Shown: in pieces, positions 1-64,000 of the stretch
Numbering within the stretch: the stretch's first letter is position 1
How the letters are laid out: every line of letters starts with the position of its first letter
Assembly (NCBI GenBank): GCA_035506535.1
Contig: DATJPE010000063.1
Location: 163,903-227,902, forward strand
Source: Actinomycetes bacterium
Lineage (GTDB): Bacteria; Actinomycetota; Actinomycetes; DATJPE01
Direction: 5' to 3'
DNA length: 64,000 nt
Position numbers and translations under genes: made by a program
Notes under the pieces: generated by a model
What the model saw: only the letters and a program-made list of their open reading frames with translations
Databases searched by the model: none
What the model was told of the DNA's origin: nothing

Positions 1-648
1 GTCCTCCAGCGTCGATACGACGGCGACCCGAAGGGCCTCCCGCTCGTCGGGATCCAGCGTCCCCGCGAGCTTGAACGGCGACATGCGCGCGACGTGCAGG
101 ATCTCGTCGCTGTAGGCGTTCCCGACGCCGGCGATGACGGACTGGTCACGCAGCAGGCCCTTGAGCTGGGTACGCGCGTGCTCGGTGACGATCTCGTCGA
201 ACACCTCCGACGTGAAGCCGGGCGAGAGCGGGTCGGGGCCTAGCCGGGCGATGCCCTCCACCTGCCCGACGTCGTGCACGACGTAGACCGCGAGCTTCTT
301 CTGGGTCCCCTGCTCCGTGACGTCGAAACCGGAGCCGTCGTCGAGGTGCACCCGCAGGGCCAGCGGTCCGCGCCCGGGGCCGACCGGAGTGCGCGGCAGC
401 TCCTCACGCCAGCGAAGCCACCCGGCGCGGGCGAGGTGGATGACCAGGTGCAGGCCGTCGACGTCGAGGTCGAGGAACTTGCCGTGCCGGCCCACATCGG
501 TGACCTCGAGCCCGGCGAGGGCGCTCGGCGGCGGGTCGTAGGTCTTGAGGACGCTGATCGCCGCCACGTCGACACGGGCGACGACCCGCCCCGCGGTCCG
601 CTCGCGCAGGAAGGCGGCGAGGGCCTCGACCTCGGGCAGCTCCGGCAC
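1..648 (-). CDS. Fpg/Nei family DNA glycosylase (formamidopyrimidine/endonuclease VIII type); C-terminal end lies outside the window
   Basis: The reverse-complement translation starts (M)PELPEVEALAAFLRERTAGRVV...GRHGKFL..., the canonical Fpg/Nei N-terminus with catalytic Pro2. The start is a GTG at 648. The ORF runs off the 5' edge of the window. Confidence 0.85.
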   Translation of the reverse strand, partial: MPELPEVEALAAFLRERTAGRVVARVDVAAISVLKTYDPPPSALAGLEVTDVGRHGKFLDLDVDGLHLVIHLARAGWLRWREELPRTPVGPGRGPLALRVHLDDGSGFDVTEQGTQKKLAVYVVHDVGQVEGIARLGPDPLSPGFTSEVFDEIVTEHARTQLKGLLRDQSVIAGVGNAYSDEILHVARMSPFKLAGTLDPDEREALRVAVVSTLED

Positions 649-716
649 CCACCCAGCGTAGGCAGCCGGGTGACGTGACGGCGGAGTTCACCCGATCGGT
701 GTAGCCGGTCGCGGCC

Positions 717-1748
717 GTGGGCACCGACAACCCTGACATGGCCGTGCCCGACACCACGCTCGACGTGCCTGTCCGGACGCGGTCTGACGGGGGTCGACGA
801 CGGCGGCCGAAGCGCTGGGCAGGAGCGCTGGCCGCCGTCGTCGGCGCCGCCGTGGTGATCGGGGCACTCGCACCGGCAGCCGGCGTACGAGCCGGCGCCA
901 GCCCCGGACAGTTCGTCTCCCTGACCAACGGGGCTCGCTCCGCGAACGGGGTGCACGCCCTCGCGAGCGCCGGCGACCTGGCATCGATCGCGCAGCGGCA
1001 GGCCCAGCGGATGGCCGACAAGGGACAGCTCTTCCACAACCCGAACCTGGCCAGCGAGGTGAAGAACTGGCAGAAGGTGGGCGAGAACGTCGGCTACGGT
1101 CCCGACGTCCAGAGCATCCACAACGCCTTCATGCACTCACCCCCGCACCGCGCCAACATCCTCGACTCCGACTTCACCCAGATCGGCGTCGGCGTGGTCG
1201 TGAAGAACGGCGTCGTCTGGGTGTCCGAGGTCTTCCGCGAGCCAGCGGGCAGTGCCTCGACACCGAAGCATCACCACGCCCCGACGCCGAAGCCATCACC
1301 GTCGCCGAAGGCGAAGGCGAAGGCGAAGGCGAAGCCCACCCGCCACGCGTCCTCGAAGGCGACGAAGCGGACCACCGCAACCCATCACGCCACCGCGTCG
1401 GCGACCGCGGCGTCGACGACCGCCGCGCGCGCCCACCGAACGGCCCGCAAGGCCCACCGTCACGCCGTCACCACGGCACCGGCCCTCCTATGGCCGAAGC
1501 GGTACGGCCCGCCGCCCTTCCCCGCCCTCGCGCTCATCGCGCACCTGGCGTCCTCCGGCGCCGAGACGTCCCCATCGCCCGCGTCGTCCGTCGCCGCCGC
1601 CTCGGCGAGCCCCGTCCCAGGCGCGTCCGGCTCCCCGCCGGCTCCAACGCCACCCGCGTCCGCGGGGAGCGGGTCCCAGCCGCCAGTCGGTGGGATCGCC
1701 GCCGCCGTCACGGCCGCGGTGTCCCTGCTGCTCGGCTCCACCGGCTGA
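717..1748 (+). CDS. CAP/SCP (PR-1-like) domain secreted protein with a Lys/Ala/Pro-rich low-complexity linker and a C-terminal hydrophobic segment
   Basis: The translation has an N-terminal hydrophobic signal-like segment and CAP-domain motifs (HNPNL..., GENVGYG, FMHSPPHRANILDSDFTQIGVGV). This is followed by a KAKAKAKAK/PSPSP linker encoded by a hexanucleotide repeat, and a C-terminal hydrophobic stretch. Confidence 0.7.
   Translation: MGTDNPDMAVPDTTLDVPVRTRSDGGRRRRPKRWAGALAAVVGAAVVIGALAPAAGVRAGASPGQFVSLTNGARSANGVHALASAGDLASIAQRQAQRMADKGQLFHNPNLASEVKNWQKVGENVGYGPDVQSIHNAFMHSPPHRANILDSDFTQIGVGVVVKNGVVWVSEVFREPAGSASTPKHHHAPTPKPSPSPKAKAKAKAKPTRHASSKATKRTTATHHATASATAASTTAARAHRTARKAHRHAVTTAPALLWPKRYGPPPFPALALIAHLASSGAETSPSPASSVAAASASPVPGASGSPPAPTPPASAGSGSQPPVGGIAAAVTAAVSLLLGSTG
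1307..1336 (+). repeat. in-frame hexanucleotide tandem repeat (GAAGGC)x4 plus one imperfect unit, inside the CAP-domain gene
   Basis: Direct reading at 1307-1336 (gaaggcgaaggcgaaggcgaaggcgaagcc). It encodes the KAKAKAKAK linker. Confidence 0.8.
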
Positions 1749-1769
1749 TCCCGGCCCCACACTGGGGCC

Positions 1770-2579
1770 GTGGAACGCGTCGAGCTGCTGCGCGACGTCG
1801 ACCGCCCGAGCGGCTGGTTGCTGCTCGTCGACGGCGTCCCGCAGTCCTACGTCGACCCGACCGACCCGGCGTACCTCGACTTCGACTACGTCCGCGCCAT
1901 CGCCGGCCTCGTCGACCTCGCCCTCCCACGACCGCGGCCCCTGTCCGCGGTGCACGTCGGCGGAGGGGGCCTGACGCTGCCCCGGTGGCTGGCCGCGACC
2001 CGACCGGGCTCGATCCAGCTCGTGCTGGAGCCCGACACGGAGGTCACCGCCGAGGTGCGCCGCGTGCTGCCGCTGCCGAGACGAAGCGGCATCCGGGTAC
2101 GGGGCCAGGGCGGGCGCGAGGCCCTGGCCTCCCGGCCTGACGCGAGTGCGGACCTCGTGGTCCTCGACGCCTTCGAGGAGGGTCGGGTGCCCTTCGAGCT
2201 CACCACCACCGAGTACGTCCGCGAGGTGGCCCGCGTCCTGCGTCCCGGCGGGACCTACGTCGTCAACCTCGCGGACGCGCCTCCGCTGACCTTCGCCCGG
2301 CGCGCGGTACGGACCGTCCGGGAGGTCTTCGCGGGCGAGGTCACGGTGCTCGCGCACGCCTCGGTCGTCCGGCGCCGAAGGCACGGGAACGTCGTCATCG
2401 CCGCGGGAGCACCGGTCGACTCCGCCGTCCTGGGGAGGAGCCTGCGATCCGACCCGTTCGCCCTCACGCCGGTGGCGGACGTGGACCGCTTCGTGGGTGG
2501 CCTTCCCCCGCTGCGCGACGGAGATCCGCCGCCCGCTCAGGGCGGGCCGGTCGACGGGTGGCGCATCCCGCGGATGTGA
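1770..2579 (+). CDS. spermidine synthase-like (polyamine aminopropyltransferase fold) protein
   Basis: GTG start immediately after the upstream stop. The translation contains HVGGGGLTLPRWL and DLVVLDAF...YVVNL, typical of the spermidine-synthase-like SAM-fold family. Confidence 0.55.
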   Translation: MERVELLRDVDRPSGWLLLVDGVPQSYVDPTDPAYLDFDYVRAIAGLVDLALPRPRPLSAVHVGGGGLTLPRWLAATRPGSIQLVLEPDTEVTAEVRRVLPLPRRSGIRVRGQGGREALASRPDASADLVVLDAFEEGRVPFELTTTEYVREVARVLRPGGTYVVNLADAPPLTFARRAVRTVREVFAGEVTVLAHASVVRRRRHGNVVIAAGAPVDSAVLGRSLRSDPFALTPVADVDRFVGGLPPLRDGDPPPAQGGPVDGWRIPRM

Positions 2580-2629
2580 GAGGCGCCCCTGCGTCCGGCG
2601 CCAGTCGGCCCATCAGGGAGACTCCTGGG

Positions 2630-3028
2630 ATGCTCGCGTCCTTCGCCGACACCGTCCGCCTGTCGTTGCACGTGCTCGGGGCGACCATCTGGGTGGGCGG
2701 TCAGATCACTCTGGCCGCGCTGGTGCCCGTCCTGCGCCGCACTCCGGAGGCTGCCCAGGCGGCCGCGCGGGCGTTCAACCGCATCGCGTGGCCGGCCTTC
2801 GCCGTGCTCGTGCTGACCGGCTTCTGGAACGTGGCCGTCCAGCCGTCGGACACGACCAGCAGCTATCGAGCGGTGCTCGGCCTCAAGATGGCTGTCGTCG
2901 TGCTGTCCGGTGTCTCCGCCTACGTGCACACCAAGGTGAGCGGCCGCACCCAGATCGCCGTGTGGGGCGCGATCAGTGGCCTGACCGCGATCACGGCCGT
3001 CGTCCTGGGCGTGCTGCTCGCGGGCTAG
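2630..3028 (+). CDS. small integral membrane protein (about 4 predicted TM helices), function unknown
   Basis: ATG at 2630 (MLASFADTVRLSLHVLGATIWVGG...). The sequence is strongly hydrophobic throughout. The longer ORF from 2558 would overlap the upstream gene, so I prefer the shorter start. Confidence 0.5.
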   Translation: MLASFADTVRLSLHVLGATIWVGGQITLAALVPVLRRTPEAAQAAARAFNRIAWPAFAVLVLTGFWNVAVQPSDTTSSYRAVLGLKMAVVVLSGVSAYVHTKVSGRTQIAVWGAISGLTAITAVVLGVLLAG

Positions 3029-3059
3029 CAGGCTAGCCAGGGGTCGCCCCGACGTCTCC

Positions 3060-4613
3060 TCAGGTGATCTTCACCGAGCAGACGCCCTTGTAGTACAGGG
3101 ACTTGGATGCGGTCGCGGTCACGGTGCCCTTGGCGTGCCCCTTGGCCACGGTGATCTTCGCAACGCCGTGGCTGTTCGTGTGGGCCTTGTGCCCGAGGAA
3201 GGTCACCGTCGCACCGGAGACCGCCTGACCGGCGTCGGTGACGGTGAAGGTGACCGCCGTGGACTTGGCGTGGCTCACCTTGGTCGGGGACGCCTTGATC
3301 GTCAGCCCCTCGAGCACCTGCGTGTGGTAGAGGTTGACCGGCGCTCCGTTGGAGCCCTGCTGCACAGCCGCAACCAGGTCGATGCGGCCCGACGACGACT
3401 CCGAGAACAACCCGTCGAAGTTGGCGAAGTCGGACTGCTTGATCGGGTTCTTGACGGTGCGCACGACCCCGAAGCCCGTCGCGCTCGTGTTGGTCCGCAC
3501 GACGTCGATGACGTCCTTGGTGTTGTCGAACCACGCCACCACGAGCCGGCCCTTCGGCCCGGCGCTGAGGCTGACGTGCCGCACGTCGTGCCCGGAGGAC
3601 CCGGGGACCACCTTGGCGGTCGAGCTGCCGACCTTCCACAGGTCGATGTGGGCGCAGGCCAGCGCCTTGGTCGGAACGCAGTAGGCCAGGTAGACACCCC
3701 CACCGGTCCGGGCGGCCAGCCCGATCGGACCGTGCGGCTCGTTGTCGGGCAGGTTGGTGTCCTTGGAGTGCGGGGCGAGCATCGGCGTACCCAGCTTCGG
3801 GGTGCCTTGCGGGGTCAGGATCTGCCGGATCCAGTAGCCCGGCTGGGTGTTGGACCCCTCGTACCACGCCTCGTAGATCGTGCCGTCCGAGTTGCGCACG
3901 AGGGCGTTGTTCTCGAGGTCGTAGGCCGACCCGTGGGTGAAGGTCGAGTCGAGCGTCTTCGCAGGGATCGAGGGATCGACGCCCACGTGGAAGTACAGCG
4001 TGTTGTTCAGCCCCTGCGAGGCGACTGGCGTGCCGTCCTTCTCGGTCGTCGCGGCGTCGTACTGGTTGAAGGCGGTGTGGCTGGAGAGGGAGCCGTTGAC
4101 CAGGGTCCAGGAGTTCCCGTTGGTGCTGGTCGCGGTGTAGACGGTCCCGATCGAGAAGGGGTTCTTGTTGTTGCCGTCCTGTCCACCGTCGAAGACCACC
4201 CGGAGGCCGGTACCGTCGGGCACGAGGGAGAGGGCATCACCCAGGCCGAACCAGTGGCTGATCGCGGCACCGTTGTGGAGGATGCCGCCCGACAGCGCGA
4301 AAGTCGTGGACCGGATGTCTTCGTCGTCGAACTTGTTCGTGGTGACCCAGACCGCGTGCAGGTGCCCGTCGGCGGTACGGAGCAGCCCGACGTTGACGAA
4401 CGAGCTCACCGTGCCGCTGGAGAACTTCTGCCACACACCCGGGGCGACGCTCGCCACCCGGGTCCGCGTCGCCGAGGTGGACGAACCCGCACCCGACGGC
4501 CTGGCCGGCGCCCCGGTCGACACCGAACGCGCCTGCGCGGCTTGCGGGACCAGCAAGCCGCCTGCCGCGAGGATGCTCGCTCCACCCACTACGAGGATGC
4601 GCCGACGTCCCAT
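3060..4613 (-). CDS. secreted protein of unknown function (signal peptide, C-terminal Ig-like beta region)
   Basis: ATG at 4613 gives MGRRRILVVGGASILAAGGLLVPQAAQA, a signal peptide. The mature protein is about 490 aa and Ser/Thr/Gly-rich. The C-terminus (TFTVTDAGQAVSGATVTFLGHKAHTNSHGVAKITV) resembles a bacterial Ig-like domain. Confidence 0.55.
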   Translation of the reverse strand: MGRRRILVVGGASILAAGGLLVPQAAQARSVSTGAPARPSGAGSSTSATRTRVASVAPGVWQKFSSGTVSSFVNVGLLRTADGHLHAVWVTTNKFDDEDIRSTTFALSGGILHNGAAISHWFGLGDALSLVPDGTGLRVVFDGGQDGNNKNPFSIGTVYTATSTNGNSWTLVNGSLSSHTAFNQYDAATTEKDGTPVASQGLNNTLYFHVGVDPSIPAKTLDSTFTHGSAYDLENNALVRNSDGTIYEAWYEGSNTQPGYWIRQILTPQGTPKLGTPMLAPHSKDTNLPDNEPHGPIGLAARTGGGVYLAYCVPTKALACAHIDLWKVGSSTAKVVPGSSGHDVRHVSLSAGPKGRLVVAWFDNTKDVIDVVRTNTSATGFGVVRTVKNPIKQSDFANFDGLFSESSSGRIDLVAAVQQGSNGAPVNLYHTQVLEGLTIKASPTKVSHAKSTAVTFTVTDAGQAVSGATVTFLGHKAHTNSHGVAKITVAKGHAKGTVTATASKSLYYKGVCSVKIT

Positions 4614-4763
4614 GGCCGCCCCCAGCCGAGAAGACCTGATGTCTCGGCGAACGTAAGCCCGCTGCCGCCGGGGGTCAACGGCGGATCGATGAACGTTGCC
4701 CGAAGGGCCACTCGATCGAGTGACCAGGGAGCCCACGGCTCCAACCGGACGCTGACGAACCGC

Positions 4764-5177
4764 TCAGAAGAAGGAGTCGAGCAGCGCTGTGAGCTCGACT
4801 TCGACGAGCTGTCCGGCGTAGCCGAGCTGACTGACCCCGAGCAGCGTGCTCGCGGTGCTGAAGGCCGGGGCGAGCGCGGAGCGAGTGAGCCGGTCCCAGG
4901 CCTGCGCGAGGTCGCCGCGGTCCCACGACTGGACGTAGATGACGCTGCGCACGACCTGGTCGGCTCGGGCGCCGACGGACGCGAGCGCCGCCAGGCAGTT
5001 CGCCACGACCTGGTCGACCTGGGCGTCCAGGTCGTCGCGGCCAACGAGGTTGCCGTCGGCATCGAGGGGGCACTGGCCCGCAAGGTAGGCGCGACGGTTC
5101 CCCTCGGCGATCGTCACGTGCGCGTAGCCGGGGGTCCGGTGCAGCCCGGGCGGGTTGATGCGCCTGATCTTCGCCAC
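4764..5177 (-). CDS. RidA/YjgF/TdcF family reactive-intermediate deaminase
   Basis: 137 aa. The translation has the YjgF-family C-terminal region (VRSVIYVQSWDRGDLAQAWD...LGVSQLGYAGQLVEVELTALL). Confidence 0.8.
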   Translation of the reverse strand: MAKIRRINPPGLHRTPGYAHVTIAEGNRRAYLAGQCPLDADGNLVGRDDLDAQVDQVVANCLAALASVGARADQVVRSVIYVQSWDRGDLAQAWDRLTRSALAPAFSTASTLLGVSQLGYAGQLVEVELTALLDSFF

Positions 5178-5188
5178 GGCCCGTCAGC

Positions 5189-5920
5189 CTAGGAGAGGAT
5201 CGCCGCCACCTGGTTCGCGAGGGCGACCGCGACCTCTCGCTGCTCGCGTGACGGGTGGCTCCCGCTGCGCGCTCGCATGAGGTAGCGGCCGCGCAGGGCA
5301 CCTCCGCGCTCCACCACCAGCTCGACCTCGTCGACCGGGAGCGGGGCAGCGTCGTCGGGGAGCAGCCGGCCGTGCCACTCCAGCTCCGCGTCGGGTCGCA
5401 GTCTGACCGGGGATCCGACACCGGCAACCCCACGCTCGAAGCGACACTCGGACAGGCCGAGCACCCTGGTCAGCTCAGACCCGACCTGGGTGAGCACGGC
5501 CGAGGCCGAGGTTCCCGACGTCGCGGCTTCGGCGGCCGCCCTGATGCCGGCCAGGTACGCCGCGTCGCGCTCCGCGCGTGCATAGGACTTGCGTCCCCAC
5601 CAGGCGATCTCGGTGACGGCGACTCCCACCGCGAGCAGCAGCACCGTGGTCCACACGTCGGCGCGATTGGTGATCGTGAGGTGGCCATAGGGCTTGGTGA
5701 GAAGCACGTCGAACCACACACCCGAGGAGATCGCCGCGACCACCCCGGCGACCCGGTTGCCGTTGGCCGCCACCGCGACCACGACGAGAACCAGGACGAG
5801 AGCGGCATTGGTGTTCGCCACGTGCCCACGGAACGGAACGAGGGCGGCGGTGACCAGCAACGGCCCGAGGAGGGCGCCGAGCAGGGCGATCCGGTCGCGA
5901 AGGGGCCAGCGGGTCTGCAC
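5189..5920 (-). CDS. DUF4118-containing membrane protein (KdpD-type sensor transmembrane domain) with a C-terminal soluble domain
   Basis: The TM block ALVLVLVVVAVAA...GVWFDVLLTKPYGHLTITNRADVWTTVLLLAVGV matches the KdpD N-terminal membrane domain signature (FDFFF..P...T..d). Confidence 0.6.
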   Translation of the reverse strand: MQTRWPLRDRIALLGALLGPLLVTAALVPFRGHVANTNAALVLVLVVVAVAANGNRVAGVVAAISSGVWFDVLLTKPYGHLTITNRADVWTTVLLLAVGVAVTEIAWWGRKSYARAERDAAYLAGIRAAAEAATSGTSASAVLTQVGSELTRVLGLSECRFERGVAGVGSPVRLRPDAELEWHGRLLPDDAAPLPVDEVELVVERGGALRGRYLMRARSGSHPSREQREVAVALANQVAAILS

Positions 5921-6012
5921 CCTTCCGATGGTCTACGGCAGCCGCCGGAGGTCAACGCCCCGAGGCCGTTCTCTACGCGACCTTGACGCCCGCAGCGTCG
6001 TACCTGACACCG

Positions 6013-7635
6013 TCAATCGGCCAGCGCTGCGGCCACGATCGCCTTTGCCTCCTCCTGAACCCGGGCCAGGTGCTGCGGACCGAGGAAGGACTCGGCGTAG
6101 AGCTTGTAGACGTCCTCGGTGCCCGACGGCCGAGCCGCGAACCAGGCGTTGCGCGTGCAGACCTTCAGCCCGCCCAGTGCCGCGCCGTTGCCCGGCGCGG
6201 TGGTGAGCCGCGCCGTGATCGGCTCCCCGGCCAGCTCGGTGACGCTCACCTGCTCCGGCGACAGCTGGGAGAGGAGCACCTTCTGCTCGCGGGTCGCCGG
6301 GGAGTCGATGCGCGCGTACGCCGGATCGCCGTACTTACGCGTCAGCTCGCGGTAGCGCGCCGACGGTGACTCACCGGTGACCGCGGTCATCTCCGAGGCG
6401 AGCAGGCACAAGATGATGCCGTCCTTGTCGGTGGTCCACACCGACCCGGAACGTTGGAGGAAGCTCGCCCCCGCCGACTCCTCGCCGCCGAAGGCGACCG
6501 ACCCGTCGAGCAGGCCCGGCACGAACCACTTGAAGCCGACCGGGACCTCGAGCAGGGTCCGGCCGAGGCCCTCGGTGACTCGGTCGATCATCGAGGAGCT
6601 CACGAGGGTCTTGCCGACCGCCGCCTCCGCGGGCCAGCCGTCGCGGCGCGCGTACAGGTAGTCGATGGCGACCGCGAGGTAGTGGTTGGGGTTCATCAGC
6701 CCGCCATCCGGCGTGACAATGCCGTGGCGGTCGGCGTCGGTGTCGTTGCCCGTCGCGATGTCGTAGTCGGCCTGCTTGGCGATCAGGCTCGCCATGGCCG
6801 ACGGCGACGAGCAGTCCATCCGGATCTTGCCGTCCCAGTCGAGGGTCATGAAGCGGAAGGTGGGGTCCACCTCCGGGTTGACGACGGTGAGGTCGAGGTC
6901 GTAACGCTCGCCGATCGCCCCCCAGTACGCGACGCTCGCGCCACCGAGGGGGTCGGCTCCGATGCGTACGCCCGCCTCGCGGATCGCGTCCAGGTCGACG
7001 ACGGCGCCCAGCGAGCCGACGTAGGCGTCGAGGAAGTCGTAGGTCTTGGGCGCGACGCGGGCGAGGGAGACCCGGCGGACCCCGTGGAGCCCGGCACGCA
7101 GCAGAGAGTTGGCGCGGTCCTGGATCCACCCGGTGATCTCCGTGCCCGCCGGGCCGCCGTCCGGTGGGTTGTACTTGAACCCGCCGTCGGGCGGGGGATT
7201 GTGCGACGGCGTCACGCACACGCCGTCCGCCCGAGCACCCGCGGCGTTGGCCTCGAGGATCGCCCGGGACACCGACGGGGTCGGCGTGTAGCCGCCTCGG
7301 GCGTCGACGAGGACCTCGACGTCGTTGGCGAGGAACACCTCCTGGGCACTCACCGTCGCCGGCTCGGACAAGGCGTGGGTGTCCGCGCCCAGGAACAGTG
7401 GCCCGGTGATGCCCTGCGTCGCGCGGTAGTCGCAGATGGCCTGGCTCGTCGCGAGGATGTGGTCCTCGTTGAAACTCGCGGTGAAAGCGGAGCCGCGGTG
7501 CCCGGAGGTGCCGAAGGCGACCCGTTGCCCCGGGTCGTCCGGGTCAGGGTGGACGGTGAAGTAGGCGGTGACCAGCTTCGCGACGTCGACCAGGTCGGCC
7601 GCCGTCGCAGGATGCCCGGCGCGGGGGTGGCTCAT
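6013..7635 (-). CDS. pgm: phosphoglucomutase (alpha-D-glucose phosphate-specific)
   Basis: The translation [26 protein letters not shown]...FGTSGHRG contains the catalytic phosphoserine loop TSGHRG. It is full length (about 540 aa) and collinear with E. coli Pgm. The ATG at 7635 was chosen by alignment with the E. coli Pgm N-terminus. Confidence 0.9.
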
Positions 7636-7695
7636 GAGGCCGATCCTGGCACTGTCCGGCCCGAGCGGCATCGCCCTCGAGGCAGGCCGCTCGCA

Positions 7696-8382
7696 TCAGC
7701 CGAGGGGTGGCTCGTGCCCGCCCGTGTCCAGCCGGAACGGCGGGTAGGTGTCGGTCATCAGAGCGGCGTACGCCGCCACGCGCAGGACCCAGCGGTCCAG
7801 GCCGATGATCAGGTCGAACAGCGAGCTCGGGTAGCGGCCGGTCACCGCCAGCACGACGGCCGCGACCACGGCGAGCAACCCGACCAGGCCACCCCCGAGG
7901 CTGACCCAGCTGTGCTGGAGCGCCAGCCAGGACCCGCCGACGAAGATCCCCACGATGATGTAGTGGGGCAGCCCGATGAGCCACTTGACGAGGACCAGGC
8001 CATGGGAGAGCCGCTCTGGGTACTCCACGTCGAGGCGCGCCGGGTAGTCGGGCACCTCGCCGAGGGAGAACGGCGGGTAGCGGTCGGTCCCGAAACCGCC
8101 CTCCGAGTAGTAGGCCACCCGCCAGGTCCAGCGCAGCACGCCCAGGTTGTAGTCGAACAGCGGGCGCGGGTAGCGCCCGGTCACGACGATCGCCACCAGC
8201 GCGGCCAGTGCGGCGACGACGAAACCCAGCCACAGGAAGGCGAGCACCACCAGGTGGGGGATCACGAGGACCCACTTGACGAGCCACAGCCAGCGCGACA
8301 GGGGCACCTGCAGCGTGGCGTCGACACGGACGGCGTACGGCCTCGGGGCAGGGAGGGCACCCGGTGTCGCGGCAGTCGACAT
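7696..8382 (-). CDS. DUF4389-like membrane protein with an internal tandem duplication
   Basis: ATG at 8382 is preceded by GAGAGGAGG. The translation has two homologous halves, each ending in a TGRYP..LFD...W..R(V)..Y....YPPF(S/R)L motif. Confidence 0.5.
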   Translation of the reverse strand: MSTAATPGALPAPRPYAVRVDATLQVPLSRWLWLVKWVLVIPHLVVLAFLWLGFVVAALAALVAIVVTGRYPRPLFDYNLGVLRWTWRVAYYSEGGFGTDRYPPFSLGEVPDYPARLDVEYPERLSHGLVLVKWLIGLPHYIIVGIFVGGSWLALQHSWVSLGGGLVGLLAVVAAVVLAVTGRYPSSLFDLIIGLDRWVLRVAAYAALMTDTYPPFRLDTGGHEPPLG

Positions 8383-8641
8383 CGTCGGCCTCCTCTCACT
8401 CTCAGGTGGTGACCGACCGGAGGTTGGCCGTGCCGAGAAGGACGATCGCCAACCCCTCCACGGTGGCCGGTCGTGGCCGGTCCGGGCCAGGGCCCAAGGG
8501 CCCGGCGGGGACCTGCCGTGCGAGCTGGTCAGGTTCGCCCGTTGGGGCGGACCTGACGCCACGAAGGACCATGTCCGGGGGGAGCCTCGTCCTGACCGCG
8601 CGAACAGGAGCAGACTCGGGCTGCCGCCCCGGGAGGACTGC
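8383..8641 (+). promoter_or_regulatory. 259-bp GC-rich, structured 5' leader/intergenic region upstream of the decarboxylase-Crp operon
   Basis: This is an unusually long non-coding gap for this window. It contains nested GC inverted repeats (ggccggtcgtggccggtccgggccagggcccaagggcccgg). I recognise no known riboswitch consensus. Confidence 0.25.
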
Positions 8642-9838
8642 ATGACCCTCACTCAGCGTCAGCGCGACCACATCGACGCACATCCCGACCGCAGCCCGTA
8701 CGTCGTGCTCGACCTCGACGTCGTCGCTCACAAGTACGTCGAGCTCGTGGAGTCGCTCCCCGGCGTCGCCGTGTACTACGCGGTCAAGGCCAACCCGGCA
8801 CCGGACGTGCTGAGCCTGCTGAACCGGATGGGTTCGTCCTTCGACGTGGCCTCCATCGGCGAGGTGCGCCAGTGCCTCGACGTGGGTGTGCAGCCGCAGC
8901 AGATGAGCTTCGGGAACACGGTCAAGAAGGCGAGCGCCGTGCGCGAGGCCGTCGAGCTCGGAGTCACCACCTTCGCCTTCGACAGCGACAGCGAGCTGGA
9001 CAAGCTCATCGAGCTCGCGCCGGGGTCCATAGCCTTCTGCCGAGTCCTGTGCGACGGGCTCGGTGCCGCGTGGCCGCTGTCCCGCAAGTTCGGCTGCACC
9101 CCAGGGCTGGCCGTCGGGATGCTGCGGCGGGCGGCGAGGAGCGGCCTGCGGCCGGGGATCTCCTTCCATGTCGGGTCCCAGCAGTTCGACCCGGCGGCCT
9201 GGGACCGCGCCCTCGCCCTCGTGGCGGACCTGCGCGCGGAGCTGCGGGCAGACGGCATCGAGCTCGAGCTGGTCAACCTGGGGGGTGGGCTCCCGGGTTC
9301 GTACGTCGAGCGGGTCCCGCCCACGGCCGAGTACGGCCGTGCCATCACCGACGCGGTGCGCCGACGGCTCGGACCGGCGCTGCCGCCACAGCTGCTCGTC
9401 GAGCCCGGCCGCTACCTGGTCGGGGACGCCGGCGCCCTCGCGTGTGAAGTCGTGACGGTCGGCCGGAAGTCGGCGAGCGACGAGCACCGGTGGGTCTACC
9501 TCGACGTGGGCGCCTTCTCCGGACTCGCCGAGACGCTCGGTGAGGCCATCCGCTACCCGATCGAGGTCTACGGCGGCGCGCCCGGGCGAGCGAGTGGTCC
9601 GGTGGTCCTCGCCGGCCCGACCTGCGACAGCGCCGACATCCTCTACGAGACCGTCGACTACGAGCTGCCGCTCGACCTGCGACCCGGCGAGCGGATCGTG
9701 ATCCGGTCCGTCGGCGCGTACACGACGAGCTACAGCACGGTCGGGTTCAACGGCTTCCCGCCGCTGGAGCTCGAGGTCCTGCCGGCCACCGTCGACCTGT
9801 CCGTCGTGCGCCTCTCGCCCGAACGGGCGAGCGCCTGA
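8642..9838 (+). CDS. fold-III PLP-dependent decarboxylase (ornithine/lysine/diaminopimelate decarboxylase family)
   Basis: ATG at 8642. The PLP-lysine motif VYYAVKANPAPDVL is present, and the protein (about 398 aa) has an alanine-racemase-like N-domain and a C-terminal beta domain. Confidence 0.8.
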   Translation: MTLTQRQRDHIDAHPDRSPYVVLDLDVVAHKYVELVESLPGVAVYYAVKANPAPDVLSLLNRMGSSFDVASIGEVRQCLDVGVQPQQMSFGNTVKKASAVREAVELGVTTFAFDSDSELDKLIELAPGSIAFCRVLCDGLGAAWPLSRKFGCTPGLAVGMLRRAARSGLRPGISFHVGSQQFDPAAWDRALALVADLRAELRADGIELELVNLGGGLPGSYVERVPPTAEYGRAITDAVRRRLGPALPPQLLVEPGRYLVGDAGALACEVVTVGRKSASDEHRWVYLDVGAFSGLAETLGEAIRYPIEVYGGAPGRASGPVVLAGPTCDSADILYETVDYELPLDLRPGERIVIRSVGAYTTSYSTVGFNGFPPLELEVLPATVDLSVVRLSPERASA

Positions 9839-10461
9839 TGAGCTCGGCCATGCCGGGGATCGTCGCCCAGGTCGTCACCGAGTTGGCCGCGGGCGGGACC
9901 CGCCGGCGCTACCCCGAGGGCTCCTTGATCTTCGCCCAGGGTGACAGCAGCACCGACGCCCTGCTGGTCCGGTCGGGGTCGGTGCGGGTCGTCGTGGAGG
10001 AACGCCACCACGTCGTGGACCTGCACGAGGGCGACGTCCTCGGAGAGTTCGCCGCCATCGACGGCGGCCCCCGGTCGGCTTCCGCCTACGCCCTCACCGA
10101 CGTGGACCTGGTCGCGATCAGCGCACTCGACCTCGCGGCCGGGCTGGGCTCGCAGGGGGTGGACCTCCCGGAGCTGACCGCGCACACCGCCGAGCTGAGG
10201 CGACGGACCGACGCGAGGACGCTGGCCGCGGGAGGCGTACCCGTCTCCGGCGTCGCGCGCCGGCTGGCCGAACGGGCAGGCCACAGCGGCGAGCTCGAGC
10301 CGCTTGACCCGGGCGAGCTGGCCACGTCGCTCGGCTGCGGGCGCGAGGTGGTGTCGAGGGCCTTGGAGCACCTGGCGGACGGTGGCGCCATCGCGCTGGA
10401 TCGTGGCCGGATCGTCGTCCTGGACCTTCCCGCGCTGCGCGGCTACGGCGCCGGCGCCTGA
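9838..10461 (+). CDS. Crp/Fnr family transcriptional regulator (cNMP-binding domain plus HTH)
   Basis: Its ATG overlaps the decarboxylase stop (ATGA). The translation has a cNMP-binding beta-roll (VVDLHEGDVLGEFAAIDGGPRSASAYALTDVDLVAI) and a C-terminal HTH (LATSLGCGREVVSRALEHL). Confidence 0.75.
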   Translation: MSSAMPGIVAQVVTELAAGGTRRRYPEGSLIFAQGDSSTDALLVRSGSVRVVVEERHHVVDLHEGDVLGEFAAIDGGPRSASAYALTDVDLVAISALDLAAGLGSQGVDLPELTAHTAELRRRTDARTLAAGGVPVSGVARRLAERAGHSGELEPLDPGELATSLGCGREVVSRALEHLADGGAIALDRGRIVVLDLPALRGYGAGA

Positions 10462-11096
10462 CGGGCACGCAGCGCCAGCCAGGTGAAGGGCTGCAACGCG
10501 CCGTCCGGGGCACGGTGAGTCTCTCGCCGCTCGGCGAGCACGTCGAACGGGCCGCCCAGCGCTACGAGCAACGCCGGTGCGTCGTAGCGGGCGACCGGCC
10601 GGCCTGAACACTGCGTCGGCCCGTCCGCCGCGAAGGTGCCGATCACGACGACTCCGTCCGCAGCCAGGCCGCGGGAGAGAAGCTGCCGGTAACGGTGACG
10701 GTCCTGCTCCTCGACGAGGAAGTGGAAGACGGCGCGATCGTGCCAGAGGCCGTAGCGACGATCAGGCGTCCACGTCCTGAGGTCGGCGCGCAGCAGCTGG
10801 AGACCAGGGGGAACGGGAGCTGCGAGCCGGGCGCGCACGGAGTCGAGCGCCTCCTGCGACACGTCGAGAACGGTGACGTCGGACCAGCCGGCGCCGAGAA
10901 GACGGTCGACCAGCCGGCTGGCTCCTCCCCCGACGTCGATCGTCGGTGTCGACGGGTCCAGCCCCGTGAGCGAGATCAGGTCCACGGACATCCAGGGGTT
11001 GGCCTCGAACCAGCTGACCGACTCGACGCCGCCGTCCCGGTGACGCCCGTCCCAGTGCGCCGCGGAAGGGAAGTCCTCGTTGCTCATCGCGGTCAT
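10443..11096 (-). CDS. class I SAM-dependent methyltransferase
   Basis: Motif I IDVGGGASRLVDRLL is present, followed by a DVTVLDVS acidic loop. Its ATG overlaps the mgtA stop (ATGA). Confidence 0.7.
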   Translation of the reverse strand: MTAMSNEDFPSAAHWDGRHRDGGVESVSWFEANPWMSVDLISLTGLDPSTPTIDVGGGASRLVDRLLGAGWSDVTVLDVSQEALDSVRARLAAPVPPGLQLLRADLRTWTPDRRYGLWHDRAVFHFLVEEQDRHRYRQLLSRGLAADGVVVIGTFAADGPTQCSGRPVARYDAPALLVALGGPFDVLAERRETHRAPDGALQPFTWLALRARQAPAP

Positions 11097-13789
11097 CCTG
11101 CCGCGGTGCGCGTGCGCCCGTGAGGTCGTCGGGGGGGCCTGGGCTGCGCGGTGCTGAAGCGCGCCGCCCGGCGAGCGCGGTGCGGCAGCGGGCTGTACGG
11201 CCGCGGCAGGCGGGGCTCGGTCGGAACCCGGAAGAACAGCGTCTTGGCGACCTCGACAAGGACCAGATAGGCGATCACCAGGCCGACGAGCACGGCGAAG
11301 AAGCCCCCGGGCAGCGGCGCGAAGCCCAGCGTCGGTCCGAGCGGCGATGCGGGCAGCGCAGCGCCGACGAGAACCACGCTGATCGCGGCCAGTGTGAGGG
11401 GCAGGCTGGGACGGCTGCGGAAGAACGGGACACGCCTGGTGCGGATCGCAAAGATGATCAGCGTCTGGGTGGCGAGGGACTCCACGAACCAGCCGGAACG
11501 AAACTGCGCCGCACCGGAGTGGAAGACCCCCAGCATGATCGCGAACGTGATCAGGTCGAAGACGGAGCTCAGCGGTCCGAAGCAGATCATGAAACGGCGG
11601 ATGAACCCGATGTCCCAGTGCGAGGGCTTGCGCAGCTGCTCCTCGTCGACGTGGTCGGTCGGGATGGCGAGCTGGCTGGTGTCGTAGAGCAGGTTGTTGA
11701 GCAGGATCTGGGAGGGGAGCATCGGAAGGAAGGTCAGGAACAGTGACGCGGCCGCTGCAGAGAACATGTTCCCGAAGTTGCTCGACGTGCCCATCAGGAC
11801 GTACTTGATGGTGTTCGCGAACACTCTGCGCCCCTCGGCGACGCCATCGGCCAGGACGTCGAGGTCCTTCGCCAGCAAGATGACGTCGGCCGCGTCCTTG
11901 GCGACGTCCGTGGCGGAGTCGACCGAGATCCCGACGTCCGCCGCGTGCAGCGCGAGCGCGTCGTTGACGCCGTCGCCGAGGAACGCGACGCCGCCCCCCT
12001 TGAGGCGCTGGACGCGCACGATGCGGGCCTTGTGCTCGGGGTTGACCCGCGCGAACACCGTGGCGTCGGGGACGGCGGCGGCCAAAGCGGTGTCGTCGAG
12101 CGCGTCGATGTCCCGGCCGGTCAGCACCTTCCCGTCGGTGAGGCCCAGGTCATGGCACACCTTGGCCGCGACCTCGGGATTGTCTCCGGTCACCACCTTG
12201 ACGGTGATGCCCAGACCGGCCAGCCGATCCAGCGCCTGGGCCGCGTCGACCTTGGGCGGGTCGAGGAAGACGAGCAGGCCGAGGAGGGTGAGGTCGGACT
12301 CGTCGGACGCGGCCAGCGGACCCTCCCGGCCCATCGGCCGGGAGGCGACCGCCACCACCCGGTTGCCAGCGGCGAACTCCCGCGCCAGGACATCGTGCGC
12401 CTCAGGCGCGACGTCGCGGCAGCGGTCGATGACCGACTCGGGCGCACCCTTGGTCACGAGCACCAGACGCCCGTCGAGGCGAACCAGAACCGAGACCATG
12501 CGGCGCTCGTGGTCGAAGGGAAGGACCGCCAGCCGCTCGACACGGACGGCTCCCTCGCGCAAGGTCACTGCGGCTGGGGACTGCCACAGCGCCTGGTCGA
12601 GCGGGTTGCCGCCGACTGCGGCACCGGCGGTGAGGTTCTCGGTGCAGAGCAGCCCCCAGCGCAGCAAGGTATCGGCGTCCATCGAGTCTGTGGGGACGGC
12701 TCGCATGAACTCGATACGGCCCTCGGTCAGAGTGCCGGTCTTGTCGGTGAACAGGATGTCGATGTCGCCGAGGTCCTCGATGCAGACCAGGCGCTTGACG
12801 AGCACCTTGCGCTTGCTCATCTGACGCGACCCGGCCGCCAGGCTGGTGGAGACGACCGCGGGAAGCAGCTGCGGAGTGATCCCCACGGCGATGGCGAGGG
12901 AGAAGAGCAGGGCGTCGATGATCGGTTTCCCCAGGAGCACGTTGAACACGAAGATCGTGGTGGTCAGCACGCCGGCGACGTACACGAGCATCATCGAGAA
13001 GCGGCGCAGGCCGAGCTGGAACTCGGTGTCGAGAGGATGGGTGCTCAGGCCGGCAGCGATGACGCCGAACTCCGTCACCGCGCCCGTGGCCACCACGACC
13101 CCCCGGCCGCGGCCGGAGTGGACGACGGTTCCCATCAGGGCGCAGCAGCTGAGCTCCGCGAGACTGCTGCCCTCGGGGACGGGGAGCGTCGTCTTGTCGA
13201 CCGGCAGCGACTCCCCAGTCAGCACCGACTCCTCGCACTCGAGGTCCGAGACCTCGACCAGCCGTATGTCGGCCGGGACGATCTCGCCGAGGGTGAGCTC
13301 GACGAGGTCCCCGGGGACCAGCTCGGTGACGTCGACGGAGACTGCGCGGCCGCCGCGGGTCACCACGGCCTGATGGCGGATCTGGCTGTGCAGGGCCTCG
13401 GCCGCCTTCTCCGCGCGGTACTCGTTGACAAACCCCAGGCCGACGGACGCGGCGACGATGATCGCGATGATCTTCGCGTCCGTCCCCTCGCCGACGAGGG
13501 CCGACACGAGCGCGGCCGCCAACAGCAGGCCGAGCAGCGGGGACCTCAGCTGGCGCCACAGGACCGAGACCCAGTTGACCCGGTGTGAGGCCACGGCGTT
13601 GAGCCCGTAGCGACCCTGCCGACGCACGACCTCCTCGGCCTCGAGCCCCTCAGCGGGGACGTCGAGCTCGCGCAGCACTCGCTCGGGGTCCATCGCGGCC
13701 GCGGCCGTGATGGTCAGCCGCCCGCCCGCCGCTGACGCCTCGAGGCGTACCGTCGGTCCTCCAGACCCGACCACGCGGCGCGCCGCCAT
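11093..13789 (-). CDS. mgtA: magnesium-translocating P-type ATPase
   Basis: P-type ATPase hallmarks are present (TGES, DKTGTLT, GDGVNDALAL). The N-terminus (LNAVASHRVNWVSVLWRQLRSP) matches MgtA-type pumps. A GGGAGG RBS precedes the ATG at 13789. Confidence 0.9.
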   Translation of the reverse strand: MAARRVVGSGGPTVRLEASAAGGRLTITAAAAMDPERVLRELDVPAEGLEAEEVVRRQGRYGLNAVASHRVNWVSVLWRQLRSPLLGLLLAAALVSALVGEGTDAKIIAIIVAASVGLGFVNEYRAEKAAEALHSQIRHQAVVTRGGRAVSVDVTELVPGDLVELTLGEIVPADIRLVEVSDLECEESVLTGESLPVDKTTLPVPEGSSLAELSCCALMGTVVHSGRGRGVVVATGAVTEFGVIAAGLSTHPLDTEFQLGLRRFSMMLVYVAGVLTTTIFVFNVLLGKPIIDALLFSLAIAVGITPQLLPAVVSTSLAAGSRQMSKRKVLVKRLVCIEDLGDIDILFTDKTGTLTEGRIEFMRAVPTDSMDADTLLRWGLLCTENLTAGAAVGGNPLDQALWQSPAAVTLREGAVRVERLAVLPFDHERRMVSVLVRLDGRLVLVTKGAPESVIDRCRDVAPEAHDVLAREFAAGNRVVAVASRPMGREGPLAASDESDLTLLGLLVFLDPPKVDAAQALDRLAGLGITVKVVTGDNPEVAAKVCHDLGLTDGKVLTGRDIDALDDTALAAAVPDATVFARVNPEHKARIVRVQRLKGGGVAFLGDGVNDALALHAADVGISVDSATDVAKDAADVILLAKDLDVLADGVAEGRRVFANTIKYVLMGTSSNFGNMFSAAAASLFLTFLPMLPSQILLNNLLYDTSQLAIPTDHVDEEQLRKPSHWDIGFIRRFMICFGPLSSVFDLITFAIMLGVFHSGAAQFRSGWFVESLATQTLIIFAIRTRRVPFFRSRPSLPLTLAAISVVLVGAALPASPLGPTLGFAPLPGGFFAVLVGLVIAYLVLVEVAKTLFFRVPTEPRLPRPYSPLPHRARRAARFSTAQPRPPRRPHGRTRTAAG

Positions 13790-13862
13790 GGGACACCTCC
13801 CGCCAGTGCGGCATCGCCTCGCCGGCGAGCCCCACTCCCGCCACGGTAGAGCCAGAGGGGGT

Positions 13863-14153
13863 TCAGGCCTGCGGGGGCTCCCAGGTCACGCTCAGCTCGT
13901 TGCGTCGGCCGAAACGTTCGAGGTGGCGGCCGGCGACGTCGCACACCACGGCCAGGTCGTCCTCGGTGGGGGCGTCCGCGGTCAGCACCAGCTCTCCGGG
14001 CTGGGACTCGAGGACGACCACCCCCTTGGTGAGCGTGATGCGTCCGCGTCCGTCGGCATAGCTCGCCTCGGACCGGTGACCGAGGTGATCGCAGAGCTGC
14101 TTGGCGTATCGCTCGGGAGTCTCGGTGGCCACACGTGCGGTGGCGGTGGGCAT
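13863..14153 (-). CDS. DUF2218 domain protein
   Basis: 96 aa; the translation is MPTATARVATETPERYAKQLCDHLGHR...TLTKGVVVLESQPGELVL, which I recognise as DUF2218. Confidence 0.55.
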   Translation of the reverse strand: MPTATARVATETPERYAKQLCDHLGHRSEASYADGRGRITLTKGVVVLESQPGELVLTADAPTEDDLAVVCDVAGRHLERFGRRNELSVTWEPPQA

Positions 14154-14176
14154 GGGGCGCGCCTCCTCGGTGCTGC

Positions 14177-15262
14177 TCAGATCTCGTTGCCCCAGTAGTA
14201 GCGGGCCAGGGTCTCCACGAGCCGCAGCTTCGCCTTCTGCTGCTCCGCGCTGAGTCTTCCATCGGATGCCGCCTGCGCGAACCCGGCATTGGTCGAGATG
14301 GCGACGTCGTCGGTGCCGCGCACCTCGACCGCCGCGTCACACAGCGGGAGAAGCTCCTCCACCGACTCCTCGGCCGGGTCGGTCACATCGACGACGCCGA
14401 GGCTCACGACGAGGCCCGGCTTCACCTCGTGCAGGGGCAGGCGCGCCTGCGGGTCGCGGGGGAAGTCGACGCAGATCCGTCGGAACCGGGTCCCGTCGAG
14501 CAGCCGGTGCAGTGACGCGAGATCCCACCCCTTGTCCGTCGTCGGCAGGGGTCCGCTGTCGGTGAGGTCCAGCCCGAGCCGGAAGTCATCCGGTACGTCG
14601 AGCCCGTCGAAGACGGCGTCGTCGACCCTCGCCATCAATTCGAGCGCAGCATCGACGTCGAGGCCCGCGGCGCGCAGCTGGTGACGTCCGGCCACCGTCA
14701 GCAGGGGTGCGTAGAGCGGGTTGGCCAGCGGGACGTACACGACGCCCTGCGCGGCGAGCGCCGCCGCCTCCTGGCGGATGATCCCGGCGAGGGCCGGGCC
14801 GACCTGCTCCGCCGCAGCCAGCGACGAGCTGTCGGCCGTGCCGCCGGCGACGGCGAGGTATCCCGGCGAGGGCAGCGTGACGAACACCGGGCGCTGGGTG
14901 GTCGCCAGGACCAGCGACGCCTCGTGCTCGGCGAGTCGTCCCTTCGCGACAGGGGTCCCGGCGACGGACCGGCGCCGGCCCGACGGGATGCCCGCGAGCT
15001 GGGCCAACGGGTTCTCCGCCTCCGGGGTGCCGAACCCGTCGACCCCGTCGTGCACCACCGACTCGACGTACGCCCGACGGAGCTGCCCGTCGCCCACGGC
15101 GGAGAGTCCGAGCCGGCGCTGCACGTGGACGATCGCGGTCACCGCGTCGCGCTCGGCCTCGGCGAGGGCGCGCGGGTCGGCCCCGGCCCGGGCCGCCAGC
15201 AGCTCCGCCGGGCGCACGAGGCTCCCGTGGTGGTCGATGTGGTAACCGAAGTCGTCGGCCAT
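14177..15262 (-). CDS. cobalamin-independent methionine synthase (MetE) C-terminal-domain-like protein
   Basis: ATG at 15262 (MADDFGYHIDHHGSLVRPAELL). This is the MetE-like UROD/MetE TIM-barrel family. The ORF's 65-aa N-terminal extension is Ser/Pro/Arg-rich junk. Confidence 0.7.
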   Translation of the reverse strand: MADDFGYHIDHHGSLVRPAELLAARAGADPRALAEAERDAVTAIVHVQRRLGLSAVGDGQLRRAYVESVVHDGVDGFGTPEAENPLAQLAGIPSGRRRSVAGTPVAKGRLAEHEASLVLATTQRPVFVTLPSPGYLAVAGGTADSSSLAAAEQVGPALAGIIRQEAAALAAQGVVYVPLANPLYAPLLTVAGRHQLRAAGLDVDAALELMARVDDAVFDGLDVPDDFRLGLDLTDSGPLPTTDKGWDLASLHRLLDGTRFRRICVDFPRDPQARLPLHEVKPGLVVSLGVVDVTDPAEESVEELLPLCDAAVEVRGTDDVAISTNAGFAQAASDGRLSAEQQKAKLRLVETLARYYWGNEI

Positions 15263-15338
15263 GGTGGGCTCCGGGTGTCGAGGCGCTGGTTGTGGGCGTG
15301 GGGACTGCGAACCGGCCGCTGATTGCGCGGACGAGTGG

Positions 15339-15785
15339 CTAGTGGCGCGGGGGTCCGCCCCACTCGGGGAACTCCGTGGCGAAGCCGGCCGCGCGGACGA
15401 CGTCCTCGCAGATCTGCTGGTCCTCGGCGGGGCTGCCCCCGGACACCCCGATGCCACCCAGGAAGACCCCGTCGCGTTTCAGGGTGTAGCCGCCGGGCGT
15501 CGCCACGACCGGCTGGTGTCCCATCCGCGCGACCTGGCTGAAGAACACGGGATCGGACTCCGACCAGCCACGAAGCATCGCGCTGGGCCGCTGCATCACC
15601 GCAGCGGTGTAGGCCTTCGCGAGCGCGATGCTCGGGGTCAGCGGCCGAGCGCCGTCCATCCGGTCGAGCGTGACCAGGTAGCCGCCCGCATCGACGACGG
15701 CCACGGAGATCACCTTGCCGATCGCCGCGGCGGCGGCGTTGGCGGCGTCAACCAGCCCACGGGCCTCGGCCAGCTCGACCCTCAC
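15339..15785 (-). CDS. GlcG/HbpS-like heme-binding (DUF336) protein
   Basis: The translation (RVELAEARGLVDAANAAAAAIGKVISVAVVDAGGYLV...GGIGVSGG) is the DUF336/GlcG family. The GTG start overlaps the upstream stop (GTGA). Confidence 0.7.
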   Translation of the reverse strand: MRVELAEARGLVDAANAAAAAIGKVISVAVVDAGGYLVTLDRMDGARPLTPSIALAKAYTAAVMQRPSAMLRGWSESDPVFFSQVARMGHQPVVATPGGYTLKRDGVFLGGIGVSGGSPAEDQQICEDVVRAAGFATEFPEWGGPPRH

Positions 15786-16582
15786 GCCGTCACCTCGGCG
15801 TAGACGCTCCCCAGGAACCGCACCAGCGCCGCGTTGAACAGGTCCGGTCGCTCGAAGTACATGGAGTGCGGGCCCTCCGGCACGACGTCGACCGCCACCC
15901 CGGGCAGCAGCTCGCCGGCCTTGCGTACCGTCGTCGCGCTGAGCACGGCGTCGAGCTCGCCCGCGAGCAGCAGGATCGGGAACCCGGCCGCGGCCAGGTC
16001 GTCGGGCCGGGGTCCGTCACTGGTCAGGTTCGTCAGGTCGGCCATCTTCGCGGTGTTGAACGTGCCCATCTGCTGGAACAGGAACGCCTTGTCCGGCCGC
16101 TCCCGCTGGAAGGCGGGGCTGAGCAAGCGGTCGAGCACCGGCATCGTCTCCGCGGCCGCGCGGTCGGCCTTGACCAGGGCAGCGAGCTCCGGGTGGTCGA
16201 CGCCACCGAGGGAGTGGGCGAGGACCACGCCCGCCACGCGGGCCGGCGTACGCAACGCCGCCTTCAGCGCCGCCGCGGCACCGATCGACTGCCCGACGAG
16301 CACCGCCCGGGTCACCCCCTGGGCGGCCACCTCGTCGAGAACCGCGGTGATGTCGTCGACGAAGAGGCGGGCATCGAGCGGACCTCCGGTCGTCGAGGAG
16401 GATGACCGCCCGAAGCCCCGCAGGTCGACGGTCACGGTGGTGTACGTCTGGCGCAGCGCCGACACCTGCTGCCACCACGCCATGTGGTGACCGCCGGAGC
16501 CGTGCACGAACAGCACGGCGGGGCCACTGCCGTGGACCTCGTAGTAGACGCGCGCTCCGTCGCGCGCCTCGACGAATGGCAC
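15782..16582 (-). CDS. alpha/beta hydrolase (meta-cleavage product hydrolase-like)
   Basis: HGSGGHH oxyanion region and a GQSIGAA nucleophile elbow; 266 aa. Confidence 0.7.
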   Translation of the reverse strand: MPFVEARDGARVYYEVHGSGPAVLFVHGSGGHHMAWWQQVSALRQTYTTVTVDLRGFGRSSSSTTGGPLDARLFVDDITAVLDEVAAQGVTRAVLVGQSIGAAAALKAALRTPARVAGVVLAHSLGGVDHPELAALVKADRAAAETMPVLDRLLSPAFQRERPDKAFLFQQMGTFNTAKMADLTNLTSDGPRPDDLAAAGFPILLLAGELDAVLSATTVRKAGELLPGVAVDVVPEGPHSMYFERPDLFNAALVRFLGSVYAEVTA

Positions 16583-16583
16583 G

Positions 16584-17039
16584 TCAGACCCCCGTGGCCG
16601 CGGGCTCGGAGGGCTCGTACCCGACGGGTGTCCCGGCGGCCGCCCACGCAGGAGGCCAGGTCACCGGGGTGTACTCCCGCCGGTTGTGATAAACGAGCTC
16701 GATCATCGTGTGGTCGGGGTCGTGGATGTAGCAGAACTTGGAGTGGTTCTCCGGACGTTCGATCGGTCGGGTGTGCCGGATCCCGAGCTCGGCGAGATGA
16801 GCGAGGAACCCGTCCCAGTCCTCCACCTCGATGGCGAAGTGGTACGGCGCCATGCGGTCCATCTCGTCGACGGGGGTGAAGTGGAGGTCGAAGTTCCCCC
16901 GGGTCATCAGGACGACCTTGGTGTTGCTCTTCGGGGTGACCGACTTCATCCCGAAGACCTTCGAGTACCACTCCTTGGTCCGCTCGGGGTCCGTGGTCGG
17001 GAAGTTGACGTGGTGGATGTACGCCGGCCGGTTGCTCAC
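16584..17039 (-). CDS. VOC family protein (glyoxalase/bleomycin-resistance/extradiol dioxygenase fold)
   Basis: The GTG at 17039 overlaps the FAH-gene stop (GTGA). The translation AYIHHVNFPTTDPERTKEWYSKVFGM...YHFAIEV is typical of single-domain VOC proteins. Confidence 0.6.
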   Translation of the reverse strand: MSNRPAYIHHVNFPTTDPERTKEWYSKVFGMKSVTPKSNTKVVLMTRGNFDLHFTPVDEMDRMAPYHFAIEVEDWDGFLAHLAELGIRHTRPIERPENHSKFCYIHDPDHTMIELVYHNRREYTPVTWPPAWAAAGTPVGYEPSEPAATGV

Positions 17040-17821
17040 GTCTGGTCCTCCTCGACGACGGGGTTGCTGAGCGTGCCTAGGCCCGAGATCGACACCTCGA
17101 CGGTGTCCCCGGGGACGAACGGTGGCGTCTCGTCGGTCCCCATCCACAAGACGTCGCCCGGGGACAGGGTGATGTAGCGGGAGACCTCGCTGATGTACTG
17201 GAACGGATCGAAGATCATGTCGCCGGTGGCGAAGCTGGCCCTCTCCTCGCCGTTGACCCGGACCGTGGTGGTGGACGCCATCGGGTCCACGTCCGTGACG
17301 AGGAAGGGCCCCATCGGCTTGAAGGAGTCGCAGTTCTTCGCCCGCCACAAGGTGCGGTCGCTGCGCTGCCACCACCGCGCGCTCACGTCGTTGCCGATCG
17401 TCCAGCCGACGACCCCGGCGCGTGCGTCGTCGACACTGCAGTGCCGCAACGGGCGCCCCACCACAGCCACGAGCTCGCCCTCCGCCTCGAGCGGGTACGG
17501 GTAGTCCGCCGGTCGCACGATGGGGCTGCCCGAGGCGACGAGGGCGCTGTTGGCGCGGTAGCCGACCTCCGGGCGCTCCGGTGCGACCACGCTGGTATGG
17601 CCGTGCTCCAGCGCCCGCTCGACGTGCGCACGGTAGTTCAGGCCGGCGCAGAAGAAGGTGCGTGGTTCGACCGGCGGGAGCAGCTCCACGTCCGAGAGCG
17701 GCAGCGGGTCGCCGCTCTCGTAGTGGGAAGAGAACGGCGACCCCACGACAGGCTGGGCCTTCTCCCCGTCGACGATCGCGAACCGCGGACCCTCGACGTC
17801 GCGGTAACGGCACCAGATCAC
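17036..17821 (-). CDS. FAH-family hydratase/decarboxylase (2-oxopent-4-enoate hydratase / 4-oxalocrotonate decarboxylase / OHED hydratase-like)
   Basis: 261 aa FAH-fold protein (GDPLPLSDVELLPPVEPRTFFCAGLNYRAHV...). Its GTG start overlaps the ALDH stop (GTGA). Confidence 0.75.
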   Translation of the reverse strand: MIWCRYRDVEGPRFAIVDGEKAQPVVGSPFSSHYESGDPLPLSDVELLPPVEPRTFFCAGLNYRAHVERALEHGHTSVVAPERPEVGYRANSALVASGSPIVRPADYPYPLEAEGELVAVVGRPLRHCSVDDARAGVVGWTIGNDVSARWWQRSDRTLWRAKNCDSFKPMGPFLVTDVDPMASTTTVRVNGEERASFATGDMIFDPFQYISEVSRYITLSPGDVLWMGTDETPPFVPGDTVEVSISGLGTLSNPVVEEDQT

Positions 17822-19296
17822 GGCGCCAGCTTGTGCGAGACGCGCTTGGTGACGAGGTAGCCCGACAGTCCCTCGGGACCACCCTCGCGGCCGTACCCGC
17901 TCTCCTTGACGCCTCCCGAGGGAGCCTGCGGCACCGACCCTCCGCAGTGGTTGATGGAGAGGATGCCGGCATCGAGGCCGCGTACCAGCCGCTCGGCGGT
18001 GGCCGCCGAGTCGGTGAAGCCGTACGCGGCCAGGCCATACGGCAGCCCGTTCGCCTCGTCGAGCACCTGGTCGAGGTCGTCGAAGGTGAGCAGCGGGGCG
18101 ATCGGGCCGAACGGCTCCTCATGGAGCATCTCCGCCTCGGGCGGCACGTCGACCAGCGTGGTGACCGGATAGAAGAACCCGTCGCCCTCGAGGCGGCGGC
18201 CGCCGGTCAGCACCCGGGCGCCGCGGCTCACGGCGTCGGTGACGAGGCGGTCCACCGCATCGCGCCGGCGGGCGCTCGCGAGCGGCCCCATCTGAACGCC
18301 CGGCGCCAGCCCCGGCCCGACCACCACCTGCTCGGCCGCGGCCACGAACGCCTCGGTGAACGGCTGCGCCACGTCGCGGTGGACGTAGAAACGGCTCGGC
18401 GAGGTGCACACCTGCCCGGCGTTGACGACCTTCGCGCGCACGCACGCGCGCGCCGCGGCGACCGGGTCGGTGTCGGCGCACACGATGACGGGGGCGTGCC
18501 CACCGAGCTCCATGACCGCAGGCTTCATGCGTTCCGCCGCGAGCCCAGCGATGTGCTTGCCCACCGGCACGGACCCGGTGAACGCGACGAAGCGGATCCT
18601 GGGGTCGGCGATCAGCGCCCGGGACACCTCGTCCGGGACACCGAAGAGGACGTTCAGCACACCCGCGGGCAGCCCGGCGTCGTGGAAGGCCGAGGCCAGC
18701 GCGCACGCGGTGCCCGGGACCTCCTCCGAGGGCTTGATGACGATCGTGCAACCGGCGGAGAGCGCGGCGGCGATCTTGCGCATCGGGCCGCCCGCCGGGA
18801 AGTTCCAGGGGACCAGCGCGGCGACCGGCCCCACCGGGAATCGACGTACCGTCAGCACCTCGCCGGGGCCGCTCGGGATGATCCGGCCGTACGCGCGACG
18901 CCCTTCCTCGACGTCCCACTCGAGCAGCGTCGCTGCGCGGTGCACCTCCGCGGTCGCCTCCGGCAGCGGCTTGCCCTGCTCGAGGCTCATCACGGAGCCG
19001 ATGGCCTCGGCCCGGGAATGCAGGAGGCCGGCCGCCCGGCGCAGGGTGGCGGAGCGTTCCTCGACCGAGGTCTGGGCCCATGTCGTGAACGCCCGGTGCG
19101 CGGCGGCGACGGCCCGCTCGACGTCCCGTGCCTCCGCCACGGGCACCTTGCCGATGACCCGTTCGCTCGCGGGGTCCACGACGTCGAACGTGCGCCCGGG
19201 GGCGCCGTCGCACCAGGCGCCGTCGACGTACAGGCCCAAGGGGTGATAGCCGACCACGGGCTCGGCCGCGGCCGGTGTCGTGCTGGGTGCGCTCAC
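17818..19296 (-). CDS. NAD(P)+-dependent aldehyde dehydrogenase (2-hydroxymuconic-semialdehyde dehydrogenase-like)
   Basis: GTG at 19296 is preceded by GGAGG. ALDH motifs are present (ELGGHAP, VTLELGGKSP-like region, catalytic Cys in NAGQVCTSPSR). Confidence 0.85.
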   Translation of the reverse strand: MSAPSTTPAAAEPVVGYHPLGLYVDGAWCDGAPGRTFDVVDPASERVIGKVPVAEARDVERAVAAAHRAFTTWAQTSVEERSATLRRAAGLLHSRAEAIGSVMSLEQGKPLPEATAEVHRAATLLEWDVEEGRRAYGRIIPSGPGEVLTVRRFPVGPVAALVPWNFPAGGPMRKIAAALSAGCTIVIKPSEEVPGTACALASAFHDAGLPAGVLNVLFGVPDEVSRALIADPRIRFVAFTGSVPVGKHIAGLAAERMKPAVMELGGHAPVIVCADTDPVAAARACVRAKVVNAGQVCTSPSRFYVHRDVAQPFTEAFVAAAEQVVVGPGLAPGVQMGPLASARRRDAVDRLVTDAVSRGARVLTGGRRLEGDGFFYPVTTLVDVPPEAEMLHEEPFGPIAPLLTFDDLDQVLDEANGLPYGLAAYGFTDSAATAERLVRGLDAGILSINHCGGSVPQAPSGGVKESGYGREGGPEGLSGYLVTKRVSHKLAP

Positions 19297-20204
19297 TCGC
19301 CGGCCTCCTGTCCGCGGTTGCCCTGGAGCTGCCACAAGTGGTGCGGGGGCGCCTGCTCGTGCACGTTCGGGCCGTACGTGTCGTCGACGCGGTCCATGTC
19401 CGCGGCGAGCTCGACACGCCCTCCGCAGGGCGCTTGCACGAACCGGAACACGTTCGAGCCGACGGTGTGCCTGCCCAGCCGGCGCGACTCGCGCCAGCCC
19501 TGCTCGACCATGTGGTTCACGCCGACGACGACCTCGTCGAATCCCTCGACCTCGTAGGCGGTGTGGTTCACGCCCGCCTTGTCCGGCCGGTGGCACAACA
19601 GGAAGGTGTGCTGGTCCTGGTCGCCGTCGGCGCGCATGAACACGCCCATGTCCCGCACGTCGTCGGTGACCTTGAAGCCCAGGCGGTCGACGTAGAAGGC
19701 GACGGCAGCCTCACGACCCGCCTTGGGGATGTTCAGCGCGACATGGCAGAGCCGCAGCGGGTGCACAGGGCCGAGGGGCTGGCGCGAGGTGTTCCACCGG
19801 GTGACCCACCCGGTGCGGTTGTAGCCCGGGACGTCGACGTCCATCGGAGCCGGAGCGGCCACCGTCAACCCGACCCCATAACCGGTCTCGTCCACCGCGT
19901 GCGCCGAGTCCCCCCGTACGTCCACGGGCCGGTCCGCGCCGATGCGGGCCAGGAGGTCCTCGAGGGCCTGCTCGGTGTCGACGCCCCAGACGACCTCGCG
20001 CAGGCTGTTCGTGCCCTCGACGGAGGGCGGCAGCTCGGGGTCGTCGGCGGGGCGCAGCTCCACGACCTGCCCCGCGCGGGTGACGAGCGCCGCCCCGGGG
20101 CCATCGGCGTCGAGCGGCGTCAGCCCGAGGTCACGGAAGAAGCGCAAGCACTCCGGGACGTCGTCGACACCGTAGACGGCCCGCTCCACGCGTACGACTG
20201 ACAC
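19293..20204 (-). CDS. class I (VOC-type, two-domain) extradiol ring-cleavage dioxygenase (catechol 2,3-dioxygenase-like)
   Basis: 303 aa. The protein has two VOC modules; LCHVALNIPKAGREAAVAFYVDRLGFKV and HTAYEVEGFDEVV contain candidate metal-ligand His residues. Confidence 0.75.
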   Translation of the reverse strand: MSVVRVERAVYGVDDVPECLRFFRDLGLTPLDADGPGAALVTRAGQVVELRPADDPELPPSVEGTNSLREVVWGVDTEQALEDLLARIGADRPVDVRGDSAHAVDETGYGVGLTVAAPAPMDVDVPGYNRTGWVTRWNTSRQPLGPVHPLRLCHVALNIPKAGREAAVAFYVDRLGFKVTDDVRDMGVFMRADGDQDQHTFLLCHRPDKAGVNHTAYEVEGFDEVVVGVNHMVEQGWRESRRLGRHTVGSNVFRFVQAPCGGRVELAADMDRVDDTYGPNVHEQAPPHHLWQLQGNRGQEAGE

Positions 20205-20316
20205 CCTGGCCCGGCTCCCTCATCTGCGGTCCCCGCGAGCCTACGGAGGCGTCTCGGGACACTCAACGCGCCGGGACCGCTTGCGGTGCAGTCATTCCTT
20301 GCAGGAAGCGGACGGC

Positions 20317-21249
20317 TCACCCGGAGGCGGCGGCGGGCAGCTCGTCCCGGTGCTCGATGGGGTGCTTGCGGAACCAGTCGGCGATGAAGTCGAGGAAGAC
20401 GCGAACCCTGGTCAGGGTGTACTTCCCGGGCGCGTAGATGACGTAGAGCGAGCGGTGCGGGACCTCCACGGCGTCCAGGACCGGCACGAGATGCTCCGAG
20501 CGCAGCTCGCCGAGGGCGGGGCCGACGGGGAGCATGGTCACGCCTCGGCCCGCGACCGCGGCCTTCTGGAGCGTGAGGTAGCTGTTCGAGACGTAGGCGG
20601 TGCGCGCGATCTTCAGGTGCACGTCCCGCCCGTCCTCCCTCAGCTGCCAGATCGGGTAGTTCGAGTGCACGAGGCAGTCGTGGTCGGCCAGGTCCGCGGA
20701 CGTCCTCGGGACCCCGGCGCGGTCCAGGTAGCCGGGTGAGGCACAGACCAGGAACTCCAGGTCCGCCACCTTCTTGATCATCAGGCCGGAGTCGCGGACC
20801 TGCTTGGTGTGGAACGCGACGTCGTAGCCGCGGGCGAGGAACTCGTGCGGCCGGTCCGACATCCCGCCCACCTCGAAGCGCACGAGGATCTTCGGGTAGG
20901 CGACGGAGAAGGCCGCGATCGCGTCTCCGACGTCGAGGTTCCCGATCCACTTGGGGCACACGACCGAGAGCGCTCCCTCGGGCTTGTCCCGCATCCCGAG
21001 CAGCGCGGCGTCCTCCTGGTCGATCTCGTCGAGGATGCGGGCCGCGAACTCCGCGTACTGCGCCCCGGCCTCGGTGAGGGTCACGTTGCGGGCGGTGCGA
21101 TTGACCAGCCGGATGCCCACCTGGCGCTCGAGCTCGGCGACGTGCCGGGAGACCAGCGACCCGGAGATGCCCAGGCTGCGGGCGGCCTGGATGAAGCTGT
21201 TCGAGTGGGCCACCTCGACGAAGCTGCGCATCACCGTGATGCGGTCCAT
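20317..21249 (-). CDS. LysR family transcriptional regulator
   Basis: ATG at 21249 is preceded by AGGAGGG. The N-terminal wHTH is MDRITVMRSFVEVAHSNSFIQAARSLGISGSLVSRHVAELE. Confidence 0.8.
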   Translation of the reverse strand: MDRITVMRSFVEVAHSNSFIQAARSLGISGSLVSRHVAELERQVGIRLVNRTARNVTLTEAGAQYAEFAARILDEIDQEDAALLGMRDKPEGALSVVCPKWIGNLDVGDAIAAFSVAYPKILVRFEVGGMSDRPHEFLARGYDVAFHTKQVRDSGLMIKKVADLEFLVCASPGYLDRAGVPRTSADLADHDCLVHSNYPIWQLREDGRDVHLKIARTAYVSNSYLTLQKAAVAGRGVTMLPVGPALGELRSEHLVPVLDAVEVPHRSLYVIYAPGKYTLTRVRVFLDFIADWFRKHPIEHRDELPAAASG

Positions 21250-21340
21250 GTCCCTCCTGCGCCGACCCGCACCCCGGGAGGGTCCCGGGCCGCCGGCCGT
21301 GGGCAGCAGGATAGGCGCGCTCGCGGGGGGCGAGGAGGTT

Positions 21341-22951
21341 TCAGCGGGCAACGTCGCCCGCGGAGGGGTCGTCCGGCGAGGATCCGGCGCGCGTCCCGGT
21401 GCCGGGCTCGAGGCCGAACGTGGCGTGCACGATGGCGTCCTGGTCGAGGTCGCCGGTGAGCTCTGCGCTGACCCGTCCGTCGCGGAACACCAGCACGCGG
21501 TCGCAGAGCACCGCGAGGTCAGCGGCGTCGACCGAGGCGACGACGATGGCGCATCCGCCCGCGGCCGCCTCGCGCAACGCGTCGATGATGTCGTGCCGGG
21601 CGCCGACGTCCACCGCCTGGGTCGGCTCGTGCAGGACCAGCAGCCGCGGCGACCCCGCCAGCCACTTGCCCAGCAGCACCTTCTGCTGGTTGCCGCCGCT
21701 CAGCGTTCCCACCAGGGCCTTGGGATCGGCCGGCTTGATGTCCAGCCGCGTGATCATCCGCTGGGCCTCGTCGGCCTGCCAGGCGGAGCCGATGCGCAGT
21801 CGGCTGCCTCGGCTGCGGACCCGCGGCAGGGTGAGGTTCTCGGCGACCGAGAGCTCGAGGGCCACCCCCTCCTCGACCCGGCGTTCCGGCACCAGTGCGA
21901 CCCCGGCGTCGACGAACTCCTCGGTCGACCCGCGTCGCCGGTCGAGGGCCACCACGCGCCCGTCCACGCTGAGCCGACCGGCGAGGGCGCGCCGCGCGCC
22001 GCCGAGCGCGTGGGCCACCTCCTCGAAACCCGAGCCGAGCAGACCGGTCAGCCCGACGATCTCCCCCTGCCGAACCTGCAGGTCGAGGCCGCTCACCTGC
22101 CCGACGGCCAGGTGGTCGACCGTGGCGACGACCTCGGAGCCCGCATGGCTGTCGACGCGCCGATGGGTCACGAGGTGCCGGCCCAGCATCATGCGGGTGA
22201 GAGCCGTCTCGTCGACCTCTCGGGTGGGCACCCCGGACTCGACGACCTGGCCGTCGCGGAGCACGGTGACCCGGTCGGTCGACGCCACGACCTCCTCGAG
22301 CTGGTGGGAGATGAGCAGGACCGACGCGCCGCCGGCGAGGACCGACTCCACGATGGCGAAGAACCGCTCTCGGGCCGTCCGTCCGAGGGCGCGGGTCGAC
22401 TCGTCGAAGATGATCATCCCGCCACCAGGGCGGTGGTCCTGCAGTGCCCGGGCGATCGCGACGGCCGCCCGGTCCTCCGCCGACAGCGACCCCACGGGCG
22501 CCTTGATGTCGAGCCGGCGCCCGAGGCGGGCCAGGACCGCCTCGACGGCCTCCTGCTCCTCGCGCCGGTTGATCCGGCGCGAGAAGCGGGCCGCGCGATA
22601 GCGCCCGAGCCGTACGTTCTCCCACACGGTCCGGTCGTCCACCAGCCCAAGGTTCTGGTGGACGACCGACACCCCCGCGGCCCGCGCGTCGAGCGGCTGG
22701 ACCGGCAGTCTCAGTGCCTGACCGTCGACCTCGACCAGCGCGCCGGGGTCCGGCGTGTAGATGCCGGTCAGGATCTTCACGAGGGTCGACTTGCCGCATC
22801 CGTTCTGACCGACCAGTCCGTGGATCTCCCCCGGCGCGACCCGGAGATGGACGTCCCGCAGCACCCGAGCCGGACCGAAGGTCTTGGACAGGTGCGCCAC
22901 GTGCAGGCGCTGCTCCGAGACCTCCGGCTCGACCTGCTGCGGGACGCTCAC
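21341..22951 (-). CDS. sugar ABC transporter ATP-binding protein (duplicated ABC cassette, RbsA/MglA type)
   Basis: There are two Walker A sites (GQNGCGKST and GLLGSGFE) and a signature motif (LSGGNQQKV). Confidence 0.85.
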   Translation of the reverse strand: MSVPQQVEPEVSEQRLHVAHLSKTFGPARVLRDVHLRVAPGEIHGLVGQNGCGKSTLVKILTGIYTPDPGALVEVDGQALRLPVQPLDARAAGVSVVHQNLGLVDDRTVWENVRLGRYRAARFSRRINRREEQEAVEAVLARLGRRLDIKAPVGSLSAEDRAAVAIARALQDHRPGGGMIIFDESTRALGRTARERFFAIVESVLAGGASVLLISHQLEEVVASTDRVTVLRDGQVVESGVPTREVDETALTRMMLGRHLVTHRRVDSHAGSEVVATVDHLAVGQVSGLDLQVRQGEIVGLTGLLGSGFEEVAHALGGARRALAGRLSVDGRVVALDRRRGSTEEFVDAGVALVPERRVEEGVALELSVAENLTLPRVRSRGSRLRIGSAWQADEAQRMITRLDIKPADPKALVGTLSGGNQQKVLLGKWLAGSPRLLVLHEPTQAVDVGARHDIIDALREAAAGGCAIVVASVDAADLAVLCDRVLVFRDGRVSAELTGDLDQDAIVHATFGLEPGTGTRAGSSPDDPSAGDVAR

Positions 22952-22982
22952 CGCGGACTCCGTGCCCTGACCCGACGCGTCG

Positions 22983-24257
22983 TCAGCTGACGCCCCAGAG
23001 AGTGGCGAAGGCGCTCTTGAACGAGGCGTCGCCGAACCACTCGCCGGACAGCTGGGCCGCTGGGGTGACCGAGATCGAGCCGATGTTGCTCTCGTCGAAC
23101 AACCGGGACGGGATGGTCTCGGTGGTCGGACCGGTCTTGGTGGCCATCCGAAGCGCCTGGTCGGTCAGAGCCCAGCCCTCGTAGGCCTCGTCGGCGACGA
23201 TCACGCACTTCACCACGGAGTTGGCCTTGAGCAGACCGAGACCGTTGGTGGTACCGGCACCCACCGCCAGAGACATGGTCGACGACTTGCCGGACTGCTG
23301 GATGCCCTGGATGGTCGGCTGCAGGCTGTCCTCGAACTCGGTGTAGTAGTACGTGGCGTCCGGGTTGGCGAGGATGTTGGAGCTGGTCGCCGACGCGAGG
23401 AGCGCGTTGGTCGTCGCCGTGATCGTCTTCACGGTGATCTTGCAGCCCGGGCAGTACGTCTTGTAGATCGACAGCGAGTCGGCGACGAACTTCATCGACG
23501 AGGGGTTGTCCGCCTCCTGGGCGATGATCGCGTTGGCCGCACCCTTCGAGTCGGCGATCATCCACCACGCGACCTGGCTCGGGAAGTCGGTCACACCGGG
23601 GACGTAGCTCACCGCGTTGCTGTTCGTGAAGCCGGCGGTCGGGTACTGGTCGCCCACGACGATCGGGATGCCCTTGGACTTGGCCGAGTCCAACGCGTTC
23701 TGCGCCATGCCGTAGGGGATCGCGTCGAGGACGATCGCCGCGGCGTTGGACGTGATGGCCTGCTGGACGCAGGCAGCCACGCCGCTCGGGTTCGCCTTGC
23801 CGTTACAGACCTGGAGCTTGAGCCCGGCCTTCTCCACGGCGCCCTTCATCGTGGCGGCCGCGACGGCGAACGTCGGGATCTGCTGGAGGAGCGGGATGTA
23901 GAAGATGGTGCGGCCCTTGAGGCTGGCGACGTTCGAGACCGGTGTCGTCGGCACGGGGTACTTGAGGGTCTTCGCCGACAGCTGGGCGACCTGCGCCTGC
24001 GCCTTGGCGACGCCGGCGGCCGCGCCGCCACCCGCGGACGCGGCGCTCGAGGCGCCGCTCGAGGCCGACGTACCCATCGAGGTGCTCGGGGCGGACGAGC
24101 TGGAGCTCGACCCCGAGCTGGAGGAGCTGCTGCAGGCGGCGAGCCCTAGCGCCGCGGCGGCGAGCAGGGCTACGCCGGAGAGGAGACTCGTGCGGCGCCG
24201 AGCGCCGGACCTGACCCGTCGATCGGTTGGTGCCATCGGGGACGGCGCTGTGGCCAT
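22983..24257 (-). CDS. sugar ABC transporter substrate-binding lipoprotein (periplasmic-binding-protein type I)
   Basis: ATG at 24257 sits 8 nt downstream of AGGAGG. The RR-containing signal with lipobox (RRRTSLLSGVALLAAAALGLAAC) is followed by a Ser-rich linker and a PBP fold. Confidence 0.8.
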   Translation of the reverse strand: MATAPSPMAPTDRRVRSGARRRTSLLSGVALLAAAALGLAACSSSSSSGSSSSSSAPSTSMGTSASSGASSAASAGGGAAAGVAKAQAQVAQLSAKTLKYPVPTTPVSNVASLKGRTIFYIPLLQQIPTFAVAAATMKGAVEKAGLKLQVCNGKANPSGVAACVQQAITSNAAAIVLDAIPYGMAQNALDSAKSKGIPIVVGDQYPTAGFTNSNAVSYVPGVTDFPSQVAWWMIADSKGAANAIIAQEADNPSSMKFVADSLSIYKTYCPGCKITVKTITATTNALLASATSSNILANPDATYYYTEFEDSLQPTIQGIQQSGKSSTMSLAVGAGTTNGLGLLKANSVVKCVIVADEAYEGWALTDQALRMATKTGPTTETIPSRLFDESNIGSISVTPAAQLSGEWFGDASFKSAFATLWGVS

Positions 24258-24321
24258 GGAACGTGACCTCCTGTGAGCTGACATGGCTGACGTACGGCAG
24301 AGGACTTGGCGTGAAGCCGCG

Positions 24322-25356
24322 CTAGGTGGCGCGCTTGTGCAGAACGGTGGAGATCGTGACGGCGGCGATGAGGACGCCGCCGTAGAAGACCGGGGACACC
24401 CAGGCCTCGAGACCGAGGAGCTGCAGGCCGAGGATGCCGGTCTCCAGGAAGTAGATGCCGAGGAAGGTCCCGATCGGGTTGAAGCGACCGGGCTCGATGA
24501 TGGCCGTGCTCAGGAAGACCGCGGCGAAGGTGGGGAGCAAGAAGCTGTCCGATGTGGTCGCGTTGTAGCCGCCGAGCGCGGCGACGGCGATGACCGCGCC
24601 CACGCCGCAGAGCAGGCTCGACACCACGAAGGAGCCGAACCGGATCCGGTCGACGCGCACGCCGGAGAGGCGGCTCACCTCGCGGCTGGCCCCGACGAAG
24701 CGCATGTGACGCCCCAGCGGGGTGTACGCGAGGACGTAGGCGAAGCCCGCGACCAGGATGACGCCGTAGTAGAAGGAGACGGGCAGCCCGCCCACGTCGT
24801 ACAGGGCGATCTTGCCGAACCCGGTCGGCAGACCGCTGATCGTGTTGAGCGAGGAGATCCAGAGCGAGATGCCGAGCAGGAAGGTGCTCATGCCGAGCGT
24901 GACCACGATGGTGTTGACGCCGACCTTCACGACGAGGAAGGCGTTCACGAAGCCGACGGCGAGGGCCGAGGCGATCGCGGCGACCGACGCGGCCCAGACG
25001 TTCCAGTGGTGGTTGACCACGAGGACGGGCAGCACGGTCGCCGCCAGGCCGAAGACCGCGGGGACCGACAGGTCGACGAACTCCCCGACGCAGATGGTGC
25101 AGAGCAGCGCCATGGTCATGAAGACGAGTGGCTGCTGAGAGCTGAGGATGGTCTGCAGGCTCGCCTTGGTGAGGAAGAGCTTCGGTTCCACGACGCCGTA
25201 GAAGGCGATCATCAGGAGCCAGACGCCGATGACGGCGTAGCGACCGGCGAAGTGACGAAGTCCTTCGGACCTGGCGTGCGCGGTGGCGACGGGCTGCGGC
25301 TCCCGCCCCGCCTCGGGCATGGTCGACACCTGGTCGTCTCCTCGCGTGGTCGCCAT
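24322..25356 (-). CDS. sugar ABC transporter permease (RbsC/AraH type)
   Basis: Multi-TM protein of 344 aa with RbsC-like topology. Its ATG overlaps the CMD-gene stop (ATGA). Confidence 0.85.
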   Translation of the reverse strand: MATTRGDDQVSTMPEAGREPQPVATAHARSEGLRHFAGRYAVIGVWLLMIAFYGVVEPKLFLTKASLQTILSSQQPLVFMTMALLCTICVGEFVDLSVPAVFGLAATVLPVLVVNHHWNVWAASVAAIASALAVGFVNAFLVVKVGVNTIVVTLGMSTFLLGISLWISSLNTISGLPTGFGKIALYDVGGLPVSFYYGVILVAGFAYVLAYTPLGRHMRFVGASREVSRLSGVRVDRIRFGSFVVSSLLCGVGAVIAVAALGGYNATTSDSFLLPTFAAVFLSTAIIEPGRFNPIGTFLGIYFLETGILGLQLLGLEAWVSPVFYGGVLIAAVTISTVLHKRAT

Positions 25357-25943
25357 CAGCCTGCCTCACGCTCCGAGTCGGGCACGACCTTCTGGTAGCC
25401 GCGGACGTCCGGGAACGGCGGTTCGCGGTCCGGCTGCAGGTCGACCTGGAAGGTGTTGAGGAGCATGCCGAGCATGCTGAAGTTGCCCAGGCACCCGATG
25501 GTGTCCACCAGCCCTTGCTCTCCGAACAGGTCCAGGGCCTCGCGGAAGGTCTCGTCGTCGACGAAGTGGTCACGCAGAACCCGGGTCGCGAACGCGTAGA
25601 ACACCTGGTCCTCTCGGTTCGCGAACGTCGCCGGGCGGTTCGCGGCGATGTCCAGGACCGCTTGCTCCTCCACGCCCGCCGCGATCGCGCGTGCGACGTG
25701 TGCGTTCCAGGAGTACTGCGCGTCCCAGGCGCGAGCGGCCAGGAGAAGGCTCAGCTCCCGCAGCCGCTCCGGCAACGCGGACTCGAACCGGCAGTAGGCA
25801 CCCAGCGCCTCGACGCGCTCGCAGAGCTCGGGGCTGCGCAGCCACACGAGGAACGGGCCGCGGGTTCCGCCGCGCCGGCTGGTGATGCGGGCGCTGATCT
25901 CCGCCTGACGTTCCGTCAGGTCGGTGAGAGCAGGGAGTCGCAC
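25356..25943 (-). CDS. carboxymuconolactone decarboxylase (CMD/AhpD-like) family protein
   Basis: GTG at 25943; about 194 aa with a CMD-family helical core (YSWNAHVARAIAAGVEEQAVLDIAANRP). Confidence 0.65.
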   Translation of the reverse strand: MRLPALTDLTERQAEISARITSRRGGTRGPFLVWLRSPELCERVEALGAYCRFESALPERLRELSLLLAARAWDAQYSWNAHVARAIAAGVEEQAVLDIAANRPATFANREDQVFYAFATRVLRDHFVDDETFREALDLFGEQGLVDTIGCLGNFSMLGMLLNTFQVDLQPDREPPFPDVRGYQKVVPDSEREAG

Positions 25944-26117
25944 AGTCCGGGGCCTTCCAGGTCGGTCACAAGTCGTGCGCTCGTAACCTTGAGGACACGC
26001 GGCGGCGATGTCCACGGTTTCGCGGTAACGACTGGCCCCCAGGACCGAAGCCATATCTTGCGCCGATTGCGCGCCCGCTCCGGGGAGAGGGGAACGGCCG
26101 CGACGTACGGTGTCCGC

Positions 26118-26531
26118 ATGTCCGTCGTGAAGGCCGCCGATACTCGCCTGCTCGATCGCGGAGGGGGGGTGCAGACCCTCCCGCTCGTGACCCGGACGAG
26201 CGTGAGCGAGGACATCAAGGTGACGACCGGCATCAGCACGTACCCGCCCGGGACGGGCGCTCCGCTGCACACCCACAACTGCGACGAGCACGTGATCCTG
26301 CTGGAGGGAAGAGGCGAGGTCGAGGCGGCGGGCGTGGTGACGCCGCTGGTGCCCTACGACTCCACGTACGTCCTGGCCGGCATCGAGCACGCCTTCCGCA
26401 ACACCGGTGACTCACCGATGGTGATCCTGTGGGTCTATCCCTCGGCGGTGGTGACGCGCACGTTCGTGGCCACCGGCGAGACCGTCGAGCACCTGTCCGC
26501 CGCGGACCTCATGGTCAGCGACAGCACCTGA
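26118..26531 (+). CDS. cupin domain protein
   Basis: ATG at 26118. Cupin motifs G(X)5HXH(X)3,4E(X)6G (PLHTHNCDEHVILLEG) and YVLAGIEHAFRN are present. Confidence 0.7.
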   Translation: MSVVKAADTRLLDRGGGVQTLPLVTRTSVSEDIKVTTGISTYPPGTGAPLHTHNCDEHVILLEGRGEVEAAGVVTPLVPYDSTYVLAGIEHAFRNTGDSPMVILWVYPSAVVTRTFVATGETVEHLSAADLMVSDST

Positions 26532-26575
26532 CCCCGCTCAGGCGTCTGGGCAACGCGCCTTCGCCCGTGCCCGGC

Positions 26576-27628
26576 TCACTCGATGGGGTCGGGTACGTCG
26601 ATCCCGAGCGACGTCGCCGCGTCGGTGAGCTCCTTCCACACCTTGGGGCCGAGCGGCACGCCGGATGCCCGGCGCTGCTCCTCGGACCGGTCCCCACGCT
26701 CGCCGGGGACGAGGATCTCCCTCGTCTCGTCCTCGCGTGGCAGGCCCTTGATCGCGGCCACGGTGTCACCGACGATGGCCTGGAAGTCTCCCAGCGGCTG
26801 GAACGCGGACACATCGATCGCGAGGAGCGCACCGTTTTGCCGGTGCCGTCGGCCGGCCGGATCGTCGCTGTGGTAACGGCTCACGATGGGGTTGGCGACC
26901 AACCCGCTCGCGAGGAGCTCGAAGAGCAGGCTCATGCCCGACCCCTTCGCGCCTCCCACCGGCAGCGGGATCGCCGCCTCCGTCGGGTCGGTCGTCGGCC
27001 GGCCGTCCTTGGTCAGCGCGACCCCGGGCGCCAGCTCGGTGCCGCTCGCCTTGAGCTGGGCCAGCCGGCCGAGAGCGATGACCGCCGTCGCCATGTCCAG
27101 CAGCACCGGTCGCCCGGGTGAGGGCACCGCGATGGAGAGGGGGCTGGTCGCGACGCCGACCGCGCGGCTGCCGTGATAGGCCATCGTCGGCCCGCCCGCC
27201 ACCAGGCCGAGACCGGCCATCCCGGCGTCGGCGATGTGCGTGGTGTAGTAGCCGATCGCGCCGGTGTGGACCGTCCCACGCACCGCGGCCCACGCCACCC
27301 CAGTCTCCGCCGCGGCCGTGACGACCTCGGCCGCCGCGCGAGTCATCGCGACCGGACCCGGGGCGGTGTGCGCGTCGACGAGCACGATCGCCGAGCGGAG
27401 ACGACTCACCTCGATCTCGGCGTCCGGGGCGGAGTCCCCCTTGTCGAAGAGCTCGAGGTAGCGCGGGACCCGGGAGACGCCGTGCGAGTCGATGCCCCGC
27501 AGATTGGCCCACACGAGAGTGTCGGCGATGGTCTCGGCATCTGTGGGCTTGCACCCACGGGCCACGAAGACCTCGGTCACGAGGGTGCGGAGGCTCTGCG
27601 CGCGGACGAGGACCTTGGGGGCAGGCAT
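26576..27628 (-). CDS. Ldh_2 family (malate/L-lactate dehydrogenase family 2) NAD(P)H-dependent oxidoreductase
   Basis: ATG at 27628 (MPAPKVLVRAQSL). The translation contains IDSHGVSRVPRYLE and AVAMTRAAAEVV, typical of the Ldh_2 family (sulfolactate / ureidoglycolate / pyrroline-2-carboxylate reductases). Confidence 0.8.
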   Translation of the reverse strand: MPAPKVLVRAQSLRTLVTEVFVARGCKPTDAETIADTLVWANLRGIDSHGVSRVPRYLELFDKGDSAPDAEIEVSRLRSAIVLVDAHTAPGPVAMTRAAAEVVTAAAETGVAWAAVRGTVHTGAIGYYTTHIADAGMAGLGLVAGGPTMAYHGSRAVGVATSPLSIAVPSPGRPVLLDMATAVIALGRLAQLKASGTELAPGVALTKDGRPTTDPTEAAIPLPVGGAKGSGMSLLFELLASGLVANPIVSRYHSDDPAGRRHRQNGALLAIDVSAFQPLGDFQAIVGDTVAAIKGLPREDETREILVPGERGDRSEEQRRASGVPLGPKVWKELTDAATSLGIDVPDPIE

Positions 27629-27647
27629 CGGTGGGTTCTCCCAGTGC

Positions 27648-29348
27648 TCAGCGGGTGAGGTGGACTGACACGACGGCGGGCTGGCCGGCACGCGCGACCT
27701 CGACCGCCTCCTTGAGGGCCGAGGGCAGCTCGTGTGCGGTGTCGACGCGAACACCGTGAGCGCCGCAGGCGCGCGCGATCGCCGCCGGGTCCGGCTGGCC
27801 GTCGAGGGAGACGCCGAAGAACCTCCCCGTCGAGACGGCCGCGCCGTCGGGATATGACCGGACATGGTTGTGCCGCATGGACAGGTAGCTGCCGTTGGTG
27901 AAGACGACCACGAGAAGCGGCAGACCGAGCACGCGGGAGGCCATGAGCGCCTGGACGAACGGGTTGTACAGCAGTGAGCCGTCGCCGACGGTGAGGACGA
28001 CCAGCCGCTCCCCGACGGCGAGCTTGACGCCGAGCGCCCATCCGCTGCCCTGGCCGAGTCCGCCCTGGACGTAGTAGTACCGTCCCGGCTGGTCCGCCAT
28101 GAGGTGCTGGACGAGCAGGCGACTGTGCGTGATCGTCTCGTCGACGACCACCGCGTCCTCCGGCAGCGTCTCGCGCAGCGCAACCGCGAGCGCTACGGGG
28201 TCCACCGGCCCGTCGGGCCGACCGGCCGCCCGCTCCTCGGCTGCTCGGCGGTCACGTTCACGAGCCTCGTGGACTGCCACGGCAGCGGTACGGCGCTCCT
28301 CGACCACCCCGCTGTCGGGCACACCGATCTCCCGCAACCTCCTGGTGAGCGCGCCCAGCGTGAGCGCCGTGTCCCCGCGCACGTAGGCGTCGGCGTCGAG
28401 CACCTGGTAGGCGACGTGGGGTCGCTGGGGTACGTCGTCGACGACGAGCGTGCGGATCCCGTCGGGAACCGCGGACGGCGGGTACCAGGGAGCACGGCAG
28501 CTGAGGAGCACCACGAGGTCGGCGTCGGCGGCAGCGTCGGCCGCGTCCCCCCCACCGTGCAGGGGGTGACGGCGCGAGAAGTTCGCGCACACGGCGGACT
28601 GCGGCTCGACCACCGGTGCGCCAACCGTCTCGGCGAAGGCGAGCAGCGCCGCCCACTGGGCGGTCGTACGTCCGCCCGACTCGGTGACCACGACGGGCCG
28701 GCGGGCGGCGGCCAGCATCCGAACAGCGACGTCGAGGTCGGCCTCACTCGCGACAGTGGCCCCCACCGGGGGGACCCGACGGCCACCGCGTGGAGCCCAC
28801 GGGGCGAGCAGCACCTCGACCGGAACGTTGACATAGACCGGGCCGGCGGGTGGTGCCGCGGCCAGCTCCGCCGCGCGTGTGACCATGCCGCGCACGACGG
28901 CGACGTCGGCGGCGGTGTTCGACCACTTCGTGAACGGGGCCGCCACTCCCTGGGGACCGCCGACCACGGAGAGGTTGCGATACCACTGCGACCCGGGGTC
29001 CGGTCCGGCTGCATCGCCATACCCGGTGGACTCACCGGAGCACACCACCATCGGCACTCCGGCGAGCAGCGCGCCGTGGATCGCGTTCGCCCCCTGCAAC
29101 AGGCCGGCCGCGGCGTGCAGGAGGACCACCTGCGCGCGTCCGGTGACCAGGCCGTACCCGGTGGCCATGCCGACGGCGAGCGTCTCGTGCGTCAGGTCCA
29201 GGTACCGCGGACCGGGGATCGCGTCGCGCTCGGCGCGGGCCAGCGCCTCCCACACCGGCGCCCACTCAGAACCCGCCGAGGAGAAGACGTAGTCCGCGCC
29301 GAGGTCACGGCACGCCTGCAGGAGCGCCTCGCCGCCGTCCAGGCTCAC
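27648..29348 (-). CDS. thiamine-diphosphate-dependent enzyme (acetolactate-synthase-like three-domain architecture)
   Basis: GTG at 29348. The N-terminal Pyr domain is LLQACRDLGADYVFSSAGSEW; the C-terminal PP domain is GLGQGSGWALGVKLA...GDGS...N. Confidence 0.8.
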   Translation of the reverse strand: MSLDGGEALLQACRDLGADYVFSSAGSEWAPVWEALARAERDAIPGPRYLDLTHETLAVGMATGYGLVTGRAQVVLLHAAAGLLQGANAIHGALLAGVPMVVCSGESTGYGDAAGPDPGSQWYRNLSVVGGPQGVAAPFTKWSNTAADVAVVRGMVTRAAELAAAPPAGPVYVNVPVEVLLAPWAPRGGRRVPPVGATVASEADLDVAVRMLAAARRPVVVTESGGRTTAQWAALLAFAETVGAPVVEPQSAVCANFSRRHPLHGGGDAADAAADADLVVLLSCRAPWYPPSAVPDGIRTLVVDDVPQRPHVAYQVLDADAYVRGDTALTLGALTRRLREIGVPDSGVVEERRTAAVAVHEARERDRRAAEERAAGRPDGPVDPVALAVALRETLPEDAVVVDETITHSRLLVQHLMADQPGRYYYVQGGLGQGSGWALGVKLAVGERLVVLTVGDGSLLYNPFVQALMASRVLGLPLLVVVFTNGSYLSMRHNHVRSYPDGAAVSTGRFFGVSLDGQPDPAAIARACGAHGVRVDTAHELPSALKEAVEVARAGQPAVVSVHLTR

Positions 29349-29352
29349 CGGC

Positions 29353-30219
29353 TCACGCCTTGACCGGGATCGGCCAGTCGATGCACTCGCAGATCCCCCT
29401 TCCCATGATCCACTCGAGCTCCTCGGGAGTGAACGTGAAGTGCTTGGTGAACTGCTCGATGGTGTCGGTGTAGGTCAACCCGTGGCCCAGCAGTCGAGTG
29501 ATGTCGGTGCCCCAGAAGCAGCGCCGTGCGCCCATCTTGTCGACCATCTCGCGGACGTACTTCTCGATGTTCAGGTTCGGGAAGGGCTGCGTCGAGTAGC
29601 CGGGGATCGCGGAGACCTTCACGTAGATGTTCGGGTGTCCGGCGAGGTCAGCGGTCTCGCTCACCCAGTAGCCGATCGCGTCGTCGACGCAGCGAGCCAT
29701 GATCCCCATGTGGTCGATGATGATCCGCAACCCGGGGTGACGGTCGGCGATGGCGCCGAGCTCGGCCTTCCAGATCGGGGCATGGACCATGGTCGGGATG
29801 CCCAGCTCCTCCGCGACGGGCCAGTACCAGTCGTTGGTCCCGTCGATCATCCAGTTCCGGTCGATCGGGCGGTGGAAGGTCAGCCGGACGCCCTTGACGT
29901 GCGGGTTCTGGGCGAAGTCGTACAGCATCGCGGTGCCCTCGTCCGGCTTGTTCTGCGGGACCCGCGCCATCACGCCGAAGCGGTCCGGGTGGGCCTCACA
30001 CGCCTCGAGGGCGTAGTCGATGCGGTCTCCCTCCCAGGACGGCGGGAGGATCAGCGCGCGGTCGACGCCTGCCTCGTCCATGAGCCGCAGGCACTCCTCG
30101 TAGCTGAACGCCTCCTCGCGGTGCCCGTTGAGGCGGATCCGCTCACGGGCGCCAGGGACCCAGGGACGGTCGGGAGTCTCCTCGCGCCAGATGTGCACCT
30201 GGGAGTCGACGATGAACAC
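29353..30219 (-). CDS. amidohydrolase_2 family protein (ACMSD / LigI-lactonase-like metal-dependent hydrolase)
   Basis: GTG at 30219. The translation contains (M)FIVDSQVHIW...DHMG..., the HxH...H...D metal-ligand pattern of the amidohydrolase superfamily (cog3618-like). Confidence 0.7.
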   Translation of the reverse strand: MFIVDSQVHIWREETPDRPWVPGARERIRLNGHREEAFSYEECLRLMDEAGVDRALILPPSWEGDRIDYALEACEAHPDRFGVMARVPQNKPDEGTAMLYDFAQNPHVKGVRLTFHRPIDRNWMIDGTNDWYWPVAEELGIPTMVHAPIWKAELGAIADRHPGLRIIIDHMGIMARCVDDAIGYWVSETADLAGHPNIYVKVSAIPGYSTQPFPNLNIEKYVREMVDKMGARRCFWGTDITRLLGHGLTYTDTIEQFTKHFTFTPEELEWIMGRGICECIDWPIPVKA

Positions 30220-30222
30220 ACT

Positions 30223-31437
30223 TCACCTTCCAATCGGGGTGGAACACATCTGGTCGACGACGTGCCGCGCGATCGCGAGGCATGCCGTCGCCGCGGGGGA
30301 GGGGGCGTTGCGGACCGCGAGGACGCCGTCCGTCCCGCTGAGGCGGAAGTCATCGACGAGGCTGCCGTCCGGGTCGACGGCCTGGGCACGTACGCCCGCC
30401 GGCGCACGGACGACGTGCTCCGCGCGAAGCCACGGCAGATACGTCCGCGCCTCTGCCAGGAAGGCTCGACGCGACAGGGAGCCGCGCAGCTCGCGGACAC
30501 CCGTCCGCCAGTGCTGGCGCGCCAGCTTTCGCACACCCGGTGTGCGAAGCAGCTCGCGGATCTCGGCAGCGGATACGTCTCGCCGGCGGTACCCCTCGCG
30601 TGACAGCGCGAGCACCGCGTTCGGGCCGATGTCGACCTCGCCGTCGACGCGAGGCGTGACGTGCACGCCGAGGAACGGATAGGCCGGGTCGGGCACCGGG
30701 TAGATGAGATGGCGGACGCGACCGCGCACGTCCGGACGCAGGCGGAGGTACTCCCCGCGGAACGGCACGATCCGCGGGTCGGCCGGGTCGCCCGCCAGGG
30801 CGGCGACCCGGTCGCTCTGCAGGCCGGCGCAGATCACCAGCTGCCGCACCGTCCTGCTCGCGCCGGCCGCCTCGACGAGAACTCCGTCGGAGGTCCGGGT
30901 GATCGCCATCACCTCGGCCTCGGTGAGGACCTCGCCGCCGGCCGCCCGAACGTCCTCGGCGAGGGCACGAGCCACGGCGGGGTAGTCGACGATCGCGGTG
31001 GTCGGGGAGTACAGCGCGGCACGCCCCACGACCCCTGGCTCGCGCTCCGCGATCTGACGCTCCGAGAGCCACTCGAGACCCGGCACGCCGTTCGCCTCGC
31101 CGCGCCGTCGCAGCTCACGCAGTCGTGCGACCTCGGCCTCGTCGCGGGCCACGATCAGCTTCCCGATCTCGTCGTAGGCGATGCCTCGAGTCGCGCAGTA
31201 AGCCTTGAGCTCCGTGGCCCCCTCTCGGCACAGCCGCGCCTTGAGGCTCCCCGGCTCGTAGTAAACCCCCGCGTGGACGACGCCGGAGTTGTGGCCGGTC
31301 TGATGACGGCCGACATCCGGCTCCTTCTCCAGGACCACGACCCGCGAACCCGGACGTGACTCGACGAGCCGAGCCGCGATCCCCAGCCCGACGATGCCCG
31401 CGCCGACCACACCGACGTCGGCCCCCCCGGTCACCAC
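30223..31437 (-). CDS. FAD-dependent oxidoreductase, L-2-hydroxyglutarate oxidase/dehydrogenase (LhgO)-like
   Basis: N-terminal FAD dinucleotide fold (DVGVVGAGIVGLGIAARL); about 404 aa; DAO-family architecture. Confidence 0.65.
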   Translation of the reverse strand: MVTGGADVGVVGAGIVGLGIAARLVESRPGSRVVVLEKEPDVGRHQTGHNSGVVHAGVYYEPGSLKARLCREGATELKAYCATRGIAYDEIGKLIVARDEAEVARLRELRRRGEANGVPGLEWLSERQIAEREPGVVGRAALYSPTTAIVDYPAVARALAEDVRAAGGEVLTEAEVMAITRTSDGVLVEAAGASRTVRQLVICAGLQSDRVAALAGDPADPRIVPFRGEYLRLRPDVRGRVRHLIYPVPDPAYPFLGVHVTPRVDGEVDIGPNAVLALSREGYRRRDVSAAEIRELLRTPGVRKLARQHWRTGVRELRGSLSRRAFLAEARTYLPWLRAEHVVRAPAGVRAQAVDPDGSLVDDFRLSGTDGVLAVRNAPSPAATACLAIARHVVDQMCSTPIGR

Positions 31438-32904
31438 TCGTGCCTCACCGCCGCCGTCTTCAGGCGGGTGTAGAAGCGCAGCCCGCTCGTGCCCTGCTCC
31501 TTGAACGGCGACCCCGAGTCGCGGAACCCGCCGAAGGGGTGGTGGACGTCCCAGCCGGCCGTAGGCAGGTTGACCGCAACCTGCCCCACGTCGACCCGCT
31601 CGACGAACGACGCCGATGCGGTGAGGCTTGTCGTGAACACGGCGGCCGCGAGGCCGTACGCCGAGTCGTTGACCAGGGCCACTGCCTCGTCCAGACCGTG
31701 GCAGGTAGCGACGGCGAGCACTGGGCCGAAGACCTCCTCGCGCCAGAGCCGCATGTCGGGCGTCACCCCGTCGACCACGGTCGGCTCGACGAAACAGCCA
31801 TGAGCCAGGAGCTCGTCAGTGGGGGTCCGGCCGCCGTGGACGACGCGCGCGCCGGCGTCGCGGGCGGTCACGACATGCTCCAGCGCGGTCCTCTGCTGAG
31901 CCTTGCTGACCACCGGACCCATCGTCGTGCGCGGGTCTCGGCCCGGCCCGACGACGATGCGCGAGACCCGGTCGAGGAGCAGTTCCATGAACGCGTCGGC
32001 GACCGAGGCGTCGACGACCAAGCGGCTCGTCGCGGTGCAGCGCTGCCCACTCTGCGCGAACGCGGCCGACGTGACGACGCTCGCCGCCAGCTCGAGGTCG
32101 GCGTCGGCGAGGACCACGGAGGCGTTCTTGCCGCCGGTCTCCGACTGCAGCCGTACGCCGGTGCCGGCGAGCCGGCCCTCGAGCAGCCGCCCGACCGGCG
32201 TCGATCCGGTGAAGGTCACCGCGGCCACCCGGGGATCGAGGAGCAGGGCGTCGGACAGGACACGGCTGCTGCCGGTGACGGTCCCCAGGACGCCGGGGGG
32301 CAGGCCCGCGTCGCGCAGCACCTGCGCAAGGCGCAGCGTGATGAGTGGCGACTCCTCCGACGGCTTGATCACGACGGCGTTGCCCGCCGCCAACGCGGGT
32401 GCGAGCTTGCGCGCCGGCGTCAGCAGCGGGTCGTTCCACGGCGTGATCGCCAGGACGACGCCAACCGGCTCAACGCGGACCTCCGTACGCGTGCCGGGGC
32501 GCGCGTCCGCCAGCAGCTCGCCCTGGGGCAGGCGCGCGAGCGATGCGTAGAAGTCGAAGAAGTCGGCCGTCTTCGCGACCTCGACCCCGGCCTCTGCGAG
32601 GGTCTTGCCCATCTCGCTCACGATCAGCCCGGCGAGGTCCTGCTGGTCGCGTCGCAGCAGGTGCGCCGCACGCTGCAGGACAGTGGCTCGGTCGAGCGGA
32701 CCGGTCGCTCGCCAGACCTCGAGCCCGGCCGCGGCCGCCTGGTACGCCGCACCGACGTCCTCGGGGGTCATCGAAGGGACTCGGCCGACGACGATCCGCA
32801 GATCCGCGGGGTCCCTGACCTCCAGCGGGTCGCCCCCGGAGCCCTGCACCCACGCGTCAGCGAGCAAGTTGCCGAACACCGGCGCTTCAGCGGAGGTCGA
32901 CACT
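31431..32904 (-). CDS. NAD(P)+-dependent aldehyde dehydrogenase
   Basis: GTG at 32904 is preceded by GGAGGAG. ALDH motifs are present (catalytic Cys in SGQRCTATSRL; ETGGKN). Confidence 0.85.
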
Positions 32905-33106
32905 CGGCTCCTCCTTCGCGCGTCCGGGCTCCGACGATTCGTCGCCGACCGGGCCGATGCTAGGTGGGAGGTCGGCCCCCGACATCCGCGAAAGCCGCAA
33001 CCTTTGGTGTACGTCCGACCGCGCCGACGACGCGCCGCCCGGGCACCCACGAAGGGCGTGAGCGACCACACTGTGGTGCCTGCCATAGCAAGGCGAGGAG
33101 GTCGCG

Positions 33107-33415
33107 GTGGCGTTCACGGTGGTCGCGCAGTACCGGGTGGTGCCGGAGGAGGTCCAGACGGTCCACGAAGCGCTGCGGCAGATGCTCGAACCGACGAGGG
33201 CGGAGCCGGGCTGCCGGTCCTACCAGGTCTACGTCGACCCCTCCGACGAGCTGCGCGTGGTGCTCGTCGAGACCTACGCCGACGAGGCGGCGTTCCAGGC
33301 GCACCTGGCATCCCCTCACTTCGAACGCTGGCTGCGCGGCACGGTCCTGCCCCGGCTCACCGAGCGCACGCGTTGGGACCTGATCCCGCTCGATACCTCG
33401 GACGGCGAAGCCTAA
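33107..33415 (+). CDS. antibiotic-biosynthesis-monooxygenase (ABM) family protein
   Basis: GTG start; 102 aa. The translation (YQVYVDPSDELRVVLVETYADEAAFQAHLASPHF) matches the ABM ferredoxin-like fold. Confidence 0.7.
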   Translation: MAFTVVAQYRVVPEEVQTVHEALRQMLEPTRAEPGCRSYQVYVDPSDELRVVLVETYADEAAFQAHLASPHFERWLRGTVLPRLTERTRWDLIPLDTSDGEA

Positions 33416-33510
33416 GGATTCGAAGCCCGTCATCCGCGCACCGTCGACGTGGGGCGTCGGCGCACTACGGTCACGCACGTCCGTCCGGCTGTGGTCGGAC
33501 CTGACCGACC

Positions 33511-34620
33511 TTGGGGGTTGGCGTGCCGCTTCGAACCGAGCACGTCGGCAGCCTGCTCCGACCGGCGTCCCTCATCGAGGCCCGGCACCGCTTCGCCGAC
33601 GGCGCCATCGGACGGGAGGAGCTGACCGCCGCCGAGGACAGCGCGATCGTCGAGGCTCTGCGTGCCCAGGAGCAGACGGGGATCGACGTCGTCACGGACG
33701 GGGAGTTTCGCCGCGAGGAGTTCCGAGCCGGGTTCGCGGCCGCCGTGTCCGGCCTCGAGGAGGAGGAGTTCGACCTGCCGTGGCGGGGCCCCGAGGGGCG
33801 GGTCATGCTGCGTTCGCGGCGTTGGCGCGTCGTCGGGAACGTCACCCGCGTCGAGGACATCGCGCTGGGCGAGGCCGGCTTCCTCGCGGAGCACACCGGG
33901 CGGCCGTACAAGATCACCCTGCCGTCGCCGGCCTTCCTGGCCGACCGCTTCGTCATCGAGGGCGGGCCCTATGCCACGACCGCCGACCTGGCCCAAGCCT
34001 TCCAGGCGATCATGGCCGATGAGATCAGCCGGCTGGTGTCTGCCGGGGTCTCCTACGTGCAGATCGACAACCCGGGCTACGGGGTGTTCCTGGACGCGGA
34101 TGCCCGCGCTCGCATGGCCGCGGGGGGACGCGATCCGCAGGCCGCCTTCCGCGCCATGCTCGCCGCCGACACGGCGCTGCTCTCCTCCATCCCACGCGAC
34201 GAGGCGACCACGGTCGCGCTGCACGTCTGCCGGGGGAACAACGCGAGCCACTGGATGAACGAGGGCGGCTACGACCCCGTCGCCGAGGAGTTGTTCGCCA
34301 CCTTGCCCGTGGACCGGCTGCTCCTCGAGTTCGACGACGAGCGCTCAGGCGGATTCTCCTGCCTGGCCCACGTCCCCAAGGGCCGCGTCGCCGTCCTCGG
34401 GCTCATCAGCACGAAGGTCGCGGAGGTGGAGTCCCCCGAGCGGCTGATGCGGCGGCTGGACGACGCGGCCGCGTCCATCGATCCCGACCAGCTGGCGATC
34501 AGCCCGCAGTGCGGCTTCGCCACCCACGCCGAGGGCGCCAACCTCCTCTCTGTCGAGCAGCAGTACGCCAAGCTCGCCGTGGCGGCCGAGACGGCTCGGC
34601 GGTGGTTCGCCGACGGGTAG
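33511..34620 (+). CDS. cobalamin-independent methionine synthase (MetE) C-terminal-domain-like protein, second paralogue
   Basis: TTG at 33511, or alternatively GTG at 33523. It belongs to the same MetE-like family as 14177..15262 and carries a conserved C-terminal Cys (ISPQCGFATH). Confidence 0.7.
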   Translation: MGVGVPLRTEHVGSLLRPASLIEARHRFADGAIGREELTAAEDSAIVEALRAQEQTGIDVVTDGEFRREEFRAGFAAAVSGLEEEEFDLPWRGPEGRVMLRSRRWRVVGNVTRVEDIALGEAGFLAEHTGRPYKITLPSPAFLADRFVIEGGPYATTADLAQAFQAIMADEISRLVSAGVSYVQIDNPGYGVFLDADARARMAAGGRDPQAAFRAMLAADTALLSSIPRDEATTVALHVCRGNNASHWMNEGGYDPVAEELFATLPVDRLLLEFDDERSGGFSCLAHVPKGRVAVLGLISTKVAEVESPERLMRRLDDAAASIDPDQLAISPQCGFATHAEGANLLSVEQQYAKLAVAAETARRWFADG

Positions 34621-34657
34621 CCCGCTCGCGCGGCCGGGACGGGCGCCGCGGGCTACA

Positions 34658-34674
34658 TTGGCTCGAAGAGCCAA
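34658..34674 (+). promoter_or_regulatory. perfect palindrome TTGGCTCGAAGAGCCAA (T-N11-A LysR-box-like) immediately upstream of the LysR gene start
   Basis: 7-bp arms with a 3-nt spacer, read directly from the sequence. It lies 10 nt upstream of the GTG at 34684 and 38 nt downstream of the MetE-like stop. Confidence 0.35.
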
Positions 34675-34683
34675 GGGAGTTCG

Positions 34684-35646
34684 GTGACACCCAGCCAGTT
34701 GCGCGCGTACTCGGCGGTCGCCAGGCACGGCTCGGTCAAGGAGGCTGCGGCCGAGCTCGGCGTGACCGAGGCAGCCGTCTCGCTGCACGTCGGCCAGCTG
34801 CGCCGCGAGTTCTCCGACCCACTGTTCGCGCGTACCGCGTCGGGACTCGCGTTCACGCCGGGTGGCCTGCGACTCGCGAGCCGCGCCGCGGAGATGCTCG
34901 GGCTGCAGGACCAGACGATCCGCGAGGTCAACCAGGCCGGCATGGGCCGGCGCCTGCTCCGGGTCGCAGCCACGAGCCTGTTCGCCGAGCACTCCGCTCC
35001 CGGACTCATCGAGCTGTTCGTCCGACGCGCTGCCGACATCGACGTGGAGCTCAGCGTGCGCAGCCCCACCTCCTTCGCCGCCCTGCTCGGCTCGCGCGCC
35101 GTCGACGTCGCGATCGGACCCGAGGTGGTCGGACCCGCGAGCGGGCTGGTGTCGAGGCCGTTCCTGCACTACCAGGTGGTCGCCGTCGTCGGTGCCGGGC
35201 ACCCGCTCGCGGGCGCGGGGGAGGAGGTTCCCTCGCCCGCGCTGCGCGACCAGGTGTGGCTGCTCGGCCCGTCCGCGGTCACCCCGGAGGGCGCCGTTCC
35301 CCGCCTGCTGCGCACGCTCAACGTGCCCGAGACGCGGCAGCGGATCTTCCAGAGCCACGCAGCGGCGCTCGAGGAGGCCAAACGCGGAACGGGGGTGGCG
35401 CTGGCTCTCTCCTTCGCGGTCTCGGGGGACGTCGCGAACGGGCGCCTCGTGCTCCTTCGCTGCCCGGAGCTGCCCGCCGAGGGCGTCTGGTCGACGACGA
35501 CGCTGCCCGACCACTCGGTCGTCCCCGCCGCTTCCGAGCTGACGAGGTTCGTCTCCACCCCACGGGCCATCCAGGCCATGCTCGCCGGGACCGGGGTCAA
35601 CGTCGGCCACTTCCGTCCGTCGATCCACGTCACGCTCTGGCAGTGA
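34684..35646 (+). CDS. LysR family transcriptional regulator
   Basis: GTG at 34684 with an AAGGGAG RBS. The wHTH is QLRAYSAVARHGSVKEAAAELGVTEAAVSLHVGQLRREF. Confidence 0.8.
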   Translation: MTPSQLRAYSAVARHGSVKEAAAELGVTEAAVSLHVGQLRREFSDPLFARTASGLAFTPGGLRLASRAAEMLGLQDQTIREVNQAGMGRRLLRVAATSLFAEHSAPGLIELFVRRAADIDVELSVRSPTSFAALLGSRAVDVAIGPEVVGPASGLVSRPFLHYQVVAVVGAGHPLAGAGEEVPSPALRDQVWLLGPSAVTPEGAVPRLLRTLNVPETRQRIFQSHAAALEEAKRGTGVALALSFAVSGDVANGRLVLLRCPELPAEGVWSTTTLPDHSVVPAASELTRFVSTPRAIQAMLAGTGVNVGHFRPSIHVTLWQ

Positions 35647-36853
35647 CCGACCCGGTTGGGGGCGCTCGCCCATCCGAGACGACCGCGATGGCGTCGACCA
35701 GGGCTCTCAGGGTGTGGGCAGGGAGCAACCGGTCGCAGTACGGCAGGGCCGCGGCCATCGCACCGACGCGAGGCTCGAAGCCCTCGGCACCGGCGCGGGG
35801 GTTCAGCCAGAACACGCGGTACGCCCTTCGTCGCAGCCGCGCCATCACCCGGTCCAGCTGCTCGGGCGGGTCGCTGTCCCACCCGTCGGAGGCGATCACG
35901 ACGACCGCTCCCCTGAGCAGGTCGCCGTGACGCGACCGCAGCAAGGTGGTCAGGTTGCTCGCGATGCGAGTGCCCCCGAACCGGTCGGTCACCACGGCGC
36001 CGGCTCTCTCGAGCGCCACGTCGACCGACCGGTGGGCCAGCACCGGGGTCAGCCGCGAGAGCTCGGTGGCAAAGGCGAACACCTCGGCGTCGCTCGCCTG
36101 GACGGCTGCTCGCATGAGGTGCAGGTAGGACGTCGCATAGGCCTCCATCGACCGGCTCACGTCGCAGACGAGCACGAGGCGCCGGGGTCGTCGACGGTGC
36201 GCCGAGCGCACCAGCACAGCCGGCTCCCACCCCGTCCGCCTGGCTCGCCCGAGCGTGCGGCGTAGGTCGACGTACGGTCCGCCGGTCCGTGGCTCGAGCC
36301 GACGGCTCCGCCTCGTCGGCCAGCGGGAGAAGGCTTGTTCCAGCCACTCGCCCAAGCGCGCCAGGTCGGCGGGGTCGAGGGCGTCGAAGGGTTGGTCGGC
36401 GATCGCCGAGAGCTCGCTGGGCAGCCGCTGCGGCAGCGCAACCCCCTCGTCCTCGGCCTCGACCGCCGTCTGGAGGGCCGGCAGCGTGGCCCACGGCAGG
36501 GCGCTGCCCTGCTCGGGGCCGCCGTCGGTCCCGCGCACCGGGGCGAGTCGTTCGTCGTCCGCCGCCGCGCTCGGCGCGCCACGGGCGCTCGACCCGGGCC
36601 GGCCGACGTCGAGCTCGACAGCCTCGAAGACCAGCCGATAGAGCTCGTCCCAGATCGGGATCTCGCAGGCCCGGTGCACCAGGCACAGCCGGCCGACCCA
36701 GTAGACGTCGAGCGGCTCCTCGAGAGGGGAGCGCTCCAGCGCCGCGGCGAACACCGCGGCGTCGCCCGTGGTCGCGCTCGCCCCGCGGCGGCGCAGGCGG
36801 TCGGTGAGCCCGATCGCGAACGAGGCCCGGTCGACGCCGGAGAGGACGCTCAC
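35630..36853 (-). CDS. coxE: VWA-domain protein, CoxE family (CO dehydrogenase accessory)
   Basis: A C-terminal VWA domain with a MIDAS motif (LVCDVSRSM) is present. The gene sits in the cox accessory position, and its GTG start overlaps the coxD stop (GTGA). Confidence 0.8.
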   Translation of the reverse strand: MSVLSGVDRASFAIGLTDRLRRRGASATTGDAAVFAAALERSPLEEPLDVYWVGRLCLVHRACEIPIWDELYRLVFEAVELDVGRPGSSARGAPSAAADDERLAPVRGTDGGPEQGSALPWATLPALQTAVEAEDEGVALPQRLPSELSAIADQPFDALDPADLARLGEWLEQAFSRWPTRRSRRLEPRTGGPYVDLRRTLGRARRTGWEPAVLVRSAHRRRPRRLVLVCDVSRSMEAYATSYLHLMRAAVQASDAEVFAFATELSRLTPVLAHRSVDVALERAGAVVTDRFGGTRIASNLTTLLRSRHGDLLRGAVVVIASDGWDSDPPEQLDRVMARLRRRAYRVFWLNPRAGAEGFEPRVGAMAAALPYCDRLLPAHTLRALVDAIAVVSDGRAPPTGSVTARA

Positions 36854-37747
36854 CGGCCCGCGTTCTCCTCAGCGTTGAGGTCGTCCAGCGCGGCCGTGAT
36901 CGCGGCTCGGTCGTCAGGGGTCTTGGCCAGCGTGCCCAGGGTGTCGACGACGTCCTCGCGCACGAGCTCGGAGACACCGAGTGCCGCCAGGGCCCCCAGC
37001 CAGTCGATGGTCTCTGCCATCCCCGGTGCCTTGTCGAGTTCCAGTGAGCGGACCCGCCCCACGAACTGCGCCGCGTCTCGGATCAGGGGTTCGGCGGCCC
37101 CGGGGACCGTGCGTCGGAGGATCTCCACCGCGCGTGCCGGTTCGGGGAACTCGATCCAGTGGTACAGACAGCGGCGGCGCAGCGCGTCGTGCAGCTCGCG
37201 GCTGCGGTTGGAGGTCAGGACGACGTACGGCGGGCGGGCGGCGGTGAACGTCCCCAGCTCCGGGACGGTCACCGCCGCCTCGCCGAGGAACTCGAACAGC
37301 AGGGCCTCGAACTCGTCGTCGGCCCGGTCGACCTCGTCGATCAGCAGGACCGGCGGCAGGGCGCCGGCGTCTCGGATGGCCTGCAGGATCGGCCGCTCCT
37401 GGAGGAACTCCTCGACGAACAGGTCCGAGCCGTGCGGAGTCTCCGCGCGTGCCTCGGCGATGCGGATGGCCAGCAGCTGACGCTGGTAGTTCCACTCGTA
37501 CAGCGCCTCGGCGACGGTGAGGCCCTCATAGCACTGCAACCGGATGAAGCGCGTGCCCAGGGCGCTGGCGAGCGCCTTGGCGGCGGCCGTCTTGCCGACG
37601 CCTGGCTCACCCTCGAGCAGCAGCGGCCTGCCCAGTCGCAGGGCGAGGAAGATCGCGGTCGCCAGGCCGCGGTCGACGAGGTAGTCGACCGCGTCGAGGC
37701 GGCGTTGGACGTCGGCCGCGTCGACGGGCAGGGGTGCGGTGGCGATG
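36850..37747 (-). CDS. coxD: MoxR-family AAA+ ATPase, CoxD-like (CO dehydrogenase accessory); start codon uncertain
   Basis: Walker A GEPGVGKT and Walker B LLIDEVDRA are present. The N-terminus PLPVDAADVQRRLDAVDYLVDRGLATAIFLALRLGRPLLLEG aligns with CoxD. No in-frame ATG/GTG/TTG exists near the expected start; I placed the 5' end at the ATC at 37747. Confidence 0.65.
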
Positions 37748-37759
37748 GGGGCTCTCCCG

Positions 37760-38344
37760 TCACTGGGTGGACAGCAGTCTCGCGTAGTCGTCCCACGTGT
37801 CCACGTCGAGGGGCACGGGGGAGTCCACGTCCTGCTCGACGACGCGGTGTCGACCGGACTCGAGCAGCCGCCACACGCCCTTGTCGCCATGCAGCTCGGC
37901 GAGGTCGCCGAAGACCTCACGGGCCAGCCACAGGGGGTGGCCGCGGCCGTCGACGTAGCGGCACACACCCATCGGCGCCGAGGCGGCGAACACACGCTCC
38001 AGCAGCTCGAGCACGACGGAGGCCCGCACCCCTGGCTGGTCCCCGAGCAGCAGCACGAGCCCGTCGGCCCGGTCGTCCACCACGGGCAGCGCCGCGCGCA
38101 CCGAGGACGCGCACCCGGTGCGGTGGTCGGGGTTGTCCACCACGACCAGGCCCGAGAGGTCGACGCCGCCCCGGACGAGCGGCGCGTCTCCGCCGAGCGC
38201 GACGACCAGCTGGTCGAACTCGCAGGCCCGAGCCGTGGCGAGAGTGGTCCCCAGCACGGTGCCCCCACGGTAGGGGAGCAGCTGCTTGGGGGCGCCGAGT
38301 CGGCTCGACGACCCGGCGGCGAGCACCAGCCCCGTGACGAACAC
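37760..38344 (-). CDS. MocA-like nucleotidyltransferase (molybdenum cofactor cytidylyltransferase family)
   Basis: GTG at 38344. GLVLAAGSSSRLGAPKQLL is the NTP_transf_3 signature, and the C-terminus DVDTWDDYARL matches MocA-type proteins. Confidence 0.75.
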   Translation of the reverse strand: MFVTGLVLAAGSSSRLGAPKQLLPYRGGTVLGTTLATARACEFDQLVVALGGDAPLVRGGVDLSGLVVVDNPDHRTGCASSVRAALPVVDDRADGLVLLLGDQPGVRASVVLELLERVFAASAPMGVCRYVDGRGHPLWLAREVFGDLAELHGDKGVWRLLESGRHRVVEQDVDSPVPLDVDTWDDYARLLSTQ

Positions 38345-38346
38345 GC

Positions 38347-39251
38347 TCAGGCCAGGCCGACCTGCGCGGCGTACCGGTCGCGGCAGGAGCGGCCGCAGAA
38401 CCAGTGCTCGACGCCGCCGACCACCAGGCTGGGGGTGTCCGGGCCGATGAGCACCGTCATGCCGCAGATCGGGTCCGTGGTGGTCGTCGGCACGGCCTGC
38501 TCGTGGCCGGTGGGCGTCACGCCTCCGGCCCGCCTGGCCTGGACGACGGCGGCGAGGATCGACAACGCGATCTCCGCTGGGGTCCGAGCCCCGATGGGCA
38601 CGCCCACGGGTGAGTGGACGAGCGCACGTTCCTCCTCGGCGAGGCCCATCGCGTCGAGGACCGCGCCGCCGCGCTTTCGGCTGGCGACCAGTCCCACGAA
38701 CCCGACGCCCGCATCGAGCGCCGCGCGGACGGCCATGGCCTCGTCGTGGCCGTGAGTGGAGATGACGACGGCCACAGTTCCGCCGCGTGGCGACGCTCCC
38801 GCCGCCGCTCTCGCCACGTCGAACCCCAGGACCTCCGCCAAGGCGACCACGGCCTGCGCGATGGGTGTGTCCCCGACCACCTGCAGCACGTCGGCGGGCG
38901 GCCTCGGTTCGAGGAAGATCTCCAAGGCGCCTCCCGACAGGCACGGGTTCACCACGACGTGCGCCCCCGGGGTCCGCGGGAAGGCGCCGAGGTCGTCGGG
39001 GAGGACCCGCAGGAGGACTGGCTCCCCCGACCTGAGCGAGTCGACCGCGGCGACCCGGACCGACTCCTCCGCGCACTCCCCGCCGACGAAGCCCTCGATG
39101 GTGCCGTCCGACAACACGATCGCCCGGTCACCGGCCCGGGTGGCCGTGGGCGCCTGTGCCCGGACGACGGTCGCGAGGACGTACGGCGTGCGGCTGCGGA
39201 CCAGCTCGCCGACCCGACGGGCCAGGCGTTCGTCGATCTGCTTCTCGAGGC

Positions 39252-39255
<4 letters not shown>
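38347..39255 (-). CDS. XdhC/CoxF/CoxI-family Mo-enzyme maturation factor fused to a C-terminal YHS (putative Cu-binding) domain
   Basis: The GTG at 39255 overlaps the coxL stop (GTGA). The XdhC N-domain (TPYVLATVVRAQAP...GFVGGECAE) and Rossmann part (TVAVVISTHGHDEAMAV) are followed by DPICGMTVLIGPDTPSLVVGGVEHWFCGRSCRDRY, which matches the YHS consensus DPVCGM.V...Y.FCS..C...F. Confidence 0.75.
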
Positions 39256-41638
<2,383 letters not shown>

Positions 41639-41642
<4 letters not shown>

Positions 41643-42130
41643 GACGCGCTCCCCACCTGCTCCGCGGCCATGGCTTCCTTGGCGGCGGCCCACCTGATCG
41701 AGCGGATGATCGTCGAGTATCCGGTGCACCGGCAGATCTGGCCGGAGATGGCCTCGCGGATCTCCTCCTCCGACGGGTCGGGGTTGCGGTCGAGCAGGGC
41801 GCGCGCGGTCATCATCATCCCCGGCGTACAGAACCCGCACTGCAGACCATGGCACTCCATGAAGCCTTGCTGCACGGCATCGAGGCCGGCTGCCGTCTCC
41901 AGCCCCTCGACCGTGCGCACCTCGTGGCCGCTGGCCATGGCAGCGAGGACGGTGCACGACTTCACCGGCTCGCGGTCCAGCCAGACCACGCACGTGCCGC
42001 AGTTGCTCGTGTCGCAGCCCCAGTGGGTCCCGGTGAGACCGAGATGGTCGCGCAGGAAGTGCACGAGGAGCAGCCGCCCCTCGATGTCGGCGGTGACCGG
42101 TTCGCCGTTGACCGTCATCGAGACCTGCAT
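41639..42130 (-). CDS. coxS: CO dehydrogenase small subunit (two [2Fe-2S] clusters)
   Basis: The translation carries a plant-type ferredoxin motif (CDTSNCGTC) and a second cluster motif (CGFCTPG...C.C). Confidence 0.9.
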
Positions 42131-42132
42131 GC

Positions 42133-43011
42133 TCAGACGTCCTCTCCGTTGATCCTGGCCACTGCCCGGCGCAGGGTGCGGCGGGTGAGCTCGTCGGCCA
42201 GGTGTCGCTTGTACTCCTCGCTGCCGCGCATGTCGGCCACCGGGCTGCAGCTTCGCGCCGCGATCGCGCCCGCCTGCTCGTACAGCTCCTCCGAGGGCTG
42301 CTGGCCCCGAAGCAGCTCGGAGATCCCCGGGATGGCCGTCGTGTTGGGCCCGACCGCCGCCAGCCCCACGCGTGCGTCGGTGATCTCGCCGCCGTCCATC
42401 CAGACGGCCGCGCCCGCGGACACCACCGCCCAGTCCCCGGCCCGGCGCTCGACCTTCTCGTAGGCGCTGGAACCGTTCGGCCGGATCGGGATGCGCACCT
42501 CGGTGAGGATCTCGTCGTCACCGACGGCGGTCTCGTACGGCCCGCGGTGGAAGTCCTCCATCGTCACGACCCGCACCCCGGAGCTGCCCACGATCACGCA
42601 GCTGGCGTCAAGGGTCGTGCACACGGCCGAAAGGTCCTCGGAGGGGTCGGCCTGGCACAACGAGCCGCCGATGGTGCCGCGGTTGCGGACCACGGGATCG
42701 GCGATCACCCGCTCCGCGTCGTGGAAGATCGGGAAGATACGGCCGAGCTCCGCCGACTCGAGCAGCTCGCGGTGCCGGGTCATCGCCCCGACCCTGACCT
42801 GGGTCGCCTCGACCGTGATCCCGCCGAGCTCGTCGTGCAGGTCGTTGATGTCGATCAGGTACTCGAAGTTGGCCAGCCTCAGCTTCATCATCGGCAAGAG
42901 GCTGTGGCCGCCGGCCACGAGACGGGCCGAGCTGCCGAGCCGTTCGAGGAGACCGATCGCCTCCTGGACACTGCTGGCTCGCTGGTACTCGAACGGCGCA
43001 GGCACCTGCAT
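42133..43011 (-). CDS. coxM: CO dehydrogenase medium subunit (FAD-binding)
   Basis: FAD-binding PCMH domain (RLVAGGHSLLPMMKLRL, RNRGTIGGSL); 292 aa. Confidence 0.9.
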   Translation of the reverse strand: MQVPAPFEYQRASSVQEAIGLLERLGSSARLVAGGHSLLPMMKLRLANFEYLIDINDLHDELGGITVEATQVRVGAMTRHRELLESAELGRIFPIFHDAERVIADPVVRNRGTIGGSLCQADPSEDLSAVCTTLDASCVIVGSSGVRVVTMEDFHRGPYETAVGDDEILTEVRIPIRPNGSSAYEKVERRAGDWAVVSAGAAVWMDGGEITDARVGLAAVGPNTTAIPGISELLRGQQPSEELYEQAGAIAARSCSPVADMRGSEEYKRHLADELTRRTLRRAVARINGEDV

Positions 43012-43086
43012 GACGACCTCACTTCGCCGCGAAGGACCGCAGACGTGCGCAGTATCCGTCCGCCCGTCGCTTCGGTGTCAACGGCA

Positions 43087-43104
43087 CCTAAGCGAACGCT
43101 TAGG
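43087..43104 (+). promoter_or_regulatory. perfect inverted repeat CCTAAGCG-AA-CGCTTAGG upstream of coxM (candidate operator)
   Basis: 8-bp arms with a 2-bp spacer, read directly. It lies 76-93 nt upstream of the coxM ATG in the coxM/moaA divergent region, in a locally AT-richer patch. Confidence 0.35.
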
Positions 43105-43434
43105 GTCGCTGGACATCGGCGTCGCTCCTACCGACGATGCGGATGTGCCAGCGTCGGTCGACACCGCGGATCACCAAGCCGGACAAGGGTTCCGATGGCT
43201 TGCTGCGTGATCGTGCTGATGCTCGCCCGACGGCTCGGGAACGCCGCAAGTGCGGTGCCTGGACGCCTCTCGAGCCGCACCTGCGTCGGCCCCCTTTCGG
43301 CGGCGAGGACCGGATGTGGGCGTCGACTGGGCAGCGGTCCCCACCCCCTGGGCGGGGGACACTGTCGCGCGCGTCGCTTTGGTGCTCGAGGTCGCGACCT
43401 CACGCCGCTGTTCCGGCTCAGCGAGGTCCAGCCG

Positions 43435-43791
43435 GTGTTCCACGAGTTCGTCCACGTGTGCTTGCTCGCCTGCGGGCTGATGTTCTGGGTCCCCGTGCTC
43501 GGCCAGGACCCCGCGACCAGGCGTCCGCGCTATCACCGCGGGCTGGCGATGGTCGCGATTGGTGTGCCGGTCTACGCGGCCATAGCGTGGGGGATGTGGG
43601 CCGAGGGGCAGTTCGTCAGCCCTGATCACTCCTTGTCCGACATCCACCTGGGAGCAGTGGCGATGGTCGTCGGTGGCGCCGCCCTGTCGCTCGCCGGCGC
43701 CGCCGTCGCGATGGTGCAGGAGCTCCACCACCGCCGGCTGGTCCGGTCGCGCGCGACCCGGCGCGCCACAAACGTGGTGGCGGCCGCATGA
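43435..43791 (+). CDS. small hydrophobic ORF (possible remnant of a CopD/CtaG-like membrane protein); coding status uncertain
   Basis: There is a high-GC3 frame from the GTG at 43435 (alternative ATG at 43480) to a stop overlapping the moaA ATG (ATGA). The translation is hydrophobic (LLACGLMFWVPVLGQ...LAMVAIGVPVYAAIAWGMWAEG...AVAMVVGGAALSLAGAAVAMV). The upstream 420 bp have no clean ORF. Confidence 0.35.
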   Translation: MFHEFVHVCLLACGLMFWVPVLGQDPATRRPRYHRGLAMVAIGVPVYAAIAWGMWAEGQFVSPDHSLSDIHLGAVAMVVGGAALSLAGAAVAMVQELHHRRLVRSRATRRATNVVAAA

Positions 43792-44801
43792 GCGCCACAC
43801 GGGACGCCTTCGGGCGTCGGCTCGGCGACCTTCGGCTGTCGGTCACCGACCGGTGCAACCTGCGGTGCACGTACTGCATGCCGCGGGAGCTCTTCGGCGC
43901 CAACCACGAGTTCCTGCCTCGTCAGGAGATCCTCAGCTACGAGGAGTTCGCCCGGCTGGTGTCGGTGTTCGCCGGGCTCGGCGTAGGCAAGGTACGGCTC
44001 ACCGGCGGCGAGCCACTTCTGCGCCGCGACGTCGAGACGCTCGTGACCGCCGTCGCCCGCACTCCCGGCATCACCGATGTGGCGATGACGACCAACGGCA
44101 CCCTCCTCGCCGCCCGCGCCGCCTCGCTGCGCGACGCCGGGCTCGACCGGCTGACCGTGAGCCTCGACAGCGTCGACCCGGACACCTTCGCCTCGATGGC
44201 GGACACCCGCGTGGCGCTCCAGACCGTCCTCGACGGCATCGACGCCGCGGTTGCGGCCGGCTTCGCGCCGGTGAAGCTCAACGCCGTGGTGCGCCGGGGG
44301 GTCAACGACGCGGGGATCCTCGACCTGGTGCGCTACGCCCGGGACGGCCGGCACGTGCTGCGCCTCATCGAGTACATGGACGTCGGGGCGACCAACGGCT
44401 GGGTGCTCGACGACGTCGTGCCCGCCGAGGAGATCTTGCGCCGGATCGACGAGGTGTACCCCCTGCGGGCGCTGGCCCCTGCCCGCCCCGGAGAGGTGGC
44501 CAAGCGCTGGGCGTACGCCGACGGCGGCGGCGAGATCGGACTGATCACCTCGGTGAGCCGGCCCTTCTGCGGGGACTGCACCCGCGCGCGAATCACCTCG
44601 ACCGGCGAGCTGTTCACCTGCCTGTTCGCCTCCCGTGGGACCGATCTGCGGGCCTTGCTGCGGGGCGGGGCGACCGATGAGGACCTTCGCCAGGCGATCC
44701 GGCGGGTCTGGGCCTCCCGCGACGACCGCTATTCCGAGCTGCGGCACCAGCTGACCCCCGCCCACCCGGCGCGCGCCGAGATGTCCTACCTCGGCGGCTG
44801 A
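43788..44801 (+). CDS. moaA: GTP 3',8-cyclase (molybdenum cofactor biosynthesis protein A, radical SAM)
   Basis: Radical-SAM motif CNLRCTYCMP and a MoaA C-terminal cluster (CGDCTRARITSTGELFTCLF). Confidence 0.9.
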   Translation: MSATRDAFGRRLGDLRLSVTDRCNLRCTYCMPRELFGANHEFLPRQEILSYEEFARLVSVFAGLGVGKVRLTGGEPLLRRDVETLVTAVARTPGITDVAMTTNGTLLAARAASLRDAGLDRLTVSLDSVDPDTFASMADTRVALQTVLDGIDAAVAAGFAPVKLNAVVRRGVNDAGILDLVRYARDGRHVLRLIEYMDVGATNGWVLDDVVPAEEILRRIDEVYPLRALAPARPGEVAKRWAYADGGGEIGLITSVSRPFCGDCTRARITSTGELFTCLFASRGTDLRALLRGGATDEDLRQAIRRVWASRDDRYSELRHQLTPAHPARAEMSYLGG

Positions 44802-44904
44802 CCCGCCGCCTCGGCAAGCCCTGCCTCGCGGGTGCCGGTTGAGGACCAAGGTCCCGGTGTCGCGGGCAGTTGGCCCGCGGCAGCGGCTGGCCGGAGGGGC
44901 CAGC

Positions 44905-45519
44905 ATGGAGGAGGCTTCATCGCGAGGAGGCGGGCTGCGCGTGTTCCAGATCCGGGTCCACGGCCGAGGCGGGCAGGGCGTGGTCACGACAGCCGAGCTG
45001 CTGTCGGTGGCCGCGTTCCTCGACGGTCACGAGGCACAGGCCTTCCCGAGCTTCGGCTCCGAGCGGATGGGCGCGCCCGTCATGGCGTTCTGCCGGATCG
45101 ACCACGTGCCCATCAGGGTGCGCGAGCCGGTGGCCGAGCCCGACGCCGTGATCGTGTCCGACCCGACCCTGCTCCACCACGTCGCGGTCTTCGCCGGCCT
45201 GGATCCGGACGGGTACGTGCTCATCAACTCCACGCACGGATGGGAGGAGCTCGGCCTGGCCGACCTGCACGAGTCGCACCGGCCGGAGCGGCTGGTCACC
45301 GTCCCGGCCACCGAGATCGCGCGCAGGTACACCGGCCGCCCGCTTCCCAACGCCTGCCTGCTCGGCGCGTTCGTCGCGCTCACCGGGGTGGTGGCCATGG
45401 ACTGCGTCGAACAAGCGATCCGCGAGCGGTTCTCGACGCGGGTCGCCGAGGGCAACATCGCCGCCGCGCTCGCGGCGTACGAGCGTGCCGGTGCTCGCGA
45501 GGAGGCCCTCGATGCGTAG
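44905..45519 (+). CDS. 2-oxoacid:ferredoxin oxidoreductase gamma subunit (PorC-like)
   Basis: ATG at 44905 follows GGAGGGG. The translation (IRVHGRGGQGVVTTAELLSVAAF...ERMGAPV) matches the POR/KOR gamma subunit fold. Confidence 0.8.
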   Translation: MEEASSRGGGLRVFQIRVHGRGGQGVVTTAELLSVAAFLDGHEAQAFPSFGSERMGAPVMAFCRIDHVPIRVREPVAEPDAVIVSDPTLLHHVAVFAGLDPDGYVLINSTHGWEELGLADLHESHRPERLVTVPATEIARRYTGRPLPNACLLGAFVALTGVVAMDCVEQAIRERFSTRVAEGNIAAALAAYERAGAREEALDA

Positions 45520-46762
45520 GCAGATTGAAGGCTCCCGAGCCATCGCCGAGACCGTCGCCTGCTGCCGCCCCGGGGTCGTGGCCGCCTACCCCATCACGCC
45601 CCAGACGCACATCGTCGAGGCCCTCGGATCGGCGGTGAAGAGCGGTGCGCTCACCGGGTGCCGCTTCATCCCCGTCGAGTCCGAGTTCGCTGCGATGTCG
45701 GCGTCGATCGGGGCCTCGGCCGCCGGCTCGCGCGCCTATACCGCGACAGCCAGCCAGGGGCTGCTGTACATGACCGAGGCACTGTTCAACGCCTCCGGTC
45801 TCGGGCTGCCCATCGTCATGACCGTCGCCAATCGCGCGATCGGGGCCCCCATCAACATCTGGAACGACCAGAGCGACTCGATGAGCCAGCGCGACTGCGG
45901 CTGGGTGCAGCTGTACGCGGAGGACAACCAGGCCGCGGTCGATCTCCACGTGCTCGGGTTCCGGCTGGCGGAGGAGTTGTCCGTCCCCGTCATGGTGTGC
46001 ATGGACGGGTTCGTTCTCACCCACGCCGTCGAGCCCATCGACGTCCCGGCCCAGGAGCAGGTCGACGCCTTCCTGCCGTCTTATCGGCCGCAACAGGTGC
46101 TGGACCCCGACGAACCGGTCACCATCGGCGCGATGGTGGGCCCCGAGGCGTTCACCGAGGTCCGCTACCTCGCCCACCACCACCAGCTGCGGGCGCTCGA
46201 GATCCTGCCGTCGCTCGCCCAGGAGCTTCATGCGGTTCTGGGGCGGACGGTCGCGCCGTTGACGGCGTACGGCGTCGACGGCGCCGAGACCGTCGTCGTC
46301 ACGATCGGGTCGGCCACCGGGACCATGCGCGACGTCGCGGACGAGCTCGAGGCCCGCGGGGAGCAGATCGGCGTGCTCGCGCTCACCGCCTTCCGCCCGT
46401 TCCCGTACGCGGAGGTGCGCTCGGCTCTGGAGGGTGCCACGCACGTGATCGTCCTCGAGCGCGCCTTCGCCCCGGGGGCCGGCGGAATCGTGAGCTGCGA
46501 TGTGGCATCGGCGCTCGAGGACCTGCCGGTCGACGTGAGCACCGTCGTCGCCGGCCTGGGCGGTCGGGCGGTGAGCAAGAGCTCGCTGCACCGGATGCTC
46601 GCCGACGCCGCGGACGGCCGGCTGGCGCGCCTGGCCTTCCTCGACCTGCAGACCGACCTGGTCGAGCAGGAACTGGCCCGCGTCGGGCACCCGCAACGGA
46701 CGCGGTCTCCGACCCTCGACGTGCTGCGCGACGCAGGCGTCCCCGGCTCGCGGGTCCGGTGA
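45512..46762 (+). CDS. 2-oxoacid:ferredoxin oxidoreductase alpha subunit (PorA-like)
   Basis: The translation (GSRAIAETVACCRPGVVAAYPITPQTHIVE) shows POR alpha domains I and II; about 416 aa. Confidence 0.85.
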   Translation: MRRQIEGSRAIAETVACCRPGVVAAYPITPQTHIVEALGSAVKSGALTGCRFIPVESEFAAMSASIGASAAGSRAYTATASQGLLYMTEALFNASGLGLPIVMTVANRAIGAPINIWNDQSDSMSQRDCGWVQLYAEDNQAAVDLHVLGFRLAEELSVPVMVCMDGFVLTHAVEPIDVPAQEQVDAFLPSYRPQQVLDPDEPVTIGAMVGPEAFTEVRYLAHHHQLRALEILPSLAQELHAVLGRTVAPLTAYGVDGAETVVVTIGSATGTMRDVADELEARGEQIGVLALTAFRPFPYAEVRSALEGATHVIVLERAFAPGAGGIVSCDVASALEDLPVDVSTVVAGLGGRAVSKSSLHRMLADAADGRLARLAFLDLQTDLVEQELARVGHPQRTRSPTLDVLRDAGVPGSRVR

Positions 46763-46772
46763 GGAGGCCGTC

Positions 46773-47777
46773 ATGCCCACGCAGGACGTGAAGTTCTATC
46801 AGGTGGGAAGCCGTGCCGTCGGGAACCGGCTGCTCGACGAGGAACAGCGCACCGAGCAGGCCAGTCCCCTGCGGCGCAACTCGCTGAACTCCGGCCACCG
46901 TGCCTGTCAAGGGTGCGGGGAGGCGCTCGGCGCGCGCTACGTCGTCGACGCGGCGTACCGCGCGACCGGGGGGCGCCTGGTGGTCGTGAACGCGACCGGC
47001 TGCCTGGAGGTGTTCTCCTCCCCCTACCCAGAGAGCTCCTGGCAGGTGCCGTGGCTGCACTCGGTGTTCGCCAACGCGCCCGCGGTCGCCGCGGGAGTCG
47101 CCGCCGCCCTGGAGGCCCAGGGACGGACCGACGTACGCGTTCTCGCGCAAGGTGGTGACGGTGGGACCGTCGACATCGGACTGGCCTGCCTGTCCGGCAT
47201 GTTCGAGCGAAACGACGACGTGTTCTACGTCTGCTACGACAACGAGGCGTACATGAACACCGGCGTGCAGCGCTCCGGTGCGACGCCGGCGTACGCCCGC
47301 ACGGCGACCACCGAGGCGGTCGGACCCGAGCCCGGCAACCCGATCGGGCAGGGCAAGGACGTCCCGAGGATCGCGATGGCGCACGACATCCCCTACGTCG
47401 CCACGGCGACGGTCGCGGAGCTGCACGACCTCGAGGCCAAGGTGGCCCGCGCGATGGCGATGCGTGGAGCGCGGTACCTGCACGTGCTCGTCCCGTGCCC
47501 CCTCGGGTGGGGGTCGGCGGCATCGGACACGGTGCGCCTGGCCAGGCTCGCGCAGCGCAGCGGACTGTTCCCGGTCTTCGAGGCCGAGCACGGCGAGGTC
47601 ACGTCGGTGCTCCCCATCCGCGGTCAGGTACCCGTCGAGGACTACCTGCGTCCCCAGAAGCGATACGCCCACCTGTTCCGTGAGCCCGAACGCACCGACC
47701 TGATCGCGCGGATCCAGGGGGTCGCCGACCGCACCATCGCTCGCTACGGGCTGCTGCGAGACGGAGGGGAACGGTGA
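46773..47777 (+). CDS. 2-oxoacid:ferredoxin oxidoreductase beta subunit (ThDP-binding, PorB-like)
   Basis: A GAGGAGG RBS precedes the ATG. The translation has an N-terminal Cys cluster SGHRACQGCGE and a ThDP motif GDGG...N. Confidence 0.85.
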   Translation: MPTQDVKFYQVGSRAVGNRLLDEEQRTEQASPLRRNSLNSGHRACQGCGEALGARYVVDAAYRATGGRLVVVNATGCLEVFSSPYPESSWQVPWLHSVFANAPAVAAGVAAALEAQGRTDVRVLAQGGDGGTVDIGLACLSGMFERNDDVFYVCYDNEAYMNTGVQRSGATPAYARTATTEAVGPEPGNPIGQGKDVPRIAMAHDIPYVATATVAELHDLEAKVARAMAMRGARYLHVLVPCPLGWGSAASDTVRLARLAQRSGLFPVFEAEHGEVTSVLPIRGQVPVEDYLRPQKRYAHLFREPERTDLIARIQGVADRTIARYGLLRDGGER

Positions 47778-49402
47778 TGGAGAAGCCCTTCGCGATCACC
47801 CTCGACGTGCGGTCCAGCCTGGCCAACCACACCGGCACCTGGCGCACCGAACGGCCGGTGTACGTCGACCGGGAGCCGCCGTGCAACGCGAACTGCCCGG
47901 CGGGCGAGGACATCCAGGGCTGGCTCTATGCCGCGGAGGACGGCAGCTACGAGGCGGCCTGGCGTCATCTGGTGGCCGTCAACCCCTTCCCCGCGGTGAT
48001 GGGCCGGGTCTGCTACCACCCGTGCGAGACGGCGTGCAACCGCGCGCAGCTCGACACCGCGGTCGGCATCAACTCCGTCGAGCGCTTCCTCGGCGACGAG
48101 GCGATCGCCCGCGGCTGGGACCTGCCGAGCCCGCAGGCCGGGACCGGCAAACGCGTCCTCGTCGTGGGCGCGGGGCCGTGCGGGCTCTCCGTCGCCTACC
48201 ACCTCCGGCAGGGCGGCCACGAGGTGGAGATCCACGACGCCGGCGACCAGGCGGGCGGGATGATGCGCTACGGCATCCCGACGTTCCGGCTTCCGCGGCA
48301 CATCCTCGACCACGAGATCGACCGGCTGCTGGCCACGGGCATCACGTTGCGCCCGAGCACGACGGTGACCGACCTGCTCGCCACCTTGCGCGACGGCGGC
48401 TTCGACGCCGCCTTCCTCGCCGTCGGCGCTCAGCTCAGCCATCGGACCTACGTCCCCGCGGGACAGTCCGCGCGCATCCTCGACGCGCTCGACGTCCTGG
48501 CGCGCACGGAGGGTGGCGAGCGCCCGCAGCTCGGCCGCCGGGTCGCGGTGTACGGCGGAGGCAACACCGCCATGGACGTCGCCCGGACCGCCCGTCGTCT
48601 CGGCGCCGACGAGGCCGTGGTCGTCTACCGGCGCACGCGCGAGCGGATGCCCGCCGACGACGTCGAGGTGCGCGAGGCGCTGGAGGAGGGTGTGCAGATC
48701 CGTTGGTTGTCGACGGTGAAGCACGCCGACGGCGGCCGACTGACGCTGGAGCGCATGGAGCTCGACGACGAGGGCGTGCCTCAGCCGACCGGTGAGTTCG
48801 ACGAGCTCGAGGCCGACTCCCTCGTCCTCGCGCTCGGCCAGGACGTCGACCACTCCCTCGTCGACTCGTTGCCCGGCGTTCAGGTCACCGACGGCGTCGT
48901 GCAGGTCGGTCCGGACATGATGACGGGCTACCCCGGGGTCTTCGCCGGCGGTGACATGGTCCCGTCGACCCGTTCGGTGACGGTCTCGATCGGGCACGGC
49001 CGTACGGCGGCCCGACACATCGACGCCTGGCTGCGGGGCGGCGCCGTCGAGCCGGCCGTCGAGCGCGAGCCGGCGGACTTCGAGCTGCTCAACACGTGGT
49101 ACTACAGCGACGCCCCGCGCACCATGCGCCCGAGGCTGGACGCGGCTCGCCGGGTCTCCGACTTCGCCGAGGTGGTCGGGGGGCTGGACTCCGAGACAGC
49201 GCTGTTCGAGGCGCGACGGTGCCTGTCGTGCGGCAACTGCTTCGGCTGCGACAACTGCGTGGGGGTGTGCCCGGACAACGCGGTCCTCAAGGTCGACGCG
49301 GCGCACGGCTACGCGATCGACTACGACTACTGCAAGGGCTGCGGCATCTGCGTCGAGGAGTGTCCCTGCGGCGCGATCACCATGGAGCCCGAGATCACCT
49401 GA
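47777..49402 (+). CDS. fusion protein: GltD-like FAD/NAD(P)H pyridine-nucleotide oxidoreductase with a C-terminal 2x[4Fe-4S] ferredoxin (POR delta-like) domain
   Basis: N-terminal Fe-S Cys motifs are CNANCPAGEDIQ and VCYHPCETACNRAQ. They are followed by dinucleotide folds (VLVVGAGPCGLS and VAVYGGGNTAMD). The C-terminus has two ferredoxin CxxCxxCxxxCP motifs (CLSCGNCFGCDNCVGVCP, CKGCGICVEECPCGA). A GTG at 47774 is an alternative start. Confidence 0.8.
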   Translation: MEKPFAITLDVRSSLANHTGTWRTERPVYVDREPPCNANCPAGEDIQGWLYAAEDGSYEAAWRHLVAVNPFPAVMGRVCYHPCETACNRAQLDTAVGINSVERFLGDEAIARGWDLPSPQAGTGKRVLVVGAGPCGLSVAYHLRQGGHEVEIHDAGDQAGGMMRYGIPTFRLPRHILDHEIDRLLATGITLRPSTTVTDLLATLRDGGFDAAFLAVGAQLSHRTYVPAGQSARILDALDVLARTEGGERPQLGRRVAVYGGGNTAMDVARTARRLGADEAVVVYRRTRERMPADDVEVREALEEGVQIRWLSTVKHADGGRLTLERMELDDEGVPQPTGEFDELEADSLVLALGQDVDHSLVDSLPGVQVTDGVVQVGPDMMTGYPGVFAGGDMVPSTRSVTVSIGHGRTAARHIDAWLRGGAVEPAVEREPADFELLNTWYYSDAPRTMRPRLDAARRVSDFAEVVGGLDSETALFEARRCLSCGNCFGCDNCVGVCPDNAVLKVDAAHGYAIDYDYCKGCGICVEECPCGAITMEPEIT

Positions 49403-49420
49403 CCCGCTCGGGAGCAGACC

Positions 49421-50776
49421 TCACATTCCGGCGATGGGCGGTAGCCCCGGGCGTCCTGCCGCCTCCTCGAGCTGAGCGGCCAGGCCGAGCAGCAGCCCCT
49501 CCCGACCGGGAGGGGCGACGAGCTGCACGGCGTACGGCGCACCGTCGGCTCGGGGCAGCGGCAGGGTGACCGCGGGATAGCCGGTCAGGTTCCAGGCCTG
49601 CGTGTACGGCGTCGTCGTCGCGCCCCACAGGTAGCTGCGCCAGTAGCCGGAGTCCCGCATCCCGCCCAGCCGGGCGGGAGCCCGGGCGACCGTCGGCGAC
49701 ACCAGGACGTCGAAGGTGCCGAACCACGCGTCCGCCGTGCGCGTCCAGGACGTACGCGCCTCGGCCGTGGGCCTCCCCCGGCGCCGCAGCCGTCGCCCCC
49801 GGCGCACCATGGCGAGGGTTCGCGGTTCCAGCCGAGTCTCGTCGAGACCCATGACCTCGACGTCCTCGGCGATCCCGGCCAGCCAGCACCGCCCCCAGTC
49901 GTTGGCCATGGTGAGCGGGTACGGCGGGTCGGCCGGGGTCGCCGCATGACCGGCCGCGGTCAGCAGCTCGACCGCGCGCCCGATCCCGGCCCGGGTGACG
50001 CCGTCGGGACGCGCGATCGGCACCGGTGCGCGCATCGACACCGCGACCCGCAGCGCCCGCGGCGGCACCGTGACCGATGTGACGGTCCGGCCGGCGAGGA
50101 CGTCGGTCACCGCTGACACGTCGGCGACCGACGACGCGATGGCGCCGAACACCGAGCAGCCGTACCAGTGCTCCTGCGCCCCACCGGCCAGCGGCACGAC
50201 AGCACGAGCCGGCTTGTAGCCGACAACGCCGCAGAAGGCGGCGGGGATCCGCAGCGACCCGCCGCCGTCGGACCCGAGCGCGACAGGGACCAGGCCCGCC
50301 GCGACCGCTGCCGCCCCGCCCCCGGTCGAGCCACCGGCGTTGCGAGAAAGGTCCCACGGGGTCGCCGTCCCACCGTGGGCGCGGCTTTCGGTGAAGCTCC
50401 AGATCGCCAGCTCGGGCAGCTTCGTCTTGCCCACCACCACGGCCCCCGCGTCGCGCAGGCGGCGCACCAGCTCGTCGTCCTTCTCGGCAGGAGCCGTTGT
50501 CGTCGCCCCGGAGCCGTATCTCGTGGGCAGCCCCTGGACGTCGACGTTGTCCTTGATCGCGACGGGTACTCCCGCCAGCGGGAGCCCGGCCAGGTCGCGG
50601 CGGGCGAGGTCACTCGCCTCTGCCCGCGCGGCATCGGCGCACACGATCTGGAACGCGCCGAGCCGCGGGTCGAGCGCCGCGATCCGGTCGAGGCACTCCT
50701 CGACGACCCGCGGCGCCGACGTCGGGTCGGCACGGACCTGTCCTGCGATGTCGGCGGCGGTGCGCGCAGGGGACAT
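49421..50776 (-). CDS. amidase (amidase-signature family)
   Basis: The Ser-cisSer-Lys signature region GGSTGGGAAAVAAGLVPVALGSDGGGSLRIPAAFCGVVGYKP is present. Confidence 0.85.
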   Translation of the reverse strand: MSPARTAADIAGQVRADPTSAPRVVEECLDRIAALDPRLGAFQIVCADAARAEASDLARRDLAGLPLAGVPVAIKDNVDVQGLPTRYGSGATTTAPAEKDDELVRRLRDAGAVVVGKTKLPELAIWSFTESRAHGGTATPWDLSRNAGGSTGGGAAAVAAGLVPVALGSDGGGSLRIPAAFCGVVGYKPARAVVPLAGGAQEHWYGCSVFGAIASSVADVSAVTDVLAGRTVTSVTVPPRALRVAVSMRAPVPIARPDGVTRAGIGRAVELLTAAGHAATPADPPYPLTMANDWGRCWLAGIAEDVEVMGLDETRLEPRTLAMVRRGRRLRRRGRPTAEARTSWTRTADAWFGTFDVLVSPTVARAPARLGGMRDSGYWRSYLWGATTTPYTQAWNLTGYPAVTLPLPRADGAPYAVQLVAPPGREGLLLGLAAQLEEAAGRPGLPPIAGM

Positions 50777-50878
50777 GGGTCAAGCCTGCTCCCAACTGCC
50801 GCGTCGCGGAACGCAGATGAGCACGCTGGTCTGCGGGGCCCCTTGTCCGACCGACCGGTCGGTCTCTAGAGTGCGGTC

Positions 50879-51901
50879 ATGGCGGCACTGCCCGGGCTCG
50901 ACCTCGACGTGCTCGGTGCCTGGATGGACACGGTTCACCCCGGGCTGCGAGCGGGACCGCTGCGGGGCGCCCTGCTGCCGGGGGGAAAGTCGAACCTGAC
51001 CTACCGGGTCGACGACGGGCGCTCGACCTGGGCGGTCCGGCGCCCGCCGCTGGGCCACGTCCTGCCCACCGCGCACGACATGGCGCGCGAGTTCCGCGTG
51101 ATCAGCGCGCTCGCCGCCACCGACGTCCCGGTGCCCCCACCGGTCGGCCTGTGCGAGGACGTCGAGATCCTCGGTGCGCCCTTCTATGTCATGCGATTCG
51201 TCGAGGGCGTGGTGCTGGACACCCCGGCGGCGATCGAGTCGGTGCCCGTCGATGCCGCCACCACCCTCAGCGAGCAGCTCGTCGACACCCTCGCCGCCCT
51301 CCACGCCGTCGACCCCGAACAGGTCGGCCTGGCGGACTTCGGGCGACCGGACGGCTTCCTGGCCCGGCAGGTCGCCCGCTGGCACAAGCAGTGGCAGGCC
51401 TCGCAGACGCGCGTACAGCCGCTCGAGCCCGAGGTCGTCGACCTGCTCACCCAGCGCCTTCCGGAGTCGGCGCCCGGCACGGTCGTGCACGGCGACTACC
51501 GGCTCAGCAACGTCATCGTCACCCCCGCCCTCGACGGCATCGCGGCGATCCTCGACTGGGAGATGGCGACGCTCGGCGACCCCCTGACCGACGTCGGTCT
51601 GCTCTACGTCTACCGCCGCGTCGCCGACGGCAGCAACACGATCCTGCCCCGGATGACGGTGGACCGGGGCTTCCCCGCCGCCGACGAGCTGGCCCGACGC
51701 TACGGGCGGGCCTCGGGCCGGGACCTGTCCACGCTCCCCTGGTACGTGGGCTTCGGCTACTTCAAGCTCGCCGTCATCGCCGAGGGCATCGCGGCTCGCT
51801 TCCAGCAGGGCAAGACGGTCGGCGAGGGGTTCGACCGCATCGGGGAGGCCGTACCCGGCCTGCTCGAGCACGCGCGCGGCGCTCTCGCCGCCCTGGACTG
51901 A
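50879..51901 (+). CDS. phosphotransferase-family (APH-like) kinase, ACAD10/11-type partner of the acyl-CoA dehydrogenase
   Basis: Brenner/APH motifs are present (VVHGDYRLSNVIV, ILDWEMATLGDPLTDVG). The gene lies immediately upstream of an ACAD. Confidence 0.75.
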   Translation: MAALPGLDLDVLGAWMDTVHPGLRAGPLRGALLPGGKSNLTYRVDDGRSTWAVRRPPLGHVLPTAHDMAREFRVISALAATDVPVPPPVGLCEDVEILGAPFYVMRFVEGVVLDTPAAIESVPVDAATTLSEQLVDTLAALHAVDPEQVGLADFGRPDGFLARQVARWHKQWQASQTRVQPLEPEVVDLLTQRLPESAPGTVVHGDYRLSNVIVTPALDGIAAILDWEMATLGDPLTDVGLLYVYRRVADGSNTILPRMTVDRGFPAADELARRYGRASGRDLSTLPWYVGFGYFKLAVIAEGIAARFQQGKTVGEGFDRIGEAVPGLLEHARGALAALD

Positions 51902-51915
51902 GCCGGGAACCAGCA

Positions 51916-53142
51916 ATGGACTTCACCCACAGCGAGCGCTCACGGCAGCTCCAGGCGGCGATGCACGCCTTCCTCGCCGAGCGGGTCTACCCCGCGGAGG
52001 AGGAGTTCGAGCGCGAGGCAGCCGCGCTGCGGGCCGCCGGCACACCGTTTCGCACGCCGGCGGTGATGGCTGACCTCAAGGCCGAGGCCCGCTCACGAGG
52101 GCTCTGGAACCTGTTCCTGCCGGACGCGGAGCACGGCGCCGGACTGTCCGTGCTCGACTACGCCCCGGTCGCGGAGCTGTCGGGACGCTCGCCGAGCATC
52201 GCTCCCGAGGCCATGAACTGCGCGGCTCCGGACACCGGGAACATGGAGCTGCTGGCGCTGTTCGGGACGGCGGAGCAGAGGGCCCAGTGGCTGGAGCCGC
52301 TGCTGGCGGGTGAGATCCGTTCCTGCTTCTCGATGACCGAGCCGGATGTCGCCAGCAGCGATGCCACGAACATCGCCACCCGCATCCGCGAGGACGGCGG
52401 GGAGTGGGTGGTCACCGGTCGCAAGTGGTGGTCCACCGGTGCCATGCGTCCGGAGTGCCGCATCGCGATCGTCATGGGGGTCACCGACCCCGACGCCGGA
52501 CGGGGCTCCCGCCACTCGATGATCCTCGTTCCGCTGGACACGCCCGGCGTCGAGGTCAGCGGTTCCACCACCGTGTTCGGCTATGACGACGGGCCGCACG
52601 GCGGACACGCCGTCATCGACTTCCGCAACGTGCGCGTCCCCGCGACGAGCCTGCTCGGCGAGCGCGGCCAGGGCTTCGCCATGGCGCAGGCGCGGCTCGG
52701 CCCGGGTCGGGTCCATCACTGCATGCGCAGCCTGGGCATGGCCGAACGCGCGCTCGAGGCGATGTGCGAGCGTGCCCTGTCTCGCAGTGCCTTCGGCGGC
52801 CCCATCGCCGCGCAGGGCGTCGTACGGGAGTGGATCGCGGAGTCGAGGCTGGCCCTCGACCAAGCCCGGCTGCTGGTGTTGAAGACCGCGTTCCTCATCG
52901 ACACCGTCGGCGTGCGGGCGGCTGCGACCGAGATCGCCGCGATCAAGGTCGCGGCACCGCGCGCGGCGTCGTACGTGCTCGACCGCGCCATCCAGGTGCA
53001 CGGCGGAGCGGGCGTCTCCGGGGACCTTGCCCAGGCATGGGCGGCGCTGCGCACGCTGCACCTCGCCGACGGCCCCGACGAGGTGCACCTACGGTCGGTG
53101 GCCAGGGAGGAGCTGCGGCGGCACACCGCGAGCGCCGGATGA
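51916..53142 (+). CDS. acyl-CoA dehydrogenase
   Basis: ACAD fold with a catalytic region near the C-terminus (QVHGGAGVSGD); 408 aa. Confidence 0.85.
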   Translation: MDFTHSERSRQLQAAMHAFLAERVYPAEEEFEREAAALRAAGTPFRTPAVMADLKAEARSRGLWNLFLPDAEHGAGLSVLDYAPVAELSGRSPSIAPEAMNCAAPDTGNMELLALFGTAEQRAQWLEPLLAGEIRSCFSMTEPDVASSDATNIATRIREDGGEWVVTGRKWWSTGAMRPECRIAIVMGVTDPDAGRGSRHSMILVPLDTPGVEVSGSTTVFGYDDGPHGGHAVIDFRNVRVPATSLLGERGQGFAMAQARLGPGRVHHCMRSLGMAERALEAMCERALSRSAFGGPIAAQGVVREWIAESRLALDQARLLVLKTAFLIDTVGVRAAATEIAAIKVAAPRAASYVLDRAIQVHGGAGVSGDLAQAWAALRTLHLADGPDEVHLRSVAREELRRHTASAG

Positions 53143-53726
53143 CCGTCTCGGAAACGGGCGTTCGCGACCGCGTGCTCGAGGCAGGAGTGCAGCTGTTCGC
53201 GGCCCAGGGCTATGACGCCACCAGCGTGGCGCAGATCGTCGCGATGGCGGGCGTGGCCAAGGGCGGCTTCTATCACCACTTCACGAGCAAGGAGCAGCTG
53301 CTCTACGCGGTCTACGGAGACCTGATCGAGCGTCAGCTGCTGGGGATGGACCGCATCCTCGCGGCGGGCAGGGGTCCGGCGGAGACGTTGCGGGCCCTGA
53401 TCCTCGACCTCGTCGAGACGACTGCCGAGCGCGCGCCGCAGGCACTCGTGTTCATGCGCGAGCGTCATCGTCTCGGTGACGAACGCACCGAGCAGTTCCG
53501 CGTCGCCAGACGGCGCTACCACGACGCCGTCGTCCGCCTGGTCCACGACGCCCAGGCCGACGGCAGGTTCTCCGCGGTCGCGTCGCCGGAGACCGTGACC
53601 CTCACCATCTTCGGTGTGATCAACGAGCTGCCAGTGTGGTACCGGCCGCGCGGCCGCAAGCAGCCACGACAGCTGGGCTCCGAGATCGCCGACTTCGTCC
53701 TGGCCGCATTGGAGCGCACGTCATGA
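53139..53726 (+). CDS. TetR family transcriptional regulator
   Basis: Its ATG overlaps the ACAD stop (ATGA). The HTH is GYDATSVAQIVAMAGVAKGGFYHHFTSKEQLL. Confidence 0.8.
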   Translation: MTVSETGVRDRVLEAGVQLFAAQGYDATSVAQIVAMAGVAKGGFYHHFTSKEQLLYAVYGDLIERQLLGMDRILAAGRGPAETLRALILDLVETTAERAPQALVFMRERHRLGDERTEQFRVARRRYHDAVVRLVHDAQADGRFSAVASPETVTLTIFGVINELPVWYRPRGRKQPRQLGSEIADFVLAALERTS

Positions 53727-54484
53727 GCATCCTCGACCTCTTCCGCCTCGACGACCGCGTCTCCATCGTCACTGGAGCATCCGCGGGTCTGGGGGTCTCC
53801 TTCGCCCGCGCCCTGGCCGAGGCCGGATCGGACGTCGTCGTGGCGGCACGGCGTACCGACCGCCTGGTCGCGACCCGCGACCTCGTCGAGGCGACCGGAC
53901 GCCGCTGCCTGGTCCTGCCTCTGGACGTCTCGCAGCCCGTGCAGTGCACGGCGGTCGTGGACGCCGCGGTGGCCGAGTTCGGCCGCGTCGACGTCCTCGT
54001 CAACAACGCCGGCATCGGCACCGCCGTCCCCGCGAGCCGCGAGACGCCGGAGGAGTTCCGCACCGTCATCGAGACCAACCTCAACGGCAGCTACTGGATG
54101 GCCCAGGCATGCGGTCGCGTGATGCGCCCGGGCAGCAGCATCATCAACATCAGCAGCGTGCTGGGGCTGAGGACGGGTGGACTGCCGCAGGCCGCCTACT
54201 CGGCGAGCAAGGCTGGCCTCATCGGTCTGACCCGTGACCTGGCGGCGCAGTGGACGGGACGCAAGGGGATCCGGGTGAACGCGCTCGCACCGGGCTTCTT
54301 CGCCTCCGAGATGACCGAGCTGTACCCGCCCGGATACCTCGACGCGATGCTGCCCCACATCCCCGTCGGCCGGCTCGGTCTCCACGAGGAGCTGGCGGCG
54401 GCCGTCGTGTTCCTCGCCAGCGACGCCGGCGGCTACGTGACCGGCCAGACCTTGGCCGTCGACGGCGGGATCACCATCGCCTGA
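53723..54484 (+). CDS. short-chain dehydrogenase/reductase (SDR)
   Basis: TGASAGLG cofactor motif, NNAG, and the catalytic YSASK. Confidence 0.85.
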   Translation: MSILDLFRLDDRVSIVTGASAGLGVSFARALAEAGSDVVVAARRTDRLVATRDLVEATGRRCLVLPLDVSQPVQCTAVVDAAVAEFGRVDVLVNNAGIGTAVPASRETPEEFRTVIETNLNGSYWMAQACGRVMRPGSSIINISSVLGLRTGGLPQAAYSASKAGLIGLTRDLAAQWTGRKGIRVNALAPGFFASEMTELYPPGYLDAMLPHIPVGRLGLHEELAAAVVFLASDAGGYVTGQTLAVDGGITIA

Positions 54485-54584
54485 CCGACCGCCTGCCGCC
54501 CCCACGACGGAGGCCGAGGTGAGACGACGAACGGAGCGAATCCCGCTGTCGTGAGCAGGCTCGGTCAGTCCCCCTCGACGAGCG

Positions 54585-54995
54585 TCAGCAGGTGCTGGAG
54601 ACCGCCGAGGCGAGCGCCTTGGCCGAGGTCGCGGTGGCGCCCACCGCGGTGGCGACGGCGGCCAGGCTCGTCACGCTGGGCGCGGCCTGGGCGGCCGAGA
54701 CGCTGGTCTGCAGCGAGGTCAGCGATGACGACAGCGCCGAGATCTCGCTGGCGTACTGCTGCTTGGCGTCGGCCTCGAGGGTCTGCAAGTCCCGCTGAAT
54801 CGTGGTCAGGTCGCTCTTGACGGTCGCGAGCGCGCCCTGGCCGATCGAGACGTTCTTCAGCGCCTGGACCGACGTCTGCAGGTTGTCCAGGTCGTTGCAG
54901 ACCGCGGGCTTGCCGCTGCCGCTGCCGCACCCCGTGACCATCGTGGCGAGCACCAGGTAGCCGGCCAACGTCGCACGCAGCGCGAGAGGTCTCAT
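54585..54995 (-). CDS. small lipoprotein of unknown function
   Basis: Signal peptide with lipobox (LVLATMVTGC), then an Ala/Ser/Thr/Leu/Gln-rich mature part of low complexity. Confidence 0.5.
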   Translation of the reverse strand: MRPLALRATLAGYLVLATMVTGCGSGSGKPAVCNDLDNLQTSVQALKNVSIGQGALATVKSDLTTIQRDLQTLEADAKQQYASEISALSSSLTSLQTSVSAAQAAPSVTSLAAVATAVGATATSAKALASAVSSTC

Positions 54996-55057
54996 GGTCA
55001 GATCCTCGCAGCCGGCCGCCCGCCCGACGGACCCAGGTCAGCCTCACCCGGGCGCCG

Positions 55058-55342
55058 TCACGCGTTCGAGTGGTCGAGCTCGAAGGTCTCGTACGGGATG
55101 GGCGGACCGCCGACCATGGCCTGCTCCATCACACCCGCGTCGGCGAAGGCCTTCATGATCACTGGGGTGAACTCCTCGATCGCGGTGCGGCTCTCCCAAA
55201 CGTCGACAATCTGAATACGCCCGTCGGGCAGCTGCGCGGCAGCGTGGATCAGCCGTCCGGCCGGGCGCTCGCCTCCCAGGGCCACCAGGACGGAGTCGTA
55301 CGCCGCTCGGCTCGGGGCTTCGGAGACCTGCACGAATGCCAT
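55058..55342 (-). CDS. small ABM/Dabb-like alpha+beta barrel protein (tentative)
   Basis: 94 aa. The ATG at 55342 follows GGAGAG. The ...IVDVWESRTAIEEF... motif resembles the ABM family. Confidence 0.45.
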   Translation of the reverse strand: MAFVQVSEAPSRAAYDSVLVALGGERPAGRLIHAAAQLPDGRIQIVDVWESRTAIEEFTPVIMKAFADAGVMEQAMVGGPPIPYETFELDHSNA

Positions 55343-55376
55343 CGTCTCTCCTCATCTTAGTTTGTCGCTAGAGTCC

Positions 55377-55412
55377 GTCACTAGTGGGTGACACGAGTAA
55401 TGTGACCGTCAC
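55377..55412 (+). promoter_or_regulatory. two palindromic operator-like sites, GTCACTAGTGGGTGAC (55377-55392) and GTGACCGTCAC (55402-55412), in the divergent region between the ABM-like gene and the TetR gene
   Basis: Read directly from the sequence. They share a GTGAC/GTCAC half-site and sit in a 71-bp intergenic gap overlapping the TetR 5' end. Confidence 0.45.
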
Positions 55413-55413
55413 T

Positions 55414-56070
55414 ATGACTCCTGTCAAGAGCTCGCGAGCTGGCGCGTCGCGCAAGGAGCAGGCACGCACGACGGCCCTGCGGATCGTCCGAGCCGCCCAT
55501 ACGCTCTTCATCGAGCGGGGATACACCGGCACGCGGATGGCCGATGTCGCCGACGCGGCAGGGGTAGCCGTCCAGACCGTGTACTTCCGGTTTCACACCA
55601 AGGCGGAGCTGCTCCATGCCTGCTACGAGCTGGCCGTGCTCGGCGAGGACGACCCGCGTCCCCCGATGGAACAGGCCTGGTTCGCGATGTTCGTGTCGGC
55701 ACGATCCGGCCCGGCCGCCATCCGCGCCTTCGCGGAGGGCAACACCGGGATCGCCACGAGGGTCGGCCAGCTCGACGACATCGTGCGCAGCGCCGTGCAC
55801 GAGCCGGAGGCCGTCGAGGTACGCCGGCGCAGCGAACAACTGCGGCGCGACGGTTACCGGCAGATGCTCCAGTCGCTCCACGATCGCTTCGGGCTGCGCG
55901 ACGGGCTGGACGTGCAGCGGGGGACCGACCTCCTCCTCGCCTTCGGAGGGACCGCGCTATGGCGCCCTCTCGTCGTCGAGTACGGCTGGACGACCGAGGA
56001 CTTCGTCGGATTGCTCACGGACGTCCTGTGCGACCAGCTCCTGCCACCCCGGCGCCGCCGGGCCCGCTGA
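55414..56070 (+). CDS. TetR family transcriptional regulator
   Basis: ATG at 55414; the longer GTG ORF from 55384 would cover the operator sites. The HTH is GYTGTRMADVADAAGVAVQTVYFRFHTKAELL. Confidence 0.75.
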   Translation: MTPVKSSRAGASRKEQARTTALRIVRAAHTLFIERGYTGTRMADVADAAGVAVQTVYFRFHTKAELLHACYELAVLGEDDPRPPMEQAWFAMFVSARSGPAAIRAFAEGNTGIATRVGQLDDIVRSAVHEPEAVEVRRRSEQLRRDGYRQMLQSLHDRFGLRDGLDVQRGTDLLLAFGGTALWRPLVVEYGWTTEDFVGLLTDVLCDQLLPPRRRRAR

Positions 56071-57076
56071 TCCGCGAGCCTGCCGCGCGCAGCCCGGCGG
56101 CCCACCCCGGGGCTCTGCCCAGGCCCGGCGGGTCGACCCCGCTCAGCTCGTGGCCGCTTCTGGCGAGGAGCCAGGACACGAGGCTGTTGGAGTTCCACAT
56201 CTCCCCGTAGCCACGTTCGTCGCGCCCCCACGTCAGGGTCGGGAACGAGGCGGCGAGGTCGAGCAGCGCGCGTACGCGCGATGAGTCCGTGGACAGCCGC
56301 ATCGGGGGACCGACACGCGCGTCGAGATCGGGGATGACCCCGTCGCGCCAGAGCCGAACCTCGTAGCGAAACCAGCGCGATCGCCCCCAGGACCTGAGCC
56401 CCACGGGCCCCGAGCAGACGACACCGCGGTCGCCACGGGGCCCTGACCAAGCGGGTGCCATCTCGACGGTGTACGGAACACCGTCCGCTGTCACCTCGAG
56501 CGCCGAATGGAAGAGCTGGCCGGGCCGGCGATGGTCGCGCCACGACTGGAGGAGCTCGAAGAGACGGCCACTCGCGCGGACCAGGCCGATCCGGTCGCCG
56601 GCCCCGAGCGGGATCCAGGACAGCGCGACCGACCAGCCGCGCGTGCAGAGCACGGCGACCACCTCGTCGGCTGCGCGCCCGACGGCGGCGGCCACGGCCT
56701 CGGACAGCTCGGACCCGACCGCGACGCTCGCCGCCTCGACGCCGACCACGGTGAGCCGAGCGGGCAGGCGGCCCAGGCCCCGGGCCAGCTCGATCGACTC
56801 GCGGACGCCGAACCCGTGGGTGCCTCCGGCACGGGGCGGGGACCGCTCGGCGGCCTGGTCCACGACGACAGATCCCGGCGGTCGGCCGGAGCGGATCGCG
56901 TCGACGACGACGACGTCGTCCCAGCCCTGCCAGGCGTCCACGAGCCGAGTGGGGACGGGGACGGCCATGAGCTCCAGGTCAGGCGTCGCGCGGCGGCGCA
57001 GCTCCTCGACCACCGCCAAGCCGACGCCGTCGTCCCCCCGGTACGGATTGCCGACTCCCACCACGAGCGCCCTCAC
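56015..57076 (-). CDS. hydrogenase maturation endopeptidase (HyaD/HybD family) carrying an additional ~190-aa C-terminal domain of unknown function
   Basis: The GTG at 57076 overlaps the large-subunit stop (GTGA). The translation is (M)[26 protein letters not shown]...DAIRSG, and the protease domain ends near residue 150. The frame continues uninterrupted to 56015. Confidence 0.65.
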
Positions 57077-58383
57077 GAGCGGTCCACCGTCACGTCGAGG
57101 AAGTGCGTCGCGCAGGAGATGCACGGGTCGTAGTTGCGGATCGCCTGCTCGCAGCGGCGGGTGAGCTCCTCGTCGTCGAGAGCGAGATTGGCCTGGGTGA
57201 AGCTCAGGAGGTCCGCCTCGATGCTCGCCTGGTTCTGCGACGTTGGCGGGACGATGCGGGCGTCGAGGATCGAGCCGTCGGCGTCGATCTCGTACCGGTG
57301 GAAGAGCACCCCGCGAGGCGCCTCTGTCGCGCCGTAGCCGACGCCGGCCCGCGGCGCCACCTCCACCGACGGTGCCGAGGCACCGGTCCAGCCGTCGATG
57401 ATGGCCAGCGCCTCCTCGCAGGCGTAGACGGTCTCCACTGCGCGCACGACGATGGAGCGGAACGGGTTGCGGCAGGGGGCGCCGAGCCCCGCCTCACTGG
57501 CTGCCTCCGCCGCACGTGGTGAGAGCCGGTCGGCGTTGAGCGCGTACCGCGCGAGGGGGCCCACGGCGTAACGTGCGCCGGACCCGGCGAGGTGCGAGTG
57601 CAGCGCGGTCGATCGTGCGACGTGCTCCTCGACGACGTGTCGGTCCAGCTCGGCGGCGTCGAAGGCCAACCCGCCCGTGGTCGTCACGCGACCACGCTCC
57701 AGCGGATAACCTTCGCCGGGCGCGCGCAGCGCGAGGTACTCGTGCGGCTGCTCGAAGACGGGGAACGCGAAAGTTCCCACGAGGCGGACTGTCTCCAGCG
57801 CGTCATCGAGCGCCTGTGCGAGCGCCGGACGGAGGTCGTCGAGCTCCTCACGGTGGGGCAGGCGATAGAAGCCGCCGACACGGACGTTCACCGGATGGAC
57901 GGAGCGACCGCCCACCAGGGTCATGAGCGCGTTGCCCGCCTTCTTCAGCCGCAACCCTCGCTCGACGACCTCGCGGTGGTCGCGCGCGAGGTCGATCGCG
58001 CTGTCGTAGCCGAGGAAGTCGGGGGCGTGCAGGAGATAGACGTGCAGCGAATGGCTCTCGATCCACTCGCCGCAGTAGAGCAACCGCCGCATGCGCCGGA
58101 TCTCGTCGGGAACCTCGACACCGCACGCCGCCTCGATGGCCTGGCAGGCACTCATCTGGTAGGCCACCGGGCAGATTCCGCAGATGCGCGCGGTGATGTC
58201 CGGCGCCTCCACGAACGAGCGTCCACGCAGCAGCGCCTCGAAGAACCTGGGCGGCTCGTAGATCCTCAGTTCGACCTCGGTGACCCGCCCGTCGACCACC
58301 CGGACGTGCATCGCCCCCTCGCCCTCGACGCGTGCCAGCGCGTCGACGCGCAGCAGGTGGTCACCGTCATGCGCGTGAGTCAT
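57073..58383 (-). CDS. [NiFe]-hydrogenase large (alpha) subunit, cytoplasmic group-3-like
   Basis: ATG at 58383 follows GGAGGAGG. The N-terminal motif is [10 protein letters not shown]. The C-terminal [18 protein letters not shown] has the DPCxxCxxH Ni-Fe site plus a short extension that the protease would remove. Confidence 0.9.
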
Positions 58384-59161
58384 GCGTGTCGGCCTCCTCC
58401 CGGAAGGCGGGCGCCTCGGCGGTGAACGTACGCAGGATCCGGACCACATCCGGCTCGCCCATCCCGTTCTCGAGCAGCCGCCCGACGAGCGACCCGACAT
58501 TGACGCCCGGGGCAGGCCCGAAGCACCCGTAGCAGCCTCGAGCGCAGGACGGGCACAACGCGCCGCAGCCGGACTGGGTCACCGGTCCGAGGCACGCCTG
58601 TCCGTGCGCGACGACGACGCAGACGTTGCCGCGACGCTTGCAGTCCGCGCAGACCGTCTCGGCCGGGATGCGCGGCGTACGTCCGTCCAGGTACGCCACG
58701 ACCACCTCGAGAAGCTGTCGCCGGTCGACCGGGCACCCGTGCAGCTCGAAGTCCACCGGCACGTGGGCGGAGATCGGCGTGGACCGGGCCAAGGTGTCGA
58801 TGTACTCGGGGCGGGCGTAGACGAGCGAGGTGAACTCGCCGACGTCGGCGAAGTTGCGTAGCGCCTGGATGCCCCCGCTGGTGGCGCAGGCGCCGATCGA
58901 GACGAGTCGGCGCGAGGCCCGTCGGATCTCCTGGACGCGTTCCAGGTCTGCGGGGGTCGTGATGGACCCTTCGACCAGCGACAGGTCGTAGGGTCCGTCG
59001 ACGTGGGCGCTGGAGGCCTCGGTGAAGTGTGCGATCTCGACGGCGTCGGCGAGCAGGAGCAGCTCGTCCTCGCAGTTCAGCAGGGTCAGCTGGCAGCCGT
59101 CGCAGGACGCGAACTTCCACACGGCCAGCCGTGGGCGAGCCGTCGCACCTCGAATCGTCAT
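58367..59161 (-). CDS. [NiFe]-hydrogenase small (delta) subunit, cytoplasmic type (no Tat signal)
   Basis: 264 aa. The proximal-cluster Cys motifs are FASCDGCQ and GACATSGG. There is no twin-arginine signal or C-terminal anchor. The ATG at 59161 overlaps the gamma stop (ATGA). Confidence 0.85.
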
Positions 59162-59967
59162 CACAGCCCCCGCATCGTCATGAGGGTGCGCGCGCGGTCG
59201 TAGCCGAGAACCGGGCCGTCGACGCACACGAACACCTCGCGAAGCTGGCAGTGACCGCAGAGCCCCACACCGCAGCGCATGTTGCGCTCCATGGACACCC
59301 GGATCTGCGACGGCACGACGCCCCGACGTACGAGCGCGTCTGCCGTGAGACGCATCATGACCTCCGGGCCGCACACGAGCACCAGAGTCGCGGCCGGGTC
59401 GAGGTCGGGCAGCACGTCGGTCACCAGGCCGACGTTGCCACGCCACGACGGCTCTCCGGCATCGACGGTCACCACGACGTCGAGATCGTCGCGAGCGGCC
59501 CACTCCTCCAGCTGAGGTCGGTAGAGCAGGTCGGTAGGTGTTCGGCTGCCGACGACGACGACGACACGACCGTAGCGCTCGCGGTGCCGCAGCACTGCGA
59601 GGACGACCGGGCGCACGGGGGCAAGGCCGATCCCGCCGGCCACCACGAGGACGTCTCCGTCGGTACCGCTCTCCTCCTCCCAGCCCCGACCGTACGGGCC
59701 CCGCGCGAAGACCGGATCGCCCACCGCGCAGCGCGTCAACGCGGCGGTCGCGTCCCCCACCGCCCGAACCGTGTGCATGAGACGCGCTGGCTCGTCAGGG
59801 TCGCCGCTGATGGAGATGGGTACCTCGCCGAAGCCCGGGCGGCCCACCATGGCGAACTGGCCCGGCCGGAACGCCATGGGGATGCCATCCACCGGTGCCA
59901 GCCCGAGCGTGACCGTGTCATGGGTCTCGGCTTGGACGTCCAGCACGGTGAACCGCCGCGGGAGCAT
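59161..59967 (-). CDS. hydrogenase gamma subunit: FNR-like FAD/NAD(P)-binding oxidoreductase with a C-terminal [2Fe-2S] motif
   Basis: ATG at 59967. The FAD-binding barrel ([22 protein letters not shown]) and NAD-binding domain ([11 protein letters not shown]) are followed by a C-terminal Cys cluster (CGVGLCGHC). Confidence 0.8.
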
Positions 59968-59995
59968 CGGCTCCGGCGGGGCGGGGCGAGTCCGC

Positions 59996-60463
59996 TCAGC
60001 GAGCACTCGGGGCCCCGTAGAGGTCGAGCAGGCGGACACGCGCCGACATCATCCGGTCGTGCATGGCACGCGCGAGTCTCTGCAGCATCAGGTACCCGAC
60101 CCGCGGGTCCTGGTCGCACTTCTCGCGCAGGCAGCCTGCGTCGAGAGCCACCGCGCTCGTGGACGACAGCGCCCGGGCGTCCATCGAGTGCCGGTACGGC
60201 GGGAACAGCCACGACAGGCCGACCACGCTGCCCGGGCCCTGCGTCTCCACGATGAGCCGCCGCTCGCCGGGTCCCTGGATCTCGATCGCGACCGAGCCAC
60301 CGCGCAGTAGGAAGAAGGTCTCGGCCGGGTCGTCCGCGCGGAACAGGTACTCGTCGGCGTCGAAGTGCCGGTTCAGCGCGCAGCCGGCGAGATGACGCAC
60401 GGTCTCCTCGTCGAGGTCCACGAAGAACGGGTGCCCCGCGATCAGCTGCTCGACGCTTCTCAT
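59996..60463 (-). CDS. cyclic-nucleotide-binding (Crp-type effector) domain protein without a DNA-binding domain
   Basis: 155 aa. The cNMP-binding beta-roll is [46 protein letters not shown]. It sits between the hydrogenase beta and gamma genes on the same strand. Confidence 0.7.
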
Positions 60464-60465
60464 GC

Positions 60466-61569
60466 TCAGCCGTCCTCTCCGCTCGCGCGGCGCAGCGCGG
60501 CGAGCTCCTGCGTGACGTCGATGCCGACCGGGCACCAGGTGACGCAGCGGCCACAGCCGACGCAGCCGCTGGTCCCGAACTGGTCCTGCCAGGAGGCGAA
60601 CTTGTGGGTCAGCCACTGGCGGTAACGCGACGCGGTCGATGCCCGCACCGGCTGACCGTGCATGAGCGAGTGCCCGCTGGTGAAGCACGAGTCCCACACA
60701 CGGTCCCTCGAGACGGACTCGGCCAGGCCCGTCGGTTCGACGGTCGTGACGCAGAAGCACGTCGGGCAGACCATCGTGCAGTTCCCGCAGGACAGGCACC
60801 GCGAGGCGACGTCGTCCCAGTGCGGGTCGTCGGCGCTCGCATAGATCAGGTCGCGGATGTCGGTCGTGTCGACGGCGCGCCCCATCGACGCAGCCGCCCG
60901 GGCCGCGACGGCCTCGGACGCGGCCAGGTCCTCCTCAGCCGCGATGCGGCTGGGGAGATCCGCCAGCAGCGAGGCGCCGGCATCGGTCCCCGCCTCGGCG
61001 ACGAAGCGATGCCCCTCGTCATCGAGGATCTCGGTCAGCGCGACGTCATACCCGCTGTCGGGCCGCGGGCCGGACCCCATCGACACGCAGAAGCAGGTTC
61101 CGCCGGGAACAGCGCACGTGACGGCGACGACGAACGTGCGGCTGCGGCGCTCGGCGTAGTCGGGATCGGCGTACTGCCGGCCGGTCAGGACGGTGTCGAG
61201 GACGGCGAGCGCCCGCAGGTCGCACGAGCGCACTCCGATGAGCGCGCGCGGGACCCGGTCCAGCGGCTCCGCGGTGGGTTCACCGTCGTCGGCCGCACGC
61301 CAGAGAGTCCGCTGCGATGGGAAGAGATAGGCCTTCCACGTGCTCACCGTCGCCGCCTGGTCGAAGAGGCGCGACTCCGCCGTCCGCTCGGCGCGGTAGC
61401 GCCCGGGGGACTGCTCGTCCCGGACCCCTCGCGGCAGGTCGTCGACGCCCGAGATCGGCGCCAGGACCACCACGCCGTCCCGAAGCGTCGGCCCGATCAG
61501 GGTGAAGCCGCGTCCGGCCAGAGTGTCCAAGAGCGCACCCAGTCCGGCGACGTCCACAACGGCGGCCAT
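60466..61569 (-). CDS. hydrogenase beta subunit: iron-sulfur (4Fe-4S dicluster) protein
   Basis: ATG at 61569 follows AGGAG. Ferredoxin-type motifs are [16 protein letters not shown] and [12 protein letters not shown]. Confidence 0.8.
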
Positions 61570-61684
61570 GGCGCTCCTACGAGGTCGACAGGCACACGAT
61601 CGGATCCGGCGCGGGACCGACAGACCCATGGTGTCGCGCCGCGCGCCACCCGGACAGGGTCACTGGTCCCCCACGTGCACGCGT

Positions 61685-61715
61685 CCCCGGGGGGGTCAGA
61701 TCCCCCCGGGGCCCC
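61685..61715 (-). terminator. strong GC hairpin (CCGGGGGG-gtcagat-CCCCCCGG) downstream of dabA; intrinsic-terminator-like, without a U tract
   Basis: Perfect 8-bp GC stem with a 7-nt loop at 61687-61709. On the transcribed strand it lies 38-60 nt after the dabA stop, in the 177-bp gap before the hydrogenase operon. Confidence 0.35.
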
Positions 61716-61746
61716 TCGAGAGGCAGAACCGACCCGCCGCTCGAGA

Positions 61747-64000
61747 TCAGAGGTCCTCCCGCGCGAGCGGCACGAGTGCTCGACGGGTCGGTGAGTGCTC
61801 CTCCCAGAGGCGCCAGTCGAGGCGACGGGTCAGCCGCCAGGCGCTGGCGTCGAACGGATCGATGGCCGCGACCGCGACCCAACCGTTGGCCACCAGGCGG
61901 GCCAGCAGGTCGTGGGAGCCGACGATCTCGCCGACCCGGCGAGGGGTGGCCCAGACGACGATCAGCTCACGCAGGGGCTCGTGCCGGCGCTCGCTCGTCG
62001 GGTGGCCCGGCGCGCCATCGAACAGCGCCTGCCACGGCAGGCCGAGCCGGAGATCACCATGAGCCCCGGTGAGCACGCCCACCTCCCCGACGACGTTGTG
62101 CGTCGACTTGTCCCCCGCGCCCAGGACGCCGGGGTCGACGGTCGACGCGTAGTACTGCGCGTTGATCCACTGGGTGACAACGGCCGGCGCCGTGAGGATC
62201 GAGGCGAGGATCGATCCGTCGGGGTCGAGCGCCGGGTCGTAGGAGTGCAGGAACACCCGGCCGTCCAGGTCGAGGCCCCGCGTGAGGGACCGCGGACCGA
62301 TGACGAAGGCTGCGTTGCCGGCCAGGCCCCACTCCGGCGCCGGCTCCGCCCAGTCGAGCGCCCGGGCGCGGACGTGCCTGGTGAGCGCGGCCGGCGCGGA
62401 TCCCGGGCGAGGCGCGCCGGGCAGGGACCCGGCACGCTCCGCACGCACGGCCCGCCCGGCGGCGCCGAGGGCCTCGCGCAGCGTCGCGACCCGTTCGGAG
62501 TACGCGGGAAACGGCGCGAACGCCGGGTCGAGCTCGACCTCGTCGGTCGTCGTGTCGTGGGCAGCCGCAACGGCCACGGTCGAGTCCGGCAGCCGGATGC
62601 CGTCGGCCGCAAGGGTCTCGCGCACCGTTGGGTCGTTGAGCACCTCGGCCAGGACTCGGGCGTTGACGTGACCACCGTTGCCGCCGCAGGCGCCGCAGTC
62701 GTAGGCGGTCGCAAAGGCGTTGTTCTCGACTGTGGCGGCATGCCCGCAGATCACCAGCAAGGGCGCGAAGTCCTCGACCAGACCGATGGTGCGCAGTGCT
62801 CCGGCGGCGAGCGCGACCCGTTGTCCATGGGTCATCCCGACCGGCAGCCCGGTATGCACCCGCCCGTGGCCGTCGGATCGTGTCGTGTCTGCAGGGATAC
62901 CCCAGCGGTCGGGCAGAGTCCACCGCTTCGACAGGCGATGCCACAGGCGTGGGGCCGCGGTCTGGACGACCGCCGCGACGCCGGCGAGCCAGCCGGTGGC
63001 CTCGGCGACGAGCAGCGGCGTCAGCGGTGCTGCTCCGATCCCCAGGGCGGCACCACGGACGGGCGGGCGGAGGCCGTCCGGCCGCGGTTGCGCGACGACG
63101 GCGAAGCTGGGCTCGAGGAGAGCCGGGCACTGGTCGAACTCGGCGCCATCGCCGGTGACATGGCGCAGCGCGGCGCCGAAGAACCCGGCGAAGCCGTACG
63201 TCGCGAACGGCCCCTGCGCCTCGAGAGCGCGACGTAAACGCTCCGAGCGGACGTCGATGCAGAAGACAGCCTGAGCCAGCGGGACAGGCCGCTTCTCCTC
63301 CAGTGAGCGACACGCAGATGCCAGTGTCTCACCACCAGCGCGAAGGTCGTCGAGAAGCGGTCGGCGGAAGCCCGCCTCGAGGGCTCGCTGCCAGGTCTCG
63401 CAGCGCGAGAGCTCCGCCGGATCCACCGGCTCGTCGTCGGCCCGGGCCCTCAGGGTGTTTGTCGCGTCGCCGACGAGGAGCAGCTCGAGTACGACCCGCA
63501 CAACAGCGAGCTCCAGCACTGGCGTCGGGTCAGCGAAGACGCGCGCGCGCCACTGGGCGTGAGCCGTCCAGCCCGGAAGGCCGCTCAGCAACCGGGTCAG
63601 GTACTCGACGATCATCGTTTCGTCGATGCCGGCGCGGCTGCACAGGAGGGCAAGCGCCTCGGCGGGATCCTCGGGGAGGCCCTCGATGAGGCGACTGGCC
63701 CCGCGCAGGCCCAGAGCCCCGTCGTACGCGCTGTGCACGCACGTCTGGCGGAGCCGCACCCACGGGCCCGAGCCGTTCGACGCGGTCCCCGACCACGCGC
63801 GCTGGCACCACCAGGCGGCGTGCTCGTCGGATGTCTCGGAGGAATCGGGTCGGCGCTTCGCGTCCGCGGGAGCGGGCTCGCGGGACGCGGCGCAGCGAGC
63901 GGTGCGGACGAGCGACTCGACCATGGCGTCGAGGTTGGCCCCTGGGGCCGGGATCCCTCGGTCCACGAACTGCTCGACCAGCGCCTCTCTCAGGTCGGCG
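61747..64000 (-). CDS. dabA: DabA (DUF2309/UPF0753), putative CA-like subunit of a DAB-type energy-coupled inorganic-carbon pump; 5' end lies outside the window
   Basis: The frame stays open to the window edge. The translation contains DabA-family metal-site motifs (VFCIDVRSE and ICGHAATVEN...YDCGACGG) and a C-terminal YYASTVDPG...GAGDKSTHNV region. Confidence 0.8.
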   Translation of the reverse strand, partial: ADLREALVEQFVDRGIPAPGANLDAMVESLVRTARCAASREPAPADAKRRPDSSETSDEHAAWWCQRAWSGTASNGSGPWVRLRQTCVHSAYDGALGLRGASRLIEGLPEDPAEALALLCSRAGIDETMIVEYLTRLLSGLPGWTAHAQWRARVFADPTPVLELAVVRVVLELLLVGDATNTLRARADDEPVDPAELSRCETWQRALEAGFRRPLLDDLRAGGETLASACRSLEEKRPVPLAQAVFCIDVRSERLRRALEAQGPFATYGFAGFFGAALRHVTGDGAEFDQCPALLEPSFAVVAQPRPDGLRPPVRGAALGIGAAPLTPLLVAEATGWLAGVAAVVQTAAPRLWHRLSKRWTLPDRWGIPADTTRSDGHGRVHTGLPVGMTHGQRVALAAGALRTIGLVEDFAPLLVICGHAATVENNAFATAYDCGACGGNGGHVNARVLAEVLNDPTVRETLAADGIRLPDSTVAVAAAHDTTTDEVELDPAFAPFPAYSERVATLREALGAAGRAVRAERAGSLPGAPRPGSAPAALTRHVRARALDWAEPAPEWGLAGNAAFVIGPRSLTRGLDLDGRVFLHSYDPALDPDGSILASILTAPAVVTQWINAQYYASTVDPGVLGAGDKSTHNVVGEVGVLTGAHGDLRLGLPWQALFDGAPGHPTSERRHEPLRELIVVWATPRRVGEIVGSHDLLARLVANGWVAVAAIDPFDASAWRLTRRLDWRLWEEHSPTRRALVPLAREDL

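Follow-up and report, generated by a model that had tools for sequence, protein, structure and literature searches.

A natural fused DabB-DabA gene, probably encoding a one-way CO2 hydratase, beside a group 3b hydrogenase operon in an uncultured actinomycete

An open reading frame at the end of the 64,000-nt stretch of DNA analysed here (the window) very probably represents the C-terminal 57% of a natural DAB complex made as a single polypeptide of 1,315 aa, which would act as an ion-gradient-driven, one-way CO2 hydratase. The frame, called dabBA below, ends at a TGA stop (61747-61749, minus strand) and remains open as far as the window edge (64000), with 750 codons and no upstream stop. Its GC content by codon position (0.77/0.56/0.87, in a window of 71.5% GC) is coding-like. 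The gene is laid out as follows:

61747..64000, minus strand: dabA part of the fused dabB-dabA gene, C-terminal 750 codons plus stop (residues 566-1315 of 1,315)
61876..63777, minus strand: Pfam match to DabA (PF10070) within the window, fusion residues 640-1273 (PDB 9rd0_A alignment)
65694 (window-equivalent position), minus strand: start of the fused gene, beyond the window, from metagenome contig L081

A Pfam profile search matched the window fragment to PF10070 with E=9.8e-182 and 606.6 bits (cutoff 25), fragment residues 75-708 corresponding to positions 132-747 of the 747 in the profile. Since the alignment begins at profile position 132, the N-terminus of DabA lies outside the window. 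The matched region takes in both beta-carbonic-anhydrase-like domains, preceded by the last part of the helical N-terminal domain. The fragment was also aligned to DabA2 in PDB 9rd0_A (E=2.5e-89); no NCBIfam model matched it. A scan of genome contigs with DabA gave a best match of 52% identity. The initial annotation had recognised a partial DabA running off the window edge, with the motifs CIDVRSE, HAATVENNAFATAYDCGACGG and YYASTVDPG; this reading holds, and all three motifs are found in the translation. The presence of the DabA frame together with its hydrogenase and CO dehydrogenase context is far beyond chance.

The DabB half is known from the near-identical metagenome contig L081, beyond the window sequence. 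This contig is colinear with window positions 45384-64000 (99.887% identity over 18,617 nt); the alignment ends exactly at base 64000, and the contig extends 2 kb further. It contains a single uninterrupted 1,315-codon ORF, whose residues 566-1315 are identical to the 750 aa of the window at 750/750 positions, and which carries both PF00361 (residues 102-371, 99 bits) and PF10070 (residues 502-1273, profile positions 1-747 of 747, 657.2 bits). The PDB matches of the whole ORF are DabA2 (9rd0_A, E=7.8e-93, residues 500-1295) and DabB2 (9rd0_B, E=6.6e-31, residues 3-441), with NuoL chains next. A NuoL-like, multi-helix DabB module is predicted at approximately residues 1-480, outside the window, its transmembrane (TM) topology being estimated by a crude hydropathy scan; after a short Pro/Ala/Arg-rich linker, a predicted cytoplasmic DabA module occupies approximately residues 482-1315. 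A PF00361 partner had been expected just beyond base 64000 as a separate gene: the domain is indeed there, but as the N-terminal half of the same ORF.

The fusion is considered genuine, and not an assembly error, because of its relatives. All of the 17 nearest actinobacterial genome loci (L001-L016, L018) contain frames of at least 1,270 aa across both modules, 14 of them between 1,278 and 1,404 aa; 64 of the best 120 protein matches carry over 420 residues on the N-terminal side of DabA; and the window DabA nests within the fused clade in a rough NJ tree. By these comparisons, fusion of DabB to DabA is the usual state across a large actinobacterial clade. More generally, 79 of 80 related loci have a DabB-like module ahead of DabA. 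DabA next to H2- and CO-oxidising enzymes in an actinobacterium had been regarded as unusual. DabA as such is not unusual there: most of the best database matches are fused proteins from actinobacteria, about 1,250-1,310 aa long. The natural fused form is already known, although rarely discussed, and the present gene is a further example. DabA and DabB are described as 'in some cases fused into one long protein' (10.64898/2026.05.01.722082), and a natural fused mpsA-mpsB homolog was reported in Acidimicrobium ferrooxidans (Fan et al. 2019, PMC6689103).

The DabA module is predicted to hold one Cys2-His zinc site of the beta-carbonic-anhydrase type. The residues relevant to catalysis and coupling are located as follows:

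63247..63261, minus strand: CIDVR motif, with Cys812 (63259-63261, Zn ligand), Asp814 (63253-63255) and Arg816 (63247-63249)
62695..62742, minus strand: Zn ligands His985 (62740-62742) and Cys1000 (62695-62697), within H-AATVENNAFATAYD-C-GACGG
62323..62325, minus strand: Leu1124, in DW(AEP)APEWGL, corresponding to DabA2 Leu658
62920..63057, minus strand: predicted membrane-inserting finger/elbow hairpin of DabA, approximately residues 880-925, with Glu898 at 63001-63003

In the alignment, Cys812, Asp814 and Arg816 correspond to Cys351, Asp353 and Arg355 of DabA2, His985 and Cys1000 to His524 and Cys539, and A836 to Ala376. The codons of C812, H985, C1000, D814 and R816 were checked in the window sequence, and the conservation of the three Zn ligands relative to Halothiobacillus DabA2, proposed earlier as a check, is confirmed. 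The roles of the DabA2 catalytic residues are established by mutagenesis and cryo-EM (10.64898/2026.03.13.711513): Ala376 enlarges the pocket, and at the position of Leu658 a hydrophobic residue takes the place of the Gln/His of ordinary beta-carbonic anhydrases. The columns of Cys351, Asp353, Arg355, Ala376, His524, Cys539 and Leu658 are invariant in 122/122 aligned homologs.

Sequence elements assigned to coupling are similarly retained. Glu898 falls in the column of DabA2 Glu444, occupied by Glu in 109 and by Asp in 13 of the 122 homologs, and a hydrophobic segment is found at residues 892-910, within the predicted hairpin. The DAB-specific coupling motifs GI(A/G)GFFG, NN....DCGACGG and DW(xxx)RPEWGL appear in the window as GFAGFFG, ENNAFATAYDCGACGG and LDWAEPAPEWGL. 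The Arg preceding PEWGL, found in DAB2, is replaced by Ala in the window DabA and by Gln in the consensus of the fused clade.

In the DabB module, the TM8 His and the TM11 His/His/Lys, which are ion-path residues common to DabB and NuoL, are represented by H215, H294, H298 and K302, invariant in 66/66 sequences. The ion pair formed by a TM7 Lys and a TM5 Asp (Lys235/Asp185 in DabB2, Lys229/Asp178 in NuoL) is kept in part: the Asp is present (D145), but the Lys is changed to Arg190. This position holds Arg in 65/66 fused homologs and Gln in 55 haloarchaeal loci. Alanine substitutions of the ion pair in DAB2 lower growth yield by only 30-60%, so the Lys to Arg change is no argument against membership in the family; because of it, details of coupling may nevertheless differ from those of DabB2.

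Taken by analogy with the characterised systems, the gene most likely encodes an ion-gradient-driven, one-way CO2 hydratase supplying cytoplasmic bicarbonate. As in the DAB2 and DAB1 structures, CO2 would diffuse into the cell and reach a buried active site in DabA, whose two-helix hairpin would insert beside DabB. An ion flow through DabB, most likely of H+, would drive conformational changes making hydration effectively one-way and raising cytoplasmic HCO3- above equilibrium. The bicarbonate would be available to bicarbonate-dependent carboxylases, or to a CO2-fixing pathway if the organism has one. We infer the activity, the coupling ion, the physiological role and the independence from the downstream hydrogenase; for the role in the source organism we can offer a guess.

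An unlikely alternative to this H+-driven vectorial CO2 hydratase is a Na+-coupled transporter of the MpsAB type, importing HCO3- together with Na+. Staphylococcus aureus MpsAB, a member of the same homologous family, is proposed to work in this way; fused homologs carry the name 'Na-translocating system protein MpsB' in some NCBI records, and the TM7 Arg of nearly all fused homologs implies an ion pathway not identical to that of DabB2. A pure HCO3- symporter would, on the other hand, hardly account for the strict conservation of a complete beta-carbonic-anhydrase Zn site together with the Asp-Arg dyad and the Leu specific to DAB. DAB2 takes CO2 as its substrate, with sodium-independent activity, and the invariance of the TM8 and TM11 proton-path residues also argues against it.

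The dabBA gene appears to have its own control unit. In L081 it is directly flanked, across 107 bp of intergenic DNA, by a divergent gene for a small winged-helix (wHTH) regulator, an arrangement that the source shares with 14 of 16 fused relatives, and a -10-like hexamer lies 7 nt before the dabBA start codon, which suggests a leaderless mRNA. No small membrane-protein gene adjoins dabBA, its neighbours being the divergent regulator and hyhB, so that no adjacent DabC is seen; this is judged by gene order alone, as no DabC profile exists.

On the other side, dabBA is followed on the same strand by a hydrogenase operon, reported here as genomic context and not as part of the DAB system:

61570..61746, minus strand: spacer of 177 nt between the dabBA stop and the hyhB start, with two G+C-rich hairpins lacking a U tract
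56015..61569, minus strand: group 3b [NiFe]-hydrogenase operon
60466-61569, minus strand: hyhB
59996-60463, minus strand: cNMP-binding gene
59161-59967, minus strand: hyhG
58367-59161, minus strand: hyhS
57073-58383, minus strand: hyhL
56015-57064, minus strand: hycI-like gene

The start of hyhB is the ATG at 61569, preceded by an AGGAG Shine-Dalgarno sequence; the longest hyhB ORF (387 aa) uses a wrong start. The operon encodes a four-subunit set with the Pfam domains Fer4_22, NAD_binding_1 with DHODB_Fe-S_bind, Oxidored_q6 and NiFeSe_Hases, and HyhL carries the Ni-Fe-binding motifs RICGIC and DPCISCATH. The best PDB matches of HyhL are the alpha subunit of sulfhydrogenase I (9nez, 9e15; E=1.6e-72) and the cytosolic hydrogenase of T. 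kodakarensis (5yxy). The best NCBIfam models are Shy/Hyd sulfhydrogenase models for the alpha, beta and delta subunits, and AsrB followed by HydG/ShyC for gamma, all scoring below the equivalog cutoffs. The initial annotation had placed dabA immediately 5' of the hydrogenase operon, next to H2- and CO-oxidising enzymes. The position is as described. The [NiFe]-hydrogenase is real, but it is a cytosolic, NAD(P)-linked, sulfhydrogenase-like enzyme of group 3b and not a dedicated H2-uptake enzyme. The CO-oxidising enzyme is also present, as a form I CO dehydrogenase about 19 kb from dabA, with the AYACSFR motif in CoxL and a TIGR02416 score of 1434 bits against a cutoff of 991.

The adjacency could mean that dabBA and the group 3b hydrogenase, perhaps together with a 2-oxoacid:ferredoxin oxidoreductase (OFOR) and the CO dehydrogenase, form a working CO2/H2 module, in which dabBA would trap CO2 from hypoxic fermentative H2 evolution or CO oxidation, or supply inorganic carbon for H2-driven reductive carboxylation. 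The shared strand and the 177-nt spacer with no recognisable terminator are compatible with this. In addition, genes for OFOR, an NfnB/GltD-like protein and the form I CO dehydrogenase are found within 20 kb, and in related hyh loci the slot 5' of hyhB is occupied once by a transporter of the SulP/STAS family, some members of which carry bicarbonate, and in another locus by a Fer4_11/Prismane/CooC-like cluster. A consensus scan of positions 59800-62200 found neither an intrinsic terminator nor a sigma-70 promoter. The folding z-score of the spacer (-0.48) is no better than that of shuffled sequence. At 61657-61670 a palindrome resembling the DosR core was considered as a link to hypoxia and discarded, such matches occurring at chance frequency (8 in the window, 9.6 expected). 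The idea that hyhB recurrently has an inorganic-carbon gene on its 5' side, based on DabBA in the window, SulP in L082 and a CooS-like cluster in L083, failed on further loci.

Comparison of loci argues against such a module. At 80/80 related dabA loci no Hyh subunit is found within 10 kb, and none of 12 related hyh loci with usable upstream sequence has dabBA. A metagenome scan with HyhB returned 14 loci, most of them short. The adjacency being absent on both sides, a functional link receives no comparative support, and unrelated genes fill the slot 5' of hyhB in most loci. Separate histories are suggested by HyhL having relatives at 70-78% identity, against none above 54% for DabA. The conserved divergent regulator and promoter-like signal of dabBA, and the two strong hairpins after its stop, also count against the module. 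The adjacency, as judged from these loci, is real but lineage-specific; most likely the gene order arose by accident in a single lineage, and a common CO2/H2 module is quite improbable. Equally doubtful is a broader proposal, in which the fused actinobacterial DabBA would be a mechanistically distinct and separately regulated class of vectorial carbonic anhydrase (single chain, trimmed DabB C-terminus, TM7 Arg, own divergent wHTH regulator, leaderless-type promoter), recruited in this lineage 5' of the group 3b hydrogenase operon so that the capture of inorganic carbon would be tied to NAD(P)H/H2 redox balancing, for instance by trapping CO2 from OFOR or CO dehydrogenase or by feeding H2-driven carboxylation.

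The idea of a stand-alone dabA with a separate dabB just beyond base 64000 agrees with the two-gene layout, which is the commoner form of DAB operons, and with the unfused frames of about 810-830 aa of haloarchaeal and other distant loci, but is ruled out for practical purposes by the one uninterrupted ORF across both modules in the near-identical contig and by all nearest relatives being fused.

The closest term of comparison for the fusion is DAB2 of Halothiobacillus neapolitanus (PDB 9rd0, 9rd8, 9rd9; Desmarais et al. 2018/2019; Lo et al. 2026), homologous to it in both modules. The Zn ligands, the Asp-Arg dyad, the residues at Ala376 and Leu658, the finger-motif Glu, and the TM8 His and TM11 His/His/Lys of DabB are identical, and neither locus has an adjacent DabC-like gene. 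DAB2 is encoded by two genes, whereas the fusion is one polypeptide. Its DabB module begins about 45 residues later than DabB2 and lacks the C-terminal tail with a short lateral helix, having instead a linker of about 30-50 residues; besides the Arg in place of DabB2 Lys235, Ile151 is replaced by Thr. The setting also differs: the host is an uncultured high-GC actinomycete, the window shows no carboxysome context, and the gene has a divergent wHTH regulator beside it.

An engineered DabB2-DabA2 fusion, studied by cryo-EM, has the same order of modules, DabB then DabA, and rescues carbonic anhydrase-deficient E. coli to the same extent as the separate subunits (10.64898/2026.03.13.711513 = PMC13144422); the fused topology is therefore compatible with function. 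In that construct the genes were joined directly by removing the stop codon, whereas the present fusion is natural, fixed in a large clade and trimmed at the DabB C-terminus. By its published description, the Acidimicrobium ferrooxidans gene shares the natural single-gene architecture within Actinomycetota; the single Acidimicrobiia MAG locus among those compared (L056) has an unfused frame of 827 aa. The natural fusions in PMC6689103 and 10.64898/2026.05.01.722082 are passing mentions, none being characterised there. The PF00361 plus PF10070 family of the fusion also includes S. aureus MpsAB and the DAB1 complex (DabABC) of Thermocrinis albus. MpsAB, which at atmospheric CO2 can stand in for the carbonic anhydrase of a heterotroph (PMC6689103), consists of two genes with proposed Na+ coupling, where the fusion is one gene. 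DAB1 defines the conserved coupling motifs also found in the fusion, and differs in needing the small third subunit DabC, for which no gene is adjacent here.

The fused dabBA overturns nothing in present understanding. DAB systems, the simplest energy-coupled CO2 pumps known, are candidate parts for engineered carbon-concentrating mechanisms in crops and industrial microbes. A natural one-gene form would need no balancing of two subunits and would show which parts of DabB can be dropped, namely the C-terminal lateral helix and tail, and the Lys to Arg change at the canonical antiporter position provides a ready-made test of coupling models. The conserved divergent regulator may help to show how a need for inorganic carbon is sensed in heterotrophic or mixotrophic actinobacteria.

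The reading frame at the right end of the window, described in the initial annotation as a partial dabA running off the edge, is confirmed as stop-free up to the last base.

61747-64000, minus strand: window part of the dabA ORF, TGA stop at 61747-61749, frame open to 64000, 750 codons (stop-free frame and PF10070 match)

Its codon-position GC (0.77/0.56/0.87) is the pattern of a real gene in a window of 71.5% GC; long plus-strand ORFs over the region were rejected as usual antisense artefacts of high-GC DNA. The DabA assignment was correct, since Pfam DabA (PF10070) matches the fragment with E=9.8e-182, and the three DabA motifs originally quoted are all found in the translation. The match pairs fragment residues 75-708 with profile positions 132-747 (profile length 747), and the DabA N-terminus is therefore cut away by the window edge. 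The best match among GTDB representative genomes is 52% identical.

A partner gene with a PF00361 domain had been predicted just beyond 64000. Sequence past this point was obtained from L081, a near-identical metagenome sequence reached through an exact match of the window's TetR protein to a protein cluster, one member of which is encoded on an ENA metagenome contig of 285 kb. Over 18,617 nt, L081 runs colinear with window positions 45384-64000 at 99.887% identity, and it extends 2,070 nt beyond; window coordinates equal L081 coordinates plus 45,383. In L081 the dabA frame extends to an ATG at window-equivalent 65694, giving a 1,315-aa protein, to which residue numbers refer hereafter. PF00361 covers its residues 102-371 and PF10070, with full profile coverage, residues 502-1273. 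PDB comparison matched residues 3-441 to DabB2 (9rd0_B, E=6.6e-31) and residues 500-1295 to DabA2 (9rd0_A, E=7.8e-93), the two subunits of the Halothiobacillus neapolitanus DAB2 complex; many NuoL/ND5 chains ranked after them. Residues 566-1315 of the L081 product match the 750 window residues without a difference, and thus the expected partner is encoded by the first half of this one gene, dabBA: the PF00361 module is present past 64000, as the fused N-terminal half of the ORF and not as an adjacent gene.

Open frames of at least 1,270 aa over both modules were found in 17 related actinobacterial genome loci (L001-L016, L018), including Sporichthyaceae, Aquipuribacter, Humibacillus, Terracoccus, Tessaracoccus, Nocardioides and others; 14 of them measure 1,278-1,404 aa, and the other three exceed this as stop-to-stop frames. 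In more distant loci, the haloarchaeal ones included, the frames are separate, at about 810-830 aa. More than 420 residues precede the DabA domain in 64 of the best 120 protein matches, and most of the best matches carry both Pfam domains. A rough NJ tree built on the DabA domain places the window sequence inside the fused clade, where short entries are few and mostly partial proteins or from short contigs. When the 750-aa fragment was used to query a large protein collection, no match exceeded 54% identity, though the ENA contig from which L081 comes has a recorded 1,315-aa product with 100% identity; lack of close matches in that search is therefore no proof of absence.

Cryo-EM and mutagenesis of DAB2 identified Cys351, His524 and Cys539 of DabA2 as zinc ligands, Asp353-Arg355 as a dyad, Ala376 and Leu658 as residues of the pocket that are specific to DAB, and an essential Glu444 in the membrane finger (10.64898/2026.03.13.711513). 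All are kept in the fusion, as C812, H985, C1000, D814, R816, A836, L1124 and E898 (alignment, with codon coordinates checked), and none of the first seven positions varies among 122 homologs. The putative zinc ligands of the initial annotation are borne out by this alignment, C812, H985 and C1000 corresponding to Cys351, His524 and Cys539. Three further coupling motifs, described in the DAB1 preprint (10.64898/2026.05.01.722082), have counterparts in the window: GFAGFFG, ENNAFATAYDCGACGG and LDWAEPAPEWGL.

Within the DabB half, there is no variation at the TM8 His or at the TM11 His/His/Lys. At TM7, where NuoL (K229) and DabB2 (K235) have the canonical Lys, 65/66 fused proteins have Arg, as do 23 actinobacterial or Bacillota loci; among the 80 related dabA loci (L001-L080), DabB has Gln there in 55 haloarchaeal loci and Lys in just one, from a proteobacterial MAG.

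L081 19742-19744, outside the window: fusion residue R190, at the TM7 Lys position

Compared with DabB2, the DabB module begins about 45 residues later and stops near DabB2 residue 481-497, so that the short lateral helix and the tail are missing. A Pro/Ala/Arg-rich stretch of about 30-50 residues connects it to the DabA N-terminal domain. By a crude hydropathy scan, the DabB half has 16 hydrophobic windows that overlap and merge to roughly 11-14 segments.

A small regulator gene lies divergently upstream of dabBA.

L081 20312-20687, beyond the window end, divergent from dabBA: small winged-helix regulator gene, weak MarR_2/HTH_24 matches

Family profile and PDB comparisons placed its product in no curated family and found no close PDB relative. 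The same regulator occurs divergently upstream of the fused gene in 14/16 relatives (L001, L003-L006, L008-L011, L013, L014, L016, L018, L042), with a strongly conserved core, W(T/R)FLTNHGHVL...GRRNxY...RHP. A TANNNT-like hexamer is located 5-7 nt ahead of the dabBA start codon in 11/12 loci; in the source the start region reads TAATAT-gcttcct-ATG, a layout that suggests a leaderless mRNA. AT-rich ACAYGT-type repeats are common to several dabBA upstream regions, and the 107-bp divergent spacer of the source contains a GCCGAT-N3-ATCGGC palindrome. Because the regulator and the start-proximal hexamer are conserved, dabBA has the appearance of an independent regulator-plus-pump unit.

The hyh hydrogenase operon follows dabBA downstream and shares its strand.

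hyh genes, in order: Fer4_22 protein (hyhB); 155-aa cNMP-binding protein; NAD_binding_1/DHODB_Fe-S_bind; Oxidored_q6; NiFeSe_Hases (hyhL); HycI-like protease
59996-60463, minus strand: cyclic-nucleotide-binding-domain gene, 155 aa, between hyhB and hyhG
56015-57064, minus strand: HycI-like maturation protease ORF, 349 aa

The large subunit carries the motifs RICGIC and DPCISCATH; among solved structures it is closest to Pyrococcus sulfhydrogenase I alpha and Thermococcus cytosolic hydrogenase. The best NCBIfam models, all below equivalog cutoffs, are sulfhydrogenase alpha, beta and delta and, for gamma, AsrB followed by HydG/ShyC. The enzyme is of the group 3b, NAD(P)-linked, bidirectional type. 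In nearly all related hyh operons retrieved (L082-L087, L089-L092, L094-L099, L101, L103) the cNMP-binding gene sits at this same position, and it therefore looks like a fifth gene, conserved in this actinobacterial group 3b operon. The HycI-like ORF is 349 aa long vs 148-156 aa in relatives; HycI similarity is confined to its first ~130 residues, the C-terminal ~210 are not low-complexity and have no Pfam match, and its end overlaps the TetR gene 3' end by 56 nt. The window lacks hypC, the gene that comes next after hycI in L082 and L084.

The 177-nt dabBA-hyhB spacer contains two G+C-rich hairpins with no U tract; a consensus scan found no promoter or terminator in it, and its fold energy is no better than that of shuffled sequence. 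hyhB has its own AGGAG Shine-Dalgarno. At 61657-61670 the spacer also contains GGGTCACTGGTCCC, one mismatch from the GGGAC-N4-GTCCC core of the mycobacterial DosR box; the pattern occurs 8 times in the window vs 9.6 expected, so it is no evidence by itself.

Further left, the window contains a TetR gene, an acyl-CoA dehydrogenase, and the following.

~44755-49402, plus strand: 2-oxoacid:ferredoxin oxidoreductase (POR gamma, POR_N/PFOR_II, TPP_enzyme_C), then Fer4_20/Pyr_redox_2 GltD/NfnB/SudA-like flavoprotein
35630-44801: form I aerobic CO dehydrogenase cluster (coxL AYACSFR, TIGR02416 1434 bits)
42133-43077: coxM
35630-36868: coxE
43626-44801: moaA

The oxidoreductase, the flavoprotein and the hydrogenase resemble the Pyrococcus-type ferredoxin/NADPH/H2 set. 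The CO dehydrogenase, listed by coxL, coxM, coxE and moaA with coxS not located explicitly, is a genuine form I enzyme; with the hyh operon also present, the neighbourhood was therefore rightly described as H2- and CO-oxidising.

This setting is unusual, as had been noted, and it is not conserved. In 80/80 loci the 10 kb around dabA contain no Hyh subunit, and in 12/12 related hyh loci whose upstream sequence was available (L082-L084, L088-L093, L099, L101, L103) dabBA is missing 5' of hyhB. The slot 5' of hyhB varies, holding a SulP/STAS transporter, a Fer4_11/Prismane/CooC-like/Pyr_redox_2 cluster, succinate-dehydrogenase-like genes, a 2-oxoacid_dh acyltransferase, or nothing related.

L082 5091-6731: SulP/STAS transporter, from a family with bicarbonate transporters among its members
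L083 2292-6863: Fer4_11, Prismane (CooS/HCP-like, split), CooC-like and Pyr_redox_2 cluster, abutting hyhB

These two fillings were discarded as a pattern, with no recurrence in ten further loci. HyhL has many relatives at 70-78% identity and DabA none above 54%, in the search that missed the identical L081 product. Given this contrast and the negatives from both sides, the adjacency is treated as probably lineage-specific, which leaves functional coupling of dabBA to the hydrogenase only a small residual chance.

DAB/MpsAB systems were already known in heterotrophs and in Actinobacteria (PMC6689103 among sources), a natural fusion is recorded for Acidimicrobium ferrooxidans (PMC6689103), and natural DabA/DabB fusions are mentioned in general terms in the DAB1 preprint (10.64898/2026.05.01.722082); no characterisation of any was found in the literature. 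The original observation is thus confirmed and its interpretation partly supported, and the new points are modest: how large and uniform the fused clade of Actinobacteria is, the TM7 Lys-to-Arg change, the trimmed DabB C-terminus and the conserved divergent regulator.

An engineered DabB2-DabA2 fusion has full activity in CA-deficient E. coli (10.64898/2026.03.13.711513), so a single-chain DAB is mechanistically plausible. The coupling ion is H+ in DAB2, and Na+ has been proposed for MpsAB. By homology with DAB2 and DAB1, CO2 would be hydrated in the buried zinc site of the fused DabBA, and ion flow through the DabB module would give the hydration its direction, so that bicarbonate may accumulate in the cytoplasm.
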